Source: Candidatus Nanopelagicales bacterium
GTDB taxonomy: Bacteria > Actinomycetota > Actinomycetes > S36-B12
Direction of reading: 5' to 3'
Length of the DNA stretch: 64,000 bases
Assembly (NCBI GenBank): GCA_049315365.1
Contig: JBMOKH010000001.1
Span: 934 to 64,933 of the forward strand
Shown here: piece after piece, positions 1 to 64,000 of the stretch
How positions within the stretch are numbered: the first letter of the stretch is position 1
How the letters are laid out: every line of letters starts with the position of its first letter
Translations under genes and position numbers: made by a program
Notes under the pieces: model-generated
What the model was told of the DNA's origin: nothing
What the model saw: the letters and a program-made list of their open reading frames with translations, nothing else
Database searches by the model: none

Positions 1-119
1 TTGCTCAGTCTTCGCTCGGATTCGCCGTCAGGCGCCCCGGGCCGCGGAACGGGATCCATCCGTGAACAAGGCGTGAGACGCCGCATACGCTTAACCGCCC
101 CCGCCGTGCGGGGCAATTG

Positions 120-2090
120 ATGCCGACAGGGGACGAGATGAACGAACGCAGAGGTTGCATCGGAGGGCATGGCGCCCAACGAGGACGGTTGCCCGGTATC
201 CCGAGGCGTGTCATCGCCACCGCCGCGACCCTCGCGCTCGTCGCCATTCCCGTCTCGGCGAGTGCTGCCGAGCCGACCAGGACCTTGAAGGTCGGGACAC
301 TCACCCTCACCTCCTGCGACTCAGTCGAGGTTGATGGTTCGCAAGCCTGGTGCGGACGACTCCCGCGCCCATGGGACCCCGCATCACCTGGATCAGCGAC
401 ACTCGATGTGGGCTTCGTCCTCACGCTCCCCATGGGTCAGGCCCGTGCAGCGGCTGCTGCGCCGCAGTCGTCCGCAACGTCAGCCATCGTCGCGCTAGAG
501 GGAGGGCCCGGCTACGGTGGCATCGCGAGTGGCACGGACTTCGCCGAGCCATTCGGCGACGAACTCTCGACGCGAGCTCTGCTCGTCATGGATCAGCGCG
601 GCACTGGCCTTTCCGATCCCGTCGATTGCGACGCTGAGATCGCCGACGGCGACACCTGGCGCGAGGCCATCGGCTCATGTGCTTCGAAGCTCGGTGACCG
701 TTTCGACCTGTTCGGCACGTCCCTCGCCGCAGATGACCTAGCGGCCATCATCAACGCCCTGCAGCTCGGCCCGTCAAACATCTACGGCGTCTCCTACGGC
801 ACCTTCTTCGGGCAGGTTTTCGCAGGCCGCCACCCTGATCTCACCCGCACGCTCCTGCTCGACAGCGCCTACCCGGTTTTCGGCGAGGAGGGCTGGGTGG
901 AGACCGTCGGGCCGTCGCTCACTGACGCCCTCGATCTCACGTGCAGCAGGGCATCGAGTTGCGCGAAGATCCGCGGGCGCAGTTCTGACCGGCTCGCCCG
1001 GGTGCTGAACGAGCTTCGGCGAACCCCCGTGCGCGTGAGCGCCCCGGCCCCTGACGGTTCTCGCAAGAAGGCGAACATCACCCCGTCCAAACTTTTCCAG
1101 GCGATCATCGACGCCGGCTACGGCGGGACGACCTTTGCCGGCCTGGACCCGGCCCTTCGAGCCGCCCTCGCAGGCGACTGGCTGCCGCTCGGCCGCCTCG
1201 TCAATGAGTCGCAGGGAGCTGGCTTGCGCCCGCTCGACGATGGATCAGACGGGGGAAATGACGGGCTCATGTACGCCGTCATCTGCCAGGACTATCCGCG
1301 GATCGTCAATGCGAACATCCCGCCTGCCGCCCGCGAGGAGCAGTATCAGGCGGCCCTCAAGGCGGGACGCACCGCAAAGGCTGCCCTGTACGCGCCCTTC
1401 ACCGTCAATGAGTTCCTCGCCACCGACTGGTGGGATCAGGAGTCGTGCCTGGACTGGCCCGTATCGACGCGCTACCCCGCCGTGCCGCCGATTCCGCCGA
1501 GCGGTGCCTACGGGACCCAGCCGACGCTGGTGCTGTCGGGTGATCTCGACCTCGTAACAACCGTCCGCGAGGGCGCGATGGTCGCTGCTCAGTTCCCCAA
1601 CTCCCGACAGATCGTGGTCGCCAGCGGCACGCACGGGGTGACGGGCAACGAGTGCATCGACGGTTTGATTCAGCAGTTCATCGATGAGCCGCAGCCTGTC
1701 ATCGATGGTGCTGGCGGTCAGTGCGCCGCCGACGAGCCACCGGTTCGCGTCGTCTCCGGATTCCCTCGGACGAGCCAGGGGCTCACCACGAGCGTCGCGG
1801 CCGCACGCACGGTTGCCGATCTCTTCGACCGCTGGCGGGTTGGGCCCGACAAGCGCACCATCACCGGCTACGGCCTTCGTGGTGGATCGTGGAAGGCGGT
1901 CGGCTACGACAACGTCACGTTCACCCTCAAGCAGGTGAAACTGTTCGATGACCTGCCAGTGTCGGGCACGGTGACCTGGGGCGAGGACGGCAGCGTTCGG
2001 ACCTCGCTCACCGCGGCTGGTCGCCGGGTCTCCCCGCGATGGAGCGACTGGACGCACCCGACGCTGTCAACGCAAGAGCGACTCGGCTGA
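120..2090 (+). CDS. Secreted alpha/beta hydrolase, peptidase S33 (tripeptidyl/prolyl aminopeptidase, TAP-like) family
   Basis: ORF 117..2090 (TTG 117, ATG 120 and 138). Signal-like N-terminus RRVIATAATLALVAIPVSASA. 'MDQRGTGLS' block and nucleophile elbow 'GVSYGT'. C-terminal 'LVLSGDLD' and 'SGTHGV' acid/His region. Confidence 0.7.
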   Translation: MPTGDEMNERRGCIGGHGAQRGRLPGIPRRVIATAATLALVAIPVSASAAEPTRTLKVGTLTLTSCDSVEVDGSQAWCGRLPRPWDPASPGSATLDVGFVLTLPMGQARAAAAAPQSSATSAIVALEGGPGYGGIASGTDFAEPFGDELSTRALLVMDQRGTGLSDPVDCDAEIADGDTWREAIGSCASKLGDRFDLFGTSLAADDLAAIINALQLGPSNIYGVSYGTFFGQVFAGRHPDLTRTLLLDSAYPVFGEEGWVETVGPSLTDALDLTCSRASSCAKIRGRSSDRLARVLNELRRTPVRVSAPAPDGSRKKANITPSKLFQAIIDAGYGGTTFAGLDPALRAALAGDWLPLGRLVNESQGAGLRPLDDGSDGGNDGLMYAVICQDYPRIVNANIPPAAREEQYQAALKAGRTAKAALYAPFTVNEFLATDWWDQESCLDWPVSTRYPAVPPIPPSGAYGTQPTLVLSGDLDLVTTVREGAMVAAQFPNSRQIVVASGTHGVTGNECIDGLIQQFIDEPQPVIDGAGGQCAADEPPVRVVSGFPRTSQGLTTSVAAARTVADLFDRWRVGPDKRTITGYGLRGGSWKAVGYDNVTFTLKQVKLFDDLPVSGTVTWGEDGSVRTSLTAAGRRVSPRWSDWTHPTLSTQERLG

Positions 2091-2501
2091 GCCCGCCTGG
2101 GCGTTGATCGTCAACACGCCATCAGTGGTCAGCGACGCCGTCGCCGTCACGTCGCAGCCGGCTCCCTTGGGAGCGCACGAGTAGGGACCTACCGCGACGT
2201 CACCGTCGAAGATCAACTCGCGGACCAACTGAGTCCCCCGTGCGTCTACGACGCCGACCCTGAGAGTGTCGCCAGATCTCCAGACCCTGAACTCGACACT
2301 CAGGGTGAGCGACTCCTGCTTCGACCAGTCGGAGTTCTCGTGGGTTTCCACGACACTGAACCAGGTGCCGCCATCAAGCTCGAGACCGGCCTTCATCCAG
2401 TTGCGGTCATCGGTGCGCACCATGAGTCCGCACTGGTCATAGGGCGAGTTGAAATTGGACTGCGCGATGCTCTCATGAAAGGCCCCCTTTTCTCGCGTCA
2501 C
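2067..2501 (-). CDS. DUF1349-like (concanavalin-A-like fold) protein, apparently lacking the N-terminal third
   Basis: ORF 2067..2681. Only the part from '..REKGAFHESIAQSNFNSPYDQCGLMVRTDDRNWMKAGLELDGG..' looks like DUF1349 ('YDQAGLMVR..ENW.K' block). The first ~60 codons are low-complexity and overlap the dnaB 3' end. In-frame GTG at 2501 and ATG at 2423 are possible starts. Confidence 0.45.
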   Translation of the reverse strand: MTREKGAFHESIAQSNFNSPYDQCGLMVRTDDRNWMKAGLELDGGTWFSVVETHENSDWSKQESLTLSVEFRVWRSGDTLRVGVVDARGTQLVRELIFDGDVAVGPYSCAPKGAGCDVTATASLTTDGVLTINAQAGSAESLLR

Positions 2502-2631
2502 CTGAGATGAGTAAGTACTACATGGGATGCGCACCGCGCTGACTCCGGCTCGAATGCTGGCGATGGGGGGCCGTGCGCTGCATCCATCACTCACTTGTCG
2601 CCACAAATCTTGATTCCCTACAACGCAGCAT

Positions 2632-3990
2632 TTACGAAGTGGCCATGTCGACGAACCTGCTGTAGTGGCCCTGGAAGGCAACGGTCACCGTCGCCGTCGG
2701 GCCATTGCGGTGCTTCGCGACGATGAAGTCGGCCTCGCCCGCGCGAGGCGACTCGCGTTCGTAGGCATCCTCACGGTGAAGGAGGACGACGACATCGGCA
2801 TCCTGCTCGAGCGAACCGGACTCGCGCAGGTCGGCGAGGAGGGGGCGCTTGTCAGTGCGCTGCTCAGCCCCACGATTCAACTGGCTGATGGCGATGACCG
2901 GGACTTCAAGCTCCTTGGCGAGGAGTTTCAATGACCTGGAGAACTCCGAGACCTCCTGCTGCCGGCTCTCAACCCGCTTTCCGCTTGTCATGAGCTGCAG
3001 GTAGTCGACGACGACGAGTCGCAGGTCATGACGCTGCTTGAGCCGCCGGCACTTCGCGCGGATCTCCATGAGGGTCATGTTTGGGGAGTCATCGATGAAC
3101 AGTGGCGCCTCGCTCACCGTGCCCATCTTGCTCGCCAGCTTTGACCAGTCGGCATCGCCCATCGTGCCGGCGCGCATGTGGTGCAGCGGCACCTGGGCCT
3201 CCGCCGAGAGCAGGCGCATGACGATCTCGTTGCGGCTCATCTCGAGCGAGAAGATCACGCTTGCGAGACCGTGCTTGATGGAGGCCGCGCGGCAGATATC
3301 GAGGCCGAGGGTGGACTTACCGAGGGCGGGCCGGGCCGCCAGGATGACGAGCTGCCCCGGATGAAGGCCGTTGGTGAGCTTGTCGAGCTCGATGAATCCG
3401 GTGGGAACGCCGATCATCTCGCCGCCGCGATTCGAGATCGCCTCGATCTCGTTCAGCGCCTCGCCCATGATTTCGCGCAGCGGCAGGTAATCCTCGCTCG
3501 TCCGGCGATCCGTGACGTCGTAAACCTCCGCCTGCGCGCGATCGACCATGTCGTCGACATCACCCGTGCCGGTGTAGCCCATATGGACGATGCGGGTGCC
3601 CGCCTCAACGAGGCGCCGCAGGATGGCCTGCTCGCGGACGATGCGGCCGTAGTAGCCGCCGTTCGCCGCTGTCGGGACCATGGACACGAGCGTGTGGAGG
3701 TAGGTCGCACCGCCGACGCGCGCGATCTCGCCGGCCTTCGTGAGCTCAGCCGCCACCGTCACCGCATCGGCGGGCTCGCCCTTGCCGTACAGGTCGAGGA
3801 TCGCGCTGTAGATGGTCTGATGCGCTGGACGGTAGAAGTCGCCCTCACGAACGACCTCGACGACATCGGCGATGGCGTCCTTGCTCAGCAGCATTGCCCC
3901 GATGACGGACTGCTCGGCTGCGATGTCGTTCGGGGGCGTGCGATCCGGGCCCCTTGACTCGACCGGAACCTGCAGTTCAGTGACGCTCAT
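2632..3990 (-). CDS. dnaB: Replicative DNA helicase DnaB
   Basis: 452 aa. N-terminal 'PPNDIAAEQSVIGAMLL', Walker A 'ARPALGKSTLGLD', 'SLEMS', 'VVDYLQLM', 'ISQLNR'. No intein-sized insertion. Confidence 0.97.
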   Translation of the reverse strand: MSVTELQVPVESRGPDRTPPNDIAAEQSVIGAMLLSKDAIADVVEVVREGDFYRPAHQTIYSAILDLYGKGEPADAVTVAAELTKAGEIARVGGATYLHTLVSMVPTAANGGYYGRIVREQAILRRLVEAGTRIVHMGYTGTGDVDDMVDRAQAEVYDVTDRRTSEDYLPLREIMGEALNEIEAISNRGGEMIGVPTGFIELDKLTNGLHPGQLVILAARPALGKSTLGLDICRAASIKHGLASVIFSLEMSRNEIVMRLLSAEAQVPLHHMRAGTMGDADWSKLASKMGTVSEAPLFIDDSPNMTLMEIRAKCRRLKQRHDLRLVVVDYLQLMTSGKRVESRQQEVSEFSRSLKLLAKELEVPVIAISQLNRGAEQRTDKRPLLADLRESGSLEQDADVVVLLHREDAYERESPRAGEADFIVAKHRNGPTATVTVAFQGHYSRFVDMATS

Positions 3991-4109
3991 GCCGCCCCCT
4001 TCCGTGCTTCGTTCGGTCGATGATCCCCTGTGTGATGGTTATACCCAAGGGGTGTGACGAACGTTAGGGACAGGGGTCGAGGTCTGTCCATCCTGCCTGT
4101 GTATAAACA

Positions 4110-4237
4110 TGTGGATAGTCTGTTGGGAACGCCCATTTCCGTCTTCCCCACCTGTGGATATGGTGAGGAAGACCGGTCAGATATCCGGTCATATTCTCGA
4201 ATCCATGGGGAATCCGGAGTCCGGCACATGTGGAAAG
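4110..4237. promoter_or_regulatory. Three same-orientation DnaA-box-like 9-mers in the dnaB / PTP divergent intergenic region
   Basis: tgtggatag (4110..4118), tgtggatat (4153..4161), tgtggaaag (4229..4237). These are the reverse complements of CTATCCACA, ATATCCACA and CTTTCCACA, the same box variants seen in oriC at 42126..42228. Confidence 0.4.
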
Positions 4238-4270
4238 AAAATTGATCGGGATTCTCACTAAGGTTGCCCG

Positions 4271-4795
4271 ATGACACCAACAACGACACGAAACTATCGG
4301 GTGACGATCGTCTGCCTCGGCAACATCTGCCGGTCCCCCATCGGGGAGGCCGTCCTTCGTGATCGCGTCGCACGCAGTAGCCTCGCCGAGGTCGTCGAGG
4401 TCGACTCCGCAGGGACGGGTGACTGGCATGTCGGGCAGGGAGCCAACCCGCGCAGTGTCCAGGTCCTCGATACTCACGGTTACGAGCACGACCACACTGC
4501 CCGGCAGATTGATCACAGTTGGTTCGCCGATATCGACCTGGTCATCGCCATGGACACCTCGAACTACGCGGACATCAGGGCCCTCATCCCGAGCTCGGAG
4601 CAGCACGTCGAGCTACGAATGCTCCGCGCCTTCGATCCGGCGTTGGCTGGAATCCCGGAACCTGATGTCCGACTTGACGTGCCCGATCCCTATCACGGCA
4701 CCGACGAGGATTTCGTCGTCGTGCTTCGCATGGTGGAGTCGGCGGTCGATGGGCTCATGAGCGTCCTTCCTGAGCGAATCGCGGCCGCTCGCTGA
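4271..4795 (+). CDS. Low-molecular-weight protein-tyrosine phosphatase
   Basis: P-loop 'VCLGNICRSP' (CX5R-S) near the N-terminus and the general-acid 'DVPDPY' loop. 174 aa. Confidence 0.9.
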   Translation: MTPTTTRNYRVTIVCLGNICRSPIGEAVLRDRVARSSLAEVVEVDSAGTGDWHVGQGANPRSVQVLDTHGYEHDHTARQIDHSWFADIDLVIAMDTSNYADIRALIPSSEQHVELRMLRAFDPALAGIPEPDVRLDVPDPYHGTDEDFVVVLRMVESAVDGLMSVLPERIAAAR

Positions 4796-4817
4796 CCGCC
4801 TTGCCCTCAGCACATGG

Positions 4818-4862
4818 CCGGCCCCCGCCACCTCACCCATGAATGGGAGGCGCGGGGGCCGG
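4818..4862. terminator. GC-rich hairpin between convergent genes (candidate bidirectional terminator)
   Basis: ccggcccccgc (4818..4828) pairs perfectly with gcgggggccgg (4852..4862), an 11-bp stem. It lies between the PTP stop (4795) and the DUF805 stop (4874). No clear U-tract. Confidence 0.4.
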
Positions 4863-4873
4863 TCAAGTAATCG

Positions 4874-5236
4874 CTAAGCGGCGGGGCCGTACTGATTGTC
4901 GCCAGGCTGAGATGCAGGCAACCACAGGACGATCAGGATGATGTGCCCAACGCAAGGAATGAGGAGAAGCAGTTGGAGCCAACCCGTCTTGCCTGTGTCG
5001 TGCAGTCGCCGGCAACCGACAGCGAGCGTCGCAAGAATCAGGACCACCGCGATCAGGTTGAAGAGCAGACCAACAATGGCGTTGTCATTTCGGCCGAGGA
5101 GACCCCCAAGGACGTACACAACGATCTGCAAGATGGCCACGAACAGAATCCAGTACCAGAACTCCGACCGCTGCGCCCGGCCGGAGAATCTCGTCATGCT
5201 GCCAAAACCAGAGGTGATTGCCTCAACAAAACCCAT
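4874..5236 (-). CDS. DUF805 family inner-membrane protein
   Basis: 'FSGRAQRSEFWYW' N-terminal block, hydrophobic helices and the signature 'RRLHDTGKTGW'. Confidence 0.8.
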   Translation of the reverse strand: MGFVEAITSGFGSMTRFSGRAQRSEFWYWILFVAILQIVVYVLGGLLGRNDNAIVGLLFNLIAVVLILATLAVGCRRLHDTGKTGWLQLLLLIPCVGHIILIVLWLPASQPGDNQYGPAA

Positions 5237-5382
5237 AATGACCCCAAATCAGATTGGCCCGAACCTCACTTGGCCGGGCGGACAGGTCATATTGTTGCGT
5301 TAGTCAGCCCTGACTTCCAGCACTATTGCGGACAATTGTTGATTTGTTCACGGTTCAGATGCAGGCCGTGGCCTCATTGAGG

Positions 5383-5790
5383 CTAGGCGGGAACGGGTCC
5401 GTAGGGATTGTCGACTGCTGACCCTTCAAGGGCCCACAGCACGATGAGGGCGATATTCCCGCAAGGGACGAGTACGAGAAGTTGCAGCCAGCCGGACTGT
5501 CCGCGATCGTGCAGGCGGCGGCAGCCGACTGCGTAGGTCGGGACCAGCAGGGCGAGCGACACGATCCCGCCGATGACGTAGAAGATGGTGCCGATCGCGA
5601 GCATCGCACCGTTCGCACTCCCACCATCGGGTGAAACGGACAGCGCGACGAACAGCGCGCCGATGAGCATCGGCACCGATACGACGATCAACTGAAAGAC
5701 GATCCACCACCAGAACTCGGATCGCTTGGCACGGCCTTCGAACGTGGCGTACTTCGAAAAGCATGTACGCACTGCATCGGGTAGAGACAT
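5383..5790 (-). CDS. DUF805 family inner-membrane protein (tandem paralogue)
   Basis: 'FEGRAKRSEFWWW' and 'RRLHDRGQSGW'. ORF runs to 5826, but the ATG at 5790 is preceded by AAGGGGGA (Shine-Dalgarno-like) and matches the paralogue's N-terminus. Confidence 0.8.
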   Translation of the reverse strand: MSLPDAVRTCFSKYATFEGRAKRSEFWWWIVFQLIVVSVPMLIGALFVALSVSPDGGSANGAMLAIGTIFYVIGGIVSLALLVPTYAVGCRRLHDRGQSGWLQLLVLVPCGNIALIVLWALEGSAVDNPYGPVPA

Positions 5791-5914
5791 GAGGTCCCCC
5801 TTCACTCGGTTGTCAGGTCCTGCCATGCGGAAGGACGAGGCGGTGCCTTCGGCACAAAACGTAGGGAGTGAAGCCTAGCGGCCCCACTCCCTGCGTTGCG
5901 TGCTTAAATCCGTC

Positions 5915-6361
5915 CTACTGCGCGACCACCTCAAGGGTGATGACGGCCGAAACGCCCTCATGGACGGCGACCTTCGCCGAGTGCTTGCCCAGCGTCTTGA
6001 TGGGCTTCGCAAGTTCGATGCTGCGCTTCTCGAGTGCCGGGCCACCGGCGCTCTTCACCGCGGTCGCGATATCGGCTGTCGTGACCGAGCCGAACAGCCG
6101 CCCAGTCTCGCCGGCCTTCACCAGCAACTGAACGACGAGCGCCTCGATCGCCTGCTTGATCTCATTGGCGTGCGCCATATCGCGCACCTCACGCACCTTG
6201 CGGGCACGCTTGATCTGGGTGACCTGCTTCTCGCCACCCTTTGTCCAGCCGATGGCGAAGCCGCGGGGCACGAGGTAATTGCGTGCGTAGCCGTCCTTCA
6301 CGGTGACGATGTCACCGGGATTGCCGAGGCCACTGACGTCCTGGGTCAAAATGAGCTTCAT
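5915..6361 (-). CDS. rplI: 50S ribosomal protein L9
   Basis: '[34 protein letters not shown]'. Last gene of the rpsF-ssb-rpsR-rplI block. Confidence 0.95.
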
Positions 6362-6391
6362 GGTTTGTTCCCTTTCCTGTGAGTCGCCGGA

Positions 6392-6682
6392 TTAACGGGC
6401 GGTCGATGAGTAGGGGAGCAATGCCACTTCGCGGGCATTCTTGACGGCCATCGCCACATCGCGCTGGTGCTGCGTGCAGTTGCCGGTGACTCGCCGCGCA
6501 CGGATCTTCCCGCGATCGGAGATGTACTTGCGGAGCAGGGGGATGTCCTTGTAATCGATGATCTGGACACCCTTGCCCTTCGACTCAGCCCGGCAGAACG
6601 GGCAGGCCTTCTTCTTCGGGATCTTGTCATCTTTGCCGCGCATCGGAGCGCGCTTGCTGTCTCTGTCTCTGTCTCGTGCCAT
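6392..6682 (-). CDS. rpsR: 30S ribosomal protein S18
   Basis: '[50 protein letters not shown]'. ATG at 6682. Basic/acidic N-terminal extension [11 protein letters not shown]. Confidence 0.95.
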
Positions 6683-6718
6683 GGTTGGTCGAATCTCCTG
6701 GGATGTTGGGTCTGTTGA

Positions 6719-7216
6719 CTAGAAGGGTGGCTCGTCGTACGCCGGCGCGCCGCCTGCGGCGCCACTTGCCCACGGGTCGTCGTTCGGGGCGTTGCCGGGG
6801 GCGCCGGAGCCTTGGCCCGAGCCGCCCTCGCCGAAGCCGCCGCCCTGACGCTGGACGCGATTAACCTTGGCCGTCGCGTAGCGGAGCGCCGGGCCGACAT
6901 CGTCGACCTCGAGCTCCATGACCGTGCGCTTCTCACCCTCGCGGGTCTCGTATGAGCGCTGCTTCAACCGTCCGGAAACGATGACACGCGTGCCCTTCGT
7001 GAGGGACTCGGCCACGTTCTCCGCGTACTGACGCCACACGCTGCAGCGCATGAAGACGGTTTCGCCGTCCTTCCACTCGTTCGTGGTCTTGTCGAGCACC
7101 CGCGAACTAGAGGCGACGGTGAATGAGGCAACGGCTGCGCCGCTGGGGGTGAACCGCAGTTCGGGATCGTTGGTCAGGTTGCCAACGACCGTCACTGTGA
7201 TGTCGCCCGCAGCCAC
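6719..7216 (-). CDS. ssb: Single-stranded DNA-binding protein
   Basis: OB-fold N-terminus '[30 protein letters not shown]', Gly-rich linker, acidic tip 'DEPPF'. GTG start overlaps the rpsF TAG by 1 nt (TAGTG). Confidence 0.95.
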
Positions 7217-7509
7217 TACTTGGCTCCCGCCGGGCGCATCACCTTGGTACGCATGACAGCCTCGTTGAGGCCGAGTTGACGATCAAGCTCGGTGACCGCG
7301 GCCACCGTGGCAGTGATGTCGAGGACTGCGTAGATGCCATCGGTCTTGTGGTTGATCTCGTACGCCAGACGGCGACGACCCCACACATCGACCTGGTTTA
7401 CCGAGCCACCATCGGCCTTGACGACGTTTAGGAACGCCTCAAGGCTGGGAGCAACGGTCTTCTCTTCAAGATCTGGGTCCAGAATGACCATGACCTCATA
7501 ACGACGCAT
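7216..7509 (-). CDS. rpsF: 30S ribosomal protein S6
   Basis: '[16 protein letters not shown]...'. The track starts at TTG 7515, but ATG 7509 gives the canonical MRxYE N-terminus with GGAGG 10 nt upstream. Confidence 0.95.
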
Positions 7510-7519
7510 GAACAACCCA

Positions 7520-7562
7520 CCTCCTTCGGACTAAGCGGTCACGGTCGATCCGTGACAGGAGG
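7520..7562 (-). promoter_or_regulatory. Candidate rpsF 5' leader structure that sequesters the Shine-Dalgarno sequence
   Basis: On the mRNA strand: CCUCCU-GUCACGG-AUCGA-CCGUGAC-CGCUUAGUCCGA-AGGAGG. A perfect 7-bp hairpin (7538..7556) sits inside a CCUCCU/AGGAGG pairing that includes the rpsF SD. Confidence 0.35.
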
Positions 7563-7796
7563 GCTTCTGCGTGCCTTCGATGCGCCGAATACTTACTTCG
7601 ACCCTTCGCAGGACCCTGTGAGGCTACCGGACTTCCTCCCTCAGGCCAAAAGGACGAAGAGTTCAGGTCGTCAAGGGGAGTGGGAACGTGTCCACAACCG
7701 CGAGTTCGACGGTTGTCCAGTAGGCATGGCCTCGGTGACGCTCAGGACATGACCACCACCTCGCCTATTTGGCACCAACTTCGGTACCGTCTTCCT

Positions 7797-8072
7797 ATGG
7801 CCGTGAATATTCGAATGACTGAGGTGCTGGCGGAGACGTTGCGATCTCTGGCTCGCGAAACCGGACGGTCTCAGCAGGACCTCATTCGCGAGGCAATCAG
7901 CGAATACGTGCGCGACTACCCCCTGCGAGGCTTCCCACCCGAAGTCCGGCATCTCCTCACGCCAGCCAGGAGGGCGCCGAAGGGAGCACTCAAGCGGCCC
8001 TTCTTGACCCTTCCGGACGGAATCGGTTCCGAAGACCTCATCGCGCATGAGCGAGGCTCGGTCGACCGGTGA
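7797..8072 (+). CDS. vapB: Ribbon-helix-helix (CopG/VapB-type) antitoxin
   Basis: 'MAVNIRMTEVLAETLRSLARETGRSQQDLIREAISEYV' is a typical RHH N-terminus. Its stop overlaps the toxin start (GTGA at 8069..8072). The ORF track extension to 7680 is probably spurious. Confidence 0.7.
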   Translation: MAVNIRMTEVLAETLRSLARETGRSQQDLIREAISEYVRDYPLRGFPPEVRHLLTPARRAPKGALKRPFLTLPDGIGSEDLIAHERGSVDR

Positions 8073-8458
8073 TCATCTACTGCGACTCAAGTGTTCTGCT
8101 GAAGCGGGTGCTTGACGAGGCTGGTGCGGCCGAGCTCCGCTCGCAATTCCAAGGCTTCATCGATGGAGGTACCGCACTCGCAACCTCCGCCCTGGGGGAG
8201 CTTGAGGTGTCGCGTGTGTGTCGGAGGCATTTTGGCGACGAGGGGCTTGAGGATGCACGCGCTGCTCTTGAGGACATTGCCATCATGGCGGTGTCCGATG
8301 CCATCCTTCGGAATGCAGCTGACATTCCCCATCGTCACTTGCGCTCAGCCGACGCCATCCACGTCGCATCCGCCTTCACCCTGCGAGCCGACCTCGTCCT
8401 GACCAAGGACAGGCAGATGCGCGCGGCCTGCGCGGAGCTCGGCATCCCGGTCGGCTGA
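8069..8458 (+). CDS. vapC: PIN-domain ribonuclease toxin VapC
   Basis: 129 aa. Conserved acidic residues are in the expected places ('IIYCDSS', 'GELEVSRV', 'RSADAIHVASA', 'LTKDRQM'). Confidence 0.8.
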   Translation: MIIYCDSSVLLKRVLDEAGAAELRSQFQGFIDGGTALATSALGELEVSRVCRRHFGDEGLEDARAALEDIAIMAVSDAILRNAADIPHRHLRSADAIHVASAFTLRADLVLTKDRQMRAACAELGIPVG

Positions 8459-8535
8459 CCGTCTCACCCGAGCGCTCCTCGCCCGGCGAGTTGGGTCTCC
8501 CGGGCACCTCGCGGGGCCGGGCCTAGAGTGAACCC

Positions 8536-9336
8536 GTGCGGATCGCCACCTGGAACGTCAACTCTGTGACAGCGCGCCTTGATCGCCTGCTCGCATGGCT
8601 GGAGACCGCGCAGCCCGACGTTCTGGCGCTGCAGGAGCTTAAGTGCGCCGACGGCGCCTTCCCGACGATGCCGGTGCAGGCCCTCGGTTACGAGGTCGCA
8701 ACCTTGGGCACGGGCCGGTGGAATGGGGTCGCCATCCTCAGTCGCGTCGGACTCACTGACGTCACGCTCGGCCTCACCGGCCAGCCGCAGTACGAGGGTG
8801 TGGACGAGCCGCGGGCGATCGCGGCGACCTGCGGGGGCGTCCGAGTCTGGGGCGTCTACGTCCCCAACGGACGCGAGCCCGGGCACGACCACTACGCCTA
8901 CAAGCTCCAGTGGCTGGCCGCCCTGCGAGACACCGTGGGGATCGAGCTCAAGACCGCCCCGGAGCGTCCGCTCGCCATCATCGGCGACTTCAACGTGGCA
9001 CCGACCGACGATGACGTCTGGGATATCAGCGTGTTCGCGGGCAGCACGCACGTGACAGAGCCGGAGCGGCAGGCCCTCGCCGACCTGCGGGCGATCGGCC
9101 TCACCGACGTCATGCCCCGCGCACTCAAGGGCAACCCCTACACCTTCTGGGACTACCGCAATGGAGCCCTGCACCGCGGCTGGGGCATGAGGATCGACCT
9201 GATCTACGCCAACGCGCCCTTCGCATCGTCCGTGACCGACGCCTACATCGATCGGGATGAGCGCAAGGGCAAGGGTGCCTCCGATCATGCGCCGGTGGTC
9301 GTCGACCTAGACCCCGCGACGGACGCCCAACGGTGA
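8536..9336 (+). CDS. xthA: Exodeoxyribonuclease III (AP endonuclease)
   Basis: 'MRIATWNVNSV', 'LALQELK', 'GDFNVAPTDDDV', 'RIDLIY', 'SDHAPVVVDL'. Confidence 0.93.
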   Translation: MRIATWNVNSVTARLDRLLAWLETAQPDVLALQELKCADGAFPTMPVQALGYEVATLGTGRWNGVAILSRVGLTDVTLGLTGQPQYEGVDEPRAIAATCGGVRVWGVYVPNGREPGHDHYAYKLQWLAALRDTVGIELKTAPERPLAIIGDFNVAPTDDDVWDISVFAGSTHVTEPERQALADLRAIGLTDVMPRALKGNPYTFWDYRNGALHRGWGMRIDLIYANAPFASSVTDAYIDRDERKGKGASDHAPVVVDLDPATDAQR

Positions 9337-10487
9337 CCATTTCCGTCCGCCCGATCACGAGCGCCCAGCATCGCGACTGGGTGGCCCAGCGTCCGTCCGT
9401 CTCGTTCCTGCAATTGCCCGAGTGGGGTCCGGTCAAGGTCGGCTGGCAGCACGAGTCACTCGGCTGGTTCGACGGCTCGCAACTCATCGGCGCCGGCCTC
9501 GCCCTATATCGCCCGGTGCCGCGGGTGCCGCGGCGCTCCCTCGCCTATCTCCCCGAGGGCCCCGATATCGACTGGCGACGCGAGCGGTATCCGGCGATCT
9601 CCCTCGACGAGTGGCTCGAACCCCTCCTCGCCCACTGCCGCGAACGGGGTGCCTTCCAGGTGAAAATGGGTCCGCCAGTTCAGGTGCGCCGGTGGGAGGC
9701 CGACAACATCAAGGCGTCCATCGCCTCATGGACCGACGGTTCCGCCGATCCCCCGCGCCGCATCAGCGAGACTCTGGCCGACTGGCATTCGACCCGCGGT
9801 GTCCAGTTAGCCGAGCGGTTGCGCACGATGGGCTGGACCCAAGAGTCGGGCGACGATGCCGGGTTCGGCGACGTGCAGCCCCGATTCGTCTTCCAGGTGC
9901 CGCTCGCCGGCCGCACCGTCGGCGACATCTTCACCGGGTTCAACCAGTTGTGGCGACGCAACATCCGCAAGTCGGAGAAGTCAGGGGTCGTGGTGACCCG
10001 CGGGACCATCGAGGATCTTGCGGCGTTCCACGAGGTCTACGTCGAGACGGCGGCCAGGGACCACTTCACCCCTCGCGGGCTGCCGTACTTTGAGCGGATG
10101 TGGCGCGAGCTCAACAGCGCCGGCCAAGAGCCCCTCGCCCTGTACCTCGCCCACCACGACGGGCACCTCGCCGCGGCGACCCTCATGGTCACCGTTGGCG
10201 ACCATGCCTGGTACTCGTACGGGGCGTCAACGACAGCAGACCGCGATGTGCGCCCGTCGAATGCCCTCCAGTGGCGCATGATCACCGATGCCCGGGCGGC
10301 CGGGTGCGCTGTCTACGACCTGCGCGGAATAGCCGACACCCTCAACCCGACCGATCATCTATTTGGCCTCGTGCAGTTCAAGGTGGGCACTGGCGGATTC
10401 GCGCTCGAGTACGTGGGCGAGTGGGACTACGTGCTGCGACGGGGATGGGCCAACGCCTACCGGCTCTACCAGTCTCGACGCGGCTAG
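9333..10487 (+). CDS. FemAB-family peptidoglycan interpeptide-bridge aminoacyltransferase (FemX-like, probable lipid II:glycine glycyltransferase)
   Basis: 'FLQLPEWG', 'LWRRNIRKSEKSGV', 'FHEVYVETAARDHFTPRGLPYFERMW', 'AWYSYGASTTADRDVRPSNALQWRMI'. GTGA overlap with the xthA stop. Confidence 0.85.
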   Translation: MTISVRPITSAQHRDWVAQRPSVSFLQLPEWGPVKVGWQHESLGWFDGSQLIGAGLALYRPVPRVPRRSLAYLPEGPDIDWRRERYPAISLDEWLEPLLAHCRERGAFQVKMGPPVQVRRWEADNIKASIASWTDGSADPPRRISETLADWHSTRGVQLAERLRTMGWTQESGDDAGFGDVQPRFVFQVPLAGRTVGDIFTGFNQLWRRNIRKSEKSGVVVTRGTIEDLAAFHEVYVETAARDHFTPRGLPYFERMWRELNSAGQEPLALYLAHHDGHLAAATLMVTVGDHAWYSYGASTTADRDVRPSNALQWRMITDARAAGCAVYDLRGIADTLNPTDHLFGLVQFKVGTGGFALEYVGEWDYVLRRGWANAYRLYQSRRG

Positions 10488-10499
10488 GAGGCCGGCGCC

Positions 10500-11657
10500 A
10501 TGTCGTTCACGCTGCACCTCGACTCCGATGCCTGGCGCCGCCACCTCGACTCAGTGAGCGGCGCCGTCTCGGCCCACGCCCAGATGATCCCCGTGGTGAA
10601 GGGCAATGGGTACGGCCTCGGGCAGGACCGCCTCGCCCGGGAGGCAGGCCGGCTGGGCAGCGACTGCGTTGCCGTCGGCACCGTCTTTGAGCTCGACGGC
10701 GTCCTCGATGCCTTCTCGGGCGACGTCGTCGTCCTCGAGCCGTTCGAGGTTCGCGACGTCGCCGCGACCCACGCCTGGGCCCGGCTGCTCGAGCGTCCCG
10801 ATGCCCAGCGGGTCATTCGCACCGTCGCGCGGCCGTCAGCCCTGCAGGGCCTTGTGCAGGACGGCACCCCGGCCCGCATGCTCATCGAGGCACGCAGTTC
10901 GATGCAGCGCTTCGGGATGGACGAGCGAGAGCTCCTCGCCGCGCTCACCGACGGCAGCGTCCGGTCCGCAATGGCGGAGGGCCGACTCGAGATTGCCGGG
11001 CTCACCCTCCATCTGCCGATAGCGCAGCCCGCCGACGAGGCTGGTGGTCGAGGGGCGCAGGCCCTGTCCGCACGCGCCCGCGAGGTCTGCCGGTGGACCG
11101 GGCTGTGGCTCGCAGAGATCTCGCGCTGGTCGGGTCAGTCGGGCACAGCTGCCGCGATCTGGACCTCGCACCTAGGCGATGCGGAGGTCGCTGCGGTCGC
11201 TGCTGCCGTACCCGGGGCTGCCCTCCGCGCGCGTGTCGGCACCCGACTTTGGCTCGGTGATCGGGCGGCCCTCAAGGCGCACGGCACGGTTCTCGCGGTT
11301 CATCCCCTCCCCGGCGGCACCCATGTCGGCTATCGGCAGCGCACCGGGCCGAGGGACGGCACCCTCGTCGTCGTCTCCGGCGGCACCGGGCACGGCATCG
11401 GGCTCTCGGCGCCGACCCCCGCATCGTCAGCTCGCCAGCGGGTTGTCACCGCGGGCACCGGCGCCCTCGATGCCGTCGGCAAGGCCATGTCGCCGTTCAC
11501 CTGGGCAGGCAGCAGGCGCTGGTTCGCCGAGCCGCCGCATCAGCACCACTCGATGATCTGGCTGCCGAAGGGGTGCGTTGTGCCCGCGGTCGGCGATCAA
11601 ATGCCGGCCGAGGTGCGATTCACCACCACGAGATTCGACGCGGTCATCGAGTCCTGA
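10500..11657 (+). CDS. Alanine-racemase-fold (PLP barrel) family protein, divergent
   Basis: 'MIPVVKGNGYGLG' resembles the Alr PLP-lysine motif VVKANAYGHG. Size (385 aa) fits a two-domain racemase. The C-terminal half is much less canonical. Confidence 0.6.
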   Translation: MSFTLHLDSDAWRRHLDSVSGAVSAHAQMIPVVKGNGYGLGQDRLAREAGRLGSDCVAVGTVFELDGVLDAFSGDVVVLEPFEVRDVAATHAWARLLERPDAQRVIRTVARPSALQGLVQDGTPARMLIEARSSMQRFGMDERELLAALTDGSVRSAMAEGRLEIAGLTLHLPIAQPADEAGGRGAQALSARAREVCRWTGLWLAEISRWSGQSGTAAAIWTSHLGDAEVAAVAAAVPGAALRARVGTRLWLGDRAALKAHGTVLAVHPLPGGTHVGYRQRTGPRDGTLVVVSGGTGHGIGLSAPTPASSARQRVVTAGTGALDAVGKAMSPFTWAGSRRWFAEPPHQHHSMIWLPKGCVVPAVGDQMPAEVRFTTTRFDAVIES

Positions 11658-11681
11658 GTTCTGCAGCGGGCGCCCGCATGC

Positions 11682-13088
11682 TCACCAAGCGCTGATGACA
11701 TCCTCCGGCGTGACGCGAATGACATCGTCGACTGCGAACCCGCTGCGGGCGACCGCTACCAGTGGGGTGCTGGCCGTTGCTCCGGGCAGTTGCGACCGGT
11801 GAACGATCAGCCGGCCCAGGTCATGCGTGTCGAAGGGGGCACTCTCGAGCCACTTGATCGAACCGACAGCAGTCACCGTCTTCGCGACCGGCGACCGATC
11901 GGCGAGCACCAGGTCGATCTCCGGGTCGTTGTTGCGAGTCCAGTATCCGCCAACGACACCAGTCGGGCCCGCGGGGCCCGCGGCTCCCATGCGCTCGATC
12001 CCCTCACGGAGCACCGGCTCGATCGCATGCCCTCGCCACGCCAACCAGCTCGACTGCAGCCGGGCGAGCACCCGCGCAGCAGCACCTCGCTCGATCTCAG
12101 GCAGGCCAGGGCCAATAAACGACAGCCAGAACCGCAAGTACGGGTCAGCGACGGAGTACCGGGTTTCGCGACTGCTCACCGTCGACAGAGGAGTGGCGCG
12201 TACGACGACTCGCTTGTCGACGAGCGTCCTCAGTGCGCGCTCCAGCGACGTCGCCTTCAGGCCGGCAGCCGTCGAGATCGCCGTGAAGGTCCGCTCGCCG
12301 GACCCGATCGCCGTCAGGACATCCCGCGCCTGCGTCGCAGGCGGGAACTCCGAGGCGAGCATCCGCTCACCACTGACGACGAGGGCACTCGTCGGGTCAG
12401 CGACCGCGCCGGCCAGGTAGTCCCACATCGGCATGCCGTTCGGCCACTCGTCAGCGACCATCGGCAGGCCGCCAGTGATCAGGTACGCGTCCAGAGCATC
12501 GGCGGCACCAAGGTCCAGCATCGCCGCTGTCTCGCTAGGCGACAAAGCCAGCACGACCATCTCGCTGGCTCGCTGATGGAACGGGCGCCCATAGGCGTTC
12601 AACGCCTCCATCATCGATAGGTCCGAACCGACCCCGATCAGCAGTACCCTCCGGTGTGACAGGACAGTGTCGAACGCCTTCTGCAGCGTCCCCTCAATCG
12701 TCGGGTCCCCGGATGTGAGATACGGCAACTCGTCCACGACCACGATGCACGGCCCATCGTTGGGCATCGCAACCGCCAGCAGCCGCAGCGCCGCCTCCCA
12801 CGTGGCCGGGGTCACGTCCTCGAACGTCGACGCACCCGGGAGGGACGACTCCGCCGCAGCCACCGTGAACAGTGCGAGCTCACGCTCCGGGCCCTGCTTG
12901 CTTGCTGTGAAGAACACCGCCGGTACGCCCGAACGGGCAATGAACTCCTCCAGCAGCCGGGACTTCCCGACCCGACGCCGTCCGCGCACCAGCAGCGCCC
13001 GCCCCGGACGCTCCGAACCCTGCCGGACACGGTCAAGATGACCCTCGAGCACGTTGAGTTCACGCGCCCGCCCGATGAACACCCCCAT
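11682..13088 (-). CDS. AAA+ ATPase of the archaeal-ATPase/DUF234 type (ATPase, wHTH-like middle region, PD-(D/E)xK-like C-terminus)
   Basis: 'FIGRARELNVLEGHL', Walker A 'GRRRVGKSRLL', Walker B 'IVVVDELPYL'. C-terminus 'GGYWTRNNDPEIDLVLAD...VGSIKW'. Start taken at MGVFIGR (ORF runs to 13133). Confidence 0.75.
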   Translation of the reverse strand: MGVFIGRARELNVLEGHLDRVRQGSERPGRALLVRGRRRVGKSRLLEEFIARSGVPAVFFTASKQGPERELALFTVAAAESSLPGASTFEDVTPATWEAALRLLAVAMPNDGPCIVVVDELPYLTSGDPTIEGTLQKAFDTVLSHRRVLLIGVGSDLSMMEALNAYGRPFHQRASEMVVLALSPSETAAMLDLGAADALDAYLITGGLPMVADEWPNGMPMWDYLAGAVADPTSALVVSGERMLASEFPPATQARDVLTAIGSGERTFTAISTAAGLKATSLERALRTLVDKRVVVRATPLSTVSSRETRYSVADPYLRFWLSFIGPGLPEIERGAAARVLARLQSSWLAWRGHAIEPVLREGIERMGAAGPAGPTGVVGGYWTRNNDPEIDLVLADRSPVAKTVTAVGSIKWLESAPFDTHDLGRLIVHRSQLPGATASTPLVAVARSGFAVDDVIRVTPEDVISAW

Positions 13089-13172
13089 AGCCGGCCTCTC
13101 CAGTCCTCGCACCACCACCGACGATAGTACCAACTTTGGTAGTATTGACCTTGAGACGATCCCTGTTGTCGG

Positions 13173-14579
13173 TCAGCCGCGCGGGCGCGTGAGCGTGAAT
13201 ACGTCTGGCGCCCTGTCGAAGACTCCGCCACCCGGATCGTCCGCATCCTCGTCGAACCCATCGGTCCGCACCGGATCGCGATCCGGCTTGATCATGTCGC
13301 GCACGAGAAGGCCGGCGAACCACAGGGTGAAGGCGATGTGGACGAGGGTGGCCACCGCGTACCACTGCGGGGTCATGCCCTTCGTATCGGTGACGCCGTA
13401 GCCGACGAGGAACCACCAGATCGAGACGAAGTAGACGACCTCAGCGGCCTGCCAGATGATGAAGTCGCGCCAGCGCGGCCGGGCGAGGGCCGCGAGCGGC
13501 ACGAGCCACAGGACGTACTGCGGCGAGTACACCTTGTTCGTGACAGCGAAAGCGGCCACGATGAGGAAGAGCAGGGGCGCGAGGCGCGGGCGTCGCTTCG
13601 TCGTGAGGGCGAGGACCCCAATCCCTACACACAGAAGCAAGAACAGGCCCGAGGCGATGTTGTTCAGGGCATCGGCCGGGATCGACCCCAGCCCGAGTTG
13701 CGACGCGGCAAACCAGATCGAGCCGAAGTCCTCCCCGCGCTCCTGACTGAATCGGTAGAAGAAGGACCAGCCCTCGAAATTGGCGACCATGAAGGGGATA
13801 TTCACTGCGAGCCAGCTCGCCACCGTGCCGATCAGCAGCAGGACGAAGGCCCGCCAGCGACCCGTGCGCAGGGTGAGGACGAGGAAGGCCCCGATGAAGA
13901 AGAGCGGGTAGAACTTCGCGGCGATGGCCAGGCCGAGGAGTACCCCGGCGGCGAGCGGGCGCGACCGCGACCACAGGAGCAGGCAGCAGCCGGCGAAGGC
14001 GAGCGGCAGCAGGTCCCAGTTCACGGTCGCCGCGAGGATGACCGTGGGGGCGAGGGCCACGAGGGCGGCGTCCCACGGCCGCCGCTTGACGGTGAGGGCC
14101 GTCGCGATCACGGCCACGACGAGCGGGATGAGGAGGAGGACGACGTTCACGTCGAAGAATGTTCGCCCGGCTTCAAGGCCCTCGAACGAGCCCGTAAAGG
14201 CGCGTGTGACCATGGCTGAGATCTGCATGAAGATGCCGGTGATGACCGGGTACTCAAGCGGGGTCTGGCCGGGTTGGGTCTGGAGATACGGGATAAGGCC
14301 GTCGGCAAAGCCGCGCAGGGAGTACAGGGGCGGGATATCCGAGTAGCACAGGTGCTCGTAGCGCTCAGGAGATGCCCAGCCGGTGCTTCGGCAGGACAGG
14401 TCGAGCGCGTAGCCGACCGCGTACGCCGCAGTCGTGATGACGATGAGCACCCGGAGGGGTGACCACCAATACCTGCTTGATCGCGCGAGTAGCCCGATCG
14501 GCCCGCCGATCACGTTGCTGGCGCTCCGAGCGACCGGATCCTCGGCCGATGGGTGCACGATCTCCGCCCGTGTGGTCAC
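13173..14579 (-). CDS. Polytopic membrane glycosyltransferase-like protein (DUF2029/GT87-like, Rv0051-type neighbour of ponA)
   Basis: 468 aa with more than 10 hydrophobic helices and a conserved position next to ponA. Family call is from synteny and overall architecture, not from a catalytic motif. Confidence 0.6.
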   Translation of the reverse strand: MTTRAEIVHPSAEDPVARSASNVIGGPIGLLARSSRYWWSPLRVLIVITTAAYAVGYALDLSCRSTGWASPERYEHLCYSDIPPLYSLRGFADGLIPYLQTQPGQTPLEYPVITGIFMQISAMVTRAFTGSFEGLEAGRTFFDVNVVLLLIPLVVAVIATALTVKRRPWDAALVALAPTVILAATVNWDLLPLAFAGCCLLLWSRSRPLAAGVLLGLAIAAKFYPLFFIGAFLVLTLRTGRWRAFVLLLIGTVASWLAVNIPFMVANFEGWSFFYRFSQERGEDFGSIWFAASQLGLGSIPADALNNIASGLFLLLCVGIGVLALTTKRRPRLAPLLFLIVAAFAVTNKVYSPQYVLWLVPLAALARPRWRDFIIWQAAEVVYFVSIWWFLVGYGVTDTKGMTPQWYAVATLVHIAFTLWFAGLLVRDMIKPDRDPVRTDGFDEDADDPGGGVFDRAPDVFTLTRPRG

Positions 14580-14588
14580 CTAACGAGC

Positions 14589-16814
14589 CTATTCGGAAGG
14601 GGGTCCGCTACCGGCCGCACTCGGGGTTGGTGTCGGAGTTGGTGGTGGGGCGGGCGCCGCCGGATCGACCGGGGTCCCGGGCGCGAGGTCCGGATTCGCT
14701 TCGGGTGACGCGACATCTGCGGCCGGGTCGACCGGCTCGCTCGGCAGCGGGGTGACGTCGCCGGGGATCGACTCGTCGATCGGCCCGGAGGACGGCCCGA
14801 ACTCAACGATCTGGGGGATCGGGCAGCCCATCGGCACCTCCTCGCCCTCCGGTGGCAGCACGGTCGGACAGTTGAGGGGGACGATGACACCGGCCGGGGG
14901 TGCCGGGAAGGCTACGGGCTCCGACTCACCGAGCGCGGCCTTCATGAAGGCGACCCAGATCGCGGCCGGGAAGGATCCACCCGTGACAGTGCCGAGCCCG
15001 CCCGTGCCCGAGAGTGACACCGGGATGCCCGCCTCGTCCTCCTTGGCCATGAGCACGGCGGTCGCGAGTTGCGGCGTGTAGCCGACGAACCAGGCACTGC
15101 GGTTTCCGTCGGTCGTGCCCGTCTTCGCCGCGGCCGGGCGCCCGAGGGCCATTGCCGTGGCACCGGTTCCGTTCGTGACGACCTTGGCGAGCGAGTAGGT
15201 GACGGTGTTCGCCACATCCGACGTGAAGGCCTCAGTGGTCTGGGGATCTGACTCGTAGAGCAGCCCGCCATTTGGGCCGAGCACCTTGATGATCATCGTC
15301 GGGGTTGCACGGGCGCCGCTCGCGGCGAACGTGGCATAGGAGTTGGCCATGTCGAGCCCGGAGGGCGATGCGGTCCCGAGGACAAACGTGAGGTCGAGTT
15401 GGCCGAGGTTCAGACCCGGCGTGCTCTCCGGGATCCCGGCGCGCAATGCGGCATCGGCAACTCGCTCGACCCCGACATCGGACTCCACTTCGACGTAGGC
15501 GGTGTTGATGCTCCGTTCCGTTGCCTGGAGCAGCGACACCTTTCCGTAGGACTTGTCGCCGTAGTTCGTGAGCGTGTAGCCCTTGATCGTTGCAGGGGAG
15601 TCGCCGTCCCACATCGAGGAGAGCGGCACGTCGGCCTCGACCGCCGCAGCAAGCGCGAACGGCTTGAAGGTCGACCCCGCCTGTGCAAATCTCCTCGTCG
15701 CATTGTTGATCTGGTCGTCGACGAAATCCTTTCCGCCGTACATCGCGATGACCTGCCCGGTGCCCGGCCGGATCGCCGCGAGTCCGATGCGCAGGCCTTC
15801 CGTGTCGGACTTCGGGCCCGCCTCCTTCACGGCTGCGGTCGCGGCGCGCTGCGCCTTCCGCTCGAAGGTCGAGGTGATGCGCAGGCCGCCACGCTGGATC
15901 TCGGTCTCGTCGAACCCGAGTGCAGCGAGCTCGGTCGTGACGGCGTTCAGGAGGAAGCCGGTCTGGCCCCCGAGCCGGTTGCCGGCCTTGGCCTTGGCGA
16001 TCTCAGGAAAGGCGGTTGACGCCTGCTCGTCCGGGGTCAGCCACCCCTGCTCGACCATGGCATCGATGACGTACTCCCAGCGGCCCTCGAGGGCGAGCAG
16101 GTTCTCCTCCGGAGACAGGCCGCTCGGGGACTTGATGATCGATGCGAGGACGGCGCCCTCGGAGGTGGTGAGCTCGGTCACCGGCTTGCCGAAGTAGGCG
16201 ATGGACGCCGCTTCGATCCCGTACGCCCCACGACCGAAGTAGATCGTGTTGAGGTAGTCCTCGAGGATCTGCGACTTGGAGACCACGGTCTCGAGCTTGA
16301 ATGCGAGGAGCGCCTCGCGGATCTTGCGGTCCCAGGACCGGTCCTGGGATAGGTAGGCGTTCTTCGCGTACTGCTGGGTGATGGTTGATCCGCCCTGGGT
16401 GGAGCCGCCGCTCAGGTTGTTCCAGATGGCCCGACCGACACCGAGTGGTGAGATGCCACCGTGCTCGTAGAAGGTTCGGTCCTCTGCAGCGAGGACGGCG
16501 TTTTGGACCTCGATCGGCACGCTGGCCAAGGGAACGCTGCGCCGGGTCGCCTCGCCGAGCCGGCCGAGCTCTGTCGTGCCATCGGCCCAGTAGACGATGG
16601 TTGCCTCGCTCGTCGAGACCTCGTTCGGTGACGGCACGTCGGTGCTCGCCACCGCTATAGCACCGGCGCCAATGCCGATGACGATGAGCAGCAGGGCCCC
16701 GATGACGACGCGCATCGGCCACCGGCGCCGTGTGGCGGCGGGCGCGGGGCGCCTGGTCGAGCGTGGCTTCCGGGCCGGTCGGCCTTGCTCGCTCACGAGA
16801 GTCCTTCGGGGCAA
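14589..16814 (-). CDS. ponA: Class A penicillin-binding protein (bifunctional transglycosylase/transpeptidase)
   Basis: N-terminal TM anchor. GT51 motifs 'EDRTFYEHGGISP', 'GGSTITQQYAKN', 'RKIREAL'. Transpeptidase 'STFKP', 'KTGTT'. Pro-rich C-terminal tail. Confidence 0.93.
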   Translation of the reverse strand: MPRRTLVSEQGRPARKPRSTRRPAPAATRRRWPMRVVIGALLLIVIGIGAGAIAVASTDVPSPNEVSTSEATIVYWADGTTELGRLGEATRRSVPLASVPIEVQNAVLAAEDRTFYEHGGISPLGVGRAIWNNLSGGSTQGGSTITQQYAKNAYLSQDRSWDRKIREALLAFKLETVVSKSQILEDYLNTIYFGRGAYGIEAASIAYFGKPVTELTTSEGAVLASIIKSPSGLSPEENLLALEGRWEYVIDAMVEQGWLTPDEQASTAFPEIAKAKAGNRLGGQTGFLLNAVTTELAALGFDETEIQRGGLRITSTFERKAQRAATAAVKEAGPKSDTEGLRIGLAAIRPGTGQVIAMYGGKDFVDDQINNATRRFAQAGSTFKPFALAAAVEADVPLSSMWDGDSPATIKGYTLTNYGDKSYGKVSLLQATERSINTAYVEVESDVGVERVADAALRAGIPESTPGLNLGQLDLTFVLGTASPSGLDMANSYATFAASGARATPTMIIKVLGPNGGLLYESDPQTTEAFTSDVANTVTYSLAKVVTNGTGATAMALGRPAAAKTGTTDGNRSAWFVGYTPQLATAVLMAKEDEAGIPVSLSGTGGLGTVTGGSFPAAIWVAFMKAALGESEPVAFPAPPAGVIVPLNCPTVLPPEGEEVPMGCPIPQIVEFGPSSGPIDESIPGDVTPLPSEPVDPAADVASPEANPDLAPGTPVDPAAPAPPPTPTPTPSAAGSGPPSE

Positions 16815-16847
16815 TGACCACGGTGGTCAGCGGATATGCGGGGTCGC

Positions 16848-17366
16848 TCAGTCAAGGAGATCACGGGACTTCGGCAGTGCACGCCTCGGCACGCCGTCAC
16901 CTAGGACGTATGTGGTGGCAAGAAAGTTCCATGAGCATCGCTGGCACACCTCGACGACGTAGACCTTGAACTCGCCGAACTGGGTTGCCATGAGCGGTAG
17001 TTCGTCTGTTTGACGGATGCGGCCCGAGTACGGCCCGAGTTGGTCGCCATAGACGTACGTGACCGTGACGAAGCCCGCGGCGCGACAGGCTGGGCAGGGA
17101 CCGTCGGCACTCTCCCCGTGGTGCTTGGCCGCGCGCAGCAGGTAGGTATCGGCATCGCACAGATCGCTCGAGAGCGCGCCGCCGTTGAACAGGCGGTGCA
17201 GTGCGGCGCGGCGCTGCAGCCCGAAGTTCACCACGGATCGCGGGGCGGCCGGATCAGAAATCGGCTCGGGGATCGAAGTCCCAGACCTAGAACCGGGGGC
17301 CGCACCATTGCCGGAGGTCCCGCGGACGATGGCACCGCGCACGCCTGAGCGACGGGGAACGGCCAT
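16848..17366 (-). CDS. DUF5318 family protein (Rv0049-like)
   Basis: 'LQRRAALHRLF..CDADTYLLRAAKHHGE..CPACR..VTYVYGDQLG..VVEVCQRCSWNFL'. Start uncertain: in-frame ATGs at 17366, 17453 and 17489. Confidence 0.7.
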   Translation of the reverse strand: MAVPRRSGVRGAIVRGTSGNGAAPGSRSGTSIPEPISDPAAPRSVVNFGLQRRAALHRLFNGGALSSDLCDADTYLLRAAKHHGESADGPCPACRAAGFVTVTYVYGDQLGPYSGRIRQTDELPLMATQFGEFKVYVVEVCQRCSWNFLATTYVLGDGVPRRALPKSRDLLD

Positions 17367-17453
17367 GACACCGGATTCTACGCCGACCCTCGGCCCTGTC
17401 TGCCGGGGGCAATTCGCGTTTTTCGCCTTGTCCAGCGTGCTTTGATTCGACAT

Positions 17454-17475
17454 GATATATCGATTCGATATATCG
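17454..17475. promoter_or_regulatory. AT-rich repeated/palindromic motif directly upstream of padR (candidate PadR operator and -10 region)
   Basis: GATATATCG occurs twice (17454..17462 and 17467..17475). The second copy is part of the palindrome CGATATATCG. TATCGT (TANNNT) ends 6 nt before the padR ATG at 17483. Confidence 0.35.
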
Positions 17476-17482
17476 TGCGCGC

Positions 17483-18112
17483 ATGGCACGACGGGCGGAC
17501 ATCCTCGAATACGCGATCCTCGGCATGCTCGGCGATGGCCCGCTCCACGGCTACGAGCTGCGCAAGCGCCTCGCCGTCGTCCTCGGTCCCTTCCGGCCCC
17601 TCTCCTACGGCTCGCTCTACCCGGCCCTCCACCGGACCTCGGCCCGTGGGCTCATCACCGGCGCCGAGGTCACGGCGGCCATGGAGACCTCGGCTCCTCC
17701 GCTGAGCTCGAAGCGGGCGCGGGTCGTCTACGCGCTCACCGGTGATGGCAAGGAGGCCTTTGCTGCCTGGGTCAACGAGACCGGCCCGGAGGCCTGGGAC
17801 GACGAGGGCTTCGCCACCCACCTCGCGTTCTTCTCGCGGACCGAGGCCCGCGCCCGCGTGCGCATCCTGCACGGTCGCAGGTCACGCCTCGAGGAGCGGG
17901 TCGCGCTGCTCCGCGAGTCGATGACCCGAAGTCGTGAACGCGTCGATGCCTACACCCTCCAACTCCAGCAGCACGGGCTCGAGGGCGCCGAGCGCGAGGT
18001 CCGGTGGCTCAGCGAGCTCATCGCTGCCGAGGAGTCGACTGCGAACCGACCCATGGCACCAGAGCCCACCGCAACGAATAGCGAACCATCACAGAACAAG
18101 GAGATCCAATGA
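17483..18112 (+). CDS. PadR-family transcriptional regulator
   Basis: '[19 protein letters not shown]......[18 protein letters not shown]'. ATGA overlap with ino1. Confidence 0.9.
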
Positions 18113-19188
18113 GCTCAATCCGCCTCGCCGTCATCGGCGTCGGCAACTGCGCGTCATCGCTCGTCCAGGGCGTCGAGTACTACAAGGATGCTGATCCGTC
18201 CGGCTTCGTGCCCGGCCTCATGCACGTGCAGTTCGGCGATTACCACGTCCGCGACGTCGAGTTCGTCGCGGCCTTCGACGTCGACACAAAGAAGGTCGGC
18301 CTCGATCTCGCCGATGCCATCGGGGCATCCGAGAACAACACCATCAAGATCTGCGACGTTCCACACACGGGAATCACCGTGCAGCGCGGCCACACCCTCG
18401 ATGGGCTCGGCAAGTACTACCGCGAGACGATCACCGAATCAGACGCGGCGCCCGTCGATATCGTCGCCGCACTCAAGGCCGCCAAGGTCGATGTCGTCGT
18501 CTGCTATCTGCCCGTCGGGTCTGAGGCAGCCGCAAAGTTCTACGCACAGTGCGCCATTGACGCCGGGTGCGGGTTCGTCAACGCACTCCCGGTATTCATC
18601 GCCGGCACACCCGAGTGGGCGAAGAAGTTCGAGGACGCCGGGCTCCCGATCGTCGGGGATGACATCAAGAGCCAGGTCGGGGCCACGATCACCCACCGCG
18701 TCATGGCGAAGCTCTTCGAGGATCGCGGCGTCATCCTCGACCGCACCTACCAGTTGAACGTGGGCGGGAACATGGACTTCAAGAACATGCTCGAGCGTGA
18801 TCGGCTGGAATCGAAGAAGATATCCAAGACCCAGTCCGTCACCTCGCAGGTCGGGCATGATCTCGGTGAGCGCAATGTCCATATCGGCCCATCCGATTAC
18901 ATCGCCTGGCTCGACGACCGCAAGTGGGCGTTCGTCCGGCTCGAGGGCCGTGCGTTCGGCGACGTGCCGCTGAGCTTGGAGTACAAGCTCGAGGTGTGGG
19001 ACTCGCCGAACAGCGCCGGAGTCATCATCGATGCGGTTCGAGCCGCGAAGATCGCCATGGACCGGGGCATCGGCGGGCCAATCCTCTCGGCCTCCAGTTA
19101 CTTCATGAAGTCCCCGCCCGTTCAGTACAGCGACAGCGAGGCAAAGCAGGCTGTGGAGGATTTCATCAGCGGGACGATCGAGCGCTGA
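18109..19188 (+). CDS. ino1: myo-Inositol-1-phosphate synthase
   Basis: '[23 protein letters not shown]', 'NALPVFIA', '[12 protein letters not shown]', '[10 protein letters not shown]'. 359 aa. Confidence 0.95.
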
Positions 19189-19192
19189 TAGC

Positions 19193-20494
19193 GTGACGCG
19201 GGTGGCGAGATTCTCAGCACTGCGCGAGGTCCTCGCCACCCGCGACTTCAGGAGGCTCTACGCCGTCCGACTCATTGGCCAGTTCTCCGACGGCCTACTC
19301 CAGGCGGCGCTCGCGACCTTCGTGCTCTTCTCCCCGGAGCGACAGCCCGACGCCATCAAGGTGGCCGCGGCATTCGCGATCCTTCTGCTCCCCTACTCCA
19401 TCATCGGCCCGTTCGCCGGGGTGTTCCTTGACCGGTGGCGCCGACGCGACGTCCTCGTCCGTGCAAACCTCGTAAAGGCCGTCGCAACGCTGCCGATCAT
19501 CGGACTCGTGGTCATCGGCAATGACGGACTGTGGCTGGGCATCACGGTGCTCACCGTCCTCGGTGTTGGCCGCTTCGTCCTCGCCGGCCTCTCAGCCTCC
19601 CTCCCGCACGTCGTGTCGGGGCGGGATCTCATCACCGCCAATGCGCTCACCCCGACCTCCGGAACCATCGCCGCCGCGATCGGAGCGGTGAGTGGCATCG
19701 CCCTGAGAGCCAGCGTCGGCGGCGGCGACACGGGCAGCGAACTCGTCCTCGCCCTCGCCGCCTGCGGATTCGTGGGGGCAGCGCTCGCGGCCACACGCAT
19801 CGGGCGCCTGAAACTCGGTCCCAGCGGCGAGCGGCCAGCCGACACCCTCAAGGGCGTGGCACTCGGCATGATCGACGGCATACGGCAGATGTCCCGCGCA
19901 CCGATTGCGGGCCGAGCGATAGCGGTGGCGGGGGCTCATCGGGTGGCTTTCGGGGCACTCACGGTGGTCGCCCTTCTCCTCGTGCGCAACACGTTCAACC
20001 CGGCCGCCGAAGCCGACGCAGCCCTCAATGAGTTCGCTGTGATCACGGCATGCGCAGCCGCAGGAGCCCTCATAGCGGCGATCCTCACACCGGCGGTGAC
20101 CCGTCGCTTCGGAGCGGTCAAATGGTCCATCGCGGTCCTGCTCCAGGCCGGCGTCCTCGGGGTCGCCCTCGTCTACACGGGTGCCATGACGCCATCAATG
20201 CCCGTGCTCCTCGCCGGAGCAGCCTCGATCGGCTTCGCTGGGCAGGGGGTGAAGGTGTGCGCCGACACCCTCGTTCAGCGCCATGTGCCCGACGACCACC
20301 TCGGGCGCGTGTTCGCCATCTTCGACATGGTCCTGAACGTCTGCCTCGTCAGCGGCATCACGATCATGGCCTTCGGATCCCCTCAATCCGGTCAGGCACC
20401 CGGACCCATCCTCGGCATCGGCGTGCTGCTCGTGGGCACGGCACTCTGGTATCGGTGGGCCTCACGCCGTAGGCTCTCCACGCACATCACCTAA
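19193..20494 (+). CDS. MFS transporter
   Basis: About 12 predicted helices. 'FLDRWRRRDVLV' loop motif between TM2 and TM3. Confidence 0.8.
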   Translation: MTRVARFSALREVLATRDFRRLYAVRLIGQFSDGLLQAALATFVLFSPERQPDAIKVAAAFAILLLPYSIIGPFAGVFLDRWRRRDVLVRANLVKAVATLPIIGLVVIGNDGLWLGITVLTVLGVGRFVLAGLSASLPHVVSGRDLITANALTPTSGTIAAAIGAVSGIALRASVGGGDTGSELVLALAACGFVGAALAATRIGRLKLGPSGERPADTLKGVALGMIDGIRQMSRAPIAGRAIAVAGAHRVAFGALTVVALLLVRNTFNPAAEADAALNEFAVITACAAAGALIAAILTPAVTRRFGAVKWSIAVLLQAGVLGVALVYTGAMTPSMPVLLAGAASIGFAGQGVKVCADTLVQRHVPDDHLGRVFAIFDMVLNVCLVSGITIMAFGSPQSGQAPGPILGIGVLLVGTALWYRWASRRRLSTHIT

Positions 20495-20512
20495 GCATCG
20501 TCAGGAGAGCAC

Positions 20513-21733
20513 ATGTCGAACGGCAAGCGTTGGGGGATCCGGGCCGTCGCCTCGCTCCTGATCTTCATCATCACCGTCATCGTCACGCCGGTGGCCCTCA
20601 TTGGGCACTGGGGTCACCGTACTGTCGTTGACAGCACCCAGTACCTAGCCACGGTCGGCCCGCTCGTCGACGACCCCGCCGTGCAGGATGCCGTGTCGAA
20701 GGTGATCACTGACGCCGTCGTGAAGCAGGTCGACACGAGCGCCCTCATCGGCGGTTTCCTCGGAGGCTTCATTCAGGACAAGACCATCGCGGACAAGCTC
20801 ACCGACCCGATCGCTGCGGGGATCAACAACCTCGTATACGAACTCGTCCACACCTTCGTCGCCTCGAAGGAATTCGCGAAGATCTGGTACACGACGAACG
20901 AGGTCGCGCAGGCCAGTCTCATCGCGCTTCTCGAGGACCGTCCGAATGGTCCGATTCAGATCAAGGGCGATTCGATTGTCCTGGACATCTCCTCAATGCT
21001 CACGGCAGTCCAGTCCACCCTGGTAAACAACGGGTTCGATCTCGCATCCAAGGTCGCCATCCCGCCGAGCGATAGTGAGATCGTGCTCGCACAATCCGCC
21101 GCGATCGGGCAACTGCAACTCGTCTACCGCTTGTCGGCACCGGTGCTGCAGTGGTTCCCGCTGCTCATCGCCATCCTCTTCGGCCTGTCGATCGCTCTGG
21201 CGCGGAACCGGTCACGCACCGTGCTCGCCGTCGGCCTCGCACTCATCGCCTGCGGCGGGGCCACCCGGGTGCTCATGAACGCGGCCGAGACCCTGTTCGT
21301 GAACCAGTTGTCCGGCACCATCTTCGCGGGCGCCGCCACCAGTTTCTGGGGGACCTTCTTCAATTACCTGCTCTCCGGGCTCTTCGCCGTGCTCGTACTG
21401 GGAATCGTGATCGCGTTCGGTGGTTGGTTCGCCGGCGTCTCACGTCCCGCGACGAGCATGCGCACCGCCGTCGGTCGCGGACTCCACAGCATGGGGTCCG
21501 GCGTGCCGGCAGGAGTTCGCCGCTCCTTCCGCTCCTACGCCCCGGTGCTGCGTTGGATCATCGCCATCGTCATGGTGCTCGTGCTGAGCCTCGGCGCATT
21601 CATGTCGATGGATCGGGTCATCTGGCTGAGCCTGCTCACGGCCGGGCTCCTCACCCTGCTCGAGATCCTCATCGGGCCGGATCGCATCGACTCAGTCGAG
21701 GAGCCGGCCGAGTTGGCGGCGGCGCCGAACTAA
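20513..21733 (+). CDS. Integral membrane protein of unknown function
   Basis: N-terminal TM helix, a ~170-aa hydrophilic domain, then at least 5 hydrophobic helices. Codon usage is like its neighbours. No motif recognised. Confidence 0.55.
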   Translation: MSNGKRWGIRAVASLLIFIITVIVTPVALIGHWGHRTVVDSTQYLATVGPLVDDPAVQDAVSKVITDAVVKQVDTSALIGGFLGGFIQDKTIADKLTDPIAAGINNLVYELVHTFVASKEFAKIWYTTNEVAQASLIALLEDRPNGPIQIKGDSIVLDISSMLTAVQSTLVNNGFDLASKVAIPPSDSEIVLAQSAAIGQLQLVYRLSAPVLQWFPLLIAILFGLSIALARNRSRTVLAVGLALIACGGATRVLMNAAETLFVNQLSGTIFAGAATSFWGTFFNYLLSGLFAVLVLGIVIAFGGWFAGVSRPATSMRTAVGRGLHSMGSGVPAGVRRSFRSYAPVLRWIIAIVMVLVLSLGAFMSMDRVIWLSLLTAGLLTLLEILIGPDRIDSVEEPAELAAAPN

Positions 21734-23160
21734 CGGCTCGCCCACCATTGCCTCAGCGCGTCCGTGGCCTGCTGTTCACTCAGCGGGCCACGGTCGAGGC
21801 GCAGTTCCATGAGGTACCGGTAGGCCTCGCCGACAATCGGGCCCGGAGCGAGGCCGAGGATGGTCATGATCTGGGCACCGTCGAGGTCGGGGCGCAGCGC
21901 ATTCAACTCCTCTTCCTGTGCAAGGACAGCGATCCGCTCCTCGAGCGAGTCATAGGCCTGCTGCAGTGCGGCCGCGCGACGCTTGTTGCGGGTCGTCGAA
22001 TCGGCCCTCGTGAGCTTGTGGAGTCGCGTCAGTTGGTCGCCTGAATCGCGGACGTACCTGCGGACTGCGGAGTCTGACCATTCACCGGTTCCGTAGCCGT
22101 GGAACCGCAGGTGCAGCTCGACGAGCTTTGACACGTCGTCGATCATCTCGCCGGAGAACCTCAGCGCCTGCATCCGCTTGCGCGTCATCCGAGCGCCCAC
22201 GACCTCGTGATGGTGGAAGGACACCCGGCCGTCGTCCTCGAACTTCCGCGTTCTCGGCTTGCCGATGTCGTGAAGCAGCGCAGCGAGGCGGAGCACTTGG
22301 TCTGGCCCGCTTGCGGGCTCATGAGTTGTCTCAAGGTCCATCGCCTGCTCGAGGACCGTGAGGGTGTGCTCGTAGACATCCTTGTGGTGGTGATGCTCAT
22401 CCAACTCGAGTTGAAGGAGTGGCAACTCCGGGACGACGTACTCGGTGAGGCCCGTGCCTACGAGAAGTTCGAGCCCGGTTCGTGGGTCGTCGGACATCAG
22501 GATCTTCATGAACTCATCTCGGATGCGTTCAGCGGAGACAATCTCTAGCCGCCCGGCCATCTCGGTCATGGCGATGACGACATCGGCCACGACGTGGAAG
22601 CCGAGCTGCGAGGCGAATCGAGCCGCTCGCAGCATGCGCAGTGGGTCGTCGGTGAACGAGTGCTCAGGGGATCCTGGGGTACGGATGAGTTTGGCCCCCA
22701 GGTCGGCTCGGCCGTCGAAGAGGTCCACGAGGGCCAACCCCGGAAGCGTGAGCGCCATCGCATTGATGGTGAAGTCTCGACGGGCGAGGTCGCCCTCGAG
22801 GCTGTCGCCGAAGTCCACCGCGGGCTTGCGGGACTCCGGGTCGTAGTGCTCACTTCGATAGGTCGTGATCTCGCACTCACGTCCTTGGATTCGAGAGCCC
22901 ACGGTTCCGAACTTGATTCCGACATCCCAGGTGGCCTCAGCGAAGGGGGCGAGGATCGCGAGGATCTCCTCGGGTCGGGCGTCGGTCGTGAAGTCAAGGT
23001 CGGAGTCATCCCTCAGCCTGCCGAGCATCGCATCCCGCACAGGCCCGCCGACGAGCGCGATCGCATGACCGTTCTCCGCGAAGCGGCGCCCGATACCGTC
23101 AAGCAGTCCGGCCAACGGCTTGAGTCGGTCGATAACGGAGCGTTCGGTGTCTGCGGGCAC
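21730..23160 (-). CDS. cca: CCA-adding tRNA nucleotidyltransferase with HD domain
   Basis: 'ALVGGPVRDAMLGR...DLDFTT', 'RRDFTINAMA', HD block 'HHHKDVYEHT...LLHDIGKP'. Confidence 0.93.
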   Translation of the reverse strand: MPADTERSVIDRLKPLAGLLDGIGRRFAENGHAIALVGGPVRDAMLGRLRDDSDLDFTTDARPEEILAILAPFAEATWDVGIKFGTVGSRIQGRECEITTYRSEHYDPESRKPAVDFGDSLEGDLARRDFTINAMALTLPGLALVDLFDGRADLGAKLIRTPGSPEHSFTDDPLRMLRAARFASQLGFHVVADVVIAMTEMAGRLEIVSAERIRDEFMKILMSDDPRTGLELLVGTGLTEYVVPELPLLQLELDEHHHHKDVYEHTLTVLEQAMDLETTHEPASGPDQVLRLAALLHDIGKPRTRKFEDDGRVSFHHHEVVGARMTRKRMQALRFSGEMIDDVSKLVELHLRFHGYGTGEWSDSAVRRYVRDSGDQLTRLHKLTRADSTTRNKRRAAALQQAYDSLEERIAVLAQEEELNALRPDLDGAQIMTILGLAPGPIVGEAYRYLMELRLDRGPLSEQQATDALRQWWASR

Positions 23161-23203
23161 CCACAGAGCGTAATGAGTGTGCGGGCGGGTTTATCCTGCG
23201 GAC

Positions 23204-23653
23204 ATGAGCGTGCACAGGCCGAGCGTCGAGGAGACCTCCGCCGGGGGGCTCGTGCTCGACCGCTCAGGTCCGGTGACGAAGGCGGCGCTCATCGCGCGCC
23301 ATGACCGACGAGGCCGCTTGGTCTGGTCCATGCCCAAGGGGCATCTCGAGCAAGGGGAGACCGCTGAGGATGCGGCAATCCGTGAGGTTCAGGAGGAGAC
23401 CGGCATCGAGTCGCATGTAATCGCGACCCTCGGGACGATCGACTTCTGGTTCATGTCCCAGGACCGCCGTATCCACAAGACGGTCCACCATTACCTACTC
23501 GAGGCCGATGGGGGCGAGTTGAGCGACGCTGACGTCGAGGTCGTCAAGGTGGCCTGGATTCCGCTCGACGAGGTTTCCGACCTCCTCCGCTATCCAGACG
23601 AGCGGCGACTCGTCAGCATGGTTCCCGGGCTCCTCGCCACCGCGGAGAGGTAG
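23204..23653 (+). CDS. NUDIX hydrolase (MutT4-like)
   Basis: Nudix box 'GHLEQGETAEDAAIREVQEETGI'. ATG 23204 preferred over GTG 23177. Confidence 0.85.
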   Translation: MSVHRPSVEETSAGGLVLDRSGPVTKAALIARHDRRGRLVWSMPKGHLEQGETAEDAAIREVQEETGIESHVIATLGTIDFWFMSQDRRIHKTVHHYLLEADGGELSDADVEVVKVAWIPLDEVSDLLRYPDERRLVSMVPGLLATAER

Positions 23654-25779
23654 TGCGCCGCCTCCGCCGCCTCCTCGCCCCCGCAGTCATCGGCGCGGGT
23701 CTTGCCGTGTCCTTCACCGTCACCCCAGCGGTGGCGGCACCCGCGACCGGCTCGACGATCAATGTGGTCGTCGACTCCCTCGCGCCGCTGATCCCGACAA
23801 GGGGTGGCGGGCTACGGATTTCTGGGCGGGTGGTGAACTCCTCAGCGCAACCGATCGAGCAGGTCGCGGTCCAACTACGCCTGTCGGGAGAGCCCTTGAG
23901 CGATCGTGGCCAATTGTCCGATGTGGCAAACATGCCATTGATCCCGTCGACATCGGGCCCATCAGACTCCGCGATAGACGAGGCGCGCGCTGACATCGAC
24001 CCAGTGCTGCGACCAGGTGAGGAGTCGCCCTTCGTCATCACCATTCCGTTCGCTGACCTGCCCCTGGGTAGTGCCGGAACCTACGTCATTTCAGTCGAGG
24101 CACTGGGGACCGATCCCCAGGGAGTAGAGGCCACCCTGGGAATTCAGCGCACCTTTCTGCCCTGGTTCCCGAAGGGGACTGACATCAACCCGGTCGGCCT
24201 CACCTGGCTCTGGCCCCTCGCTGATTGGCCGGCACGCGATGCGGACGGCACGCTCCTTAACGACAGCACGCCGATGTCGCTCGCTCCCGGTGGTCGCTTG
24301 GCCGATCTAGTGTCCGTCGCATCCCTGAATCCGTCGGTCGTCACCTGGATCGCGGATCCGGAACTGCTGCAGTCCGCGTCGGACATAGCCAACGGCTACC
24401 AGGTGCTCCGTGATGGGGAACTCATCGTCGGTGACCGCTCCCAGGATGCCCGAAACTGGCTCACCGCGCTCAAGTCAGCGGTGCGCAGTTCACTCCTCCA
24501 CACCCTGCCCTACGCCGATATCGATGCGAGTGCTGCACGTCGGGCTGGCCTTCAGCAGGATGTCGTCCGCGCGATCACCCGGTCGCCGACTATTGCCGCT
24601 CGCGCCATCGAAGAGCCCGTTGAGGGTGGTATCGCCTGGGCGCCGTCCGGTCGAATAGACAAGCGAACGGCGAACCTCCTCGCTGAGGCCGGGGTCACGA
24701 CGATTGTGCTCGCCGCCGAGGCAATGACCCCGGTGGCCTCAACAGCAGACCCGGCCCTGCCATCACAGACCCCGAGCGGAATTGCCGATTATCCGACGAC
24801 CGTGGGAGTCATCGATGCCGTGCTCCTCGATTCCGGTCTCACGAGCGCCCTGGGTTCGAGGCAGCGAACCCGTGGTGAGGTCGTGCTCGCTCGCCAGCGA
24901 TTCCTCGCCGAGACCGCCCTCATTGCAACCGAACCAGAGGCCAAGCCAGATCGTGTCATCGCAGCCGGTCCTGCTGAGATCCGCTGGCACCCGACCGCCG
25001 AACTGCTCAATTCACTGCTGCGTGCCACCTCGCAGGCCCCGTGGCTTCGCCCCACCACCATCGAGGAGTTGCGAGCTGCGCCCCGTGTCCCGAGGAAGAG
25101 GGCGACCTACGGAACCGGCGTGGTCGCAGCGGAGCTCAGTGCGCAGTACATGGGCCGGGTGAAGGCCGCGGAGGGGCGCCTTGATCGGCTCGTCGCCATT
25201 CTGGACGACCCTTCGACCGTGGGACCCTCGTACGCGTCGGCGCTGCTGCGCGCCCAGTCATCCGCTTGGCGAGCCGAGCCGAGCACCGGTGCCGAACTCC
25301 TCGCCAGCATCAACGCCGGCCTACTCGCGCGGACATCGGCGGTGCGAGTGCTGTCCTCGGGGACGGTCATCTTCTCCGGTGATGCCGGCCGGGTCCCGGT
25401 GACGATCGCAAACGACGGGGAGCAGGCCGTGACCGTCGGCCTCGCTCTCATCGGCCAGCCGAGTGCACGGCTCGAGTCCACTCCACTGGCCGGGATCCGT
25501 GTCGACCCGGGCAAGAAGGTGAGTGTTGACCTAGAGGCGCGTGTCGTCGGCGGTGAACCGTTGAGTGTCGCAGTGCAGTTGCTCACCCCCTCCGGGTCGC
25601 GGTACGGCAGCCCCGCGATGATCTCGCTCGTTTCGACGGCGTACTCACGGGCGGCCGGATGGGTCGTCGCCGCCGCGTTTGCCGCCCTCGCAGCATTCGT
25701 CGTCATCGGCATCACTCGACGGATCAGGCGTTCCCGCTCATGGCGCACGCCGAGTGATCCCGGGACGACACAATCATGA
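23653..25779 (+). CDS. DUF6049-like secreted, C-terminally anchored protein (Rv3909-type)
   Basis: Signal peptide 'RRLRRLLAPAVIGAGLAVSFTVTPAVAAPA' and C-terminal TM anchor 'WVVAAAFAALAAFVVIGITRRIRR'. Conserved slot between NUDIX and murJ. Confidence 0.6.
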   Translation: MRRLRRLLAPAVIGAGLAVSFTVTPAVAAPATGSTINVVVDSLAPLIPTRGGGLRISGRVVNSSAQPIEQVAVQLRLSGEPLSDRGQLSDVANMPLIPSTSGPSDSAIDEARADIDPVLRPGEESPFVITIPFADLPLGSAGTYVISVEALGTDPQGVEATLGIQRTFLPWFPKGTDINPVGLTWLWPLADWPARDADGTLLNDSTPMSLAPGGRLADLVSVASLNPSVVTWIADPELLQSASDIANGYQVLRDGELIVGDRSQDARNWLTALKSAVRSSLLHTLPYADIDASAARRAGLQQDVVRAITRSPTIAARAIEEPVEGGIAWAPSGRIDKRTANLLAEAGVTTIVLAAEAMTPVASTADPALPSQTPSGIADYPTTVGVIDAVLLDSGLTSALGSRQRTRGEVVLARQRFLAETALIATEPEAKPDRVIAAGPAEIRWHPTAELLNSLLRATSQAPWLRPTTIEELRAAPRVPRKRATYGTGVVAAELSAQYMGRVKAAEGRLDRLVAILDDPSTVGPSYASALLRAQSSAWRAEPSTGAELLASINAGLLARTSAVRVLSSGTVIFSGDAGRVPVTIANDGEQAVTVGLALIGQPSARLESTPLAGIRVDPGKKVSVDLEARVVGGEPLSVAVQLLTPSGSRYGSPAMISLVSTAYSRAAGWVVAAAFAALAAFVVIGITRRIRRSRSWRTPSDPGTTQS

Positions 25780-25795
25780 GGAATCGGATGCCCGG

Positions 25796-27436
25796 ATGAG
25801 CAGTGTGATGCGCTCGAGCGCCCTCATGGCATCGGGCACCGTGGTGTCGCGGCTCACCGGCGTCCTTCGTGACGTCGCAGCGGCTGCGGCCCTCGGGTTC
25901 TACCTTGTCGCCGACGCCTTCTCCCTCGGAAACTCACTTCCGACGATCATCTACATCCTCGTCGTGGGCGGCGCGCTCAATGCGGTCTTCGTGCCGCAGT
26001 TGGTCCGCCGGATGAAGGACGACCCCGATGGTGGCCAGGCCTACGCAGATCGACTCCTGACACTCGTCGGGACAGTCCTGCTGGCGTTGTCCCTCATCGC
26101 AGTGCTTGCCGCCCCGCTCATCGTTGACCTGTACACCCCCGCCGATTACCCGCAGGCCGAGTTCGAATTGGCCGTTGCGTTCGCTCGCCTGTGCCTCCCC
26201 CAGATCCTCTTCTACGGCATTTACACGATGCTGAGTCAGGTGCTCAATGCGCGCGGCCAGTTCGGCGCCCCGATGTACGCCCCTATCGCGAACAACATCA
26301 TCGCGATCGCGACGTTTCTGCTGTTCATCGCGGTTGCCGGGACATCCGCGGCCGCCGACGGCAACCTCACCTCGTCGCAGGTGCTCATACTCGGCATCGG
26401 CACGACCCTTGGCGTCGTGTTGCAGGCGCTCATCCTCATCCCGATTCTCCTGCGAAGCGGTCACGTATGGCGGTTGCGTTTCGACTGGCGCGACGCCGGC
26501 CTCGGGCGCGCTGGAATCCTCGCCTTCTGGACGGTGGGGCTCGTCCTCGTCAACCAGGCAACGTATGTGGTGATCTCCCGGCTCGCGACCCAGGCGAACG
26601 TCGACGCCACCGCAGCGGGGGTCACAGCGGCTGGCCTCACCACGTACCAGAAAGCCCACCTCGTATTCATGCTGCCGCACAGTGTCATCACCGTGTCGAT
26701 CGTGACGGCCATGCTCCCCGCCCTGAGCAGGTTGGCCCACAGCGGTGATCTCCCGCGAGTGGGCCGCGAGATCGGCTCAACAATGCGCCTAGTGTCGGCG
26801 TTCATCATCCCGATCGCCGCCATTCTCATGGTCACGGGATCTGGACTTGCCGTGCTCCTCTTCGGCTACGGTGCAGCGATCCCCGCCCAGGCCGCCATCA
26901 TGGGCCAGATCGTCTCGGTCTTCATGATTGCCCTCCTGCCCTTCACCCTGTTCTACGTGCTCCTGCGCGGCTTCTATGCCCTCGAGGACACCCGCACCCC
27001 GTTCTTCATCAGCGTGGCCTTCAGCCTCGTCTGGCTCGTCCTCGCCGTTCCGCTCTTTCGCATCGTGGGCAGTGGCGGACCGCAAGTTGCAAGCCTCGCC
27101 CTCGCGTACGGGGTCAGTTACTGGGTCGGCATGGTGGTGGCGTGGTTCATCCTCGCGCGCCGGGTGGGGGGCGTTGATTCCAAGCGGACGATCAAGGCGC
27201 TCCTGCGAATGTCCGTCGCCGGTGCATTCGCCCTCCTACTCATGGTCGGCACCCGGGCCCTGCTCGTCGCTTACGTCACAGGGCCGGGTTCGGACGATAA
27301 GTGGTCGGTGCTGCTCACGGTGGTGACCGTGTCAGCAGTCGGCGGCCTTGCCTACCTCGGGGCCTCCTTGATCCTTCGAATCCGCGAGGTTTCGGAGATG
27401 ATGGGGTTCGTCAAGCGAAAGGTGCGGAAGCGGTGA
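25796..27436 (+). CDS. murJ: Lipid II flippase MurJ
   Basis: 'MRSSALMASGTVVSRLTGVLRDV', 'GALNAVFVPQL', about 14 helices. ATG 25796 chosen because the ORF-track start at 25679 overlaps the preceding gene. Confidence 0.92.
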   Translation: MSSVMRSSALMASGTVVSRLTGVLRDVAAAAALGFYLVADAFSLGNSLPTIIYILVVGGALNAVFVPQLVRRMKDDPDGGQAYADRLLTLVGTVLLALSLIAVLAAPLIVDLYTPADYPQAEFELAVAFARLCLPQILFYGIYTMLSQVLNARGQFGAPMYAPIANNIIAIATFLLFIAVAGTSAAADGNLTSSQVLILGIGTTLGVVLQALILIPILLRSGHVWRLRFDWRDAGLGRAGILAFWTVGLVLVNQATYVVISRLATQANVDATAAGVTAAGLTTYQKAHLVFMLPHSVITVSIVTAMLPALSRLAHSGDLPRVGREIGSTMRLVSAFIIPIAAILMVTGSGLAVLLFGYGAAIPAQAAIMGQIVSVFMIALLPFTLFYVLLRGFYALEDTRTPFFISVAFSLVWLVLAVPLFRIVGSGGPQVASLALAYGVSYWVGMVVAWFILARRVGGVDSKRTIKALLRMSVAGAFALLLMVGTRALLVAYVTGPGSDDKWSVLLTVVTVSAVGGLAYLGASLILRIREVSEMMGFVKRKVRKR

Positions 27437-28944
27437 CTGAGTCCCGGAGGATCGCGCGCTACACATTTCTCGAGGAGGTTGTCTCGACGAGGGATGACCA
27501 GTCTGTCGTCCTTTGGCGCGGATTCGACGAAGTGCTCGCTCGCGACGTCTCGATTCGGCTAATTCCCCGCGACGACCCGCGCTCAGGGGCCGTCGTCGCC
27601 GCGGCGCAAGCATCAGCCCTCGTCGAGGATCGACGACTGCTCCGAATCCTCGACGTGTTCGATGTGCCCGCCACCGAGGATGCCCCCGCGACGATCGCCA
27701 TCGTCAGCGAGTGGGCAACCGGGGTGACGATTCAGGAAATGATGGAGTCCCGGAACTGGGAACCCCTTCCACTCGAGCAGGCGATCTCGATCGTCGACGA
27801 CGTCGCCCGCGCGGTCGCCGCAGGGGCCTCGAGTGATGTAAGCCACGGCCGGCTTCGTCCCTCCAGTGTCGTGATGACGGACGCTCACGAGGTGAGAGTC
27901 CGGGGGTTCGCCGTTGACGCGGCGCTCTGGGGGCAGTGCAACCCGGCCCTCACGCCCGACGCCTGCGATGTCGATGCCCTTGGCAGCCTGCTGTACCTGC
28001 TTCTCACCGGGGTCTGGCCTGGCTCCGGAAGCCTGCCGAGCGTCGGGCTTCCGCGGGCACCGCGGGTGAGCCAGCATGTGCTGCCGCCATCCCGCATCTC
28101 CGCCAGCGTGCCGCGCACCATCGACGACTGCGTGGCACGATCTGTCCAGGACGCCGATCGTGCCCGGACCGTCCGCCTGACCAAGGACGTCCCCGCGTTC
28201 GCGATGATGCTCGGGCTATCCAGGGACTACGTGGCCGCCCCGCCTGATTCCTCGCCCAGCATCATCGGCGCCAGCCCCACCTTCGGCACCTCAGGTCGCG
28301 TCCTTGCCTGTGCCGGCGGAGTTGTTGCGGTTGCGCTGGTCGGCGTGATGGGGTGGGCCCTTGCCAACGCCGGTCCGAGCGCCTGGAGCCCAAATCCGAA
28401 TGGGGCAGCGGAGTCAATGCTCACGGGAACTGCAACGCCCGTCATCGACGAGACGGAAGGCATCGAGCAGGTGATACCCGTGGTCACCGCCACGTCGTTC
28501 GACCCGTACTCCGACGATAACGACAACGGCAAGCCGGACGGACGCAAGGGCCGGGAGAACGAGGCCGCAGTCCCCCTCGCAATCGATGGTGATCCGGCGA
28601 CGTCTTGGACCACGAGCACGTATCGCTCCGCCGATGGTGACGGAAAGGGCGGCGTAGGGATCATCCTGGATCTCGGGGCGACCCACTCGGTGAACGCCGT
28701 GTCAATTGACTTCGACGGAGCCGGGGCACAGGCAGAGGTCCGAGTTGCTGACAAGGTCTACCGCGATCCGGGGACCTGGAATCTGCTCGCGAGCGCACCC
28801 GCAGGTGGTCGATCCATCGAACTTCGGTCACCCCGCCCGAAAGTCGGCCGATACGTCCTCCTTTGGTTCCCATCCCTGCCCAAGTCACTGACATCACCCG
28901 ATTCGTTCTCGCTTGGCGTCAGTGGGGTGGAGGTCCGCGGATGA
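27433..28944 (+). CDS. Membrane-anchored pseudokinase with extracellular discoidin/CBM-like domain (equivalent to the C-terminal half of mycobacterial MviN)
   Basis: Kinase-like fold with degenerate motifs: no G-loop, 'VSIRL' in place of VAIK, 'SHGRLRP' in place of HRDLKP, 'RGFAVD' in place of DFG. TM 'VLACAGGVVAVALVGVMGWALA'. C-terminus 'AIDGDPATSWTT...GRYVLLWF'. GTG 27433 overlaps the murJ stop (GTGA). Confidence 0.75.
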   Translation: MTESRRIARYTFLEEVVSTRDDQSVVLWRGFDEVLARDVSIRLIPRDDPRSGAVVAAAQASALVEDRRLLRILDVFDVPATEDAPATIAIVSEWATGVTIQEMMESRNWEPLPLEQAISIVDDVARAVAAGASSDVSHGRLRPSSVVMTDAHEVRVRGFAVDAALWGQCNPALTPDACDVDALGSLLYLLLTGVWPGSGSLPSVGLPRAPRVSQHVLPPSRISASVPRTIDDCVARSVQDADRARTVRLTKDVPAFAMMLGLSRDYVAAPPDSSPSIIGASPTFGTSGRVLACAGGVVAVALVGVMGWALANAGPSAWSPNPNGAAESMLTGTATPVIDETEGIEQVIPVVTATSFDPYSDDNDNGKPDGRKGRENEAAVPLAIDGDPATSWTTSTYRSADGDGKGGVGIILDLGATHSVNAVSIDFDGAGAQAEVRVADKVYRDPGTWNLLASAPAGGRSIELRSPRPKVGRYVLLWFPSLPKSLTSPDSFSLGVSGVEVRG

Positions 28945-29621
28945 CCGCTGCCACCGGCTCAATCAGCACACCGGCGTTAGGCTCAGGTTCCATGGAGCAA
29001 GTCGGGGCGCCGAGTGACGCCGAGTTGCTGTCACTGCACGTTGGGGGTGATCCCCTGGCCTTCTCCGTGATCGTCGAACGACACCGAGACCGACTTTGGG
29101 CTGTGGCGCTGCGTACGACGGGTGATCCTGAGGACGCAGCCGATGCGCTGCAGGATGCCCTGATCTCGGCCTTCAAGCGTGCCAGCCAGTTCCGGGGTGA
29201 ATCGGCCGTGACCACCTGGCTGCACAGGATCGTTGTGAACGCCTCGTTGGATCGCCTGCGGCGCAGGGCAGTTCGATCCACGGTCCCGCTCCCCGACGAC
29301 GATACCAAGGCCGGTCGGGCTCTCATCGACCCAACCGATCTCCTAGGGCAGCGTGAGGACCAGATCGCCATCGCGTCTGCTCTTGCAGCCCTTCCCGTTG
29401 ATCAACGGGATGCCATTCTCCTCGTCGATGTCGAGGGATGGTCCGTGGAGGAGGCGGCGGCCATGCTCGACTGCCCCCCGGGAACGATCAAGAGCAGGTG
29501 CAGTCGAGGACGCGCCAAGTTGGCCGTGGCACTTGCCCATCTTCGAAATTCACCGCGGGCAGGGAACCAGGACGTGGTCCCGCCCGTCTTACCCCCGAGA
29601 GGGGATGGCACGCGTGGCTGA
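28941..29621 (+). CDS. sigM: ECF RNA polymerase sigma factor (SigM-like)
   Basis: Region 2 'DALQDALISAFKRASQFRGESAVTTWLHRIVVNASLDRLRRR'. Region 4 'ILLVDVEGWSVEEAAAMLDCPPGTIKSRCSRGRAKL'. ATGA overlap with the pseudokinase stop. Confidence 0.85.
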   Translation: MTAATGSISTPALGSGSMEQVGAPSDAELLSLHVGGDPLAFSVIVERHRDRLWAVALRTTGDPEDAADALQDALISAFKRASQFRGESAVTTWLHRIVVNASLDRLRRRAVRSTVPLPDDDTKAGRALIDPTDLLGQREDQIAIASALAALPVDQRDAILLVDVEGWSVEEAAAMLDCPPGTIKSRCSRGRAKLAVALAHLRNSPRAGNQDVVPPVLPPRGDGTRG

Positions 29622-30381
29622 GCAAGTGGATCTGACAGGGCCGGAGCCCGACGCATGGGTGTCCGCTGCCCTGCGGGTGGAGGCTTCGATGCCCTCGTTG
29701 GTATGGGAGCGACTCGATGCTGCCCTTCGGGATGAGAGTGATGCTCGGGCCCGCCTAGGGGTGACCGATGGCATCGCGACCGTGACCGAGCTCGCCTCGA
29801 GGCGCCGGCGGCCGTCGTTGCTCACCGGGATGGTCGCCGCAGCGGTGGTGCTTGTTGCCGCCGGACTCGTCCTTCCATTCGTGCGGGATTCGGGCGGTAG
29901 CGCGGATTCCATCGTCGCTGGTGAGGCGCCCATGGCGCTCCCCGGAGCGATTGAGGACGCGGCCCCCAAGTCTGCAGGAAGCGCGCCCGCCCGTCAGGTG
30001 GTCGCAAGCGGGATCGACTATTCCGCCGGCACCCTGCCGACCGACGTTCGACAGGTGGTCGACACCATCGGCGCCTCATCAGCGCGACTCATGTCAGACG
30101 TTCAGCCTGATCCCTCAATGACCGAGGGTGTCGAGGGCTTCACATCCTCACTCCCCCTGCTGAAGGCTTGCCTCACGTGGCTCACCGGCAGCGACAAGCT
30201 TCAGGCGCTCTTCGTTGATCGCGCGAGTTTCGAGGGGTCGCCAGCGGCAGTCGTGGTCGTCCCGGCAAGCGGGGCGGTTTCAATCCTGCAGTCTCTCGAG
30301 GTCTGGATCGTCACCTTGGACTGCACCCAGGACGACTCCTCGATCCTCGGGCACGAGACGGTATCCCTCGCCGCCAACTGA
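29605..30381 (+). CDS. Probable anti-sigma factor (single-pass membrane protein)
   Basis: ATG 29605 overlaps the sigma gene's 3' end by 17 nt. One TM helix 'LLTGMVAAAVVLVAAGLVLPF'. Called from position (Rv3912-like). No motif recognised. Confidence 0.55.
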   Translation: MARVAEQVDLTGPEPDAWVSAALRVEASMPSLVWERLDAALRDESDARARLGVTDGIATVTELASRRRRPSLLTGMVAAAVVLVAAGLVLPFVRDSGGSADSIVAGEAPMALPGAIEDAAPKSAGSAPARQVVASGIDYSAGTLPTDVRQVVDTIGASSARLMSDVQPDPSMTEGVEGFTSSLPLLKACLTWLTGSDKLQALFVDRASFEGSPAAVVVVPASGAVSILQSLEVWIVTLDCTQDDSSILGHETVSLAAN

Positions 30382-30457
30382 GGCGACAGATCCCGGGGAA
30401 ACCCGGCCTAGACTTGCACCGCGGGCCATCTGGTCGGCTGCTTCCTGAAAGGCGCAC

Positions 30458-31390
30458 ATGAGCGAGATCCGCGACGTCATCATCATCGGTTCCGGCCCCG
30501 CCGGATACACCGCCGGCATCTACGCGGCCCGTGCCCAGTTGGCGCCGCTCGTCTTCGAGGGATCCGTCACAGCCGGCGGCGCGCTCATGAACACCACCGA
30601 GGTCGAGAACTTCCCCGGGTTCACCGACGGCATCATGGGCCCGGCGCTCATGGAGCAGATGCGCGCACAGGCCGAGCGCTTCGGGGCCGAACTCATCACC
30701 GATGACATCGTGAGCGTCGACCTAGCGGGTGAGACGAAGGTCGTCACCGACGGCTCGGGTGGTGTGCATCGCGCCCGCGCCGTCATCCTCGCCATGGGAT
30801 CCGGATACCGAGAGCTTGGACTCCCGAGCGAGAAGCGCCTCTCCGGCCACGGTGTCTCGTGGTGTGCGACCTGCGACGGGTTCTTCTTTCGCGATCAGGA
30901 CATTGCCGTCGTCGGTGGCGGTGACTCCGCTCTGGAGGAAGCGACCTTCCTCACCCGCTTTGCCAAGACTGTCACCCTCGTCCACCGGCGTGACGCCCTC
31001 CGCGGGAGCAAGATCATGCAGGAGCGGGCACTCGCGAACGAGAAGATGCGCTTCGCCTGGAATAGCGCGGTCGAGGAGATTCAGGGCGAAGCCAAGGTCT
31101 CCGGCATCGTCCTGCGGGACACGGTCACCGGCGAGCTGCGCGACCTGCCGGTCACCGGACTGTTCATCGCGATCGGCCATGATCCCCGATCTGAGCTCGT
31201 CCGCGAGCAGGTGCGCGTCGATGGAGAGGGTTACGTCCTCGTCGACGCCGGTTCGACGAGGACCTCGATCTCCGGTGTCTTCGCGTGCGGCGACCTCGTC
31301 GATCACACCTACCGTCAGGCAATCACAGCGGCCGGGTCCGGATGTGCCGCCGCGCTCGACGCCGAGCGCTTCCTCGCCGCGTCGGAGTAA
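30458..31390 (+). CDS. trxB: Thioredoxin reductase
   Basis: '[19 protein letters not shown]', redox centre 'CATCDG', '[12 protein letters not shown]'. Confidence 0.97.
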
Positions 31391-31442
31391 CCTGTTCCTG
31401 CACGATACTCGTCCGCCAACCTTTACGACCAGGAGTGCCTTC

Positions 31443-31763
31443 ATGGGAGCGACCAAGATCGTCACCGACGCCAGTTTCGCCGACGACGTGCTGCTGAGCA
31501 CGAAGCCTGTTGTGGTCGACTTCTGGGCAGAGTGGTGCGGCCCCTGCAAGATGGTCGCTCCGATCCTCGAGGAAATTGCTGCGGCGAACGACGGAATCGT
31601 CATCGCCAAGCTGAATGTTGATGAGAACCCGCAGACGTCCGCCTCCTACGGAATCACCTCCATTCCCACCTTGAACGTGTACCAGGACGGCAAGGTCGTG
31701 AAGACCATCGTCGGTGCGAAGCCGAAGGCGGCACTGCTTGCCGACCTCGCTCCCTACCTCTAG
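31443..31763 (+). CDS. trxA: Thioredoxin
   Basis: 106 aa with 'VVDFWAEWCGPCKMVAP'. AGGAG lies 8 nt upstream of ATG 31443. The track shows it only as the tail of a 344-aa out-of-context ORF. Confidence 0.97.
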   Translation: MGATKIVTDASFADDVLLSTKPVVVDFWAEWCGPCKMVAPILEEIAAANDGIVIAKLNVDENPQTSASYGITSIPTLNVYQDGKVVKTIVGAKPKAALLADLAPYL

Positions 31764-31767
31764 CGGA

Positions 31768-32805
31768 ATGCTGCTGCGGCTCGGCGCATCCGGCCCGGCC
31801 GTAGACGAGGTTCGCAGCCGGCTTGCCCACCTCGGGCTGCTCGACGAGCAGACGACGGGCGAATACGACGCTCTCGTGGCGGCGGCCGTGCGCGCGTTCC
31901 AGCAGGAGCGGGGTCTGACGGTCGATGGGGTTGTCGGGCCCGACACATACCGGCGCCTCGAGGAGGCGCGCTGGCAGCTCGGTGACCGTGTGCTCATGTA
32001 TGTGCCCGGCCATCTCGTCACGGGCGATGACGTGGCCCAGTTGCAGGGCCGATTGGCCCAACTCGGCTTCGATGCCGGCCGGATGGACGGGATGTTCGGG
32101 CCTCGTACTGATGGGGCTCTTCGTGAGTTCCAAGGCAGCGTCGGAGTCGACACCGACGGGGTCTGCGGCCCGGAGAGCTACCGCGCGTTCGACCGACTCG
32201 TGCGGACAATCAGCGGCGGCAATGCAGCCCGTCTGCGTGATCGTGTCACCTTGTCCGAGCTTCGAACGGGGGTCATGGACAAGGTGGTCGTCATCGATCC
32301 AGGATTCGATGCTGGCGCCGAGATATGCGAGGCCATAGCTGTCCGGGTCGAGGGGCGCCTTGCTATCCTCGGGACCCAGGTCCTTCTCACTCGCTCAGGG
32401 ACCCAGCAGGCGCTCCCCGACGAAAGCAAGCGGGCTGACTTCGCGAATCGCACGGGGGCTGACCTGCTCATTTCCATCAACTGCACCCAGGCGTCCAGCG
32501 CACTCGTCAACGGGGTGGGGAGTTTCTACTTCGGCGAACCGAGCGGGGGGGCGCATTCCACGAGTGGAAGACTCCTCGCCGAGCGAGTCCAAGATGAGAT
32601 CTGCTCGCGTACCGCGTTCCTCGATTGCCGGACGCACCCGCGTACCTGGGACCTGCTTCGCATGACGCGCATGGCGGCCATTCGCATCGACATCGGAAAC
32701 CTGAGCAACCCAGATGATGCTCAGCGACTCCGCGATCCCGATGTGCAGGAGCAGGTTGCCGAGGGTATCGCCAGCGGCGTCACCCGCTTCTGCGCGCCTG
32801 AGTAG
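31768..32805 (+). CDS. cwlM: CwlM-like protein: two PG_binding_1 repeats plus an Amidase_3 fold with degenerate zinc site
   Basis: Repeats 'AVRAFQQERGLTVDGVVGPDTYRRL' and 'ALREFQGSVGVDTDGVCGPESYRAF'. The amidase block reads 'VIDPGFDAG' and 'LISINCTQ' where the family normally has DPGHGG and SIHxN. Confidence 0.85.
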   Translation: MLLRLGASGPAVDEVRSRLAHLGLLDEQTTGEYDALVAAAVRAFQQERGLTVDGVVGPDTYRRLEEARWQLGDRVLMYVPGHLVTGDDVAQLQGRLAQLGFDAGRMDGMFGPRTDGALREFQGSVGVDTDGVCGPESYRAFDRLVRTISGGNAARLRDRVTLSELRTGVMDKVVVIDPGFDAGAEICEAIAVRVEGRLAILGTQVLLTRSGTQQALPDESKRADFANRTGADLLISINCTQASSALVNGVGSFYFGEPSGGAHSTSGRLLAERVQDEICSRTAFLDCRTHPRTWDLLRMTRMAAIRIDIGNLSNPDDAQRLRDPDVQEQVAEGIASGVTRFCAPE

Positions 32806-32933
32806 GAACGACGCTCGCACCGAGCGGCCGAGGCCACAGGAGTCGAGTGATGAAACCTGAGGCAACCCCCACTGCGAGAAGAAGCACAGCCCACATGAGC
32901 ACCCGCTTGATCACGCGTCTATCGTAGGCGCCC

Positions 32934-34226
32934 GTGAGCGGTTCTCGACTTGATCCGTGGGTTGATTCCTACGCTGAGCGTGCGCACGGGATGGCAGCGT
33001 CCGAAATCCGGGCACTTTTCGCCGTGGCATCGCGCCCCGAGGTCGTCTCCTTGGCGGGGGGCATGCCATTCGTCCAGGCCCTGAACCTCGAGACTGTCGC
33101 CGACACCGTCCATCGCCTCATCTCACAGCGCGGAGCCCAGGCACTCCAGTACGGATCCGGTCAGGGCGACGTCCGGTTGCGCGAGCAGATCCTCGAGGTC
33201 ATGGAGCCTGTGGGTGTCAGTGCCCACCCCGACGACATCGTCGTGACAACGGGCTCGCAGATGGCACTCGACCTTGTCACGAGGGTGTTCTGCGACCCGG
33301 GCGATGTCGTGCTCGTTGAGGCGCCGAGCTACGTCGGAGCCCTGGGGGTCTTCCGCGCCTACCAGTGCGATGTGGAGCACGTCGCGATGGATGACGAGGG
33401 GCTCATGCCATCGGCGCTCGAGCAGGCGATCGCCTCGGTTCGGGCGAGTGGTCGCAAGGTGAAGATGATCTACACCATTCCGTCCTTTCACAACCCGGCT
33501 GGCGTCACCCAGGGGCCGGCCCGGCGCGCCCAGAACCTCCAGATCGCCCAGCGAGCGGGAATCCTCGTGCTCGAGGACGACCCTTACGGCCTACTTGGCT
33601 TCGACGGCGAGACCCCGCGAGCCATGCGCGCGGACGACCCCGAGGGTGTCATCTACCTCGGTTCCTTCTCCAAGACCATTGCCTCGGGCCTGCGGGTCGG
33701 GTGGGCGGTGGCACCGCACGGTGTGCGGGAGAAGCTCGTGCTCGCCGCCGAGTCCGCCGTCCTGTGCCCGTCGAACTTCTCCCAGCTCACCGTCTCGGAG
33801 TACCTCGCCACTCAGCCCTGGCGCGAGCAGATCAAGGTGTTCCGGGAGTTGTACCGCGAGCGTCGCGATGCCCTGCTCGACTCCATGGCTGCGTTGCTTC
33901 CCGCTGGCACGAGTTGGACGACTCCAGCGGGCGGGTTCTACTCATGGGTGACCCTGCCGCACGGTCTCGACGCCAAGGCGATGCTCCCCAGAGCCCTCGC
34001 CGCGCTCGTCGCCTACGTCCCCGGGACCGGTTTCTACGTTGACGGCCAGGGCCGGCAGAACCTGCGCCTTTCGTACTGCTTCCCGGAGCCCGATCGCATC
34101 CGTGAGGGGGTTCGGCGCCTCGCATCCGTCGTCGAAGCTGAACTTGACCTCACTTCAACGTTCGGCACCGCCAGCGGGCTACATGAGTCCGCCGGCTCGG
34201 GGGTTCCAGCCCCGGATGTCCGCTAG
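32934..34226 (+). CDS. PLP-dependent aminotransferase, class I/II (2-aminoadipate/aromatic transaminase-like)
   Basis: 'MAASEIRALF', 'LAGGMP', 'YTIPSFHNPAG', PLP-lysine 'GSFSKTIASGLRVGW'. Confidence 0.85.
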   Translation: MSGSRLDPWVDSYAERAHGMAASEIRALFAVASRPEVVSLAGGMPFVQALNLETVADTVHRLISQRGAQALQYGSGQGDVRLREQILEVMEPVGVSAHPDDIVVTTGSQMALDLVTRVFCDPGDVVLVEAPSYVGALGVFRAYQCDVEHVAMDDEGLMPSALEQAIASVRASGRKVKMIYTIPSFHNPAGVTQGPARRAQNLQIAQRAGILVLEDDPYGLLGFDGETPRAMRADDPEGVIYLGSFSKTIASGLRVGWAVAPHGVREKLVLAAESAVLCPSNFSQLTVSEYLATQPWREQIKVFRELYRERRDALLDSMAALLPAGTSWTTPAGGFYSWVTLPHGLDAKAMLPRALAALVAYVPGTGFYVDGQGRQNLRLSYCFPEPDRIREGVRRLASVVEAELDLTSTFGTASGLHESAGSGVPAPDVR

Positions 34227-34280
34227 GGATGAATTCACCTGCGCGACCGTTGTTGATGAGGAACGAGGGGTGAGGGTGCC

Positions 34281-35228
34281 GTGCAGGTTGTCGTCCTAGC
34301 AGGCGGGCTATCGCCCGAGAGGGAGGTATCCCTTCGCTCGGGCCGACGGGTCGCTGAAGCCCTTCGCACGAGCGATACATCCATTGAAGTCACCGAACGC
34401 GACGTCGATGCCACGCTCATCCAGCAACTTTCCGAGCAACCGCCGGCGTGCGTCATCCCACTGCTTCACGGCACCGCCGGAGAGGACGGTGCCCTCCGCG
34501 ATGTCCTGCAGGCACTGCGAATTCCCTTCGTCGGATCGTCAGCGGCCGCCGCCCGGCTCGCCTTCGACAAGCCGATCGCCAAGACGATCGTCGGCATTGC
34601 CGGGATCCCCTCACCAGACGCCATCGCCCTGCCGCACTCCACATTCCGGGAACTTGGCGCCACCGCAGTCCTCGATGCGGTCGTCGCCAGCCTTGGCCTG
34701 CCGATCATCGTGAAGCCGACGAAGGGAGGTTCCGCACTCGGGGCCGCGGTCGTCCGTGAACCGGCGGACCTTCCCGCAGCCATGGTCGGTTCCTTCGCCT
34801 ACAGCGACGTTGCGCTCATGGAGCGCCTCGTCGTCGGCACTGAGATAGCCGTGAGCGTCTACGAGAGCAACGGAGTCGTGATTTCCCTGCCGCCGGTGGA
34901 GATTGTGCCGCCGGACGGGATCTACCACTACAACGCCCGCTACACCGCTGGGATGACTGAATTCTTCATTCCGGCCAGACTCCCGCAGTCTGTGCTGGAC
35001 CAGTGCGCCACTCTCGCCCTCCTCGCGCACCAAAGTCTTGGCCTTCGTGACTGGTCACGCACCGACCTCATCGTTGATGCGGAGGGCACCCCGTGGTTCC
35101 TGGAGGTCAACGCAGCCCCCGGCATGACCGAGACCTCATTGTTCCCGCAAGCGCTCGCGGCGGCCGGTATTCCCCTCGGGGAACTCACCGGTCAACTCGT
35201 GCGCACCGCCATCAAGCGCGGCGCCTAG
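34281..35228 (+). CDS. ddl: D-alanine--D-alanine ligase
   Basis: 'VVVLAGGLSPEREVSLRSG', 'LHGTAGEDGALRDVLQ', 'IVKPTKGGSALG', omega-loop 'YHYNARYTAG' (Tyr retained), 'FLEVNAAPGMTETS'. Confidence 0.93.
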   Translation: MQVVVLAGGLSPEREVSLRSGRRVAEALRTSDTSIEVTERDVDATLIQQLSEQPPACVIPLLHGTAGEDGALRDVLQALRIPFVGSSAAAARLAFDKPIAKTIVGIAGIPSPDAIALPHSTFRELGATAVLDAVVASLGLPIIVKPTKGGSALGAAVVREPADLPAAMVGSFAYSDVALMERLVVGTEIAVSVYESNGVVISLPPVEIVPPDGIYHYNARYTAGMTEFFIPARLPQSVLDQCATLALLAHQSLGLRDWSRTDLIVDAEGTPWFLEVNAAPGMTETSLFPQALAAAGIPLGELTGQLVRTAIKRGA

Positions 35229-35233
35229 CCAAG

Positions 35234-36184
35234 TCAGGTCCTGGCGATGAGGTCGGCTATCCGCCTCAGGTCCTCGGCATCGGCCACCTCGATGACAATC
35301 GTCCCACGGGAGTTCGCGCGTGGGAGGCCCTCCACACGAACCCGCGTGTCTAGCCCATCGCTCAGGCGCTGGGCAACGTCATCGACGAGATCTGCGACAC
35401 CGTGCTCCCGGGGTTTCGGCGCCCGGGCCTTGCGCTCTCGCTTCTTGCCGTCGCCGTCGCCGAGGAGGATCAATTCCTCGACGGAGCGCACGCTCAGGCC
35501 CTCCGCCACGATGCGCTGCGCCAGGGCGTCCATCGCCTCGGGGCTATCGAGTGAAAGGAGCGCGCGGGCATGCCCCGCGCTCAGTACGCCGGCCGCGACC
35601 CGGCGCTGCACGTTTGCCGGGAGCTTGAGTAGCCGAAGGGTGTTCGACACCTGCGGGCGTGAGCGGCCGATTCGCCGCGCCAACTCCTCCTGGGTGCATC
35701 CAAAGTCCGCGAGCAGTTGCTCGTAGGCGGCCGCCTCCTCGAGTGCATTGAGGTTCGCCCGGTGCAGGTTCTCCAGAAGGGCGTCGCGCAGCAGGTCGTC
35801 ATCGTCGGTATCACGGATGATTGCCGGAATCTCGACGAGGCCCGCGAGCTTGCTCGCCCGCAGACGCCGCTCGCCGGCGATGAGCTCGTAGCCGTCCGGC
35901 GCTCGGCGAACCACCACGGGCTGCAGGAGGCCGATCTCCTTGATGGAGTAGACGAGCTCAGCCAGAGCCTCCTCGTCGAACACCGTGCGAGGCTGCCGCG
36001 GGTTCGGTGCGATGAGCTCGATCGGTAGTTCGGCGTACACCGCCCCCATCGCCGCGGGTTCGACCGTGTCGCCCGTGGCGGCCAAAGGGGCAGCCTTTTC
36101 GGACGTCGCTGGCGCCGCCTCCCGGGGGATGAGCGCTCCCAAGCCCTTGCCGAGACCTCGCTGCGGCGCGGTTGCCCTGGCCAT
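35234..36184 (-). CDS. parB: Chromosome partitioning protein ParB
   Basis: 'GLGKGLGALI', 'NPRQPRTVFDEEALAELVYSIKEIGLLQPVVVR', 'GERRLRA', HTH 'TQEELARRIGRSRPQVSNTLRLLKLP'. Confidence 0.96.
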   Translation of the reverse strand: MARATAPQRGLGKGLGALIPREAAPATSEKAAPLAATGDTVEPAAMGAVYAELPIELIAPNPRQPRTVFDEEALAELVYSIKEIGLLQPVVVRRAPDGYELIAGERRLRASKLAGLVEIPAIIRDTDDDDLLRDALLENLHRANLNALEEAAAYEQLLADFGCTQEELARRIGRSRPQVSNTLRLLKLPANVQRRVAAGVLSAGHARALLSLDSPEAMDALAQRIVAEGLSVRSVEELILLGDGDGKKRERKARAPKPREHGVADLVDDVAQRLSDGLDTRVRVEGLPRANSRGTIVIEVADAEDLRRIADLIART

Positions 36185-36221
36185 GGCCGCTACCTTCCGT
36201 CCTGATTGCGCTGGATGGTGA

Positions 36222-37031
36222 TCACGCCATCACCTGCTCGAGCGGGACGATCGCTGCGAATTCATCGCTAGCCTCCCGGTAGGTCAGTGCGCCGGGGGAG
36301 GAGCCGTCGTACGTCATGATCGTCTGTCCGAACGATGGCGCCTCTGACACGCGCACCGCGCGCGGGATGACCGTGTTGAGGACCCGGGTGCCAAAATGCG
36401 TTCGCACTTCATCCACCACCTGCGACGCCAGTCGTGTCCGGCCGTCGTACATCGTCAGGAGGATGGCACTCACCTCAAGTTTCGGGTTCAAGTGGGTCTT
36501 GACCATCTCGACGGTGCGGAGCAGTTGGGACAGGCCCTCGAGTGCGTAGTACTCACACTGAATGGGCAGGAGCAGTTCCCGAGCCGCTACCAGCCCGTTC
36601 AGGGTGAGGAGCCCGAGGGAGGGAGGGCAGTCCATGAGGATGAAATCGAGAGCACGACCCTGCTCGCGCTCGAATTCGGCAATGTGGGTCTCCACCGCCC
36701 GGCTCAACCGGTACTCGCGCGCAACCTGGGATACCAACTCGATCTCGGCGCCCGCAAGGTCGATTGTCGCCGGGGCACCCCAGAGGCCGTCGACATCAGG
36801 GCACGCCTGCACCACCTCACTGAGGGTGGCCTCCCCACTGAGGACCTCGTAGACACCCTTCACACCCTCGTGATGGTCGACGCCGAGTGCGGTTGACGCA
36901 TTGCCTTGCGGGTCAAGATCGATGACGAGGACGGTGTGTCCGCGCTGAGCCAGCGAGGCGGCGACATTGACGGTGGTCGTGGTCTTCCCGACCCCACCCT
37001 TCTGATTCGCGACACTCACAACGCGCGTCAT
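36222..37031 (-). CDS. parA: Chromosome partitioning ATPase ParA (Soj)
   Basis: Deviant Walker A 'VANQKGGVGKTTTTVN', 'VIDLDPQGNAS', 'FILMDCPPSLG'. Confidence 0.96.
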   Translation of the reverse strand: MTRVVSVANQKGGVGKTTTTVNVAASLAQRGHTVLVIDLDPQGNASTALGVDHHEGVKGVYEVLSGEATLSEVVQACPDVDGLWGAPATIDLAGAEIELVSQVAREYRLSRAVETHIAEFEREQGRALDFILMDCPPSLGLLTLNGLVAARELLLPIQCEYYALEGLSQLLRTVEMVKTHLNPKLEVSAILLTMYDGRTRLASQVVDEVRTHFGTRVLNTVIPRAVRVSEAPSFGQTIMTYDGSSPGALTYREASDEFAAIVPLEQVMA

Positions 37032-37063
37032 GCGGGCCAGCCAAGTCCTGCGGGAGTCATCGA

Positions 37064-37079
37064 TGTTTCACGTGAAACA
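37064..37079. promoter_or_regulatory. parS centromere site (perfect consensus)
   Basis: TGTTTCACGTGAAACA, embedded in a longer perfect palindrome catcgaTGTTTCACGTGAAACAtcgatg (37058..37085), 33 nt upstream of the parA start. Confidence 0.85.
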
Positions 37080-37188
37080 TCGATGCTCGTCTCAGTGGTT
37101 GTCGGCCAGCCGAGGCCGCTTGCGGCGGAGTCTGCGGGAATCTGGTTCGGGGACGTGTGGTCGGGGGAAGGAGACGGATGCACGTCGG

Positions 37189-37845
37189 TCATTGTGCCGT
37201 ACCTCGGACCCCGGTCACGACCGTGGTCACGGGCTCGACCACCCCGGCACCGCACTGCACCACCCGCAGATCAACCACGCCGAGCGTCGCTGCAACTCCC
37301 TGCGCGGCCACGACCTCGTCCTGTGCACTGCTCCCCTTGAGAGCAACTAGACGGCCGCCGGCCCGCAGGAGCGGGATCGTCCAACCGAGCAGTCGCTCCA
37401 AGGGTGCCACGGCCCGCGCCGTCACCACGTCTACGCCGCTCCATCCCGGATCAGCGCACAGGTCCTCCGCCCGACCGCGCCGAACCACCACTCGGTCGTC
37501 AAGGCCGAGGTCGGTAACAACCGTCTGTAGGAAGGTCGCCCTCCGTAGCAGTGGCTCGACAAGTGTGATTGCCAGGTCTGGTCGTGTGATCGCCCAGACG
37601 AGCCCTGGCAGACCCGCCCCCGATCCGACATCGGCAACCGTCGCGCCTGATTCGACGAAGACCTCACCTGGGCCCACCACCACGGCGCAGTTGAGGAGGT
37701 GTCGGGACCACAGGCGCGGCACCTCCCGGGGTCCAATGAGGCCCATCTTGACGCCCGCCGAGCTCAGGACGGCCGCGTAGGCATGCAGTGGCTCAGTGAA
37801 GGGATCGAGCCACGGCGGGAGTTCGACGGGTTCGGCGGGTTTCAC
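37189..37845 (-). CDS. rsmG: 16S rRNA (guanine527-N7)-methyltransferase RsmG (GidB)
   Basis: SAM motif 'VADVGSGAGLPGLVWA' and 'LVEPLLRRATFL'. GTG start at 37845. Confidence 0.93.
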   Translation of the reverse strand: MKPAEPVELPPWLDPFTEPLHAYAAVLSSAGVKMGLIGPREVPRLWSRHLLNCAVVVGPGEVFVESGATVADVGSGAGLPGLVWAITRPDLAITLVEPLLRRATFLQTVVTDLGLDDRVVVRRGRAEDLCADPGWSGVDVVTARAVAPLERLLGWTIPLLRAGGRLVALKGSSAQDEVVAAQGVAATLGVVDLRVVQCGAGVVEPVTTVVTGVRGTAQ

Positions 37846-37853
37846 GTGAAACG
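37838..37853. promoter_or_regulatory. Second parS-like palindrome overlapping the rsmG start codon
   Basis: GGTTTCACGTGAAACG matches 14 of 16 positions of parS. Only the two outermost positions differ, and they change symmetrically. The rsmG GTG (37845..37843) lies inside it. Confidence 0.65.
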
Positions 37854-37861
37854 GCCGGGGT

Positions 37862-38398
37862 TCAGCTCACTCGGATGACGACGCACCGGCGGGGCTCTTC
37901 ACCCTCAGACTCGCTCACCAGACCGGCCTCCGCCACCGCGTCATGCACGACCTTGCGCTCGAACGGAGTCATCGGGTCCATCGTCACCGGCGCTGATGTC
38001 GACTGCGCCTCGGTGATCGCGATGGCTGCCAACTCGACGAGCGCCGCCCGGCGCGCCGCCCGGAAGCCGGCGACGTCAAGCATGAGCCGTGATCGCTCAC
38101 CCGTCTCACGGGAGGCCGCCAACCGCGTCAACTCCTGAAGGGCGTCAAGGACCTCGCCTTTCGAACCGACGAGGTGACCAAGGTCGCCGGTGCGTACCTC
38201 GACGACCGACACCATTGCTCGGTTGCCCTCGACGTCGATGTCAATGTCACCATCAAGGTCGGCGATATCGAGGAGCCCTTCGAGGTAGTCCGCCGCAGCG
38301 TCACCCTCGCGCTCAAGGAGTGAGCCGGCCTTACTCGTCGACTCTGTCGCCTCTACTGCGCCAGCCTCAACCTCAGCCTGCGCCTGCTCATCCGTCAT
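37862..38398 (-). CDS. jag: Jag/KhpB-type RNA-binding protein (KH + R3H domains)
   Basis: Conserved slot after yidC. 'AADYLEGLLDI', 'LIGSKGEVLDALQ'-type KH block ('LVGSKGEVLDALQELT'). R3H region 'PFERKVVHDAVAE'. Confidence 0.9.
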   Translation of the reverse strand: MTDEQAQAEVEAGAVEATESTSKAGSLLEREGDAAADYLEGLLDIADLDGDIDIDVEGNRAMVSVVEVRTGDLGHLVGSKGEVLDALQELTRLAASRETGERSRLMLDVAGFRAARRAALVELAAIAITEAQSTSAPVTMDPMTPFERKVVHDAVAEAGLVSESEGEEPRRCVVIRVS

Positions 38399-38425
38399 GT
38401 TCTCTCCTACGTGTGTGATTGACAG

Positions 38426-39379
38426 CTACGAACTGCCCTTGCGCTTACTGCGCGGGGTCTTCTTCGGCTGCACTCTGGCTGGCGGTGCGTCTTCCGTCGC
38501 TTCGGGCTCAGCGCCCGCGGCTTGGTCTGAGGCGCTGCTCGCGGCAGCCTTGTCCTTCGCGCGCTGAGTCCTTCGGGCCTCACGTGCTTCGAAAGCGGGC
38601 GTACCCGGCTGCGGGTTGTTGCGGATGACCCAGAACTGCTGGCCCATCGACCATAGGTTCGTCGTGAACCAGTAGATGAGAACACCGATCGGGAAGTTGA
38701 TGCCACCGATGGCGAAGACGAGGGGGAATACGTACAGGAGGATCTTCTGCTGGCGCACCACGGGGTTGTCCGCCGCAGTGTTCTTCACGATCATCTGACG
38801 CTGGGTTAGGAAGGTGGTCGTCGTCATGGCAATGATGAGGATGAAGGCGAGAACCTTCGTATTGAGCGGGGTAAAGCCATCCTTGAACACTTCGTCGGCG
38901 CCCATGAACGTTCCGTAGAGCGGTGCACCGAAGATGGATGCGTCGTGTGCCTGGGCCAGCAGGCCTTCGTACTGGCTCCACTTGAACACGCCCTCGGGCA
39001 CGCTCATCGCGATCCCCTGCAGGACGCTGAAGAGCGCGAAGAAGATCGGGGCTTGAAGCAGGATTGGTAGGCACGAGGCCAACGGGTTCGTACCCGTCTC
39101 CTTGTACAGCTTCATCATCTCCTGCGACTGCTTTTCGCGGTCGCCGGCGTACTTCTTCTGGATCTCCTTCATCTGCGGCTGGATCAACTGCAGATTCCGC
39201 TGCGACTTGATCTGCTTGACGAAGAGCGGGATGAGGACGATGCGGATGACGATGACGAGGCCGACGATTGAGAGTGCCCAGGTCCAGCCACTCGCAGGGT
39301 CCATGAAGTTGCTCAGCAATTGATGGAACTGGACGAGAATCCAGCTCACACCGGTGCGGAGCCAATCGAGAATGAACAT
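38426..39379 (-). CDS. yidC: Membrane protein insertase YidC
   Basis: 'LIPLFVKQIKSQRNLQLIQPQMKEIQKKY', 'NPLASCLPILLQAPIFFALF', 'YWFTTNLWSMGQQ'. Lys/Arg-rich C-terminal tail. Confidence 0.95.
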   Translation of the reverse strand: MFILDWLRTGVSWILVQFHQLLSNFMDPASGWTWALSIVGLVIVIRIVLIPLFVKQIKSQRNLQLIQPQMKEIQKKYAGDREKQSQEMMKLYKETGTNPLASCLPILLQAPIFFALFSVLQGIAMSVPEGVFKWSQYEGLLAQAHDASIFGAPLYGTFMGADEVFKDGFTPLNTKVLAFILIIAMTTTTFLTQRQMIVKNTAADNPVVRQQKILLYVFPLVFAIGGINFPIGVLIYWFTTNLWSMGQQFWVIRNNPQPGTPAFEAREARRTQRAKDKAAASSASDQAAGAEPEATEDAPPARVQPKKTPRSKRKGSS

Positions 39380-39399
39380 GAGTTCCCTTGCGAGTCGTG

Positions 39400-39750
39400 T
39401 CAGGTCAGGTGTCGAACGCGTGGTCTACCGTCTGGAAGTATGTCGGGTCGCCAGTTTCGACCTGATGGTACGGGGTCCAAACCCCCAGCATTCCATGGGT
39501 TGCAGCGAAGTAGGCGCCAGACGGTCAAGCCCACGCCCTTGATCGCACCATGCTGCTCGATGGACCTCAGCCCGTATTCAGAGCAGCTCGGGTAGAAGCG
39601 GCAACTCGGCATGAGGAGTTTCGACAGCGTGAGTTGATACCCCCTGATGAGGATGATGAGCAGCCACTTCAAGATCCAGCCCAGGGAGTGCGCCCAAAGC
39701 CAGTTGAGTTTGCTGAGGGCCGTCATCACTGCGCCGCCGACACCACTCAT
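39400..39750 (-). CDS. yidD: Membrane protein insertion efficiency factor YidD
   Basis: 'LIRGYQLTLSKLLMPSCRFYPSCSEYGLRSIEQHGAIKGVGLTVWRLLRCNPW'. ATG 39750 overlaps the rnpA stop (ATGA). The longer track ORF (to 40020) overlaps rnpA out of frame. Confidence 0.9.
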   Translation of the reverse strand: MSGVGGAVMTALSKLNWLWAHSLGWILKWLLIILIRGYQLTLSKLLMPSCRFYPSCSEYGLRSIEQHGAIKGVGLTVWRLLRCNPWNAGGLDPVPSGRNWRPDILPDGRPRVRHLT

Positions 39751-40100
39751 CGCGAGAGTTTCGTGGCTGCGCTCGCGAGCGCTGAGACCAGCTCTTCCCC
39801 GAGTAAGCGGCTCGATGCCGTGGCGGCTGGGGGTAGCGCCCGCACCACGACTGTGCTGCCGCTCGGCAGCGCTCCCAGTAGGCCACGCATCTGTGACCGC
39901 AGGCGGCGGGCCACCCGGTGGCGAACCACTGAACCCCCGACGCCTTTGCCGACAGACAGTCCGACACGGGTCAACAGCGCAGAATTCGCAGGAGGCGGGA
40001 TTACGTGGATGACAAGGCACGACCTCGACACGCGTATGCCTCGGCGAGACACCGACTGGAAGTCAGTCGACCTCCGAAGCCGGTTCTCGCTCGCGAGCAT
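39747..40100 (-). CDS. rnpA: Ribonuclease P protein component
   Basis: 'LASENRLRRSTDFQSVSRRG.R' N-terminus, 'GLSVGKGVGGSVVRHRVARRLR' (RNR motif). Position after rpmH. Confidence 0.9.
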   Translation of the reverse strand: MLASENRLRRSTDFQSVSRRGIRVSRSCLVIHVIPPPANSALLTRVGLSVGKGVGGSVVRHRVARRLRSQMRGLLGALPSGSTVVVRALPPAATASSRLLGEELVSALASAATKLSR

Positions 40101-40115
40101 GGCGTGGAGTCGAAC

Positions 40116-40250
40116 CTAGGCGGAGATGCGGGTGCGACCCTTGGCTCGGCGGCCAGCGAGGATCGCGCGGCCTGCGCGCGTGCGCATGCGCAGCCGGAAA
40201 CCGTGCGTCTTCGCCCGACGGCGGTTGTTGGGCTGGAAGGTGCGCTTCAT
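40116..40250 (-). CDS. rpmH: 50S ribosomal protein L34
   Basis: Hand-translated, as it is below the track's size cutoff: [44 protein letters not shown]. This is the canonical L34 sequence. Confidence 0.95.
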
Positions 40251-40411
40251 GGTCTGGCTCCTGGGCGAACGGTTGGGGAAGTCCGATAACCCGCTGAGCC
40301 TAGGCAGGAACCCGGCGGGCGGTCAAACTGACAGCGGACTCCATCACCGTCACCGCGCATACTTGTCGTACGGACAGGCCTTGGCTAGGTTTACCCTTGG
40401 TCAACGCACAG

Positions 40412-40443
40412 TGATCCACACCTGTGGATAACACTGTGGAAGG
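40412..40443. promoter_or_regulatory. DnaA boxes in the dnaA promoter/5' region
   Basis: TGATCCACA (40412..40420), tgtggataa = TTATCCACA reverse (40423..40431) and tgtggaagg (40435..40443), all just upstream of the dnaA ATG. Confidence 0.6.
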
Positions 40444-40471
40444 TCCCAGTGGCAAGTGGAAGGGGGGTCCC

Positions 40472-41917
40472 ATGGACGACCCTGCCGATCTCACTGCCGT
40501 GTGGGCTCTGGCCCTATCCACGCTGGCTGACGGAACCCTCACTCCACAGCAACGCGCATTCGTCGCACTCACCCGACCCCTTGGCCTGGTCGAGGATACG
40601 GCACTCATCGCCGCACCGAATGAGTTCACCAAGGACGTCCTCGAGACCCGTCTGCGCCCATTCGTTGTCAGTGCCCTCTCCGCGACTCTTGGCCGTGAGA
40701 TTCGGTTGGCGGTGACCGTCGATGCCACTATCGCCCCGGCCCTCGATGAGGTGACCACCGATGCCGTCGCGGACGCCACCTATGCCGATCGCCGGGCTCA
40801 ATCCGCGCCGGAGCCCGCAGTCCCGCGTTTCGACGACGGTCCGCGACCCGGCACCGGGTCGCCGACCACTCGCCCGCAGGACGGCCGGCTCAATGCGAAG
40901 TACACCTTCGACACCTTCGTCATCGGCTCCAGCAACCGCTTTGCCCATGCTGCCGCCGTGGCCGTCGCCGAGCGCCCGGCCGCCGCGTACAACCCCTTGT
41001 TCATCTACGGAGGTTCGGGGCTCGGGAAGACACATCTACTCCACGCGATCGGTCACTACACCCGCACCCTCTACAACGGCACCCGCGTTCGATACGTCAG
41101 TTCCGAGGAGTTCACGAACGAATTCATCAACAGCATCCGCGATGACAAGGCGGCCGCCTTCCAGCGGCGCTACCGCGATGTCGATGTCCTGATCGTCGAC
41201 GATATCCAGTTTCTCAGCGGCAAGGTGCAGACCCAGGAAGAGTTTTTCCACACCTTCAATACGCTGCACAACGCCGACAAGCAGATCGTCGTCACCTCAG
41301 ACCAGCCGCCCAAGCAACTGCCTGACTTCGAGGATCGGATGCGCTCGCGGTTCGAGTGGGGCCTCATGACCGATGTTCAACCACCCGACCTCGAGACACG
41401 CATCGCGATCCTGCGAAAGAAGACGGTTCAGGAGCGACTAGACGCTCCAGCTGAAGTCCTCGAGTACATCGCATCGAAGATCTCCAGCAACATCCGCGAA
41501 CTTGAAGGCGCCCTAATCCGCGTCACCGCCTTCGCGTCGCTCAATCGTCAGCCCGTCGATCTCGCGATAACCGAGATCGTTCTGAAGGACCTCTTCCCCT
41601 CCGAAACCGGACCTGAGATCACCGCCGGCCAGATCATGGCCGCTACCGCTTCCTACTTCGGTGTCACCATTGACGACCTCTGCGGCGCGAGCCGGTCCAG
41701 GGTGCTCGTGACCGCTCGGCAGATCGCCATGTATCTGTGCCGTGAGCTCACCGATCTATCGCTGCCGAAGATCGGGCAGGCATTCGGCGGCCGCGACCAC
41801 ACCACGGTCATGCACGCCGACCGCAAGATTCGCCAACTCATGGCTGAGCGACGCAGCCTGTTCAACCAGGTCACCGACCTCACCGGCCGGATCAAGTCAC
41901 AGCCCCGGACGATATAG
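40472..41917 (+). CDS. dnaA: Chromosomal replication initiator DnaA
   Basis: Walker A '[15 protein letters not shown]', '[12 protein letters not shown]', 'SDQPP', 'RFEWGL', DNA-binding 'HTTVMHA'. ATG 40472 has GAAGGGGGG upstream. The track's GTG at 40424 lies inside a DnaA box. Confidence 0.97.
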
Positions 41918-42406
41918 CACCACTCACGCACCATCATCACCAACCGGCTCACCTACCTTCTTGATCCCCACGTTTCCCACAGGTGTGGATAACTATTGGG
42001 GACGGTCACACCCAACACGCGCTGGGCACAACCTGTTGATCATCACCACACCCCGTACGAAATTTCCTCGTCTATCTGTGGACAACATCCATCGATGTCC
42101 GTTCGCACTTGCCACAGTCCGCTAGCTCTCCACACCCATCCACAGGTACCCCAACCCTTTCCACAATTCGCGCAGGCACCAACACGCACCCTCACCACGC
42201 GAATCGACCATCATCCACACTTTCCACAACACCTATGACGACGACTACACCTTCACCTATTCCCCATGTGCAACGATCATCAACCTGCCCCCTGTGGACA
42301 CTCCGCGGTGCCTGGCACCATTTCGTGCCAGACTCAGATCCATCCCCGTGTCATGGCGCAAGTGGGTAGGCGACATACTCAGGACTTTCGTATGAAGGGT
42401 GGCACC
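41918..42406. other. oriC: dnaA-dnaN intergenic DnaA-box cluster
   Basis: Nine-mers with the TCCACA core: tgtggataa 41984..41992 (-), tgtggacaa 42077..42085 (-), CTCTCCACA 42126, CCATCCACA 42136, CTTTCCACA 42157, TCATCCACA 42211, CTTTCCACA 42220 (all +) and tgtggacac 42293..42301 (-). Weaker TTTCCCACA at 41973. Confidence 0.8.
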
Positions 42407-43537
42407 GTGAAGTTTCGAGTCGAGCGTGATGTACTCGCCGACGCCGTCGCGTGGGCTGCCCGCACCCTTCCCTCGCGGCCATCGCTACCTGTACTCGCCG
42501 GCCTCGTCATCAGCGCTGGGGATGAGGAAGTCACACTCAGCAGCTTCGACTACGAGGTATCAGCCCGGGTCGAGATCGCGTGTGACGTTGAAGTGCCAGG
42601 CATCACACTTGTTTCGGGCCGACTGCTGTCGGACATAGCTCGCTCGCTCCCCGCGCAGCCCGTCACCCTCAGTGTTGAAGGTACGCGCGTCATCATCACG
42701 TGTGGGCGTTCGTCGTTCACGCTCCCCACACTGCCCGTCGAGGATTACCCGCAACTCCCGGTGATGCCATCCGCCTCAGGTGAGATCGCCGGCTCACTGT
42801 TTGCCACCGCAGTCGGACAGGTAGCCATAGCCGCCGGTCGCGACGACACCCTTCCGACGCTGACCGGTATTCGGCTCGAGATCGAGGGAACTCACCTCAT
42901 TCTCGCGGCGACAGATCGATACCGCCTTGCGGTCCGCGAGTTCGAGTGGAGTCCGCTATCGACTGGGCTCAGTGCCAACGCGCTCATCCCGGCGCGGACC
43001 TTAGCCGAGACCGCCAAGGCGCTCGCATCAGCCGACAAGATGAGCATCGCACTCGCCCCGCCTGGGGCTGGTGAGGGACTTATCGGCTTTCAGGGCAACG
43101 GACGCCGCACGACCGCGCGTCTCCTCGACGGTGAGTTCCCGAAGTACCGCACGCTGCTTCCGAATGAGGCTGCATCCATTGCTCTGGTTGAGACCGCGAT
43201 GCTCGCCGACGCAGTCAAGCGAGTGTCCTTGGTCGCGGAGCGCAATACCCCGGTGCGGCTGAACTTCGACGGTTCCGAGGTTGTCCTGCGCGCTGGGGCC
43301 GGTGATGACGCTACGGCGAACGAGGCCGTCGAATGCACTGTCGATGGTGATGCCCTCGAGATCGCGTTCAACCCGAACTACCTCCTTGATGGCCTCGCCG
43401 CGATTGACTCTCCGATAGCACGGTTCTCGTTCACGCAGCCAACACGTCCCGCAGTGCTCACTGGCCTCGCCGCCATATCTGCCACCCCCAGTGACGAGTA
43501 CCGCTACCTGTTGATGCCGGTCCGCTTGACCGGCTGA
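42407..43537 (+). CDS. dnaN: DNA polymerase III beta sliding clamp
   Basis: 'VKFRVERDVLADAVAWAARTLPSRPSLPVLAGL', '..MPVRL' C-terminus. GTG 42407 has AAGGGTGG upstream. ATG 42392 is an alternative start. The track ORF begins inside oriC. Confidence 0.96.
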   Translation: MKFRVERDVLADAVAWAARTLPSRPSLPVLAGLVISAGDEEVTLSSFDYEVSARVEIACDVEVPGITLVSGRLLSDIARSLPAQPVTLSVEGTRVIITCGRSSFTLPTLPVEDYPQLPVMPSASGEIAGSLFATAVGQVAIAAGRDDTLPTLTGIRLEIEGTHLILAATDRYRLAVREFEWSPLSTGLSANALIPARTLAETAKALASADKMSIALAPPGAGEGLIGFQGNGRRTTARLLDGEFPKYRTLLPNEAASIALVETAMLADAVKRVSLVAERNTPVRLNFDGSEVVLRAGAGDDATANEAVECTVDGDALEIAFNPNYLLDGLAAIDSPIARFSFTQPTRPAVLTGLAAISATPSDEYRYLLMPVRLTG

Positions 43538-43541
43538 TGTC

Positions 43542-44672
43542 ATGTGGGTTCACTCATTGACCCTCACGGACTTCAGATCCCACGGGCAGGTGAACCTCGA
43601 CCTCTCCCCGGGCGTCACGACCTTCGTGGGGCTCAATGGGCAGGGCAAGACGAACCTGGTCGAGGCCATCGGCTATGTCTCATCGCTGGCGAGTCACCGC
43701 GTTGCCTCGGACGCCCCCCTCGTGCGCCACGGCGCCGAAATCGCGTTCATCCGCTGCGGCATCACATCTGACGACCGCGAGATCACCGTGGATATTGCGA
43801 TCACGCCGGGTCGAGCGAACAAGGCACGGGTCAACCAGTCGCCGCTGCCGCGGATCCGCGATGTCCTCGGGCTCCTGCGCACTGTTCTCTTCGCACCGGA
43901 GGACCTCAGCCTGGTCAAGGGTGACCCGTCGGAGCGCCGGCGATTCCTCGACGACCTGCTCATTCAGCGCTCACCTCGACTAGCGGCGACGAGATCCGAT
44001 TATGAACGGGTGCTCAAGCAGCGGAACGCACTCCTGAAGTCAGCGAGCGTCACCCGGCGACGAGCCGAGGACGAGATGCTCCGGACCCTCGAAGTTTGGG
44101 ACGACCAGTTGGCAACCATCGGCGGGCAACTCGTCCACGAACGCGTCTGCCTTGTTGCTGATCTTCAACCCCTTACCGGGCACGAATATCAGATTGTGGC
44201 CGGGGCCGAGGGGTCCGCTCTGGGCCTGGCATACGTCTCCTCATTGGGTGACAGCGGTGAACAGCCCTCCGATAAGGATGCCTGGCGAACCCGGATCCTA
44301 GAAGAACTCGTGAACAGACGCGGCGACGAACTCAACCGGGGGCTGACTCTCGTCGGTCCGCACCGCGATGACCTGCTGCTGATGCTCGCCAACCTGCCTG
44401 CTAAGGGTTATGCCTCACACGGTGAGGCGTGGTCGATCGCACTCGCGCTGCGGCTTGCCTCGTTCGCATTGCTCCGACAGGACGGCGTCGACCCGGTGCT
44501 CATGCTGGACGACGTGTTCGCCGAACTCGACGCCACCCGCCGTGAACGGCTCGCGCAGCGGGTGTCGTCAGCCCAGCAGGTGCTCATCACCGCAGCCGTC
44601 GAGGCGGATGTCCCGTCTGCGCTGCACGGAGCCACCTTTCGGGTCTCACGCGAAAGCGTGGCGCTGGGATGA
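43542..44672 (+). CDS. recF: DNA replication and repair protein RecF
   Basis: 'LTLTDFRSH', Walker A 'GLNGQGKTNLVEAI', signature 'SHGEAWSIALALRLA', 'VLMLDDVFAELD'. Confidence 0.96.
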   Translation: MWVHSLTLTDFRSHGQVNLDLSPGVTTFVGLNGQGKTNLVEAIGYVSSLASHRVASDAPLVRHGAEIAFIRCGITSDDREITVDIAITPGRANKARVNQSPLPRIRDVLGLLRTVLFAPEDLSLVKGDPSERRRFLDDLLIQRSPRLAATRSDYERVLKQRNALLKSASVTRRRAEDEMLRTLEVWDDQLATIGGQLVHERVCLVADLQPLTGHEYQIVAGAEGSALGLAYVSSLGDSGEQPSDKDAWRTRILEELVNRRGDELNRGLTLVGPHRDDLLLMLANLPAKGYASHGEAWSIALALRLASFALLRQDGVDPVLMLDDVFAELDATRRERLAQRVSSAQQVLITAAVEADVPSALHGATFRVSRESVALG

Positions 44673-45166
44673 CCGACGACACTTCTGGCGAGGTCGCCGC
44701 AGGGCCCGGCGACGCAGCGAATAGGGCCCTGCGCCGGGCCACAAGCGGAGGCCCGCGCCGGGCTCAGGGGCCTTCGGCGAAGCCGCGGCTCTCAGGTCCT
44801 CGCTCCGATGGGCGAGATCCGAAACTGCTCGGTGACGCGGTCGAAGCCCTCCTCACGGATCAGGGTTGGTCGACCGCGAACGCTGTCGCCGGCCTCATGG
44901 CGCGCTGGCCGCAGGTTGTTGGGGCGGATCTTGCCGATCATGTCGTCCCGGAATCCTTCACCGACGGCCAACTCATCCTGCGCGCAGACTCCACCGCATG
45001 GGCGACTCAGGTCAGGCTTCTCCTCCCGCAACTGCGCACGGAGATCGACCGGGAGGTGGGTCGAGGGCTAGTAGCCGATATCTCCGTCGTGGGTCCACAG
45101 GCTCCGTCGTGGGTCGCCGGACCGAGGCGGGTCGCGGGACGGGGGCCGCGCGACACCTACGGCTAA
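44669..45166 (+). CDS. dciA: DUF721 protein (DciA-type helicase operator, Rv0004-like)
   Basis: Conserved recF-gyrB slot with ATGA overlap with recF. 'WPQVVGADLADHVVPESFTDGQLILRADSTAWATQVRLL'. Confidence 0.8.
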   Translation: MTDDTSGEVAAGPGDAANRALRRATSGGPRRAQGPSAKPRLSGPRSDGRDPKLLGDAVEALLTDQGWSTANAVAGLMARWPQVVGADLADHVVPESFTDGQLILRADSTAWATQVRLLLPQLRTEIDREVGRGLVADISVVGPQAPSWVAGPRRVAGRGPRDTYG

Positions 45167-45366
45167 CTCCGTCGATCACATCAGGGCCACGACAACCGTC
45201 GAAAGGTGCCGGTGGATACAGCAACACGGCCTGTGGCCAGACAATTCGATCTTGGCCCGTTCACGGCCGCGGCAGGCACCCTACTGTCAGTCTGAGGAGG
45301 TAGACTCAGAGAAAATCGCGGGCACTCGCCGAGTCAGCCCCACGTGATCGAGGAGGCCCGACGCCT

Positions 45367-47331
45367 GTGTCATACGACGCTAGCGCGATCACCGTTCTGG
45401 AGGGCCTCGACGCCGTCCGCAAGCGGCCCGGCATGTACATCGGTTCCACCGGCGAACGAGGACTCCACCATCTGGTGTACGAGGTAGTCGATAACTCCGT
45501 CGATGAGGCGCTCGCCGGCTACGCCACCAGCATCTCGATCACGCTCCTCGCCAATGGCGGCGTCCGCGTCATCGACGATGGTCGTGGCATCCCGGTCGAT
45601 GAGCACCCCATCGAGAAGAAACCGGCGCTCGAGGTCGTCCTGACTGTCCTCCACGCGGGCGGCAAGTTCGGCGGCAGCGGCTACTCAGTCTCCGGTGGCC
45701 TGCACGGCGTGGGGGTGTCGGTCGTCAACGCACTGTCGAACCGCCTTGATGTCGAAGTCCGCCGCGATGGTTCCGTTTACCGGCAGGTGTATCGCTACGG
45801 CGTCCCGGAGGCCGCCCTCGATAAGGGAGAGGCCACCACCGCGACCGGCACCACGATCACCTTCTGGGCCGACGCGGATATCTTCGAGACCACCCACTAT
45901 GACTTCACCACCCTCGCGCGCCGCTTCCAGGAGATGGCGTTCCTGAACAAGGGCCTCGTCCTTGAGATTGTCGATGAGCGTGAGGCGGTGGTCATCGAGG
46001 GTGAGGATGGCGAGGAGCCGGTCGAGGCAGTTCGCTCCGCACGCTTCTGCTACGAGGGCGGCATAGCTGACTTCGTACGGCACATCAACGCGAGCAAGGG
46101 CGTCGCGAACCCGAGCATCATCTCCTTCGAAACGGAGACCGATGACCACCGCATGAGCGCCGAGATTGCCATGCAGTGGAACACCACCTACTCGGAGTCG
46201 GTCTACACCTTCGCGAACACAATCAACACCACTGAGGGCGGCACGCACGAGGAGGGGTTCCGGTCAGCGATGACCACGCTCGTGAACAAGTTCGCGCGTG
46301 AGTGGAACATCCTCAAGGAGAAAGACCCCAACCTCAGCGGCGAGGACATCCGCGAGGGGCTCACCGCGATCATCAGCGTGAAGATGACCGAGCCGCAGTT
46401 CGAGGGCCAGACCAAGGCGAAGCTTGGCAACACCGAGATGAAAACCTTCGTCCAGAAGGTCGTCAACGAGCAGCTTGGTGAGTGGTTCGAGAAGAACCCG
46501 GCGGAGGGCAAGGAGATCGCCCGCAAATCGGTCAACGCTGCCACGGCACGGATCGCTGCCCGCAAGGCACGGGATCTCGCCAGGAACCGCAAGGGTCTTC
46601 TAGGCGGCGCCGGCATGCCTGGCAAGCTGATCGACTGCTCAAGTCGCGACCCGGAGGAGTGCGAGGTCTTCATCGTCGAGGGCGATTCAGCCGGTGGCTC
46701 AGCTCGACAGGGACGCGACCCGCGCCGTCAGGCGATCCTCCCGATCCGCGGAAAGATCCTCAACGTCGAGAAGGCGCGCATCGACAAGGTGTTGCAGAAT
46801 AACGAGGTTCAGGCTCTAGTGTCGGCCTTCGGCACCGGAGTGCAAGATGAGTTCGATATCAATCGGCTCAGATATCACAAAGTCGTTCTCATGGCGGATG
46901 CCGATGTCGACGGCCAGCACATCCGAACCCTGCTACTCACCTTGCTGTTCCGATTCATGAGGCCGCTCGTCGACCAGGGCCATGTCTTCCTCGCGCAACC
47001 ACCCCTTTACAAGATCAAGTGGTCGCGTGAGACTGCCGAGTTCGCCTACACCGACCGCGAGCGCGATGCGATCGTCGAGGCGGGCTTCGCCGCTGGGCGC
47101 CGACTCCCCAAGGACGAGGCAATCCAGCGCTACAAGGGCCTCGGCGAGATGAATGCGGATGAGTTGTGGGACACCACGATGGACCCGGAGCACCGAGTCC
47201 TGCTGCAGGTCACCCTCGACGACGCCGCCCAGGCCGACGAGATGTTCAGCGTCCTCATGGGCGAGGACGTCGAGTCCCGCCGAAACTTCATCCAGCAGAA
47301 CGCTCGCGACGTCCGCTTCCTCGATATCTAG
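45367..47331 (+). CDS. gyrB: DNA gyrase subunit B
   Basis: '[18 protein letters not shown]', '[15 protein letters not shown]', 'GGLHGVG', 'EGDSAGG', '[12 protein letters not shown]', '[12 protein letters not shown]'. Confidence 0.98.
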
Positions 47332-47354
47332 CACCTTGACCAACGGAGATTCCT

Positions 47355-49922
47355 GTGGCTGACGACACCTCGACCGTCGAAGAGACGGGGCCGGGCCATC
47401 ACGGCCGAATCGAGCCCGTCGACCTCCAGACGGAGATGCAACGCTCGTACCTCGACTACTCGATGTCCGTCATCGTGTCGCGGGCGCTCCCCGACGTACG
47501 CGACGGGCTCAAGCCGGTCCACCGCCGAGTCCTGTACGCCATGTACGACGGCGGCTACCGACCCGATCGAAATTTCTCCAAGAGTGCCCGGGTCGTCGGC
47601 GATGTCATGGGCAGCTACCACCCGCACGGCGACACCGCGATCTACGACGCACTGGTCCGCCTTGCCCAGCCGTGGTCCCTTCGCTACCCCCTCGTGCAGG
47701 GCCAGGGCAACTTCGGCTCCCCCGGCAACGATCCGCCCGCGGCCCAGCGCTACACCGAGTGCCGCATGGCACCGCTGGCGATGGAGATGGTCCGCGACAT
47801 CGATGAGGACACCGTCGACTTCGGCCCCAACTACGACGGCCGGACCCAGGAGCCGCGGGTGCTCCCGGCGCGCTTCCCGAACCTGCTCGTCAATGGCAGT
47901 TCCGGGATTGCCGTCGGCATGGCGACGAACATCCCGCCGCACAATCTGCGCGAGGTGGCAGAGGGAGCGCAGTGGCTGCTCGCGAACCCAGACGCCGACC
48001 GCGAGACCCGTCAGGCCGCGCTCGTCGGAATCGTCAAGGGTCCCGACTTCCCGACAGGCGCGCTCATCGTCGGCCGCAAGGGCATAGATGACTACTTCCG
48101 CACTGGGCGTGGCTCGGTCACGATGCGCGCAGTTGTCACCGTCGACGAGGATGCACGCGGCCGGCAGGTCCTCGTCGTCACCGAACTGCCGTACCAGGTC
48201 AATCCCGACAACCTGCTCCTGCGCATTGCTGAGCTCGTCGGCGAGGGCAAGCTCACCGGCATCGCTGACATCCGCGACGATTCCTCCTCGCGCACCGGCA
48301 TGCGGCTCATCATCGACCTCAAGCGCGATGCCGTAGCGCAGGTCGTGCTGAACCAGCTCTACAAGCACACGCAACTGCAGGACAATTTCGGCGCGAACAT
48401 GCTCGCCCTCGTCGATGGCGTCCCGCGAACCCTCACCCTCGAGCAGTTCATCCGCTACTGGATCACCCACCAGATCGAGGTGCTGCAGCGGCGCACGAGG
48501 TATCGCCTACGCAAGGCCGAGGAGCGCGCTCATATCCTGCGCGGCTACCTCAAGGCCCTCGATGCACTGGACGAGGTGATTGCGCTCATCCGTGCCTCGG
48601 CCACAGTCGACGATGCCCGAACCGGGCTCATGGGCTTGCTCGAGCTCGACGAGATCCAGGCCACGGCGATCCTTGATATGCAACTGCGGCGACTGGCCGC
48701 CCTTGAGCGACAGAAGATCATCGATGAGTTCGATGAGCTCACCGCCAAGATCGCCGACTACAACGACATCCTCGCGAATGAGGCGCGGCAGCGGTCGATC
48801 ATCTCCGAGGAACTAGCGGAGGTCACAGCGAAGTTCGGTGACGAGCGTCGAAGCGAGTTCATCTCCTGGGATGGCGATGTCAACGACGAGGACCTCATCG
48901 CAGTCGAAGACGTCGTCGTGACGATCACATCCGGCGGCTACGCCAAGCGAACTAAGGCTGACCTCTACCGCGCTCAGCGCCGCGGCGGACGAGGCGTGAA
49001 AGGGGCTGCACTGCGTCAGGATGATGTCGTCGAGCACCTCTTCGTCACAACGACCCATCACTGGATTCTCTTCTTCACGAACAAGGGCCGCGTCTACCGG
49101 GCGAAGGCATACCAACTCCCTGACTCTGGCCGTGATGCCCGCGGCCAGCATGTGGCCAACCTGCTCGCCTTCCAGCCTGATGAGGCCATCACCCAGGTCC
49201 TCGCCATCGACAACTACGCCGCGGGTGAGAACCTCGTCCTTGCCACCCGAAACGGGATGGTCAAGAAGACGAAACTGTCGGACTACGACACGAACCGTCA
49301 GGGCGGGATCATCGCCATCAACCTCGGCGACGATGACGAGCTCATCTCTGCTCGCCTGGTGTCAGATCAGGATGAACTGCTCCTCGTCTCCCGAAAGGGA
49401 ATGTCGGCGCGGTTCTCGGGCAACGACGACACTCTGCGCCCCATGGGCCGCGCCACGAGTGGCGTCATCGGCATGAGATTCCGTGAAGGTGATGCCCTGC
49501 TCTCCATGGAGGTTGTCCAGCCCGACACCTTCGTCGTGACGATCACCGATGGTGGCTTCGCCAAGCGGACACCGGTCAGCGAGTGGGCAACCAAGGGCCG
49601 CGGCATTCTAGGCGTGCGTGCCATGCGTCTCACTGAAGCGCGCGGCTCGCTCGTGGGGGCCATGGTGTGCCAGGCGAGTGACCAGATCTTCGCCATCGCA
49701 TCCAATGGCGTGGTGATCCGGACTAAGGTCGAGGAGATCCGCCCGTCGGGCCGCGACACCATGGGGGTCACCCTCATGAATCTCACGGGGGACGACACCG
49801 TGGTGGCAGTAGCCCGGGGCGCCGAAAATGAAGAAGAGGACGACATCATCGCGGAATACATTGACGCCCCCGCGGTCGGTGATTCGACGGAGGAGGTCAC
49901 CGTGGCTGAGGAGTCGACGTGA
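47355..49922 (+). CDS. gyrA: DNA gyrase subunit A
   Basis: '[14 protein letters not shown]', '[18 protein letters not shown]', active-site region 'AQRYTECRM', GyrA-box beta-pinwheel repeats, acidic tail. No intein. Confidence 0.98.
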
Positions 49923-50308
49923 CGGCGGAGTTAACGTCCGGCCCCCGGCAGGCTCGCCTCTACCTGTCAAGGGTTGACCCATGGTCGGTCGCGAAGGCGG
50001 CGTTCATGCTCGCGATCGCCGTGGGAATCGTCATCGTGGTCTCGGTTTCGGTGCTGTGGTTCGCCCTCAGCTCACTCGGGGTCTTCGAGACACTCTCGAG
50101 AAACGTCAATGAGGTGATCGGGAATTCACAGGCCAACTTCGACCTGATGACCGTGCTGGACTTCTCCCGAGTGCTCGGCGTGACGATCGTCCTCGCATCC
50201 GTCGAGGTCATCCTCGTCTCGGTGCTCGCGACCATCTTCGCGTTCATGTACAACCTCACGGTCGGCCTTACCGGCGGTGTTGAGGTGGTGCTCACCGACC
50301 GAAATTGA
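49919..50308 (+). CDS. DUF3566 membrane protein (Rv0007-like)
   Basis: GTGA overlap with the gyrA stop. '[21 protein letters not shown]' plus further helices. Conserved slot after gyrA. Confidence 0.75.
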
Positions 50309-50388
50309 TCACTCGCCGGACGCTATTCGAGGGGGATTGGTGCTTGCCCGTCCCCGTCCGGTAACCTGATCAGCCGCACCCGCGAAAC

Positions 50389-50463
50389 GGGCCTATAGCT
50401 CAGCTTGGTTAGAGCGCTTCCCTGATAAGGAAGAGGTCGGTGGTTCAAGTCCACCTAGGCCCA
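50389..50463 (+). tRNA. tRNA-Ile (anticodon GAT)
   Basis: Hand-folded cloverleaf: acceptor GGGCCTA/TAGGCCC, D arm GCTC-AGCTTGGTTA-GAGC, anticodon arm CTTCC-CTGATAA-GGAAG, T arm GGTGG-TTCAAGT-CCACC, discriminator A. CCA is not encoded. Confidence 0.95.
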
Positions 50464-50464
50464 C

Positions 50465-50590
50465 GTGAAGAAACTGCTGCTGCTCGCTGCCCTCGCCGGT
50501 GTCGGATATGTCGTGTACCGACAGGTCACCGCGAAAAAAGCGGAGCAGGACCTCTGGTCCGAAGCAACCTCGGAACCAGACTTGCGCTGA
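50465..50590 (+). CDS. 41-aa single-TM small protein with DLW motif (DLW-39-like)
   Basis: GTG..TGA translates to VKKLLLLAALAGVGYVVYRQVTAKKAEQDLWSEATSEPDLR*. It fills the tRNA-Ile/tRNA-Ala spacer. High-GC third positions. Not in the track (<60 aa). Confidence 0.55.
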   Translation: MKKLLLLAALAGVGYVVYRQVTAKKAEQDLWSEATSEPDLR

Positions 50591-50639
50591 CGAGTGAGAC
50601 AACTGAATATCGGCACGACGCACGGCCTCGGAACACCGA

Positions 50640-50712
50640 GGGGGTTTAGCTCAGTTGGTAGAGCGCTGCCTTTGCAAGGCAGAAGTCAGGAGTTCGAGTC
50701 TCCTAACCTCCA
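50640..50712 (+). tRNA. tRNA-Ala (anticodon TGC)
   Basis: Acceptor GGGGGTT/AACCTCC with the G3:U70 alanine identity pair. Anticodon arm CTGCC-TTTGCAA-GGCAG, T arm AGGAG-TTCGAGT-CTCCT. CCA is not encoded. Confidence 0.95.
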
Positions 50713-50773
50713 CCCGTATCAGAGCATGTTGCCCTTGCATGTCAAAGCCCCCCGGGGACTGCGTGTGGCCAAC

Positions 50774-52423
50774 CTACGACGCGGCCAGTTGGTTTCGGTA
50801 AAAGTCGGCTACAGCGCTGAACTGCAGTGAGCCCCAACCACTGGCCGGATCGAAACCCGGCGCCGCTGTGCAGCACCCAACGCCATAGAGGTCATTGGTA
50901 CCGATGGTGACATCAGTGAAGTACGAGGAGGCGCCCACAGGCGCCGAATAGAGCGCCCAATTGGGCAGCCCGAGCCGGACGCTTGGGTTGGCACTGAGGG
51001 ATTGAAGGACGGAGGCCAGACCGCCCGCGACGCCAGGAGCCGTGGCCGACGTGCCGCCGACGACAGTGAACTCGCACGAGCCGCCGGTCGTGCAGACCGG
51101 AATCGGCCCGAAGTCGGCCGGTGATGACACGAATGCCACATCTGGCGTGATGCGGCCCCCGCTAATGCCGAGTGAAGTCTGGTAGGCGGGCTGCGGAAGG
51201 CTACTCACCGTGGATCCGCCGCCTGCGTAACTCGGGCTGGAGTTCCAGACTTGCTGACCCGAGTCAAAATCACCAGCGGTGGTCGACTGGGTGCCGCCGA
51301 CCGACAGCACATTCGGCGATGATGACGGGTACTGGGCGGCCTGGTCGGTGCTGCCGGGGGCACATGCGGATGAACCGGTGTCGCCAGAAGACGCGACTAC
51401 CGTCACCCCGGTGGCGGCAGCCGACATGAGCAGCCACTCGGTCACATCGATTGCCTGCTCGGTGAGGTCTGTCTCGCAGAAACCGACGCTCGTCGAGATG
51501 ATCCGGGCACCGCCCGGGGCATAGGTGCCGGCAAGGGCCGCTGCGAACGGGAAGACCAGCGGTGAGTACGGATTGAACTGATAGACGTCGATGCCCGACA
51601 GGCCCGGTGCCATGAGGCTCGCGGCGATGATGTCGAGGGTTGCTTCCTGCGCGACGTCGCCGAAGACGGACGCAGGGGAGGCGTCGACCATGTTCACCGT
51701 GACCGGCGCAATGGGATCACTGAAGCATGACCGATAGAGATCAAGGGCTTGCTGCGAGGTGGGGGCCACCTCGAGCAAGGCGATCCGCACCCCCTTGCCG
51801 ATCGATCCCGCAGTCTGCAGGGGAGCCAGACCGTAGGTGTCCCTGAGCGAGGCGGCCAAGCCCTTCGTGGTCGGACACGGAGCCGGTGTCGATGCCGGGG
51901 CAGCAGGGGAACTCGTCGACGACGCAGTCGGGAGCAGTGCCGCGAGCCCGGCAACCTCGGACACGGTGCTGGAAATCGACTCCGGAGGCGAGATCGGCTT
52001 CGCCGGGCCGGCCACGGACAGGCCGGCTCCTGTTGGGGTCTCGAGGATGTCTGTGCCAAAGAATGTTTGTGCATCCGAGACACTCATCGTGCCGATGAGC
52101 ACGCTGCCGGTGGGATCGAGCTCCCCGGTGAAGCCCGCGGCGTTCAAGGTGCTGAGTGCTGCTTGGGCATCCGCTTCAGAAGCCCCGTACGCGGAGGCAA
52201 TGTCGGCCGGGGTCATCCACTGCGCAAAACTCGGGGACCCGGGGGTGCTCAGCAGTTGCACCTGCTGCGCGAGTCCGGCTTGATCCCGGACGAGTCCAAA
52301 GGCCACGGGCAGTTGCAGGTCTCCAGGAGCGGGGGAGCCATCACCGCCTGATGACGAGCAGCCTGCGAGGGCGATTACCGCACACACTCCGAGCGCTACC
52401 AGGCGTGCCCGGGTTGCCGTCAT
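50774..52423 (-). CDS. Lipoprotein peptidase S53 (sedolisin/kumamolisin-like) with pro-domain
   Basis: Lipobox 'VIALAGCSS'. Pro-domain-like 'LSTPGSPSFAQWMTPADIASAYGASEADAQAA'. Catalytic blocks 'GVRIALLEVAP....D', 'GVTVVASSGDTGSS', 'GGTSATAPGVAG'. Confidence 0.8.
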   Translation of the reverse strand: MTATRARLVALGVCAVIALAGCSSSGGDGSPAPGDLQLPVAFGLVRDQAGLAQQVQLLSTPGSPSFAQWMTPADIASAYGASEADAQAALSTLNAAGFTGELDPTGSVLIGTMSVSDAQTFFGTDILETPTGAGLSVAGPAKPISPPESISSTVSEVAGLAALLPTASSTSSPAAPASTPAPCPTTKGLAASLRDTYGLAPLQTAGSIGKGVRIALLEVAPTSQQALDLYRSCFSDPIAPVTVNMVDASPASVFGDVAQEATLDIIAASLMAPGLSGIDVYQFNPYSPLVFPFAAALAGTYAPGGARIISTSVGFCETDLTEQAIDVTEWLLMSAAATGVTVVASSGDTGSSACAPGSTDQAAQYPSSSPNVLSVGGTQSTTAGDFDSGQQVWNSSPSYAGGGSTVSSLPQPAYQTSLGISGGRITPDVAFVSSPADFGPIPVCTTGGSCEFTVVGGTSATAPGVAGGLASVLQSLSANPSVRLGLPNWALYSAPVGASSYFTDVTIGTNDLYGVGCCTAAPGFDPASGWGSLQFSAVADFYRNQLAAS

Positions 52424-52574
52424 TTCAAGCCATCCTCAACGATCATCCAACGTGGGAATGCGAACAAACGCGACCCTACCGGCGATGGACCGGCTTACCC
52501 CGCAACGCGCACGTTCGGGTCCCCGACTCCGTCGGGCTGATGTCGCTCCGGCGACTTGACCCGGTGGCTGACCG

Positions 52575-53579
52575 TCACCGATCGTGGCGGGTTACCTGAC
52601 CCATGATCAGGCCCTCGCGCAGCGCGTAGGCGGCGGCAGCAGCGCGGTTCGGCGCACTGAGCTTGGCGAGGATGTGCTCGACATGCGTTGCGACCGTGCG
52701 GTTACTGATGACAAGGGCGTCGCCGATCTCCTGATTCGATAACCCCTCCGCCGCGAGGGTGAGCACCTCGAGCTCGCGGCGACTGAGGGGCCCAATATCG
52801 ATCGAGTCCATGCTCACGACGGTCGTGATCGGTTGTTCGCCTCGACACGGCACGACGCGGACCCGAAACCAGTCATCGTCATCGGGCCAGACGAATGATC
52901 CCCACGAGTTATGCACAGCGGCCCCCTTGGCCACTTCAAGCAATTCAGTGCCATCCGCTAGGAGCTTGTGGCCGGTGAGCCCGGGGATGCTGATCGCGGC
53001 CCCGGCGTCATCCAAGCCGACGGCCATGCTCCCGGCACCCAGCAGCATGGCAATCCACTTGCCGGATTGGAGCGGGTCAGCGAGGTTCCCCAGGGTCGCG
53101 CACAGGTGGGCCACGGCATCCCGGGCAATGTCGCTCGGGTGTTCAGTAGACAGGGTTGAGAGGTTGATGACTCCCGTCACACGTCCGTCGGGGGTCCGAA
53201 GGCACATGGTGAGGCCCTCTTTGAAACCCGCCGGGTAGAGCACATCAGCGACGGCCCAGTTGTCCAGCGGGTCTCCTGGCAAATCACGCATGCGAATCGG
53301 TCGCCCAGTAGCTTTGATTCCGAGGGCGTCCATCAATTCGTGGAACTCAGCGCTGTGCAATTCATCGAGGATCTGCTGCGAGTAGCCCTCGGAAGCGATC
53401 TGGACCGACTCGCCGGTGAGGGGGTTGATGGAGCAGATCTCAGCGGCCTCGAAGGGAATGATCCGCTTGAGCTCCTCAAGGACAGCCCTGCCTCGCTCCG
53501 CTACTGGGCCACTGTCCGATGCGATTGCGGCAATCGTCCCCATCGCACCGATGGTGGAATCGACCTCGACGGCAGACAT
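52575..53579 (-). CDS. LuxR-family transcriptional regulator with N-terminal GAF-like sensor region
   Basis: C-terminal HTH 'LSRRELEVLTLAAEGLSNQEIGDALVISNRTVATHVEHILAKL'. ATG 53579 chosen. The upstream 72 codons of the track ORF are low-complexity and would cover the divergent promoter. Confidence 0.8.
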   Translation of the reverse strand: MSAVEVDSTIGAMGTIAAIASDSGPVAERGRAVLEELKRIIPFEAAEICSINPLTGESVQIASEGYSQQILDELHSAEFHELMDALGIKATGRPIRMRDLPGDPLDNWAVADVLYPAGFKEGLTMCLRTPDGRVTGVINLSTLSTEHPSDIARDAVAHLCATLGNLADPLQSGKWIAMLLGAGSMAVGLDDAGAAISIPGLTGHKLLADGTELLEVAKGAAVHNSWGSFVWPDDDDWFRVRVVPCRGEQPITTVVSMDSIDIGPLSRRELEVLTLAAEGLSNQEIGDALVISNRTVATHVEHILAKLSAPNRAAAAAYALREGLIMGQVTRHDR

Positions 53580-53789
53580 ACGCGCATCGTGACACCTCTG
53601 TCGTGCGTCTCGCAGCGGAACATGCACGATTCGATCGTTCGTAACCAAACAGATACACGACGGGCGCAACTCACCTCCCAAAACAGGAGAAGCAAATCGG
53701 TAGAAATACGGATAGCCGCGACGACTCGTTGTCGCAATCATGTGTCTACCCGGGCGTCTTCGTGCGCTCCGCCTAGAACTGGAGGCTCC

Positions 53790-55130
53790 ATGCAACGCGC
53801 TCGAATAACCACTCTCGCAGCCACGGTCGCGACCGCAACCCTGCTGCTCGCCGCGTGCGGCGGCGGCTCCGAGACAGCCACCGAGTCGGCTGCCCCCGCC
53901 GCCTCCGCGGCATCATCAGCGGCGCCCGCCGAAGGCGGCCCCGCCACGGGCGAGCCGATCGTGATCGGCATGCCGATCGCGCAGTCCGGTCCCGCCGGCA
54001 TCGCGGATCACAAGGATTGCTGGAACGGCGCGATCCTCGCCCAGGAGACGATCAACGCGAACGGCGGAGTGAATGGCCGTCCGATCGAGTTGGATGTCAC
54101 CGACATCGACATCCTCACCCCCGAGGGCATCACGGCTGGATTCCAGAAACTGACCGGTGATGGCGTGAGCGCGCTCGTCAGCCCGTTCGTCATCATTCCG
54201 CCCCCCGCGCTAGACGTTGCCGCCGCCTACGGTGCTCCGTACATGAGCGGTGACACGAATATTGACGCCCAGAACATCAGGGCAAGTGATCCGGCGAAGT
54301 ATGGCAACTATTTCGTGGACCCGGCCGAGACCTACTACGGCACCGGATTCGTCACCTTCCTGTCCCAGTTGAAGGATTCGGGCAAGTGGACCCCGAAGAA
54401 CAACAAGGTCGACATCATCCGTGGTGACACCGCCTACAACCAGAACATCGCTCAGGCGACGATCGATGCGATCGCCGCCACCGAGGGTGCATGGGAGCTT
54501 GGCGAGGTCATCGACATCACGGCCGGAACGAAGGACTGGTCGCCGGTCCTGCAGAAGCTCGCAGCGAACGATGCCGGAGCCATCATGGTCGACCACTGGA
54601 TCGGTGCTGAGCTCGCATCCTTCTCGCAGCAGTTTGCTGCCGCACCGGTTGATGGCTCGCTCGTCTACCTCCAGTACGGACCGTCACAGCCTGAGTACCT
54701 CGAGATCGCCGGTGACTCGGCCGAGGGCTTCGTCTGGGGAACCGTCATCGGAACCGGCAACACGAGCGCCGAGGACAAGGCATTCCGTGCGGCCTACCAG
54801 GCAAAGTTCGCCGTGGATGACAAGACCATGGGCCTTGTCTACCCGGCGTGGTGCTACGACATGGTGAACGTTCTGGCGAATGCCTGGGCGAATGCCGACC
54901 CGGCGGACTTTGCGGCGGTCAATGCGTACATCGCGGCGAACCCGACGAATGGCGTCACGGGCCACCTCGACTTCGCAAACGGCGCGGTGCCGATCTACCC
55001 GACGGTCGAGACCGATCCCGCAGCCGGTGTCACGCACTACTTCTACCAGGTCCAAGACGGTCGCCACACGGTGATCGCACCCGACATCGACGCGGAGGCA
55101 GCCTTTGCTCCCGCACCGTGGATGAAGTAG
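53790..55130 (+). CDS. ABC transporter substrate-binding lipoprotein, branched-chain amino acid/amide (LivJ/AmiC-like, Peripla_BP_6) family
   Basis: GGAGG lies 5 nt upstream of ATG 53790. Lipobox 'LLLAACGGG'. 'IVIGMPIAQSGPAG....AILAQETINANGGVNGRPIEL'. The first 150 codons of the track ORF overlap the LuxR gene and are rejected. Confidence 0.85.
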   Translation: MQRARITTLAATVATATLLLAACGGGSETATESAAPAASAASSAAPAEGGPATGEPIVIGMPIAQSGPAGIADHKDCWNGAILAQETINANGGVNGRPIELDVTDIDILTPEGITAGFQKLTGDGVSALVSPFVIIPPPALDVAAAYGAPYMSGDTNIDAQNIRASDPAKYGNYFVDPAETYYGTGFVTFLSQLKDSGKWTPKNNKVDIIRGDTAYNQNIAQATIDAIAATEGAWELGEVIDITAGTKDWSPVLQKLAANDAGAIMVDHWIGAELASFSQQFAAAPVDGSLVYLQYGPSQPEYLEIAGDSAEGFVWGTVIGTGNTSAEDKAFRAAYQAKFAVDDKTMGLVYPAWCYDMVNVLANAWANADPADFAAVNAYIAANPTNGVTGHLDFANGAVPIYPTVETDPAAGVTHYFYQVQDGRHTVIAPDIDAEAAFAPAPWMK

Positions 55131-55133
55131 TCG

Positions 55134-55892
55134 ATGCCACTCCTGTCCTGCACCGACATCACGCTTGACCTCGGTGGTCGGCGGATTCTCGAGAGCGTCA
55201 CGCTCGAGGTAGGCAGGGCAGAGGTTGTCGGTCTTGCCGGCCCCAATGGGGCCGGCAAGACCAGCCTCTTCGAAGTGCTGTCGGGCCGCCAACTCAACCA
55301 TGGCGGCGACGTCACCCTCGACGGGACTTCCATCAGGAAACTGCCGATGCGCGAGCGGGTTGAACGAGGCCTCGTGCGCAGCTACCAGAGGCCGATCGTG
55401 CCGGCCGCCCTCACGGTCGGCGAGACCCTCAAGGCCGCACGCAGGGCCTTCAAGCCCTACCCGTCACGCCTTCGCGTGGAGTGGGCCGCGGAGTTCGTGA
55501 GACTGCGCGCTCACATGGACCAGCCCACCGGATCACTCGAGACCCTAGAGCGCCGCAAGCTCATGCTGGCCTGCCTCCTCGTCCGCGATCCGCGGATCGT
55601 CCTGCTCGACGAACCCGCCTCAGGACTGACCGGCTCCGAGATCGATGAGATCGACCTCGTCGTTCGCAAACTCTCACAAGAGTTCGGAATTGCCGTCCTG
55701 CTCATCGAGCACCGACTCGAACTGCTCGCAATGGTCGCGTCGAGGGTGCTCGTTCTCGACGTCGGAACGATCATTGCCGAAGGCCCGCCCGAGACCGTGT
55801 TCACCCTCCCGGCAGTCCGGCAGGCCTACTTCGACATACCCATCATCGACGCTGAGAGCCTCGATTCATCAGGATTGAGCGTGGCGATCTGA
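55134..55892 (+). CDS. ABC transporter ATP-binding protein (LivG-like)
   Basis: Walker A 'GPNGAGKTSLF', signature-like 'LETLERRKL', Walker B 'IVLLDEPASGL'. Confidence 0.9.
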   Translation: MPLLSCTDITLDLGGRRILESVTLEVGRAEVVGLAGPNGAGKTSLFEVLSGRQLNHGGDVTLDGTSIRKLPMRERVERGLVRSYQRPIVPAALTVGETLKAARRAFKPYPSRLRVEWAAEFVRLRAHMDQPTGSLETLERRKLMLACLLVRDPRIVLLDEPASGLTGSEIDEIDLVVRKLSQEFGIAVLLIEHRLELLAMVASRVLVLDVGTIIAEGPPETVFTLPAVRQAYFDIPIIDAESLDSSGLSVAI

Positions 55893-56641
55893 TGGCGATT
55901 CTTGAACTTGTTCGGGTATCGGCCGGCTACGGGCCGGTGCGCGTTCTTCACGACCTCAATCTCTCAGTCAATCCCGGCGAGCGCCTTGGCTTGGTCGGTC
56001 TCAACGGCCATGGCAAGACGACGATGCTCAGCGCAATCGTCGGCCTGACCGGTTGGCAGGATGGCTCGATCATCTTCGAGGGCCACCAGATCGGTGGGCG
56101 CCGCACCCACGGGGTCGGACGCAAGACGCCCAGTATCGTCCGACGGGGCATAGCACTCGCTCCGCAGGGGGATGCGATCTTTCCAGGCCTGACCGTGAAA
56201 GAGAACCTGGATTCCGGGGCGTACACGCGGGCCACCTGGCGGTCCCGCCGGCGTCGACGTGATCACGTCCTTGACGTCTTCGCCCCCCTTCGCCCGCTCC
56301 TGCGTCAGTCAGCGGGGACGCTCTCGGGCGGCGAGAGGCGCATGGTCTCCGTCGGCCGGGCACTTATGGCCGACGCCAAGCTCTACCTCGTCGACGAGCC
56401 ATCGCTCGGACTTGCCCCGAAGATCTCCCTCGGTCTCGTCGCCGCGTTATGCGAGATCGACATCGGTGACGGCGCCATGATCATCGCGGAGCAGAACCTC
56501 CCACTGCTGCAGGGCCGGGTCGACCGGGTCCTTGGGATGCATGCGGGTGAGTTGAAGCAGGACGTGGGTGAAGCCCTCGGCGATATTCCGCCAGCCGCCG
56601 AGGCCATGGCCCAGGGCATCCACCACGGGCAGGCGCTCTGA
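55892..56641 (+). CDS. ABC transporter ATP-binding protein (LivF-like)
   Basis: Walker A 'GLNGHGKTT', signature 'LSGGERRMVSVGRAL', Walker B 'LYLVDEPSLGLAP'. ATGA overlaps at both ends. Confidence 0.9.
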   Translation: MAILELVRVSAGYGPVRVLHDLNLSVNPGERLGLVGLNGHGKTTMLSAIVGLTGWQDGSIIFEGHQIGGRRTHGVGRKTPSIVRRGIALAPQGDAIFPGLTVKENLDSGAYTRATWRSRRRRRDHVLDVFAPLRPLLRQSAGTLSGGERRMVSVGRALMADAKLYLVDEPSLGLAPKISLGLVAALCEIDIGDGAMIIAEQNLPLLQGRVDRVLGMHAGELKQDVGEALGDIPPAAEAMAQGIHHGQAL

Positions 56642-57531
56642 TGGATGTCGTCTTCAGTGCGCTCCTGCTCGCCTCGATGTATGGGCTTGTCGCGATCGGA
56701 ATCTCCTTCACGTGGGCCAGCATCGGCATGCTCAACCTGGCGCAAGGCTTCATCTTCACCGCAGGCGGCTATACGGCCTTTCTATTCGCAGAGATCGCCA
56801 CGACGTACGGGGTTGAAGGTGTTGCCCTGTCCGTCGGGCTCATCGTCTCCGGGATGCTGGGCTCGGCGGTGGCCGGACTTGCGGTCGGGCTGGTTGCCTT
56901 TCTGCCACTCCAGGACCGCGACAACTTTCGGACGAGAAGCCTCATCGCAACGCTTGCCATCAGTCTCATCGGGACGCAGGTCTGGCTCATCTTTTTCGGT
57001 CCGCAGAACAAGCCACTCCCGCCCATCTTCGGGACCGGGCGGGTCGAGGTCGCCGGCAGCGGAATCGGCAATGGGCAACTCGGTGCGATCATCGTGGCCA
57101 TTCTCATGCTTGGCGCGGTAATCCTCTGGATGCGGTCAAGCCGGGCCGGCCTTCAGATGCGGGCGATGATGATGAATCCTCTCGGGGCAGCCGTGGTCGG
57201 CGTCTCGGTGAGAACCACGGGCATGCGGGTCCTCGCGATCAGCGGAGCCCTTACCGGCCTTGCTTCAGTGCTGCTCGCACAGACCTTCTTCGTCAGCCCC
57301 ACTTCGGGAGTCCAGCCCCTCACGGTAGGTCTCATCATCTCGCTGGCCGGCGGGCTCGGTTCGATCCCCGGCACGGTCGTGGCCGCTGGGCTGCTCGGGC
57401 TCGCCGAGGCGCTCACGGCCCGGTACCTGCAGCAATCACTCGTACCGTTCGTGCTATTCGGGATCGTGGTGCTCATCCTCATCTTCCGCCCGCGCGGCCT
57501 CGGTGGACTGCTGGAGGATGTCCGTGAGTAA
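56641..57531 (+). CDS. Branched-chain-type ABC transporter permease (LivH-like)
   Basis: 296 aa, about 8 helices. 'LLASMYGLVAIGISFTWASIGMLNLAQG' is typical of HAAT-family permeases. Confidence 0.9.
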   Translation: MDVVFSALLLASMYGLVAIGISFTWASIGMLNLAQGFIFTAGGYTAFLFAEIATTYGVEGVALSVGLIVSGMLGSAVAGLAVGLVAFLPLQDRDNFRTRSLIATLAISLIGTQVWLIFFGPQNKPLPPIFGTGRVEVAGSGIGNGQLGAIIVAILMLGAVILWMRSSRAGLQMRAMMMNPLGAAVVGVSVRTTGMRVLAISGALTGLASVLLAQTFFVSPTSGVQPLTVGLIISLAGGLGSIPGTVVAAGLLGLAEALTARYLQQSLVPFVLFGIVVLILIFRPRGLGGLLEDVRE

Positions 57532-59047
57532 GCAACCCCTCATCGGCCGGCGCTCCTGGCGCCCGAGTTGGCCCGTCAGCACCGACAAGGTCTTCAAGCG
57601 CCGTCGCTACATCGGCACCAAGCGCTCGGTGCTGCGTCTCAGCGGGTCGTACAACCCGAAGACCCTCAAGCGTGAACTCGTCCTCACGGACAAAAAGCCG
57701 ACCTTCTGGCTCCTCGGGCTGATCCTTATTCTCGTCCTGCCCATCGCCGCGAGCAATGAGCGCTTCTTCGCGCTCTTCGGCATCATCTGCATCTACGCGG
57801 CGATCAACGTCATGTGGACCCTCATCATCGGAACCGCCGGACTCCAGTCCTTCGCCACCCTCGCCACCGTCGGCGTCGGCGCCTATGGCGCGGCGTACCT
57901 GAGCATCACCTACGGGGTCCCGTGGCCCGCCATGCTCGTCATCGGCTTGATCCTCGGCGCCCTCATGGGATTCCTCATCTCCCTGCCCGCCAGACGACTC
58001 GATGGCCTCTACTACGCGCTCTTAACCTTGGGCCTGTCCGAGTTCTGCCGGAACTTCGTCACGCAGTCCGATGAACTCGGCGGAAAGTTCAACGGGGCAC
58101 TTTTCGGGGTTGATCGAATCGTTCCCAGCGACATGATGACTACTTGGCTGGGGCAGGCACTGCTGTACGTGTCGGCCTTCGCCCTGCTCCTCGTAGCCCT
58201 CGCGGTCTTCCGGTGGGTCAACGGCGGGCGCCTTGGCCTGCTGCTGCGCACCTCGGCGACCAACAAGGAGGACGAGGCGTTCGCCTCGGCGATCGGCATC
58301 AATATCCAGCGCGCAAGAACCTGGGTGTTCATGATCGCCAGTGCGGCACTTGGAGCGATCGGTGCGTTCTACGCCGCGTACATCGGAGGAACATCGCTAC
58401 AGGTGTTCAGCCTCGACCTGCTACTCCTCATGCTCGCCATGATCGTCATCGGTGGACTCGGTCGTGCAGAGGGTGCGGTTATCGGAACGATCATCGTCGT
58501 TGGCATCACCCAGTGGTTCACGGAGTGGGGACCTTGGCGCATCGTGCTCGTCGGCGTCCTCGCACTCCTCTCCGTCCTCTACACCCGAAACGGCATCTTC
58601 GGGCTCAAGGTGCAACTGAGTGAGATTCGGCAGCGTCGGCAGGCACTCCATCGCGCCGGGCTGACGAGCAGGTACGCAGAGTTCCTGCCGCAGCAGGCCC
58701 CAGACATCCACGACAAGTCGATCATCGTGGGCCGGACATTCGAGCGCGGACTCCGAGACCGGCTGAGGGGATGGATCACGCCGGCGCTCATCGAGGAGCA
58801 CCGCCAAAAGCCCCTCGGCCAGCACAGCGATCACCTTGAGCGAATCCTCAACTACTTTAGGCAGGGGCCAATCCCTGATAAGTACGCCGTCTACTGCGAG
58901 GAACCATTCCGGTCGTACCGAGTGGTCGCGCTGTCCGGCATGCCAGGCGTTCCGCCGCGGGTGGTCGACGACAAGGTCTACCCCTCCCTGGACGAGGCCT
59001 ACCACGCGGTCTTCCTGCGGCGGGTCAATGATTTGCGAGCATCATGA
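57518..59047 (+). CDS. Branched-chain-type ABC permease (LivM-like) fused to a ~140-aa soluble C-terminal domain
   Basis: Basic N-terminal extension, then a LivM-like core ('IICIYAAINVMWTLIIGTAGLQSFA', 'YYALLTLGLSEF', 'IVIGGLGRAEGAVIGT'). From about nt 58616 an Arg-rich linker 'QLSEIRQRRQALHR' leads into a hydrophilic tail that ends 17 nt before the next gene. Start is ATG 57518 or GTG 57524. Confidence 0.85.
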   Translation: MSVSKQPLIGRRSWRPSWPVSTDKVFKRRRYIGTKRSVLRLSGSYNPKTLKRELVLTDKKPTFWLLGLILILVLPIAASNERFFALFGIICIYAAINVMWTLIIGTAGLQSFATLATVGVGAYGAAYLSITYGVPWPAMLVIGLILGALMGFLISLPARRLDGLYYALLTLGLSEFCRNFVTQSDELGGKFNGALFGVDRIVPSDMMTTWLGQALLYVSAFALLLVALAVFRWVNGGRLGLLLRTSATNKEDEAFASAIGINIQRARTWVFMIASAALGAIGAFYAAYIGGTSLQVFSLDLLLLMLAMIVIGGLGRAEGAVIGTIIVVGITQWFTEWGPWRIVLVGVLALLSVLYTRNGIFGLKVQLSEIRQRRQALHRAGLTSRYAEFLPQQAPDIHDKSIIVGRTFERGLRDRLRGWITPALIEEHRQKPLGQHSDHLERILNYFRQGPIPDKYAVYCEEPFRSYRVVALSGMPGVPPRVVDDKVYPSLDEAYHAVFLRRVNDLRAS

Positions 59048-59063
59048 GCGGAGTTGAGTAACG

Positions 59064-61364
59064 ATGGCAACGACAACGATCACCGGCTACACCGACAAGG
59101 TGAGCGTCGCGCCGGGTGCGGAGATCACCTTCCACATCAGTGTCGAGAATGCCGAGTCGGCTCACGTCGAGATCGTCCGACTCATCCACGGTGATGAGCA
59201 CCCGGATGGCCCCGGCTTCATCGAGGAGGTCATCGCGAGCAGTGTCTCCGGTGATCATGCGGTGACGAAGCAGTTTGTCGATGTCGGCAATGCGATCGTC
59301 ATCGACGACCCAGCAGAGCGCCTCGCGCTCACCGGACCGATGACCCTCCACGCATATGTCTTTCCGACCACGCCGGCGAAGGGCCGTCAGGTACTACTCG
59401 GGCGCTTCTCGCTCACCGAGACCGCCGGGTATGCCCTCGGCATCAACGGCGAGGGACGCCTCACCTTCTGGGTCGGTGATGGCGTGGATACCGACGAGAT
59501 CACCTCGCAGGTACCCCTCATGCACCACACGTGGTACTTCGTGTCAGCCTCGTACGACCCCAAGTCGGGGAAGGCCCTCCTTCATCAGGAAGCGGTCGTC
59601 GGTCCGTACAACGGACGGCTCGGCAAGGTTGCGCCGTTCGATCACCGAAGCTCCGTCGAGCAAAAGCTGCGAATCAAGCCGAAGAGCGCGACCACGCCGT
59701 TCATGTGGGGTGCCGCGGCGAATTCAGCGCCGATTCGCGGGGCCTACAAGGACTTCGTATACAACGGGAAGATCGACCGGAGTGGGGTCTTCGACCGAGC
59801 GCTCACCCTCGACGAGATCAAGGCGGTCCATGCCGGGCAGCAGTTGAGTCCCGGGCCGCTGGCCTTCTGGGACACAGCCGAGGGCTACGGCCCGGATGGC
59901 ATCGACGACATCGTTCGCGATACGAGTCCGAGTGGCCTGAACGGGCGAGGTATCCAGCGGCCCGTCAGGGCAATGACGGGCTACAACTGGAGCGGTAAGC
60001 ATGATGACTGGCGGGTCGCTCCGGGCGAGTACGGGGCCATTGCCTTCCACGACGACGCCGTCGTTGACTGCGAGTGGGTGCCAACCCTGACGTGGACAGT
60101 TCCCGAGGGAACACGGAGCGGCGCCTACGCAGCACGGGTGACGATCGGTGACGTCGAGGATCACATCACCTTCTTTATCCGCCCGGCGAAGGCCACCGCC
60201 CCAATTCTGTATCTCATGCCGACGAACTCGTATCTCGCCTACGCCAACGAGATGATCGTCCACCACGTACCGGTCGGGCAGGCGATCCTCGCGCACCCCG
60301 CTGTGCTCACGGAGGCGGAGGCGGACTACTTCCAGGACCCCCGGTACGGACGGTCGACCTACGACCACCACTCCGACGGGGCAGGGGTGTGCTTCGCGTC
60401 ATGGAAGCGCCCGATCCTCAACATGCGCCCGAAATGGCGCTCATCAGCCATCGGGACGACCTGGCAGTTCCCCCGTGACCTCTCGCTCATCGCCTGGCTC
60501 GAGAGCCAGGGCTACGACTACGACGTGGCCACCGATCACGATCTCACCGAGCAGGGCATAGACCTCCTCAAGCAGTACTCAGTCGTGCTCACTGGATCGC
60601 ATCCTGAGTACTGGCACGAGGCCGGACTGAACGACCTCGAGGATTACATCGCCGAGGGCGGCCGACTCATGTACCTCGGCGGCAATGGCTTCTACTGGGT
60701 CATCTCGTATCGGGACGGCGAGCCGGAGTTGATGGAGGTCCGCAAGGGCGAGGCGGGGATGCGCGCTTGGCAGGCCGAGCCGGGCGAGTACTACCACCAG
60801 ACGTCCGCGGAGCGCGGCGGCATCTGGCGCAACAGGGCGAGGCCCCCACAGAAGCTCACCGGCGTGGGGTTCACGACACAGGGCTTCGATGAATGCCATC
60901 CCTATGTCCGGATGCCCGACAGCTACCACAAGTCGGTCGCATGGATCTTCGACGGCGTCGAGGGCGAGGTGTTCGGTGATTTCGGGCTGGCCCTCGGTGG
61001 AGCAGCCGGGCTGGAGACCGAGCGCTACGACCTTGAACTCGGGACGCCTCCGCATACGAAACTGCTCGCTTCATCGACGAGTTGGTCCGACAACTACGCA
61101 GGAGTCGTCGAGGACATCCTCTTCAATCACCCGGGCACCCTCGGGACGCAGAGCCCGACGGTGCGCGCAGACATGACGTACTTCACGACCGCGAACAACG
61201 GCGGAGTGTTCTCGACGGGGTCCATCGCATGGATGAGCGCGCTCCCCTGCTTCAACTACACGAACAACGTCTCTCAGATCATGAAGAACGTGCTCGACGC
61301 ATTCAGCAAGCCTGGCTCCCTCCCCGGAGGAGCTTGGGATCAAGAGGAGAAGTCGTGGACCTGA
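59064..61364 (+). CDS. N,N-dimethylformamidase large (beta) subunit family protein
   Basis: 766 aa. Blocks I recognise from DmfA2-type enzymes: 'VRLIHGDEHPDGPGF', 'NSYLAYANE', 'YDVATDHDLTEQG..LLKQYSVVLTGSHPEYW', 'ERYDLELGTPPHTKLLASS', 'VRADMTYFTTANNGGVFSTGSIAW', 'NNVSQIMKNVLDAF'. Recognition is from memory and is not database-verified. Confidence 0.85.
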   Translation: MATTTITGYTDKVSVAPGAEITFHISVENAESAHVEIVRLIHGDEHPDGPGFIEEVIASSVSGDHAVTKQFVDVGNAIVIDDPAERLALTGPMTLHAYVFPTTPAKGRQVLLGRFSLTETAGYALGINGEGRLTFWVGDGVDTDEITSQVPLMHHTWYFVSASYDPKSGKALLHQEAVVGPYNGRLGKVAPFDHRSSVEQKLRIKPKSATTPFMWGAAANSAPIRGAYKDFVYNGKIDRSGVFDRALTLDEIKAVHAGQQLSPGPLAFWDTAEGYGPDGIDDIVRDTSPSGLNGRGIQRPVRAMTGYNWSGKHDDWRVAPGEYGAIAFHDDAVVDCEWVPTLTWTVPEGTRSGAYAARVTIGDVEDHITFFIRPAKATAPILYLMPTNSYLAYANEMIVHHVPVGQAILAHPAVLTEAEADYFQDPRYGRSTYDHHSDGAGVCFASWKRPILNMRPKWRSSAIGTTWQFPRDLSLIAWLESQGYDYDVATDHDLTEQGIDLLKQYSVVLTGSHPEYWHEAGLNDLEDYIAEGGRLMYLGGNGFYWVISYRDGEPELMEVRKGEAGMRAWQAEPGEYYHQTSAERGGIWRNRARPPQKLTGVGFTTQGFDECHPYVRMPDSYHKSVAWIFDGVEGEVFGDFGLALGGAAGLETERYDLELGTPPHTKLLASSTSWSDNYAGVVEDILFNHPGTLGTQSPTVRADMTYFTTANNGGVFSTGSIAWMSALPCFNYTNNVSQIMKNVLDAFSKPGSLPGGAWDQEEKSWT

Positions 61365-61374
61365 GGGGAGCGAG

Positions 61375-62478
61375 ATGACGACGGGGTACGTCTGGCATGA
61401 GCTGTATGGCTGGCATGACACAGGCACGTATGCAGGCCTCCTGCCCGCAAGCCTGACGAGCCAGCCGTACCAGCACTTCGAGTCCCCCGAGTCCAAGCAG
61501 CGATTCCACTCCCTCGTCGAGGTCTCCGGGCTGGCACAGCACCTCACGCGGATCATTCCCGAGCCGGCGACGGATGACGACATCCTGCGCATCCACACTG
61601 CTGAGCACCTTGAGCGGATCAAGGCCGAGAGCGCCCAGCCCAAGGGCGGTGATGCCGGCGATGGCACATCACCGTTCGGCCACCAGGGGTTCGAGATCGC
61701 GGCCCTTGCGGCCGGCGGGTCGATCGCCGCCCTCAATGCGGTGCTCGACGGGACTGTCGACAACGCCTACGCACTCGTTCGCCCGCCCGGGCACCACGCC
61801 CGACCGGAAACTGGCATGGGGTTTTGCATCTTCGCCAACGCCGGTATCGCTATCAGGCACGCTCAGGCGGCAAACCCCGCCCTGCGGGTCGCAACGGTCG
61901 ACTGGGACGTCCATCACGGCAATGGCACGCAGGCCGCCTTTGTGTCTGATCCGAGCGTGCTCACGATCTCCCTCCACCAGGACGACCTCTTCCCGCGGGG
62001 CAGCGGAAGGGTGAGCGAACGCGGCGAGGGTGCCGGTGACGGCTACGCCATCAACGTTCCACTGCCGGCCGGCACCGGAAACGGCGGATACCTCCATGCG
62101 ATGCGCGAGGTGGTCGTGCCGGCGATTCGTCGATTCAAGCCGGACGTCATCGTGGTGCCCTCTGGTTTCGACGCGAGCTGCTTTGATCCGCTCGGCCGGA
62201 TGTCGGTGACAGCCTCGGGCTACCGCGCGATGACGAGGGTGCTCATGGACATCGCGGAGGAGGTCTGCTCGGGTCGCATCATGATGACGCACGAGGGCGG
62301 CTACTCGCCGACCTATGTGCCGCTGTGCGGGGTCTCCGTGCTGTCGGAGATGTCCGGGGTGGATGTGGACGTTGTTTCGGAGATCTACGCCGGCTTCGAC
62401 ACGATGCCTGGGCACGCCCTCATGCCATGGCAGATTGACGTGGTGCAGACCGCTCGGCAGGAGCACGGTCTCATCTAG
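61375..62478 (+). CDS. Histone-deacetylase-fold amidohydrolase (acetylpolyamine amidohydrolase / class II HDAC-like)
   Basis: 'RPPGHHA', 'DWDVHHGNGTQ', 'SGFDAS', 'HEGGYS'. GAGGGGAG lies 5 nt upstream of the ATG. Confidence 0.9.
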   Translation: MTTGYVWHELYGWHDTGTYAGLLPASLTSQPYQHFESPESKQRFHSLVEVSGLAQHLTRIIPEPATDDDILRIHTAEHLERIKAESAQPKGGDAGDGTSPFGHQGFEIAALAAGGSIAALNAVLDGTVDNAYALVRPPGHHARPETGMGFCIFANAGIAIRHAQAANPALRVATVDWDVHHGNGTQAAFVSDPSVLTISLHQDDLFPRGSGRVSERGEGAGDGYAINVPLPAGTGNGGYLHAMREVVVPAIRRFKPDVIVVPSGFDASCFDPLGRMSVTASGYRAMTRVLMDIAEEVCSGRIMMTHEGGYSPTYVPLCGVSVLSEMSGVDVDVVSEIYAGFDTMPGHALMPWQIDVVQTARQEHGLI

Positions 62479-62547
62479 CGCCGACATCGTGTCAAGGGTT
62501 CGCGAGTCGCCTCTGCGTCGCATGAGACCTCATGAAAGGATCGGCAC

Positions 62548-63066
62548 ATGACCACTACTGCGACTCTGCATACCACCCTGGGCGACATCAAGATCAACCT
62601 CTTCGAGGATCAGGCCCCCAAGACTGTCCGCAACTTCACCGGGCTGGCCGATGGCAGTCAGGAGTGGACGAATCCCAAGTCCAATGCGAAGAGCAGTGAG
62701 CCGCTGTACGACGGCACGATCTTCCACCGCGTCATCTCCGGATTCATGATCCAGGGCGGCGATCCCCTCGGCACCGGCACCGGTGGCCCGGGGTACAAGT
62801 TCGATGACGAGTTCCATGGTGAACTCAACTTCGATCGGCCGTACCTGCTCGCCATGGCGAACTCAGGGCCGAAGACGAACGGCTCACAGTTCTTCATCAC
62901 CGTGACACCGACCCCCCATCTCAACCGCAAGCACACGATCTTCGGCGAGGTCGCCGACCAGGAGTCACGCGATGTCGTCGATGCGATCGCGACCGTCGCC
63001 ACGGGCGCCCAGGATCGTCCGAAGGAGAACGTCGTCATCAACTCGGTGACGATCACGCGCGACTAG
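62548..63066 (+). CDS. ppiA: Peptidyl-prolyl cis-trans isomerase, cyclophilin type
   Basis: 'FHRVISGFMIQGGDP', 'GGPGYKFDDEF', 'LAMANSGPKTNGSQFFIT', 'HTIFGEV'. Confidence 0.95.
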   Translation: MTTTATLHTTLGDIKINLFEDQAPKTVRNFTGLADGSQEWTNPKSNAKSSEPLYDGTIFHRVISGFMIQGGDPLGTGTGGPGYKFDDEFHGELNFDRPYLLAMANSGPKTNGSQFFITVTPTPHLNRKHTIFGEVADQESRDVVDAIATVATGAQDRPKENVVINSVTITRD

Positions 63067-63073
63067 CAGTCCA

Positions 63074-63940
63074 GTGACCGATCAGCCAGATGCCGTAGCG
63101 CCGGTGTGCTACCGGCACCCGGATCGGGTCAGTTACATCACCTGCACCCGGTGCGGCCGGCCGGTTTGCCCTGACTGCATGGTGGCTGCGCCGGTCGGCT
63201 TTCAATGCCGGGAGTGCGTGGCTGGGGCGGCGAGTGAGAGGGTCACCCCGACCACTGTCGCGGGCGGGCAGTACATCTCGAAGCCGCGTGTGACCTACGC
63301 CCTCATCGGGCTCAACCTCACGCTGTTCCTCCTGCAGTACCTAGGCGGGATCAATGAGGTTGCCGGCGACTGGGGGATGTGGCCGGTCGGGATCGCTGTC
63401 GGGGGCGAGTGGTGGCGGCTTCTCACCGGCGCGTTCCTACACGGTTCGTTCCTGCATATCGCCTTCAACATGTACGTGCTGTTCGCCCTTGGCCCGACCC
63501 TCGAGCGCGTCCTCGGCCATGGCCGGTATCTCATGCTCTACGTCCTCGCCGCCCTGGGCGGCGGCGTCGCGTCCTATGCCTTCTCCGATATGCGCACGGT
63601 CTCGGTGGGGGCGAGTGGCGCAATCTTCGGCCTCATGGGGGCACTCATCATCGCCGGCCGCAGGCTTCGGTACGACATCAAGCAGGTGGTCATCCTGCTC
63701 GGCATCAACGTGGTGATCGGCTTCCTGGCGCCCGGTGTCGACTGGCGCGCGCACCTCGGTGGGCTGGTCATCGGGGCCGCGGTGGCGTCCGTGTTCGTCT
63801 ATGCGCCACGAGCCCACCGGAACCTGTGGCAGACACTCGGCGTACTCGGCATCCTCGGGGTGCTCATCGTCGCCACCACCTGGCGAACCGCCCAGATAAT
63901 GGAGTTCGTCGCGCCCTTCGGCGTGACGCTCAACGCCTGA
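63074..63940 (+). CDS. Rhomboid-family intramembrane serine protease with N-terminal zinc-ribbon
   Basis: 'CYRHP....CTRCGRPVCPDC' ribbon, 'WWRLLTGAFLHGSFLHIAFNM', catalytic 'GASGAIFGLMG' and a downstream 'AHLGG' His. Confidence 0.9.
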   Translation: MTDQPDAVAPVCYRHPDRVSYITCTRCGRPVCPDCMVAAPVGFQCRECVAGAASERVTPTTVAGGQYISKPRVTYALIGLNLTLFLLQYLGGINEVAGDWGMWPVGIAVGGEWWRLLTGAFLHGSFLHIAFNMYVLFALGPTLERVLGHGRYLMLYVLAALGGGVASYAFSDMRTVSVGASGAIFGLMGALIIAGRRLRYDIKQVVILLGINVVIGFLAPGVDWRAHLGGLVIGAAVASVFVYAPRAHRNLWQTLGVLGILGVLIVATTWRTAQIMEFVAPFGVTLNA

Positions 63941-64000
63941 CGCAACGTCCTCATCCACACATCTGCGACAAACGCACGTGCGTTATCCACAAGTTGTCCC

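Follow-up and report, generated by a model that had tools for sequence, protein, structure and literature searches.

Among the known systems, those most similar to the operon analyzed here include the DMFases of Paracoccus aminophilus (plasmid pAMI2), Paracoccus sp. DMF (structure 6LVB), and Methylobacterium sp. DM1, which comprise the subunits DmfA1 and DmfA2 and the regulator DmfR. DmfR of pAMI2 activates the Paracoccus dmfA1A2 genes when DMF is present (PMC4543880). DMFase needs its small subunit, which helps to form the active-site entrance, and the Paracoccus enzyme has its highest kcat/Km on N-methylformamide (6167, the value for DMF being 256) but does not accept acetamide or larger acyl groups (PMC7686228). 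All three components are matched in a freshwater actinobacterium, a Candidatus Nanopelagicales bacterium (GCA_049315365.1, contig JBMOKH010000001.1), in which we analyzed a window of 64,000 nt, i.e., the whole stretch from contig position 934 to 64,933. The window contains a small-subunit homolog as the tail of a permease, a large-subunit homolog, and a DmfR homolog, and therefore the operon is, as far as sequences can tell, a dmfR-dmfA1-dmfA2 system that has been merged with an inserted five-gene HAAT ABC importer and in which dmfA1 has become part of a fusion. The explanation that we favor, with a probability of about 60%, is that the operon serves the inducible uptake of a small amide with an N-substituent and its hydrolysis by an enzyme that is docked on the importer. 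N-alkylformamides, e.g., N-methylformamide, are the most likely substrates.

The preliminary description had listed seven co-directional, closely spaced genes and a divergent LuxR gene, and all eight open reading frames were found at their given coordinates. The assignment of an importer, a DMFase large-subunit homolog, and an HDAC-fold enzyme agrees with the Pfam matches, namely GerE, Peripla_BP_6, two times ABC_tran, two times BPD_transp_2, DMFA2_C/Laminin_G_3, and Hist_deacetyl. The stated gap lengths (3, 16, and 10 nt) and the overlap of 14 nt were confirmed; the "ATGA overlaps" at 55892 and 56641 are actually one-base TGATG overlaps, in which the A is common to the TGA stop and the ATG start. 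The start codons of the LuxR gene (53579) and of the fused permease gene (57518) are backed by homolog alignments, and promoter-like or terminator-like sites were not above chance in the operon interior.

The importer genes, all on the forward strand, begin with a substrate-binding lipoprotein (SBP) of the HAAT family (53790..55130, 446 aa; Peripla_BP_6, 4e-26; lipobox LLLAAC). It is followed by a LivG/UrtD-like ATPase (55134..55892, 252 aa; ABC_tran, 4e-20; LivG, 2e-41; UrtD, 2e-37), a LivF/UrtE-like ATPase (55892..56641, 249 aa; ABC_tran, 1.6e-27; UrtE, 1e-41; LivF, 1e-39), a LivH/UrtB-like permease (56641..57531, 296 aa; BPD_transp_2, 2e-26; UrtB, 4e-35), and the fused permease. The HAAT importers LivJHMGF (branched-chain amino acids) and UrtABCDE (urea) are likewise built from five components, which belong to the same Pfam families, and the permeases and ATPases of the operon score about equally against Liv and Urt models. 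However, all NCBIfam scores, including the LivG/UrtD and UrtE/LivF scores of both ATPases, are far under the equivalog cut-offs, and thus the importer was classified as neither Liv nor Urt. At E<1e-3, the SBP matched neither AmiC nor UrtA structures, and its matches to the NCBIfam models LivJ and UrtA were far under the cut-offs, so that structure and NCBIfam searches gave no detectable link to known binders of amides or urea. In contrast to Liv and Urt proteins, its closest solved relative is 3H5L (2.4e-47), an uncharacterized "putative branched-chain amino acid ABC transporter."

The central feature of the operon is the second permease gene (57518..59047, forward strand). Its product consists of a LivM/UrtC-like permease core (57518..58663, residues 1-382; BPD_transp_2, 9e-22), a flexible linker (58664..58738, residues 383-407), and a DMF_alpha domain (PF26354; 58739..59047, residues 408-509 plus the stop codon), and these last ~110 residues are a homolog of the DMFase small (alpha) subunit. 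The tail is 37% identical to residues 17-128 of pAMI2 DmfA1 (E=7e-20) and matches 6LVB_B with 2.5e-13 in a phmmer search, and the same chain is the best PDB match of the model in a Foldseek search (E=1.4e-5, TM 0.78, 127 columns). For the identical protein, the precomputed Pfam matches are PF02653 and PF26354:DMF_alpha, and the top 120 homologs are all about 510 aa long and have both domains. The fusion is in frame and free of stop codons in 63 related loci and the window, i.e., in 64 of 74 sequences compared, and the window holds no second DMF_alpha-like sequence. We found no published description of a permease-DMF_alpha fusion, although the domain itself is already marked by the Pfam model. 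The preliminary description had treated the transporter and the enzymes as neighbors. Its proposal of import followed by cleavage of a C-N amide bond still stands, but the permease itself carries the DMFase small subunit, and therefore transporter and enzyme would be physically linked in one unit, beyond mere neighborhood. Other arrangements of DMF_alpha lend Rosetta-stone support to this putative link. The domain is free and adjoins the large subunit in locus L083, pAMI2, Methylobacterium, and Rhodococcus, it is split off but still located between permease and large subunit in Bradyrhizobium betae (L081/L082), and it is joined to the N-terminus of the large subunit in P0385.

Hydropathy and charge analysis revealed a conserved basic N-terminal extension, in which 17 of 60 residues are K or R. 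It is followed by about ten transmembrane helices and, beyond the membrane part, by another basic helix at residues 360-382. The transmembrane part of the AF2 model resembles the type II ABC importer permeases 2NQ2, HmuU, and BtuC in Foldseek searches. In type II importers with ten-helix permeases, such as BtuC, both ends are inside. Both ends of the fused permease are likewise predicted to be cytoplasmic, a topology that was derived from plain counts of charges and helices and from the AF2 model (pTM 0.65). The large subunit would be expected to dock on the cytoplasmic tail, so that an active Fe(III) amidohydrolase would sit where the importer opens into the cytoplasm. An amide that is neutral and can permeate the membrane would be imported at the expense of ATP and cleaved immediately to formate and an alkylammonium ion, which are charged and would not leak back, resulting in metabolic trapping. 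Because the Paracoccus DMFase is an alpha2beta2 complex and each importer has one alpha, one beta dimer may bridge two importers.

It is possible, though doubtful, that the fusion only ensures co-expression and 1:1 stoichiometry, or that the tail is clipped off, and that an ordinary soluble alpha2beta2 DMFase acts without coupling to transport. The characterized DMFases are indeed soluble and have free small subunits, and the Bradyrhizobium betae split variant retains the gene order without the covalent link, which is thus dispensable. In the AF2 model, residues 384-407 of the linker have a pLDDT below 50. Such a linker, which is probably disordered, could be a cleavage site, but its motif LPEEAPDIHDK is kept across phyla despite the predicted disorder. 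Furthermore, co-expression is already secured by operon membership, and the in-frame fusion has been retained in the 63 related loci and the window across phyla and 50% sequence divergence.

The conservation of the locus was analyzed with 80 related loci from other genomes, with counts given where the contig allows. A lack of conservation of the neighborhood had been named beforehand as a refutation, and this is clearly not the case, as the six-gene core is kept in all loci in which the contig is long enough. The order SBP, ATPase, ATPase, permease, permease fused to alpha, and beta is present in essentially every scorable locus, in Actinomycetota as well as in Burkholderiales, Rhodobacterales, and Hyphomicrobiales, i.e., in Alpha- and Betaproteobacteria, and this arrangement is far beyond chance. 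The SBP gene is present in 59 of 60 scorable loci, and the large subunit is matched at more than 90% query coverage in 60 of 61, the remaining one (L064) having a lower coverage. Six of about 33 proteobacterial loci have amine-catabolic neighbors. Genes for the heavy and light chains of methylamine dehydrogenase lie upstream of the module in L051/L052, downstream in L072, and convergently in L070, and in two Limnohabitans loci a set of GATase, P450, glutamine-synthetase-like, and reductase genes lies beside it. No such neighbors were found in the actinobacterial loci examined, and methylamine-utilization genes were not found in the 64-kb window. The Rhodococcus cluster with the free subunit carries an AmiS/UreI amide channel.

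The large (beta) subunit homolog (59064..61364, forward strand, 766 aa; DMFA2_C, 4e-98; Laminin_G_3) belongs to the Fe(III) amidohydrolases with two Tyr and one carboxylate ligand. It matches 6LVB_A over residues 4-752 (2.6e-198) and is 44.7% identical to pAMI2 DmfA2. As judged from the alignment, its catalytic site is complete. The Fe ligands Y393, Y433, and E515 correspond to Y399, Y440, and E521 of 6LVB, and H513, N541, and E651 correspond to H519, N547, and E657 (for the roles of the catalytic residues see PMC7686228 and bioRxiv 10.1101/2019.12.17.879908). All six are invariant in the 66 sequences of the fused/split clade. In a tree, the large subunits of the fused clade are sister to the proven DMFases and not nested inside, which, together with 44-47% identity to characterized DMFases, indicates that the specificity may differ. 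An N-alkylformamide as substrate would be in analogy to the preferences of the Paracoccus enzyme and would fit the amine-catabolic neighbors and the amide channel described above.

The last gene encodes a 367-aa enzyme of the HdaH type (61375..62478, forward strand; class II HDAC fold, Zn-dependent; Hist_deacetyl, 2e-87). The preliminary description had viewed it as an acetylpolyamine amidohydrolase. That identity was rejected, as the match to HDAH 1ZZ0 (E=1.5e-112, residues 1 to 340) by far exceeds that to the acetylpolyamine amidohydrolase 3MEN (3.5e-36); the propanil hydrolase PrpH (9GKU, 9e-101) and the dimethoate hydrolase DmhA (9GKW, 4e-95) are also close. In the alignment, the Zn ligands and the catalytic His-His/Tyr are kept, with H142, H143, D180, H182, D268, and Y312 of HDAH all present. 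The known enzymes of this type are HDAH of Bordetella/Alcaligenes FB188 and sub-cluster 1b of PMC11532494, to which DmhA and PrpH belong; the subfamily includes small-molecule amidohydrolases, one of which releases methylamine (PMC11532494). The enzyme studied here differs in being embedded in a transporter/DMFase operon; in the parts of PMC11532494 consulted, an operon context of this kind was not found and the term "genomic context" is absent. Of 22 loci of the Nanopelagicales-like clade, 21 have the gene directly downstream of the module, whereas it adjoins the module in none of 27 proteobacterial loci, and it was not found in most related loci. It is therefore a lineage-specific accessory outside the conserved core. 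A link to the module is nevertheless suggested by its association in three gene orders, since in L054/L057 it follows at a distance of two genes and in L064/L071 it directly precedes the SBP gene. It probably widens the acyl range to N-alkylacetamides or another N-acyl amine that would enter via the same importer, a speculative role suggested because the Paracoccus DMFase refuses substitution on the carbonyl carbon.

An unlikely explanation, in line with the preliminary description, is that the substrate is another N-acyl compound, which is deacylated by both enzymes. Candidates would be amines or polyamines with an N-acetyl group and N-acyl (beta-)amino acids. The DMFA2 fold includes an N-acetyl-(R)-beta-phenylalanine acylase (8HUY, 5e-113), the SBP is from an amino-acid-type binding-protein family, acetyl and further acyl groups are cleaved off by enzymes of the HdaH type (PMC11532494), and the fused clade, as mentioned, is only sister to the proven DMFases. 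However, the large subunit scores far higher against DMFase than against the acylase (664 versus 382 bits), and no small-subunit chain was found in the solved acylase entries, whereas the small subunit is present and conserved here. The pocket-constricting F693 of 6LVB (F687 here) is F or Y in the fused/split clade with one exception, the methylamine dehydrogenase neighbors suggest that the amine released is very small, and most loci are devoid of the HdaH gene.

The divergent LuxR-family regulator (52575..53579, reverse strand, 334 aa) is a homolog of DmfR along its entire length, including the sensor domain, which the preliminary description had overlooked. It has 27% identity to the LuxR regulator upstream of pAMI2 dmfA1 (residues 13-311 versus 17-321, E=2e-22). 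A tandem GAF-like/PAS-like sensor (about residues 1-260) precedes a GerE helix-turn-helix (264-319; 5.5e-19). The GAF-like sensor had been proposed before, and although the match to GAF_2 is sub-threshold (E=0.014), 32 of 63 homologs match. The fold agrees as well, since the AF2 model (pLDDT 90.6) matches LuxR receptors, phytochrome GAF-PHY modules, and the GAF domain 3K2N in Foldseek searches. The gene is divergent and adjacent in 24 of 24 Nanopelagicales-like and three of three other actinobacterial loci. The intergenic region of 210 bp (53580..53789), a putative divergent promoter/operator region, is indeed AT-richer than the operon (56.7% versus 64.1% GC). An alignment of 13 orthologous regions revealed two conserved blocks. 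One contains the imperfect palindrome ATCGGTA-GAAA-TACGGAT (53696..53713), 77-94 nt upstream of the SBP start codon, which is a perfect 8-2-8 inverted repeat in relatives (ATCCGTCA TT TGACGGAT). A degenerate pattern of this candidate LuxR operator has one match in the 64-kb window, with none expected, and one site per locus in 16 related loci, some of them outside the derivation set. The other block, TTCGTAACCAAACAGATAC (53638..53656), is unique in the window. The regulator would sense the amide via its GAF-like domain and may bind to the palindrome.

Two further explanations have to be considered. Some ABC importers have C-terminal regulatory domains, which in MetN and ModC are on the ATPase. 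Similarly, the DMF_alpha tail could be a regulatory domain by which the state or the product of the enzyme gates import (trans-inhibition), anchoring being secondary. This seems very improbable, because no HAAT permease was found that would set a precedent, and the small subunit is established as a structural and activating partner of the large one (PMC7686228). Gating by the tail can coexist with anchoring. A recent horizontal gain for the industrial solvent DMF is hardly credible, since, although homologs of all three pAMI2 components are present, tRNA-Ile and tRNA-Ala genes adjoin the block, and many copies are on plasmids of Agrobacterium and Rhizobium, identities of about 50% show a deep divergence of the fused clade, with a tree roughly along phylum boundaries, and the operon resembles its host in GC content (64.1% versus 64.9%). 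Moreover, the fused operon is often seen in metagenome-assembled genomes from lakes and rivers, and the enzymes of proven DMF degraders, two of which adjoin IS elements, are in a clade of their own and have free small subunits.

The order regulator-alpha-beta is common to the operon and the known dmf cluster, and the small subunit has the same fold in both. However, five transporter genes are placed between regulator and alpha, the regulator is divergent and not co-directional, and alpha, which is a free protein of 15 kDa in the known cluster, forms the C-terminal domain of a membrane permease. Most hosts are uncultured bacteria from freshwater instead of solvent-degrading isolates. In comparison to Liv and Urt importers, the LivM-like subunit additionally has the DMF_alpha tail and the basic N-terminal extension. 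The arrangement is seen in hundreds of bacteria and hints at the natural role of the "solvent-degrading" DMFase. Uptake that is tied to immediate conversion at the membrane, without back-flow, is well known from PTS group translocation and from vectorial acylation by FadL/FadD. The similarity to these systems is a functional analogy without homology, and the coupling in this operon would be achieved in a different way, via an enzyme subunit that is covalently attached to an ABC permease.

The LivM-like permease encoded at 57518..59047 on the plus strand comprises 509 amino acids, and its permease domain stops near residue 375 (Pfam). The C-terminal 140 residues had no match in Pfam and NCBIfam scans, in the case of Pfam because the copy used did not contain the model PF26354. 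When this tail alone was compared with the sequences in the PDB, it retrieved 6LVB_B, the small (alpha) subunit of the N,N-dimethylformamidase (DMFase) of Paracoccus, with an E-value of 2.5e-13, and it is 37% identical to residues 17-128 of DmfA1 of plasmid pAMI2. The precomputed Pfam hits of a protein identical to the permease are PF02653 and PF26354, "DMF_alpha". An AlphaFold2 model of the fusion (67 homologues, mean pLDDT 79.8) has a confident transmembrane core and C-terminal domain, joined by a disordered linker (residues 384-407), and its top match in a Foldseek search of the whole PDB was again 6LVB_B (E=1.4e-5, TM 0.78, 127 columns). The permease thus carries a DMFase small-subunit tail, a feature absent from the preliminary description. 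This tail is the sole DMF_alpha-like sequence in the 64-kb window.

The next gene (59064..61364), which follows after a 16-nt gap and is preceded by a GGAG ribosome-binding site, encodes the large (beta) subunit. The protein matches DMFA2_C (PF20254) with 4e-98 and 6LVB_A, the large chain of the Paracoccus enzyme, with E=2.6e-198 over 749 residues. The structure papers on DMFase name Y399, Y440 and E521 as ligands of Fe(III) and H519 and N547 as essential, and describe a glutamate base near the iron site and a pocket that is constricted by F693 of the neighbouring subunit (PMC7686228; bioRxiv 10.1101/2019.12.17.879908). The counterparts of the iron ligands in the window protein are Y393, Y433 and E515, while H513, N541, E651 and F687 correspond to H519, N547, E657 and F693. 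Apart from F687, these residues show no variation among the 66 large subunits of the clade that is paired with a fused or split alpha; with a single exception, the 66 have F or Y at the F687 position. Therefore, the large subunit is, as judged from its residues, very probably catalytically competent. Characterised DMFase, which cleaves DMF into dimethylamine and formate, needs its small subunit for activity, the large subunit alone being inactive (PMC7686228). By analogy, the window large subunit would depend on the permease-borne alpha domain. On a plasmid of Aminobacter sp. MDW-2 (L090:8001-12744) one fused permease is followed by two tandem large-subunit genes, the second without a small-subunit gene of its own, and then by genes for a propionyl-CoA synthetase and a haloacid dehalogenase.

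The topology of the permease bears on where the large subunit could bind. The N-terminal 60 residues contain 17 Lys/Arg, another basic segment follows the last helix, a cytoplasmic loop of the EAA type is found at about residues 250-262, and the model has about 10 helices and a transmembrane part like that of type II importer permeases. From these simple criteria and the AlphaFold2 model we infer that the tail lies in the cytoplasm. The very basic N-terminal extension (residues 1-60, 57518..57697), which precedes the first transmembrane helix, is itself conserved; G10, R12, R28, R30, L50, E53 and K59 are invariant across phyla, and AlphaFold2 models two short strands with low confidence.

A large subunit would assemble on this tail, at the cytoplasmic exit of the importer, because the window holds no other alpha and an alpha is presumably needed. 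Small neutral amides cross membranes readily, and pumping them would be futile unless their conversion were immediate. At the exit, a docked amidohydrolase would convert the amide to formate and an alkylammonium ion, both of which would be trapped. As the enzyme is alpha2beta2 and each importer has one alpha, the beta dimer could join two importers. The boldest reading is a tentative one, to which we give roughly one chance in three: importer and soluble metallo-amidohydrolase would form one machine, in which the permease covalently contributes the obligatory small subunit, the catalytic subunit sits at the exit, perhaps with its dimer bridging two transporters, and a neutral, membrane-permeant N-alkylformamide is hydrolyzed vectorially as it leaves the transporter. 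The xenobiotic dimethylformamidases would then have in this old and widespread freshwater system a relative from nature, and perhaps their origin.

Searched against protein sequences, the fusion yielded hundreds of relatives, and the best 120 were all about 510 amino acids long and contained both domains. A scan at one genome per species gave 342 relatives, from which 80 loci with flanks of up to 10 kb were kept; since these were chosen by similarity to the fusion protein, the frequency of large subunits without alpha is not readable from them. They belong to Nanopelagicales-like and other Actinomycetota, Burkholderiales including Limnohabitans, Rhodobacterales and Hyphomicrobiales, and the operon also resides on many plasmids of Agrobacterium and Rhizobium. 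According to tblastn mapping, the order of binding protein, two ATPases, two permeases and large subunit is unchanged in every locus with a sufficiently long contig. At more than 90% coverage, the large subunit was found in 60 of the 61 scorable loci and at lower coverage in the 61st (L064), and the binding protein in 59 of 60. Permease and alpha form one stop-free frame in 63 related loci and in the window. Two assemblies of Bradyrhizobium betae (L081/L082:6835-8369) have a 388-aa permease and a separate 122-aa DMF_alpha gene, with a one-base overlap at the permease stop, in an operon that is otherwise identical and has a GerE regulator upstream. This split arrangement would suit the best-surviving rival, namely that the fusion serves stoichiometry only; the same rival has to account for a tail that was retained on the permease in so many loci.

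Alpha also occurs in other contexts. Free alpha-beta pairs without a transporter are found, among others, on pAMI2 and in Methylobacterium, Mycobacterium and Rhodococcus, and a set of 1.84 billion representative proteins contains 314 DMF_alpha clusters, most of them free proteins of about 120 amino acids. The representative protein P0385 (891 aa) exhibits a third architecture, in which a DMFA2_C large subunit carries DMF_alpha (residues 29-123) at its N-terminus within one chain. These alternative architectures, the split in Bradyrhizobium betae included, support, as Rosetta-stone evidence, an association of permease, alpha and beta. A regulatory DMF_alpha tail is the second rival, and it fits less well with the structural and activating role that is established for the small subunit.

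In a neighbour-joining tree of large subunits, which was midpoint rooted and has no bootstrap, the characterised DMFases, all with free alpha, are sister to the fused clade, and the latter splits into an actinobacterial and a proteobacterial branch. A derivation of the free-subunit DMFases from the fused clade via transporter loss was not retained, as this tree makes the two sister clades. Because the tree is distance-based, midpoint rooted and without bootstrap, we claim no direction of fusion versus fission.

Several clues bear on the substrate. The Paracoccus DMFase has its highest kcat/Km with N-methylformamide (6167, versus 256 with DMF), also acts on N-ethylformamide and formamide, and does not take acetamide or substrates with larger acyl groups (PMC7686228). 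Genes for the heavy and light chains of methylamine dehydrogenase and a MauD-like thioredoxin-fold protein adjoin the module in three arrangements: upstream and co-directional in two betaproteobacterial MAGs (L051/L052, about 2900-5700), downstream and co-directional with tight junctions between successive ORFs in Bradyrhizobium sp. HKCCYLS3077 (L072:13954-16812), and as a convergent cluster that includes a cytochrome c gene in Limnohabitans sp. T6-5 (L070:16041-19919). In Limnohabitans planktonicus II-D5 (L061:15258-21529) and Limnohabitans sp. DM1 (L075), the module is followed by five genes encoding a class I GATase, a cytochrome P450, a glutamine-synthetase-like, a ferredoxin-reductase-type protein and an amino-acid permease, a set that we take to be reminiscent of the ipu gamma-glutamylation route for alkylamines. 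On a plasmid of Rhodococcus sp. USK13, an AmiS/UreI channel gene (L089:10490-11044) follows a free alpha-beta pair with a LuxR-like regulator, and is a different transport solution tied to the same enzyme. The AmiS/UreI family is known for urea and short-chain amides. Because of these clues combined, we favour a small N-alkylformamide, which would be converted to a primary alkylamine and formate, as the substrate, at least in Proteobacteria.

A substrate other than a formamide is the third rival, against which stand the methylamine dehydrogenase neighbours in the relatives. In the 64 kb of the window no methylamine or alkylamine catabolic genes were found, and the binding protein (53790..55130) is not close to AmiC-, UrtA- or FmdD-type amide or urea binders and therefore gives no substrate clue. 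With neither amine-catabolic neighbours nor a clue from the binding protein, we can therefore only infer the substrate in this organism, and the N-alkylformamide is the candidate we retain.

The last gene of the operon (61375..62478) encodes an HDAC-fold enzyme, for which an identity as acetylpolyamine amidohydrolase had been proposed. This did not hold, since structures of the HdaH type are far closer (1e-95 to 1e-112) than 3MEN, annotated as acetylpolyamine amidohydrolase (3.5e-36). The best match, 1ZZ0 (HDAH of Bordetella/Alcaligenes FB188), has E=1.5e-112 and aligns from residue 1; other close solved relatives are PA3774-type HdaH, propanil hydrolase and dimethoate hydrolase. In the alignment to 1ZZ0 the zinc ligands D180, H182 and D268 and the catalytic residues H142, H143 and Y312 are retained, and on these grounds the protein is classified as a predicted HdaH/HDAH class II HDAC-like amidohydrolase. 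A survey of bacterial deacylases places HdaH, DmhA and PrpH together in sub-cluster 1b, describes DmhA and PrpH as diverged into small-molecule amidohydrolases, and states that DmhA releases methylamine from dimethoate (PMC11532494). The HdaH gene is adjacent downstream of the module in 21 of 22 Nanopelagicales-like loci and in none of 27 proteobacterial loci; two other actinobacterial loci have it two genes downstream, and two Rhodobacterales loci immediately upstream of the binding protein gene. This patchy distribution with three positions therefore indicates an accessory that was recruited repeatedly and is outside the core.

Six sister loci (L013:14953-16572, L006, L012, L015, L026 and L039) contain a third hydrolase gene, encoding an Amidohydro_3 protein of 539 aa, which overlaps the HdaH stop codon by 4 nt, so that three amidohydrolase folds are present per operon. 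Its best solved relatives are the uncharacterised metal-dependent hydrolases 3ICJ and 3IGH. NfdA, a deformylase of N-substituted formamides, is similar in size and belongs to the amidohydrolase superfamily. The genes between large subunit and HdaH in Gaiellales (a xylose-isomerase-like TIM barrel and a GFO/IDH/MocA oxidoreductase) gave no interpretable hint.

The divergent LuxR-family regulator (52575..53579, minus strand) is 27% identical over residues 13-311 to residues 17-321 of a LuxR-family protein of pAMI2 (E=2e-22), the gene of which adjoins dmfA1 immediately upstream. This gene is DmfR, which activates dmfA1A2 when DMF is present (PMC4543880). The window regulator is of the DmfR type, as the homology spans sensor and GerE HTH and both genes are adjacent to dmfA genes. 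It is divergent and adjacent in all 27 actinobacterial loci. Its proposed GAF-like sensor is reasonable: the GAF_2 match is sub-threshold (E=0.014) and is shared by 32 of 63 homologues, and the AlphaFold2 model (pLDDT 90.6) resembles quorum-sensing LuxR receptors, phytochrome GAF-PHY modules and a GAF domain. About 15 proteobacterial loci have a GerE regulator downstream of the large-subunit gene; it was rejected as DmfR orthologue, since only its HTH is common to the window regulator and DmfR. The regulator of Agrobacterium is AraC-like and unrelated.

Alignment of orthologous intergenic regions revealed a conserved palindrome at 53696..53713, ATCGGTAGAAATACGGAT in the window, which is a perfect 8-2-8 repeat in several relatives. 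Its pattern, which was derived in part from the same loci used for the count, occurs once in the window and as a single site in each of 16 related loci, and the palindrome is a candidate operator. Between the palindrome and the LuxR start codon there is a second conserved motif, TTCGTAACCAAACAGATAC at 53638..53656 (in relatives, the consensus is TTCGTRACCRAAC), which lacks palindromic symmetry and may be a promoter element or a further binding site.

All genes of the region 52575..62478 are present as named in the preliminary description, and the Pfam domains agree with it: GerE in the regulator, and Peripla_BP_6, twice ABC_tran (55134..55892 and 55892..56641), twice BPD_transp_2 (56641..57531 and the fusion), DMFA2_C with Laminin_G_3, and Hist_deacetyl in the seven co-directional genes. 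The geometry of the junctions was likewise reproduced, but the "ATGA overlaps" at 55892 and 56641 are both one-base TGATG overlaps. The 210-bp intergenic region (53580..53789) is indeed AT-richer, with 56.7% GC compared to 64.1% for the operon. A consensus scan of the operon found no internal promoters or terminators beyond chance.

Proteins identical to those of the window occur on freshwater metagenome contigs. Among genomes, a Candidatus Nanopelagicales MAG comes closest (permease identity 96%) and an "acSTL" actinobacterial MAG second, which makes the host a freshwater actinobacterium. The operon is located within a conserved origin-proximal actinobacterial region, which is recognizable at about 40000..50400 and 62548..63940 by identity with the related loci L091/L092, with dnaN-recF-DciA-gyrB-gyrA-DUF3566 upstream and the cyclophilin gene ppiA and a rhomboid protease gene downstream. 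Its GC content is no different from that of the host (64.1% versus 64.9%). A block of about 11.7 kb, consisting of sedolisin, LuxR gene and operon, lies between ppiA and the genes for tRNA-Ile(GAT) and tRNA-Ala(TGC) at 50389..50714, just past the 3' end of the S53 peptidase gene. The latter (50774..52423, minus strand) encodes a pro-kumamolisin/sedolisin-type peptidase of 549 aa, is separated by 151 nt from the LuxR gene, which precedes it on the same strand, and is shared only with the closest relative, L001 (81%).

DMFase, which breaks down a man-made solvent, is thermostable, contains Fe(III) and has two folds that were new; the structure authors called the evolutionary origin of these folds unknown (PMC7686228; bioRxiv 10.1101/2019.12.17.879908). 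As the module shows, the partnership between a DMFase-type enzyme and an ABC importer is old and conserved in abundant lake bacteria (Nanopelagicales, Limnohabitans and Rhodobacterales relatives). A recent adaptation of the operon to DMF is the weakest rival. The methylamine dehydrogenase neighbours point to N-methylformamide-like natural substrates, and the natural role of DMFase becomes testable in cultivable carriers such as Agrobacterium, Bradyrhizobium and Limnohabitans. A genomic survey of DMFase reported the large subunit in 952 genomes and the small subunit in 41 of those, and did not comment on fusions; the permease fusion may account for some of the seemingly missing small subunits. 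We found no paper on the fusion or on any link of DMFase to a transporter, and the review PMC10781810 has nothing on N-alkylformamide transport.

All parts are from known families, and on these permeases the domain is already annotated by the Pfam model DMF_alpha. With an enzyme subunit as part of a permease, the system would represent an unusual, genetically hard-wired transport metabolon, and may be one way to accumulate a solute that leaks across membranes by diffusion. The importer belongs to the HAAT family (TC 3.A.1.4), with a Peripla_BP_6 binding protein, two BPD_transp_2 permeases and two LivG/LivF-type ATPases in one operon. In comparison to LivJHMGF and UrtABCDE proper, every component is far under the NCBIfam equivalog cut-off (UrtB 122 versus 250, LivG 142 versus 362, UrtA 15 versus 493). 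In comparison to the proven DMFases, the large subunit belongs to a sister clade, and the alpha domain is present but is part of the permease polypeptide, unlike the separate small subunit of about 15 kDa.

Follow-up and report, generated by a model that had tools for sequence, protein, structure and literature searches.

Does an ABC importer carry, within its own permease, a subunit of the enzyme that consumes its cargo? To our knowledge a covalent link of this kind would be very unusual, and the question is raised by an ORF at 57518..59047 (+) in the 64-kb stretch of DNA analysed here (the window), which encodes an ABC permease of the LivM/UrtC type, extended at its C-terminus by a soluble tail of ~145 residues (509 aa in total). 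The original prediction proposed that this tail may be equivalent to the small (alpha) subunit of the amidase dimethylformamidase (DMFase), a homologue of the large (beta) subunit being encoded immediately downstream; the peptides, ORF and neighbouring genes on which it drew were all recovered where it had placed them. DMFase itself, which hydrolyses N,N-dimethylformamide (DMF) to dimethylamine and formate, has been treated as an oddity, its target being a man-made solvent. The fold of its small subunit was reported as new, with no known evolutionary source (PMC7686228).

Results

The permease and its operon

The frame of the fused ORF is already open from GTG 57503, which would give a protein of 514 aa; homologues begin at ATG 57518 (MSVSKQP..., 509 aa; P0066). 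The residues 372-514 named in the original prediction follow the numbering of the longer, GTG-based form. The membrane part of the permease (57518..58603, +) matches Pfam BPD_transp_2 (PF02653) with an E value of 9.1e-22, the match spanning residues 94-354 of the 514-aa form. In the AlphaFold model of the 509-aa polypeptide, hereafter LivM::alpha (mean pLDDT 80.6), this part comprises ~10 predicted transmembrane helices (aa 60-355) and is preceded by an Arg-rich N-terminal extension (aa 1-58; 15 K/R versus 3 D/E) that is predicted to lie in the cytoplasm. The last hydrophobic helix ends ...LLSVLYTRNGIFGLKV and is followed by ~143 hydrophilic residues (24 K/R, 18 D/E). Comparison of the model with Foldseek revealed weak fold similarity of the membrane domain to the type II ABC importer permeases BtuC, HmuU and PsaC, and a sequence search of the same domain against the PDB gave no match. 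Beyond the cytoplasmic coupling helices the chain has four more helices, its fold resembles that of 10-TM type II importers and both termini are basic; from these features the C-terminus is predicted to be cytoplasmic, in agreement with the proposal that the tail faces the inside of the cell. Against the NCBIfam models the permease scored 67.1 bits for LivM (NF008450; cutoff 366) and 54 bits for UrtC (TIGR03408; cutoff 296.2). As both scores lie far below the cutoffs, the protein is related to both equivalogs and a member of neither, and thus neither branched-chain amino acids nor urea should be assumed to be its substrate.

The surrounding operon contains the full gene set of a HAAT-type importer, namely two BPD_transp_2 permeases, two ATPases and a Peripla_BP_6 substrate-binding lipoprotein (SBP). 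The 446-aa SBP (53790..55130, +; Pfam Peripla_BP_6), the translation of which begins MQRARITTLAATVATATLLLAACGGG from 53790, displays a signal peptide with the lipobox LLLAAC and has 3H5L as its top PDB match (E 2.4e-47). It is followed by a LivG-like ABC ATPase (ATPase 1; 55134..55892, +; ABC_tran E 4e-20), a LivF-like ABC ATPase (ATPase 2; 55892..56641, +; ABC_tran E 1.6e-27), which occupies the same place in relatives, and a LivH-like permease subunit of 296 aa (56641..57531, +; BPD_transp_2 E 2.2e-26). Divergent from these genes is a LuxR-family (GerE HTH) regulator (52575..53795, -; GerE E 7.6e-19; start codon uncertain), which is kept upstream in actinobacterial relatives. Downstream of the large-subunit gene lies an HDAC-like amidohydrolase of 367 aa (61375..62478, +; Hist_deacetyl E 2.2e-87), which matched the HDAH structure 1ZZ0 in the PDB (E 1.5e-112) and is a putative second amide hydrolase of the operon. 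The HDAC-like gene is present in 28 of the 64 loci (see below) with enough downstream sequence and is a trait of the actinobacterial version of the cluster, being located directly 3' in Nanopelagicales-type loci and ~2 kb further on in three others.

A DMFase small-subunit domain at the C-terminus

Judged by sequence and predicted fold, the last ~125-145 residues of the permease are a copy of the DMFase small (alpha) subunit. In a search of 177,635 PDB sequences the tail matched the small subunit of the Paracoccus enzyme (6LVB_B) with an E value of 2.6e-13 and 40% identity over 85 aligned residues. The same chain was the top PDB fold match of the AlphaFold model (Foldseek; TM 0.82 normalised to target), the alignment of 127 columns against a 124-residue chain covering the whole solved chain including its N-terminal helix. 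The suspected resemblance to DmfA1 is thus borne out by both the sequence and the predicted-structure comparisons. The alpha domain proper (aa 383-509 plus the stop codon; 58664..59047, +; 6LVB_B match) was modelled with pLDDT mostly 84-93. Its helices (400-419, 422-430, 438-449 and 491-508) and three strands reproduce the alpha fold, in which a long helix at each terminus is combined with two shorter ones and a small beta-sheet.

Conservation of individual residues points in the same direction. An alpha-family HMM of 29 members matched the fused ORF with an E value of 8.6e-51, the DMF_alpha motifs EEH...G.HS..L..L and A.H..F..R are present in the tail, and the near-invariant columns E61, G68, H70, S71, L74, L78, A128, F133 and R136 (tail numbering) are all kept in the window. 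Pfam PF26354 ("DMF_alpha") is precomputed on all relatives of the tail. The tail itself gave no match to Pfam and NCBIfam profiles, the Pfam version used being one without the PF26354 model, and its identity came from the PDB sequence search. When the alpha-family HMM was run against all six-frame ORFs of the 64-kb window the fused ORF was the sole match, and no second alpha-like ORF was found there. The predicted lack of a free-standing small-subunit ORF therefore holds for this cluster, and the tail, at ~145 aa and directly upstream of the large-subunit gene, has the size and position expected of a small subunit.

The last transmembrane helix is connected to the alpha domain by a basic linker helix, QLSEIRQRRQALHRAGLTSR (aa 363-382; 58604..58663, +; AlphaFold helix). 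Across 53 fused homologues Q366 and R371 of the linker do not vary, and R379 and A380 hardly do. The linker region is a low-confidence part of the model, pLDDT dropping along the helix from ~71 to 54.

The adjoining large subunit

The stop codon of LivM::alpha (TGA 59045-59047) is separated from the ATG of the beta gene at 59064 by a spacer of 16 nt, one fewer than the 17 nt originally counted, which contains GGAG. The encoded protein (766 aa; 59064..61364, +) carries DMFA2_C (PF20254; E 4.1e-98) and also Laminin_G_3, and matched 6LVB_A with an E value of 2.6e-198 and 44% identity over 746 aligned residues, confirming that it is a homologue of the DMFase large subunit. Beta has the same amino acid at each position aligned with Y399, Y440, E521, H519, N547 and F693 of 6LVB_A; the 2-Tyr-1-Glu iron site is kept, together with the His and Asn of catalysis. 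A further PDB match of beta was N-acetyl-(R)-beta-phenylalanine acylase (8HUY; E 5.4e-113). Because this acylase belongs to the large-subunit family, that family acts on amides besides DMF. Indeed, as identity to DMFase is only 44% for beta and 40% for alpha and a distant family member is an N-acetyl-beta-phenylalanine acylase, the substrate need not be DMF, and we infer only that it is an amide. The mau neighbourhood of locus L007 and the HDAC-like amidase of the actinobacterial clusters may serve as pointers to it.

Conservation of the fusion

It could be argued that the fusion arose in assembly or sequencing, through a lost stop codon or a frameshift that joined two genes. A genome scan yielded 80 species-level loci that, because the profile was built on 11 closer sequences, are biased towards fused-type tails and are no census of fused versus free forms. 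Permease and tail occupy one open frame in 77 of the 78 informative species genomes, the remaining loci of the 80 comprising one split case and two that are cut by contig ends. These loci span Nanopelagicales, Burkholderiales, Rhodocyclaceae, Bradyrhizobium, Rhodopseudomonas and Paracoccaceae. The beta gene lies just downstream in 80/80, starting ~5-430 nt away, and the tail was found in none of them on a LivM without a DMFase-like neighbour. The module of SBP, two ATPases, LivH, LivM::alpha and beta is kept wherever sequence exists (SBP in 59/59, ATPase in 66/66 and LivH in 73/73 loci with sequence available). Similarly, PF02653 and PF26354 occur together on every one of the best 120 full-length homologues (49-96% identity), which, contig-edge fragments aside, are ~505-560 aa long, and the same continuous frame is found in >100 metagenome protein clusters.

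Several candidates for a separate alpha gene did not withstand inspection. A close relative seems to have alpha as a gene of its own (P0001, 145 aa, 93% identity to the tail), but this is a gene-calling artefact: a scaffold N run lies inside LivM, the frame is identical on both sides and the gene caller restarted past the gap. Proteins of 121-122 aa beginning 'MPEEA...' might suggest that splitting is frequent; the one complete-genome case, B. betae, is indeed split, but it is an exception that itself results from the loss of 1 nt in a G run, as comparison with fused relatives shows, and most of the other short proteins of this type sit on contigs <2.5 kb. Locus L012 was discarded as a split case, its assembly being full of broken genes. 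That 77 independent genomes read through in the same way leaves a sequencing frameshift in the window very unlikely and, given that these genomes come from independent projects and are joined by the metagenome protein clusters, we regard the chance that the fusion is an artefact as negligible. Thus, on the comparison of these sequences, the fusion is conserved and not accidental, and the computational checks carried out among those that the prediction called for, including the survey of clusters for fused and split versions, all came out in its favour.

Alpha also occurs in other arrangements. In P0264 (891 aa) alpha and beta form a single chain, whereas in B. betae LivM and alpha are a pair of genes with overlapping stop and start; together these indicate that alpha tolerates fusion at either end. 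Free alpha and beta pairs without any transporter (L010, L093 and L095) demonstrate that tethering is not essential to the enzyme family. In a neighbour-joining tree of the alpha domain (120 columns), too poorly resolved to decide between a single and multiple origins of the fusion, the fused tails and 38 short 'free' calls fall in one clade with 6LVB_B outside.

Discussion

In the Paracoccus DMFase the large subunit alone is enzymatically inactive, alpha inserts its N-terminal helix as a wedge between two large subunits, and the active-site entrance is built by large and small subunits together (PMC7686228). Since the large subunit of that enzyme is inactive without alpha, and alpha helps to form the active site's entrance, an importer-tethered amidase is the most likely mechanism here. 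In this mechanism, which we consider probable, the ORF would give rise to one polypeptide comprising a LivM-type importer subunit, the conserved basic linker helix and a complete alpha at the cytoplasmic C-terminus. Beta, the mononuclear-iron site of which is intact, would dock on the permease tail and so become an amidase anchored to the membrane where its own importer opens into the cytoplasm, and an imported small N-substituted amide would be hydrolysed there on arrival. We infer docking, stoichiometry and channelling alike, docking on the tethered alpha being expected by analogy with an enzyme that is 40-44% identical.

As the soluble enzyme is alpha2beta2 and each transporter has one LivM, one would expect two transporters to be bridged by a beta dimer. 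With two alphas per beta dimer and one per transporter, both alpha N-termini would have to face the same membrane plane, and the enzyme would have to sit beside the ATPases, as the ATPase dimer fills the space under the permease. Hydrolysis could merely be co-localised with import, without mechanistic coupling. Alternatively, and we put this forward only tentatively, beta2 may bridge two importers in a (SBP-LivFGH-LivM::alpha)2-beta2 supercomplex with the active-site entrance facing the translocation exit, import and hydrolysis thereby becoming one vectorial step. If this is so, the complex would be a hard-wired transport metabolon resembling group translocation, the soluble, xenobiotic-degrading DMFase would be an untethered offshoot of an ancient and widespread family, and that family would scavenge natural N-substituted amides and be prominent in the abundant freshwater Nanopelagicales.

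A fusion that is genuine in the DNA may nevertheless be undone in the cell, alpha being freed through an internal start or by proteolysis to form a soluble alpha2beta2 enzyme, so that the fusion would serve only co-expression. Many proteobacterial fused proteins do contain Met or Val right at the domain boundary (...GGEVMPEEATEI...), and in B. betae the 1-nt deletion has made the boundary Met the initiation codon of an alpha gene in its own right, 122 aa long and overlapping the LivM stop. Several 120-122-aa MPEEA gene calls lie inside the fused clade of a rough tree, and operon L094 contains a free alpha and beta pair beside the fused one. In the window and its actinobacterial relatives, however, the boundary reads ...EFLPQQAPDI... 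without an in-frame ATG, GTG or TTG, and the sole in-frame start candidate, GTG 58610, is not conserved, relatives having S, E or M at this position. Furthermore, the invariant linker residues Q366 and R371 would be unexpected in a discarded stretch, and the fusion is kept down to 49% identity and across phyla. Release of alpha is, on balance, unlikely.

The tail could instead be a regulatory module, such that binding of beta, or of substrate- or product-loaded beta, gates the transporter by trans-inhibition and no channelling takes place. C-terminal cytoplasmic domains are known to regulate ABC importers, as exemplified by MetN C2, ModC and the MalK regulatory domains, and the conserved basic linker helix beside the last transmembrane helix could pass on conformational changes. 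These known domains, however, are located on the ATPase and not on the permease, and no sign of a ligand-binding site was evident in the sequence of alpha. The tail is, moreover, a complete structural subunit, and the enzyme depends on alpha for activity (PMC7686228). Regulation in place of channelling is therefore quite improbable; it would in any case be compatible with tethering, from which it differs in consequence only.

A tethered amidase has implications beyond this locus. Dozens of species, belonging to at least two phyla, have the built-in alpha, among them Nanopelagicales represented by MAGs, several of which come from lakes, and the incorporation of alpha into an importer across dozens of species points to a natural amide substrate. 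The original prediction knew of no description of the arrangement. No description of a permease-DMFase fusion was found in the searchable literature, which covers few subscription journals, and the fusion, present in at least 77 bacterial species, is thus apparently undescribed in print; the combination of PF02653 with PF26354, by contrast, is already recorded in databases as precomputed Pfam hits. Sources label the LivM::alpha proteins simply 'branched-chain amino acid ABC transporter permease'. Annotation would benefit from correction, as genomes with the fused cluster appear to lack a small subunit and may be missed or misjudged by surveys that require a separate small-subunit gene. LivM::alpha also provides a ready-made system for asking whether bacteria channel imports into catabolic enzymes.

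The closest known system is the DMFase of Paracoccus sp. DMF (DmfA1/DmfA2, 6LVB; Arya et al. 2020, PMC7686228), with which the locus shares the family and fold of the small subunit, the gene order of alpha then beta, and a large subunit that is 44% identical and has the same Tyr-Tyr-Glu ligands, His519, Asn547 and Phe693. A LuxR-type regulator also lies near the cluster, as does dmfR in Paracoccus aminophilus, where the LuxR-family DmfR activates the DMFase genes (PMC4543880). In contrast, the Paracoccus small subunit is a free protein of 132 aa and the enzyme is a soluble alpha2beta2 or (alpha2beta2)2 (PMC7686228), whereas at the present locus alpha forms the C-terminal domain of an ABC permease in a six-gene importer operon. 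No transporter alongside the Paracoccus DMFase genes is described in the DMFase literature examined.

Importers of the Liv/Urt/Fmd type (HAAT family) for urea and short-chain amides, such as FmdDEF and UrtABCDE, adjoin urease or formamidase genes. They have the same five components (SBP, two BPD_transp_2 permeases and two ATPases) and are likewise linked to an amide-hydrolysing enzyme. In all the HAAT urea and amide systems known to us, however, transporter and hydrolase are separate proteins, whereas here the permease includes an enzyme subunit in its own covalent chain. In the single-chain alpha::beta protein P0264 the same alpha is also fused, but to the N-terminus of its own large subunit in a soluble enzyme; in LivM::alpha it is joined through its own N-terminus to a membrane protein. 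We know of no transporter link for the acylase 8HUY, which belongs to the same large-subunit family as beta and is far more distant than DMFase. Its PDB entry lists the large chain alone, with no small subunit evident. MetNI, ModBC and MalFGK2 likewise bear an extra cytoplasmic domain on an importer component, but in these systems the domain is on the ATPase and binds small-molecule effectors or regulators, whereas in LivM::alpha the permease bears it, and the domain is one of the structural subunits of an enzyme.

Results

The LivM::alpha reading frame and its membrane domain

The open frame that was predicted to encode a branched-chain-type ABC permease with a soluble tail (57503/57518..59047, plus strand) is present as reported. 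Homologues such as P0066 start at the position of ATG 57518 (MSVSKQP...), which gives a protein of 509 aa, here termed LivM::alpha; residues 372-514 in the original prediction were numbered from the upstream GTG at 57503. The membrane part belongs to Pfam family BPD_transp_2 (E 9.1e-22) and weakly resembles 10-helix type II importers in a Foldseek search of the PDB, while matches to the NCBIfam LivM and UrtC models are weak, far under their cutoffs. The last hydrophobic helix ends ...LLSVLYTRNGIFGLKV and is followed by ~143 hydrophilic residues. The full-length 509-aa chain was modelled with AlphaFold2 from 53 fused homologues (mean pLDDT 80.6). In this model four helices come after the cytoplasmic coupling helices; the N- and C-termini are both Arg/Lys-rich, and the tail is predicted to lie on the cytoplasmic side. 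The fused LivM clade also displays a conserved Arg-rich cytoplasmic N-terminal extension, GRR..R.R...YNPKTL.RE...DKKP (57518-57691, residues 1-58), which contains several invariant residues and a β-hairpin predicted with low confidence at residues 41-56 (pLDDT 46-67). The enzyme or the ATPases might make a second contact with the fusion protein at this extension.

The tail is homologous to the DMFase small subunit

Library scans of the tail against NCBIfam, and against a Pfam set lacking PF26354, returned no match. When PDB sequences were searched, however, tail residues 56-142 aligned with residues 42-129 of the small (alpha) subunit of Paracoccus dimethylformamidase (DMFase; 6LVB_B) at 40% identity (E 2.6e-13), and a precomputed Pfam match to PF26354 (DMF_alpha) is present on every database relative of the tail. 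In the model the tail domain, mostly at pLDDT 84-93, has one long helix followed by two short ones and a small sheet, and closes with a long C-terminal helix. The top three Foldseek matches of the model in the PDB were the DMFase small subunits 6LVB_B, 6LVV_B and 6LVD_B, with a TM-score of 0.82 (normalised to target). As the structural alignment spans 127 columns against a chain of 124 residues, it takes in the N-terminal helix absent from the sequence alignment. All the nearly invariant residues of the alpha family are kept in the tail. A family HMM search found no second alpha copy in the 64-kb window, in agreement with the prediction that the cluster has no free-standing small-subunit gene. 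Homology, conservation and topology all favour the proposal that the tail is a DMFase small-subunit equivalent.

The stop codon of LivM::alpha (59045-59047) is separated from the ATG of the next gene (59064..61364) by a spacer of 16 nt that includes GGAG; the short gap that had been described is therefore confirmed, although its length is not 17 nt. The 766-aa product is, as proposed, a homologue of the DMFase large (beta) subunit. It carries Pfam DMFA2_C (E 4.1e-98) and is 44% identical to the Paracoccus large subunit 6LVB_A over 746 aligned residues (E 2.6e-198). In the Paracoccus enzyme iron is ligated by Tyr399, Tyr440 and Glu521, and His519 and Asn547 are essential (PMC7686228); in the alignment the 766-aa protein has the same residue at each of these five positions and at that of Phe693, in the substrate pocket.

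The fusion is genuine and conserved

The 120 best full-length homologues (49-96% identity) all contain both PF02653 and PF26354 and, contig-edge fragments excepted, are ~505-560 aa long. Scanning a single genome from each species revealed a relative in 269 genomes, from which the best 80 loci were retained. In 77 of these one unbroken frame runs through the LivM membrane domain and on into the tail; two of the others are cut by contig ends and one is split. Their hosts include Candidatus Nanopelagicales and other Actinomycetota, Burkholderiales, Rhodocyclaceae, Bradyrhizobium, Rhodopseudomonas, Hoeflea, Gemmobacter, Paracoccaceae and Taklimakanibacter; the closest relative of the window cluster is a Nanopelagicales MAG (92-97% identity across the cluster proteins), and this freshwater lineage is the probable origin of the window. 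The possibility that a frameshift, or another sequencing or assembly artefact, had joined two genes is effectively excluded by these data, and the fusion of permease and tail is genuine. The sole split version among the 80 genomes is that of Bradyrhizobium betae P42 (L078:8880-9060; also L008/L009), in which a 1-nt deletion in a G run (GAAAAAGGGGTGAGGTGATG), relative to fused homologues, leaves LivM with a TGA stop overlapping the ATG of a 122-aa alpha gene. The split is present in two assemblies; the gene may have undergone fission recently, or the homopolymer may have been misread in sequencing. A 145-aa protein (P0001; 93% identical) considered as a free-standing alpha proved to be an artefact, a run of N inside LivM having misled gene calling.

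Gene context

A large-subunit homologue, from its first residue, lies ~5-430 nt after the tail in 80/80 loci; a tail-bearing LivM without a DMFase-like neighbour, the arrangement that the original prediction held to count against it, was thus not found among them. Where upstream sequence is available the binding protein (59/59), ATPase (66/66) and LivH (73/73) genes occur in the same order, and the window carries the same gene module as related loci. In the window a divergent LuxR-type regulator (52575..53795, minus strand) precedes a lipoprotein binding protein (53790 to 55130, plus strand), two ABC ATPases (55134..55892 and 55892..56641), LivH (56641..57531) and LivM::alpha. The mechanical reading frame for the binding protein opens at GTG 53340 (53340-55130; 596 aa). 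The true start is almost certainly ATG 53790, which yields 446 aa with a lipoprotein signal peptide, MQRARITTLAATVATATLLLAAC; gene calls in relatives are 446-448 aa.

A histone deacetylase (HDAC)-like amidohydrolase (61375..62478) starts 10 nt past the beta gene. HDAH of Alcaligenes FB188 is its closest PDB match (E 1.5e-112); hydrolases of propanil and dimethoate are among its PDB relatives. The gene occurs in 28 of the 64 loci with enough downstream sequence, and directly downstream only in Nanopelagicales-type loci. Beyond the cluster (62548-63940) are genes for a peptidyl-prolyl isomerase and a rhomboid protein. In relatives (L001/L004) the downstream flanks encode CrgA, a GATase and a PknB-like kinase with PASTA domains, and in L004 gyrB and gyrA lie directly upstream of the cluster; the flank is a conserved actinobacterial region near cell-division and oriC-proximal genes.

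The alpha domain was detected (E <= 1e-3) in 312 of 1.84 billion 50%-identity representatives, most of them free-standing proteins of 110-135 aa, and three loci (L010, L093, L095) pair free alpha with beta without a transporter. In one locus (L094:221-10752; Logan SRR12821960_186) an importer with LivM::alpha (551 aa) and beta (777 aa) is followed directly in the operon by another pair, a free-standing alpha of 120 aa and a beta of 773 aa, placing tethered and untethered enzyme pairs in tandem. In a metagenome representative (P0264; 891 aa) a single chain contains alpha followed by its own large subunit, indicating that alpha also tolerates fusion at its C-terminus.

Discussion

When purified alone the Paracoccus large subunit is inactive and less stable, and the N-terminal helix of the small subunit is wedged into the interface of two large subunits (PMC7686228). 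In the window the sole alpha available is the permease tail. If beta docks on this tail as on free alpha, active amidase would be confined to the inner face of the importer, and the imported amide would meet the enzyme at its point of entry. With one LivM per transporter and an alpha2beta2 enzyme core, a beta dimer would be expected to link a pair of transporters. The last transmembrane helix and the first alpha helix are joined by a connector of ~40 residues (a conserved basic helix at 363-382 and a low-confidence segment), which looks long enough to set the enzyme beside the ATPases. We consider it likely that the enzyme is tethered to the importer; true substrate channelling is plausible, but less probable.

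Less probably, alpha might be freed from the permease by an internal start or proteolysis. Many proteobacterial members indeed carry a Met or Val where the two domains meet, and after its frameshift B. betae starts alpha at precisely this Met. The boundary in the window, however, has no in-frame start codon, the window's sole candidate start (GTG 58610) is not conserved, and the linker has invariant residues. A purely regulatory tail is possible but unlikely.

A small N-substituted amide is a reasonable guess for the substrate of the enzyme. The window subunits are 44% (beta) and 40% (alpha) identical to those of the DMF-hydrolysing Paracoccus enzyme, while N-acetyl-β-phenylalanine acylase is a more distant member of the beta family. 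Branched-chain amino acids or urea should not be assumed, given the low NCBIfam LivM and UrtC scores. A further hint is that actinobacterial clusters add the HDAC-like amidase with its propanil and dimethoate hydrolase relatives, which may serve as a second amidase for the same imported compound or for one related to it. On a proteobacterial contig (L007; 162-6018, 18268-20706) the importer-amidase module adjoins a methylamine dehydrogenase (mau) cluster encoding Me-amine-dh_H and _L, MauE, cytochromes c and a MauG-like peroxidase, a hint that hydrolysis may release methylamine in that host.

The pairing of permease and alpha domain is already visible in precomputed Pfam annotations, and the sources name the fused proteins simply branched-chain amino acid permeases. 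No description of the fusion was found in the full-text literature, including DMFase structural and genomic papers; as most subscription journals lie outside that coverage, this silence is absence of evidence. The join of permease and alpha would imply a hard-wired transporter-enzyme complex, in which a known two-subunit enzyme is linked to a known type of importer.
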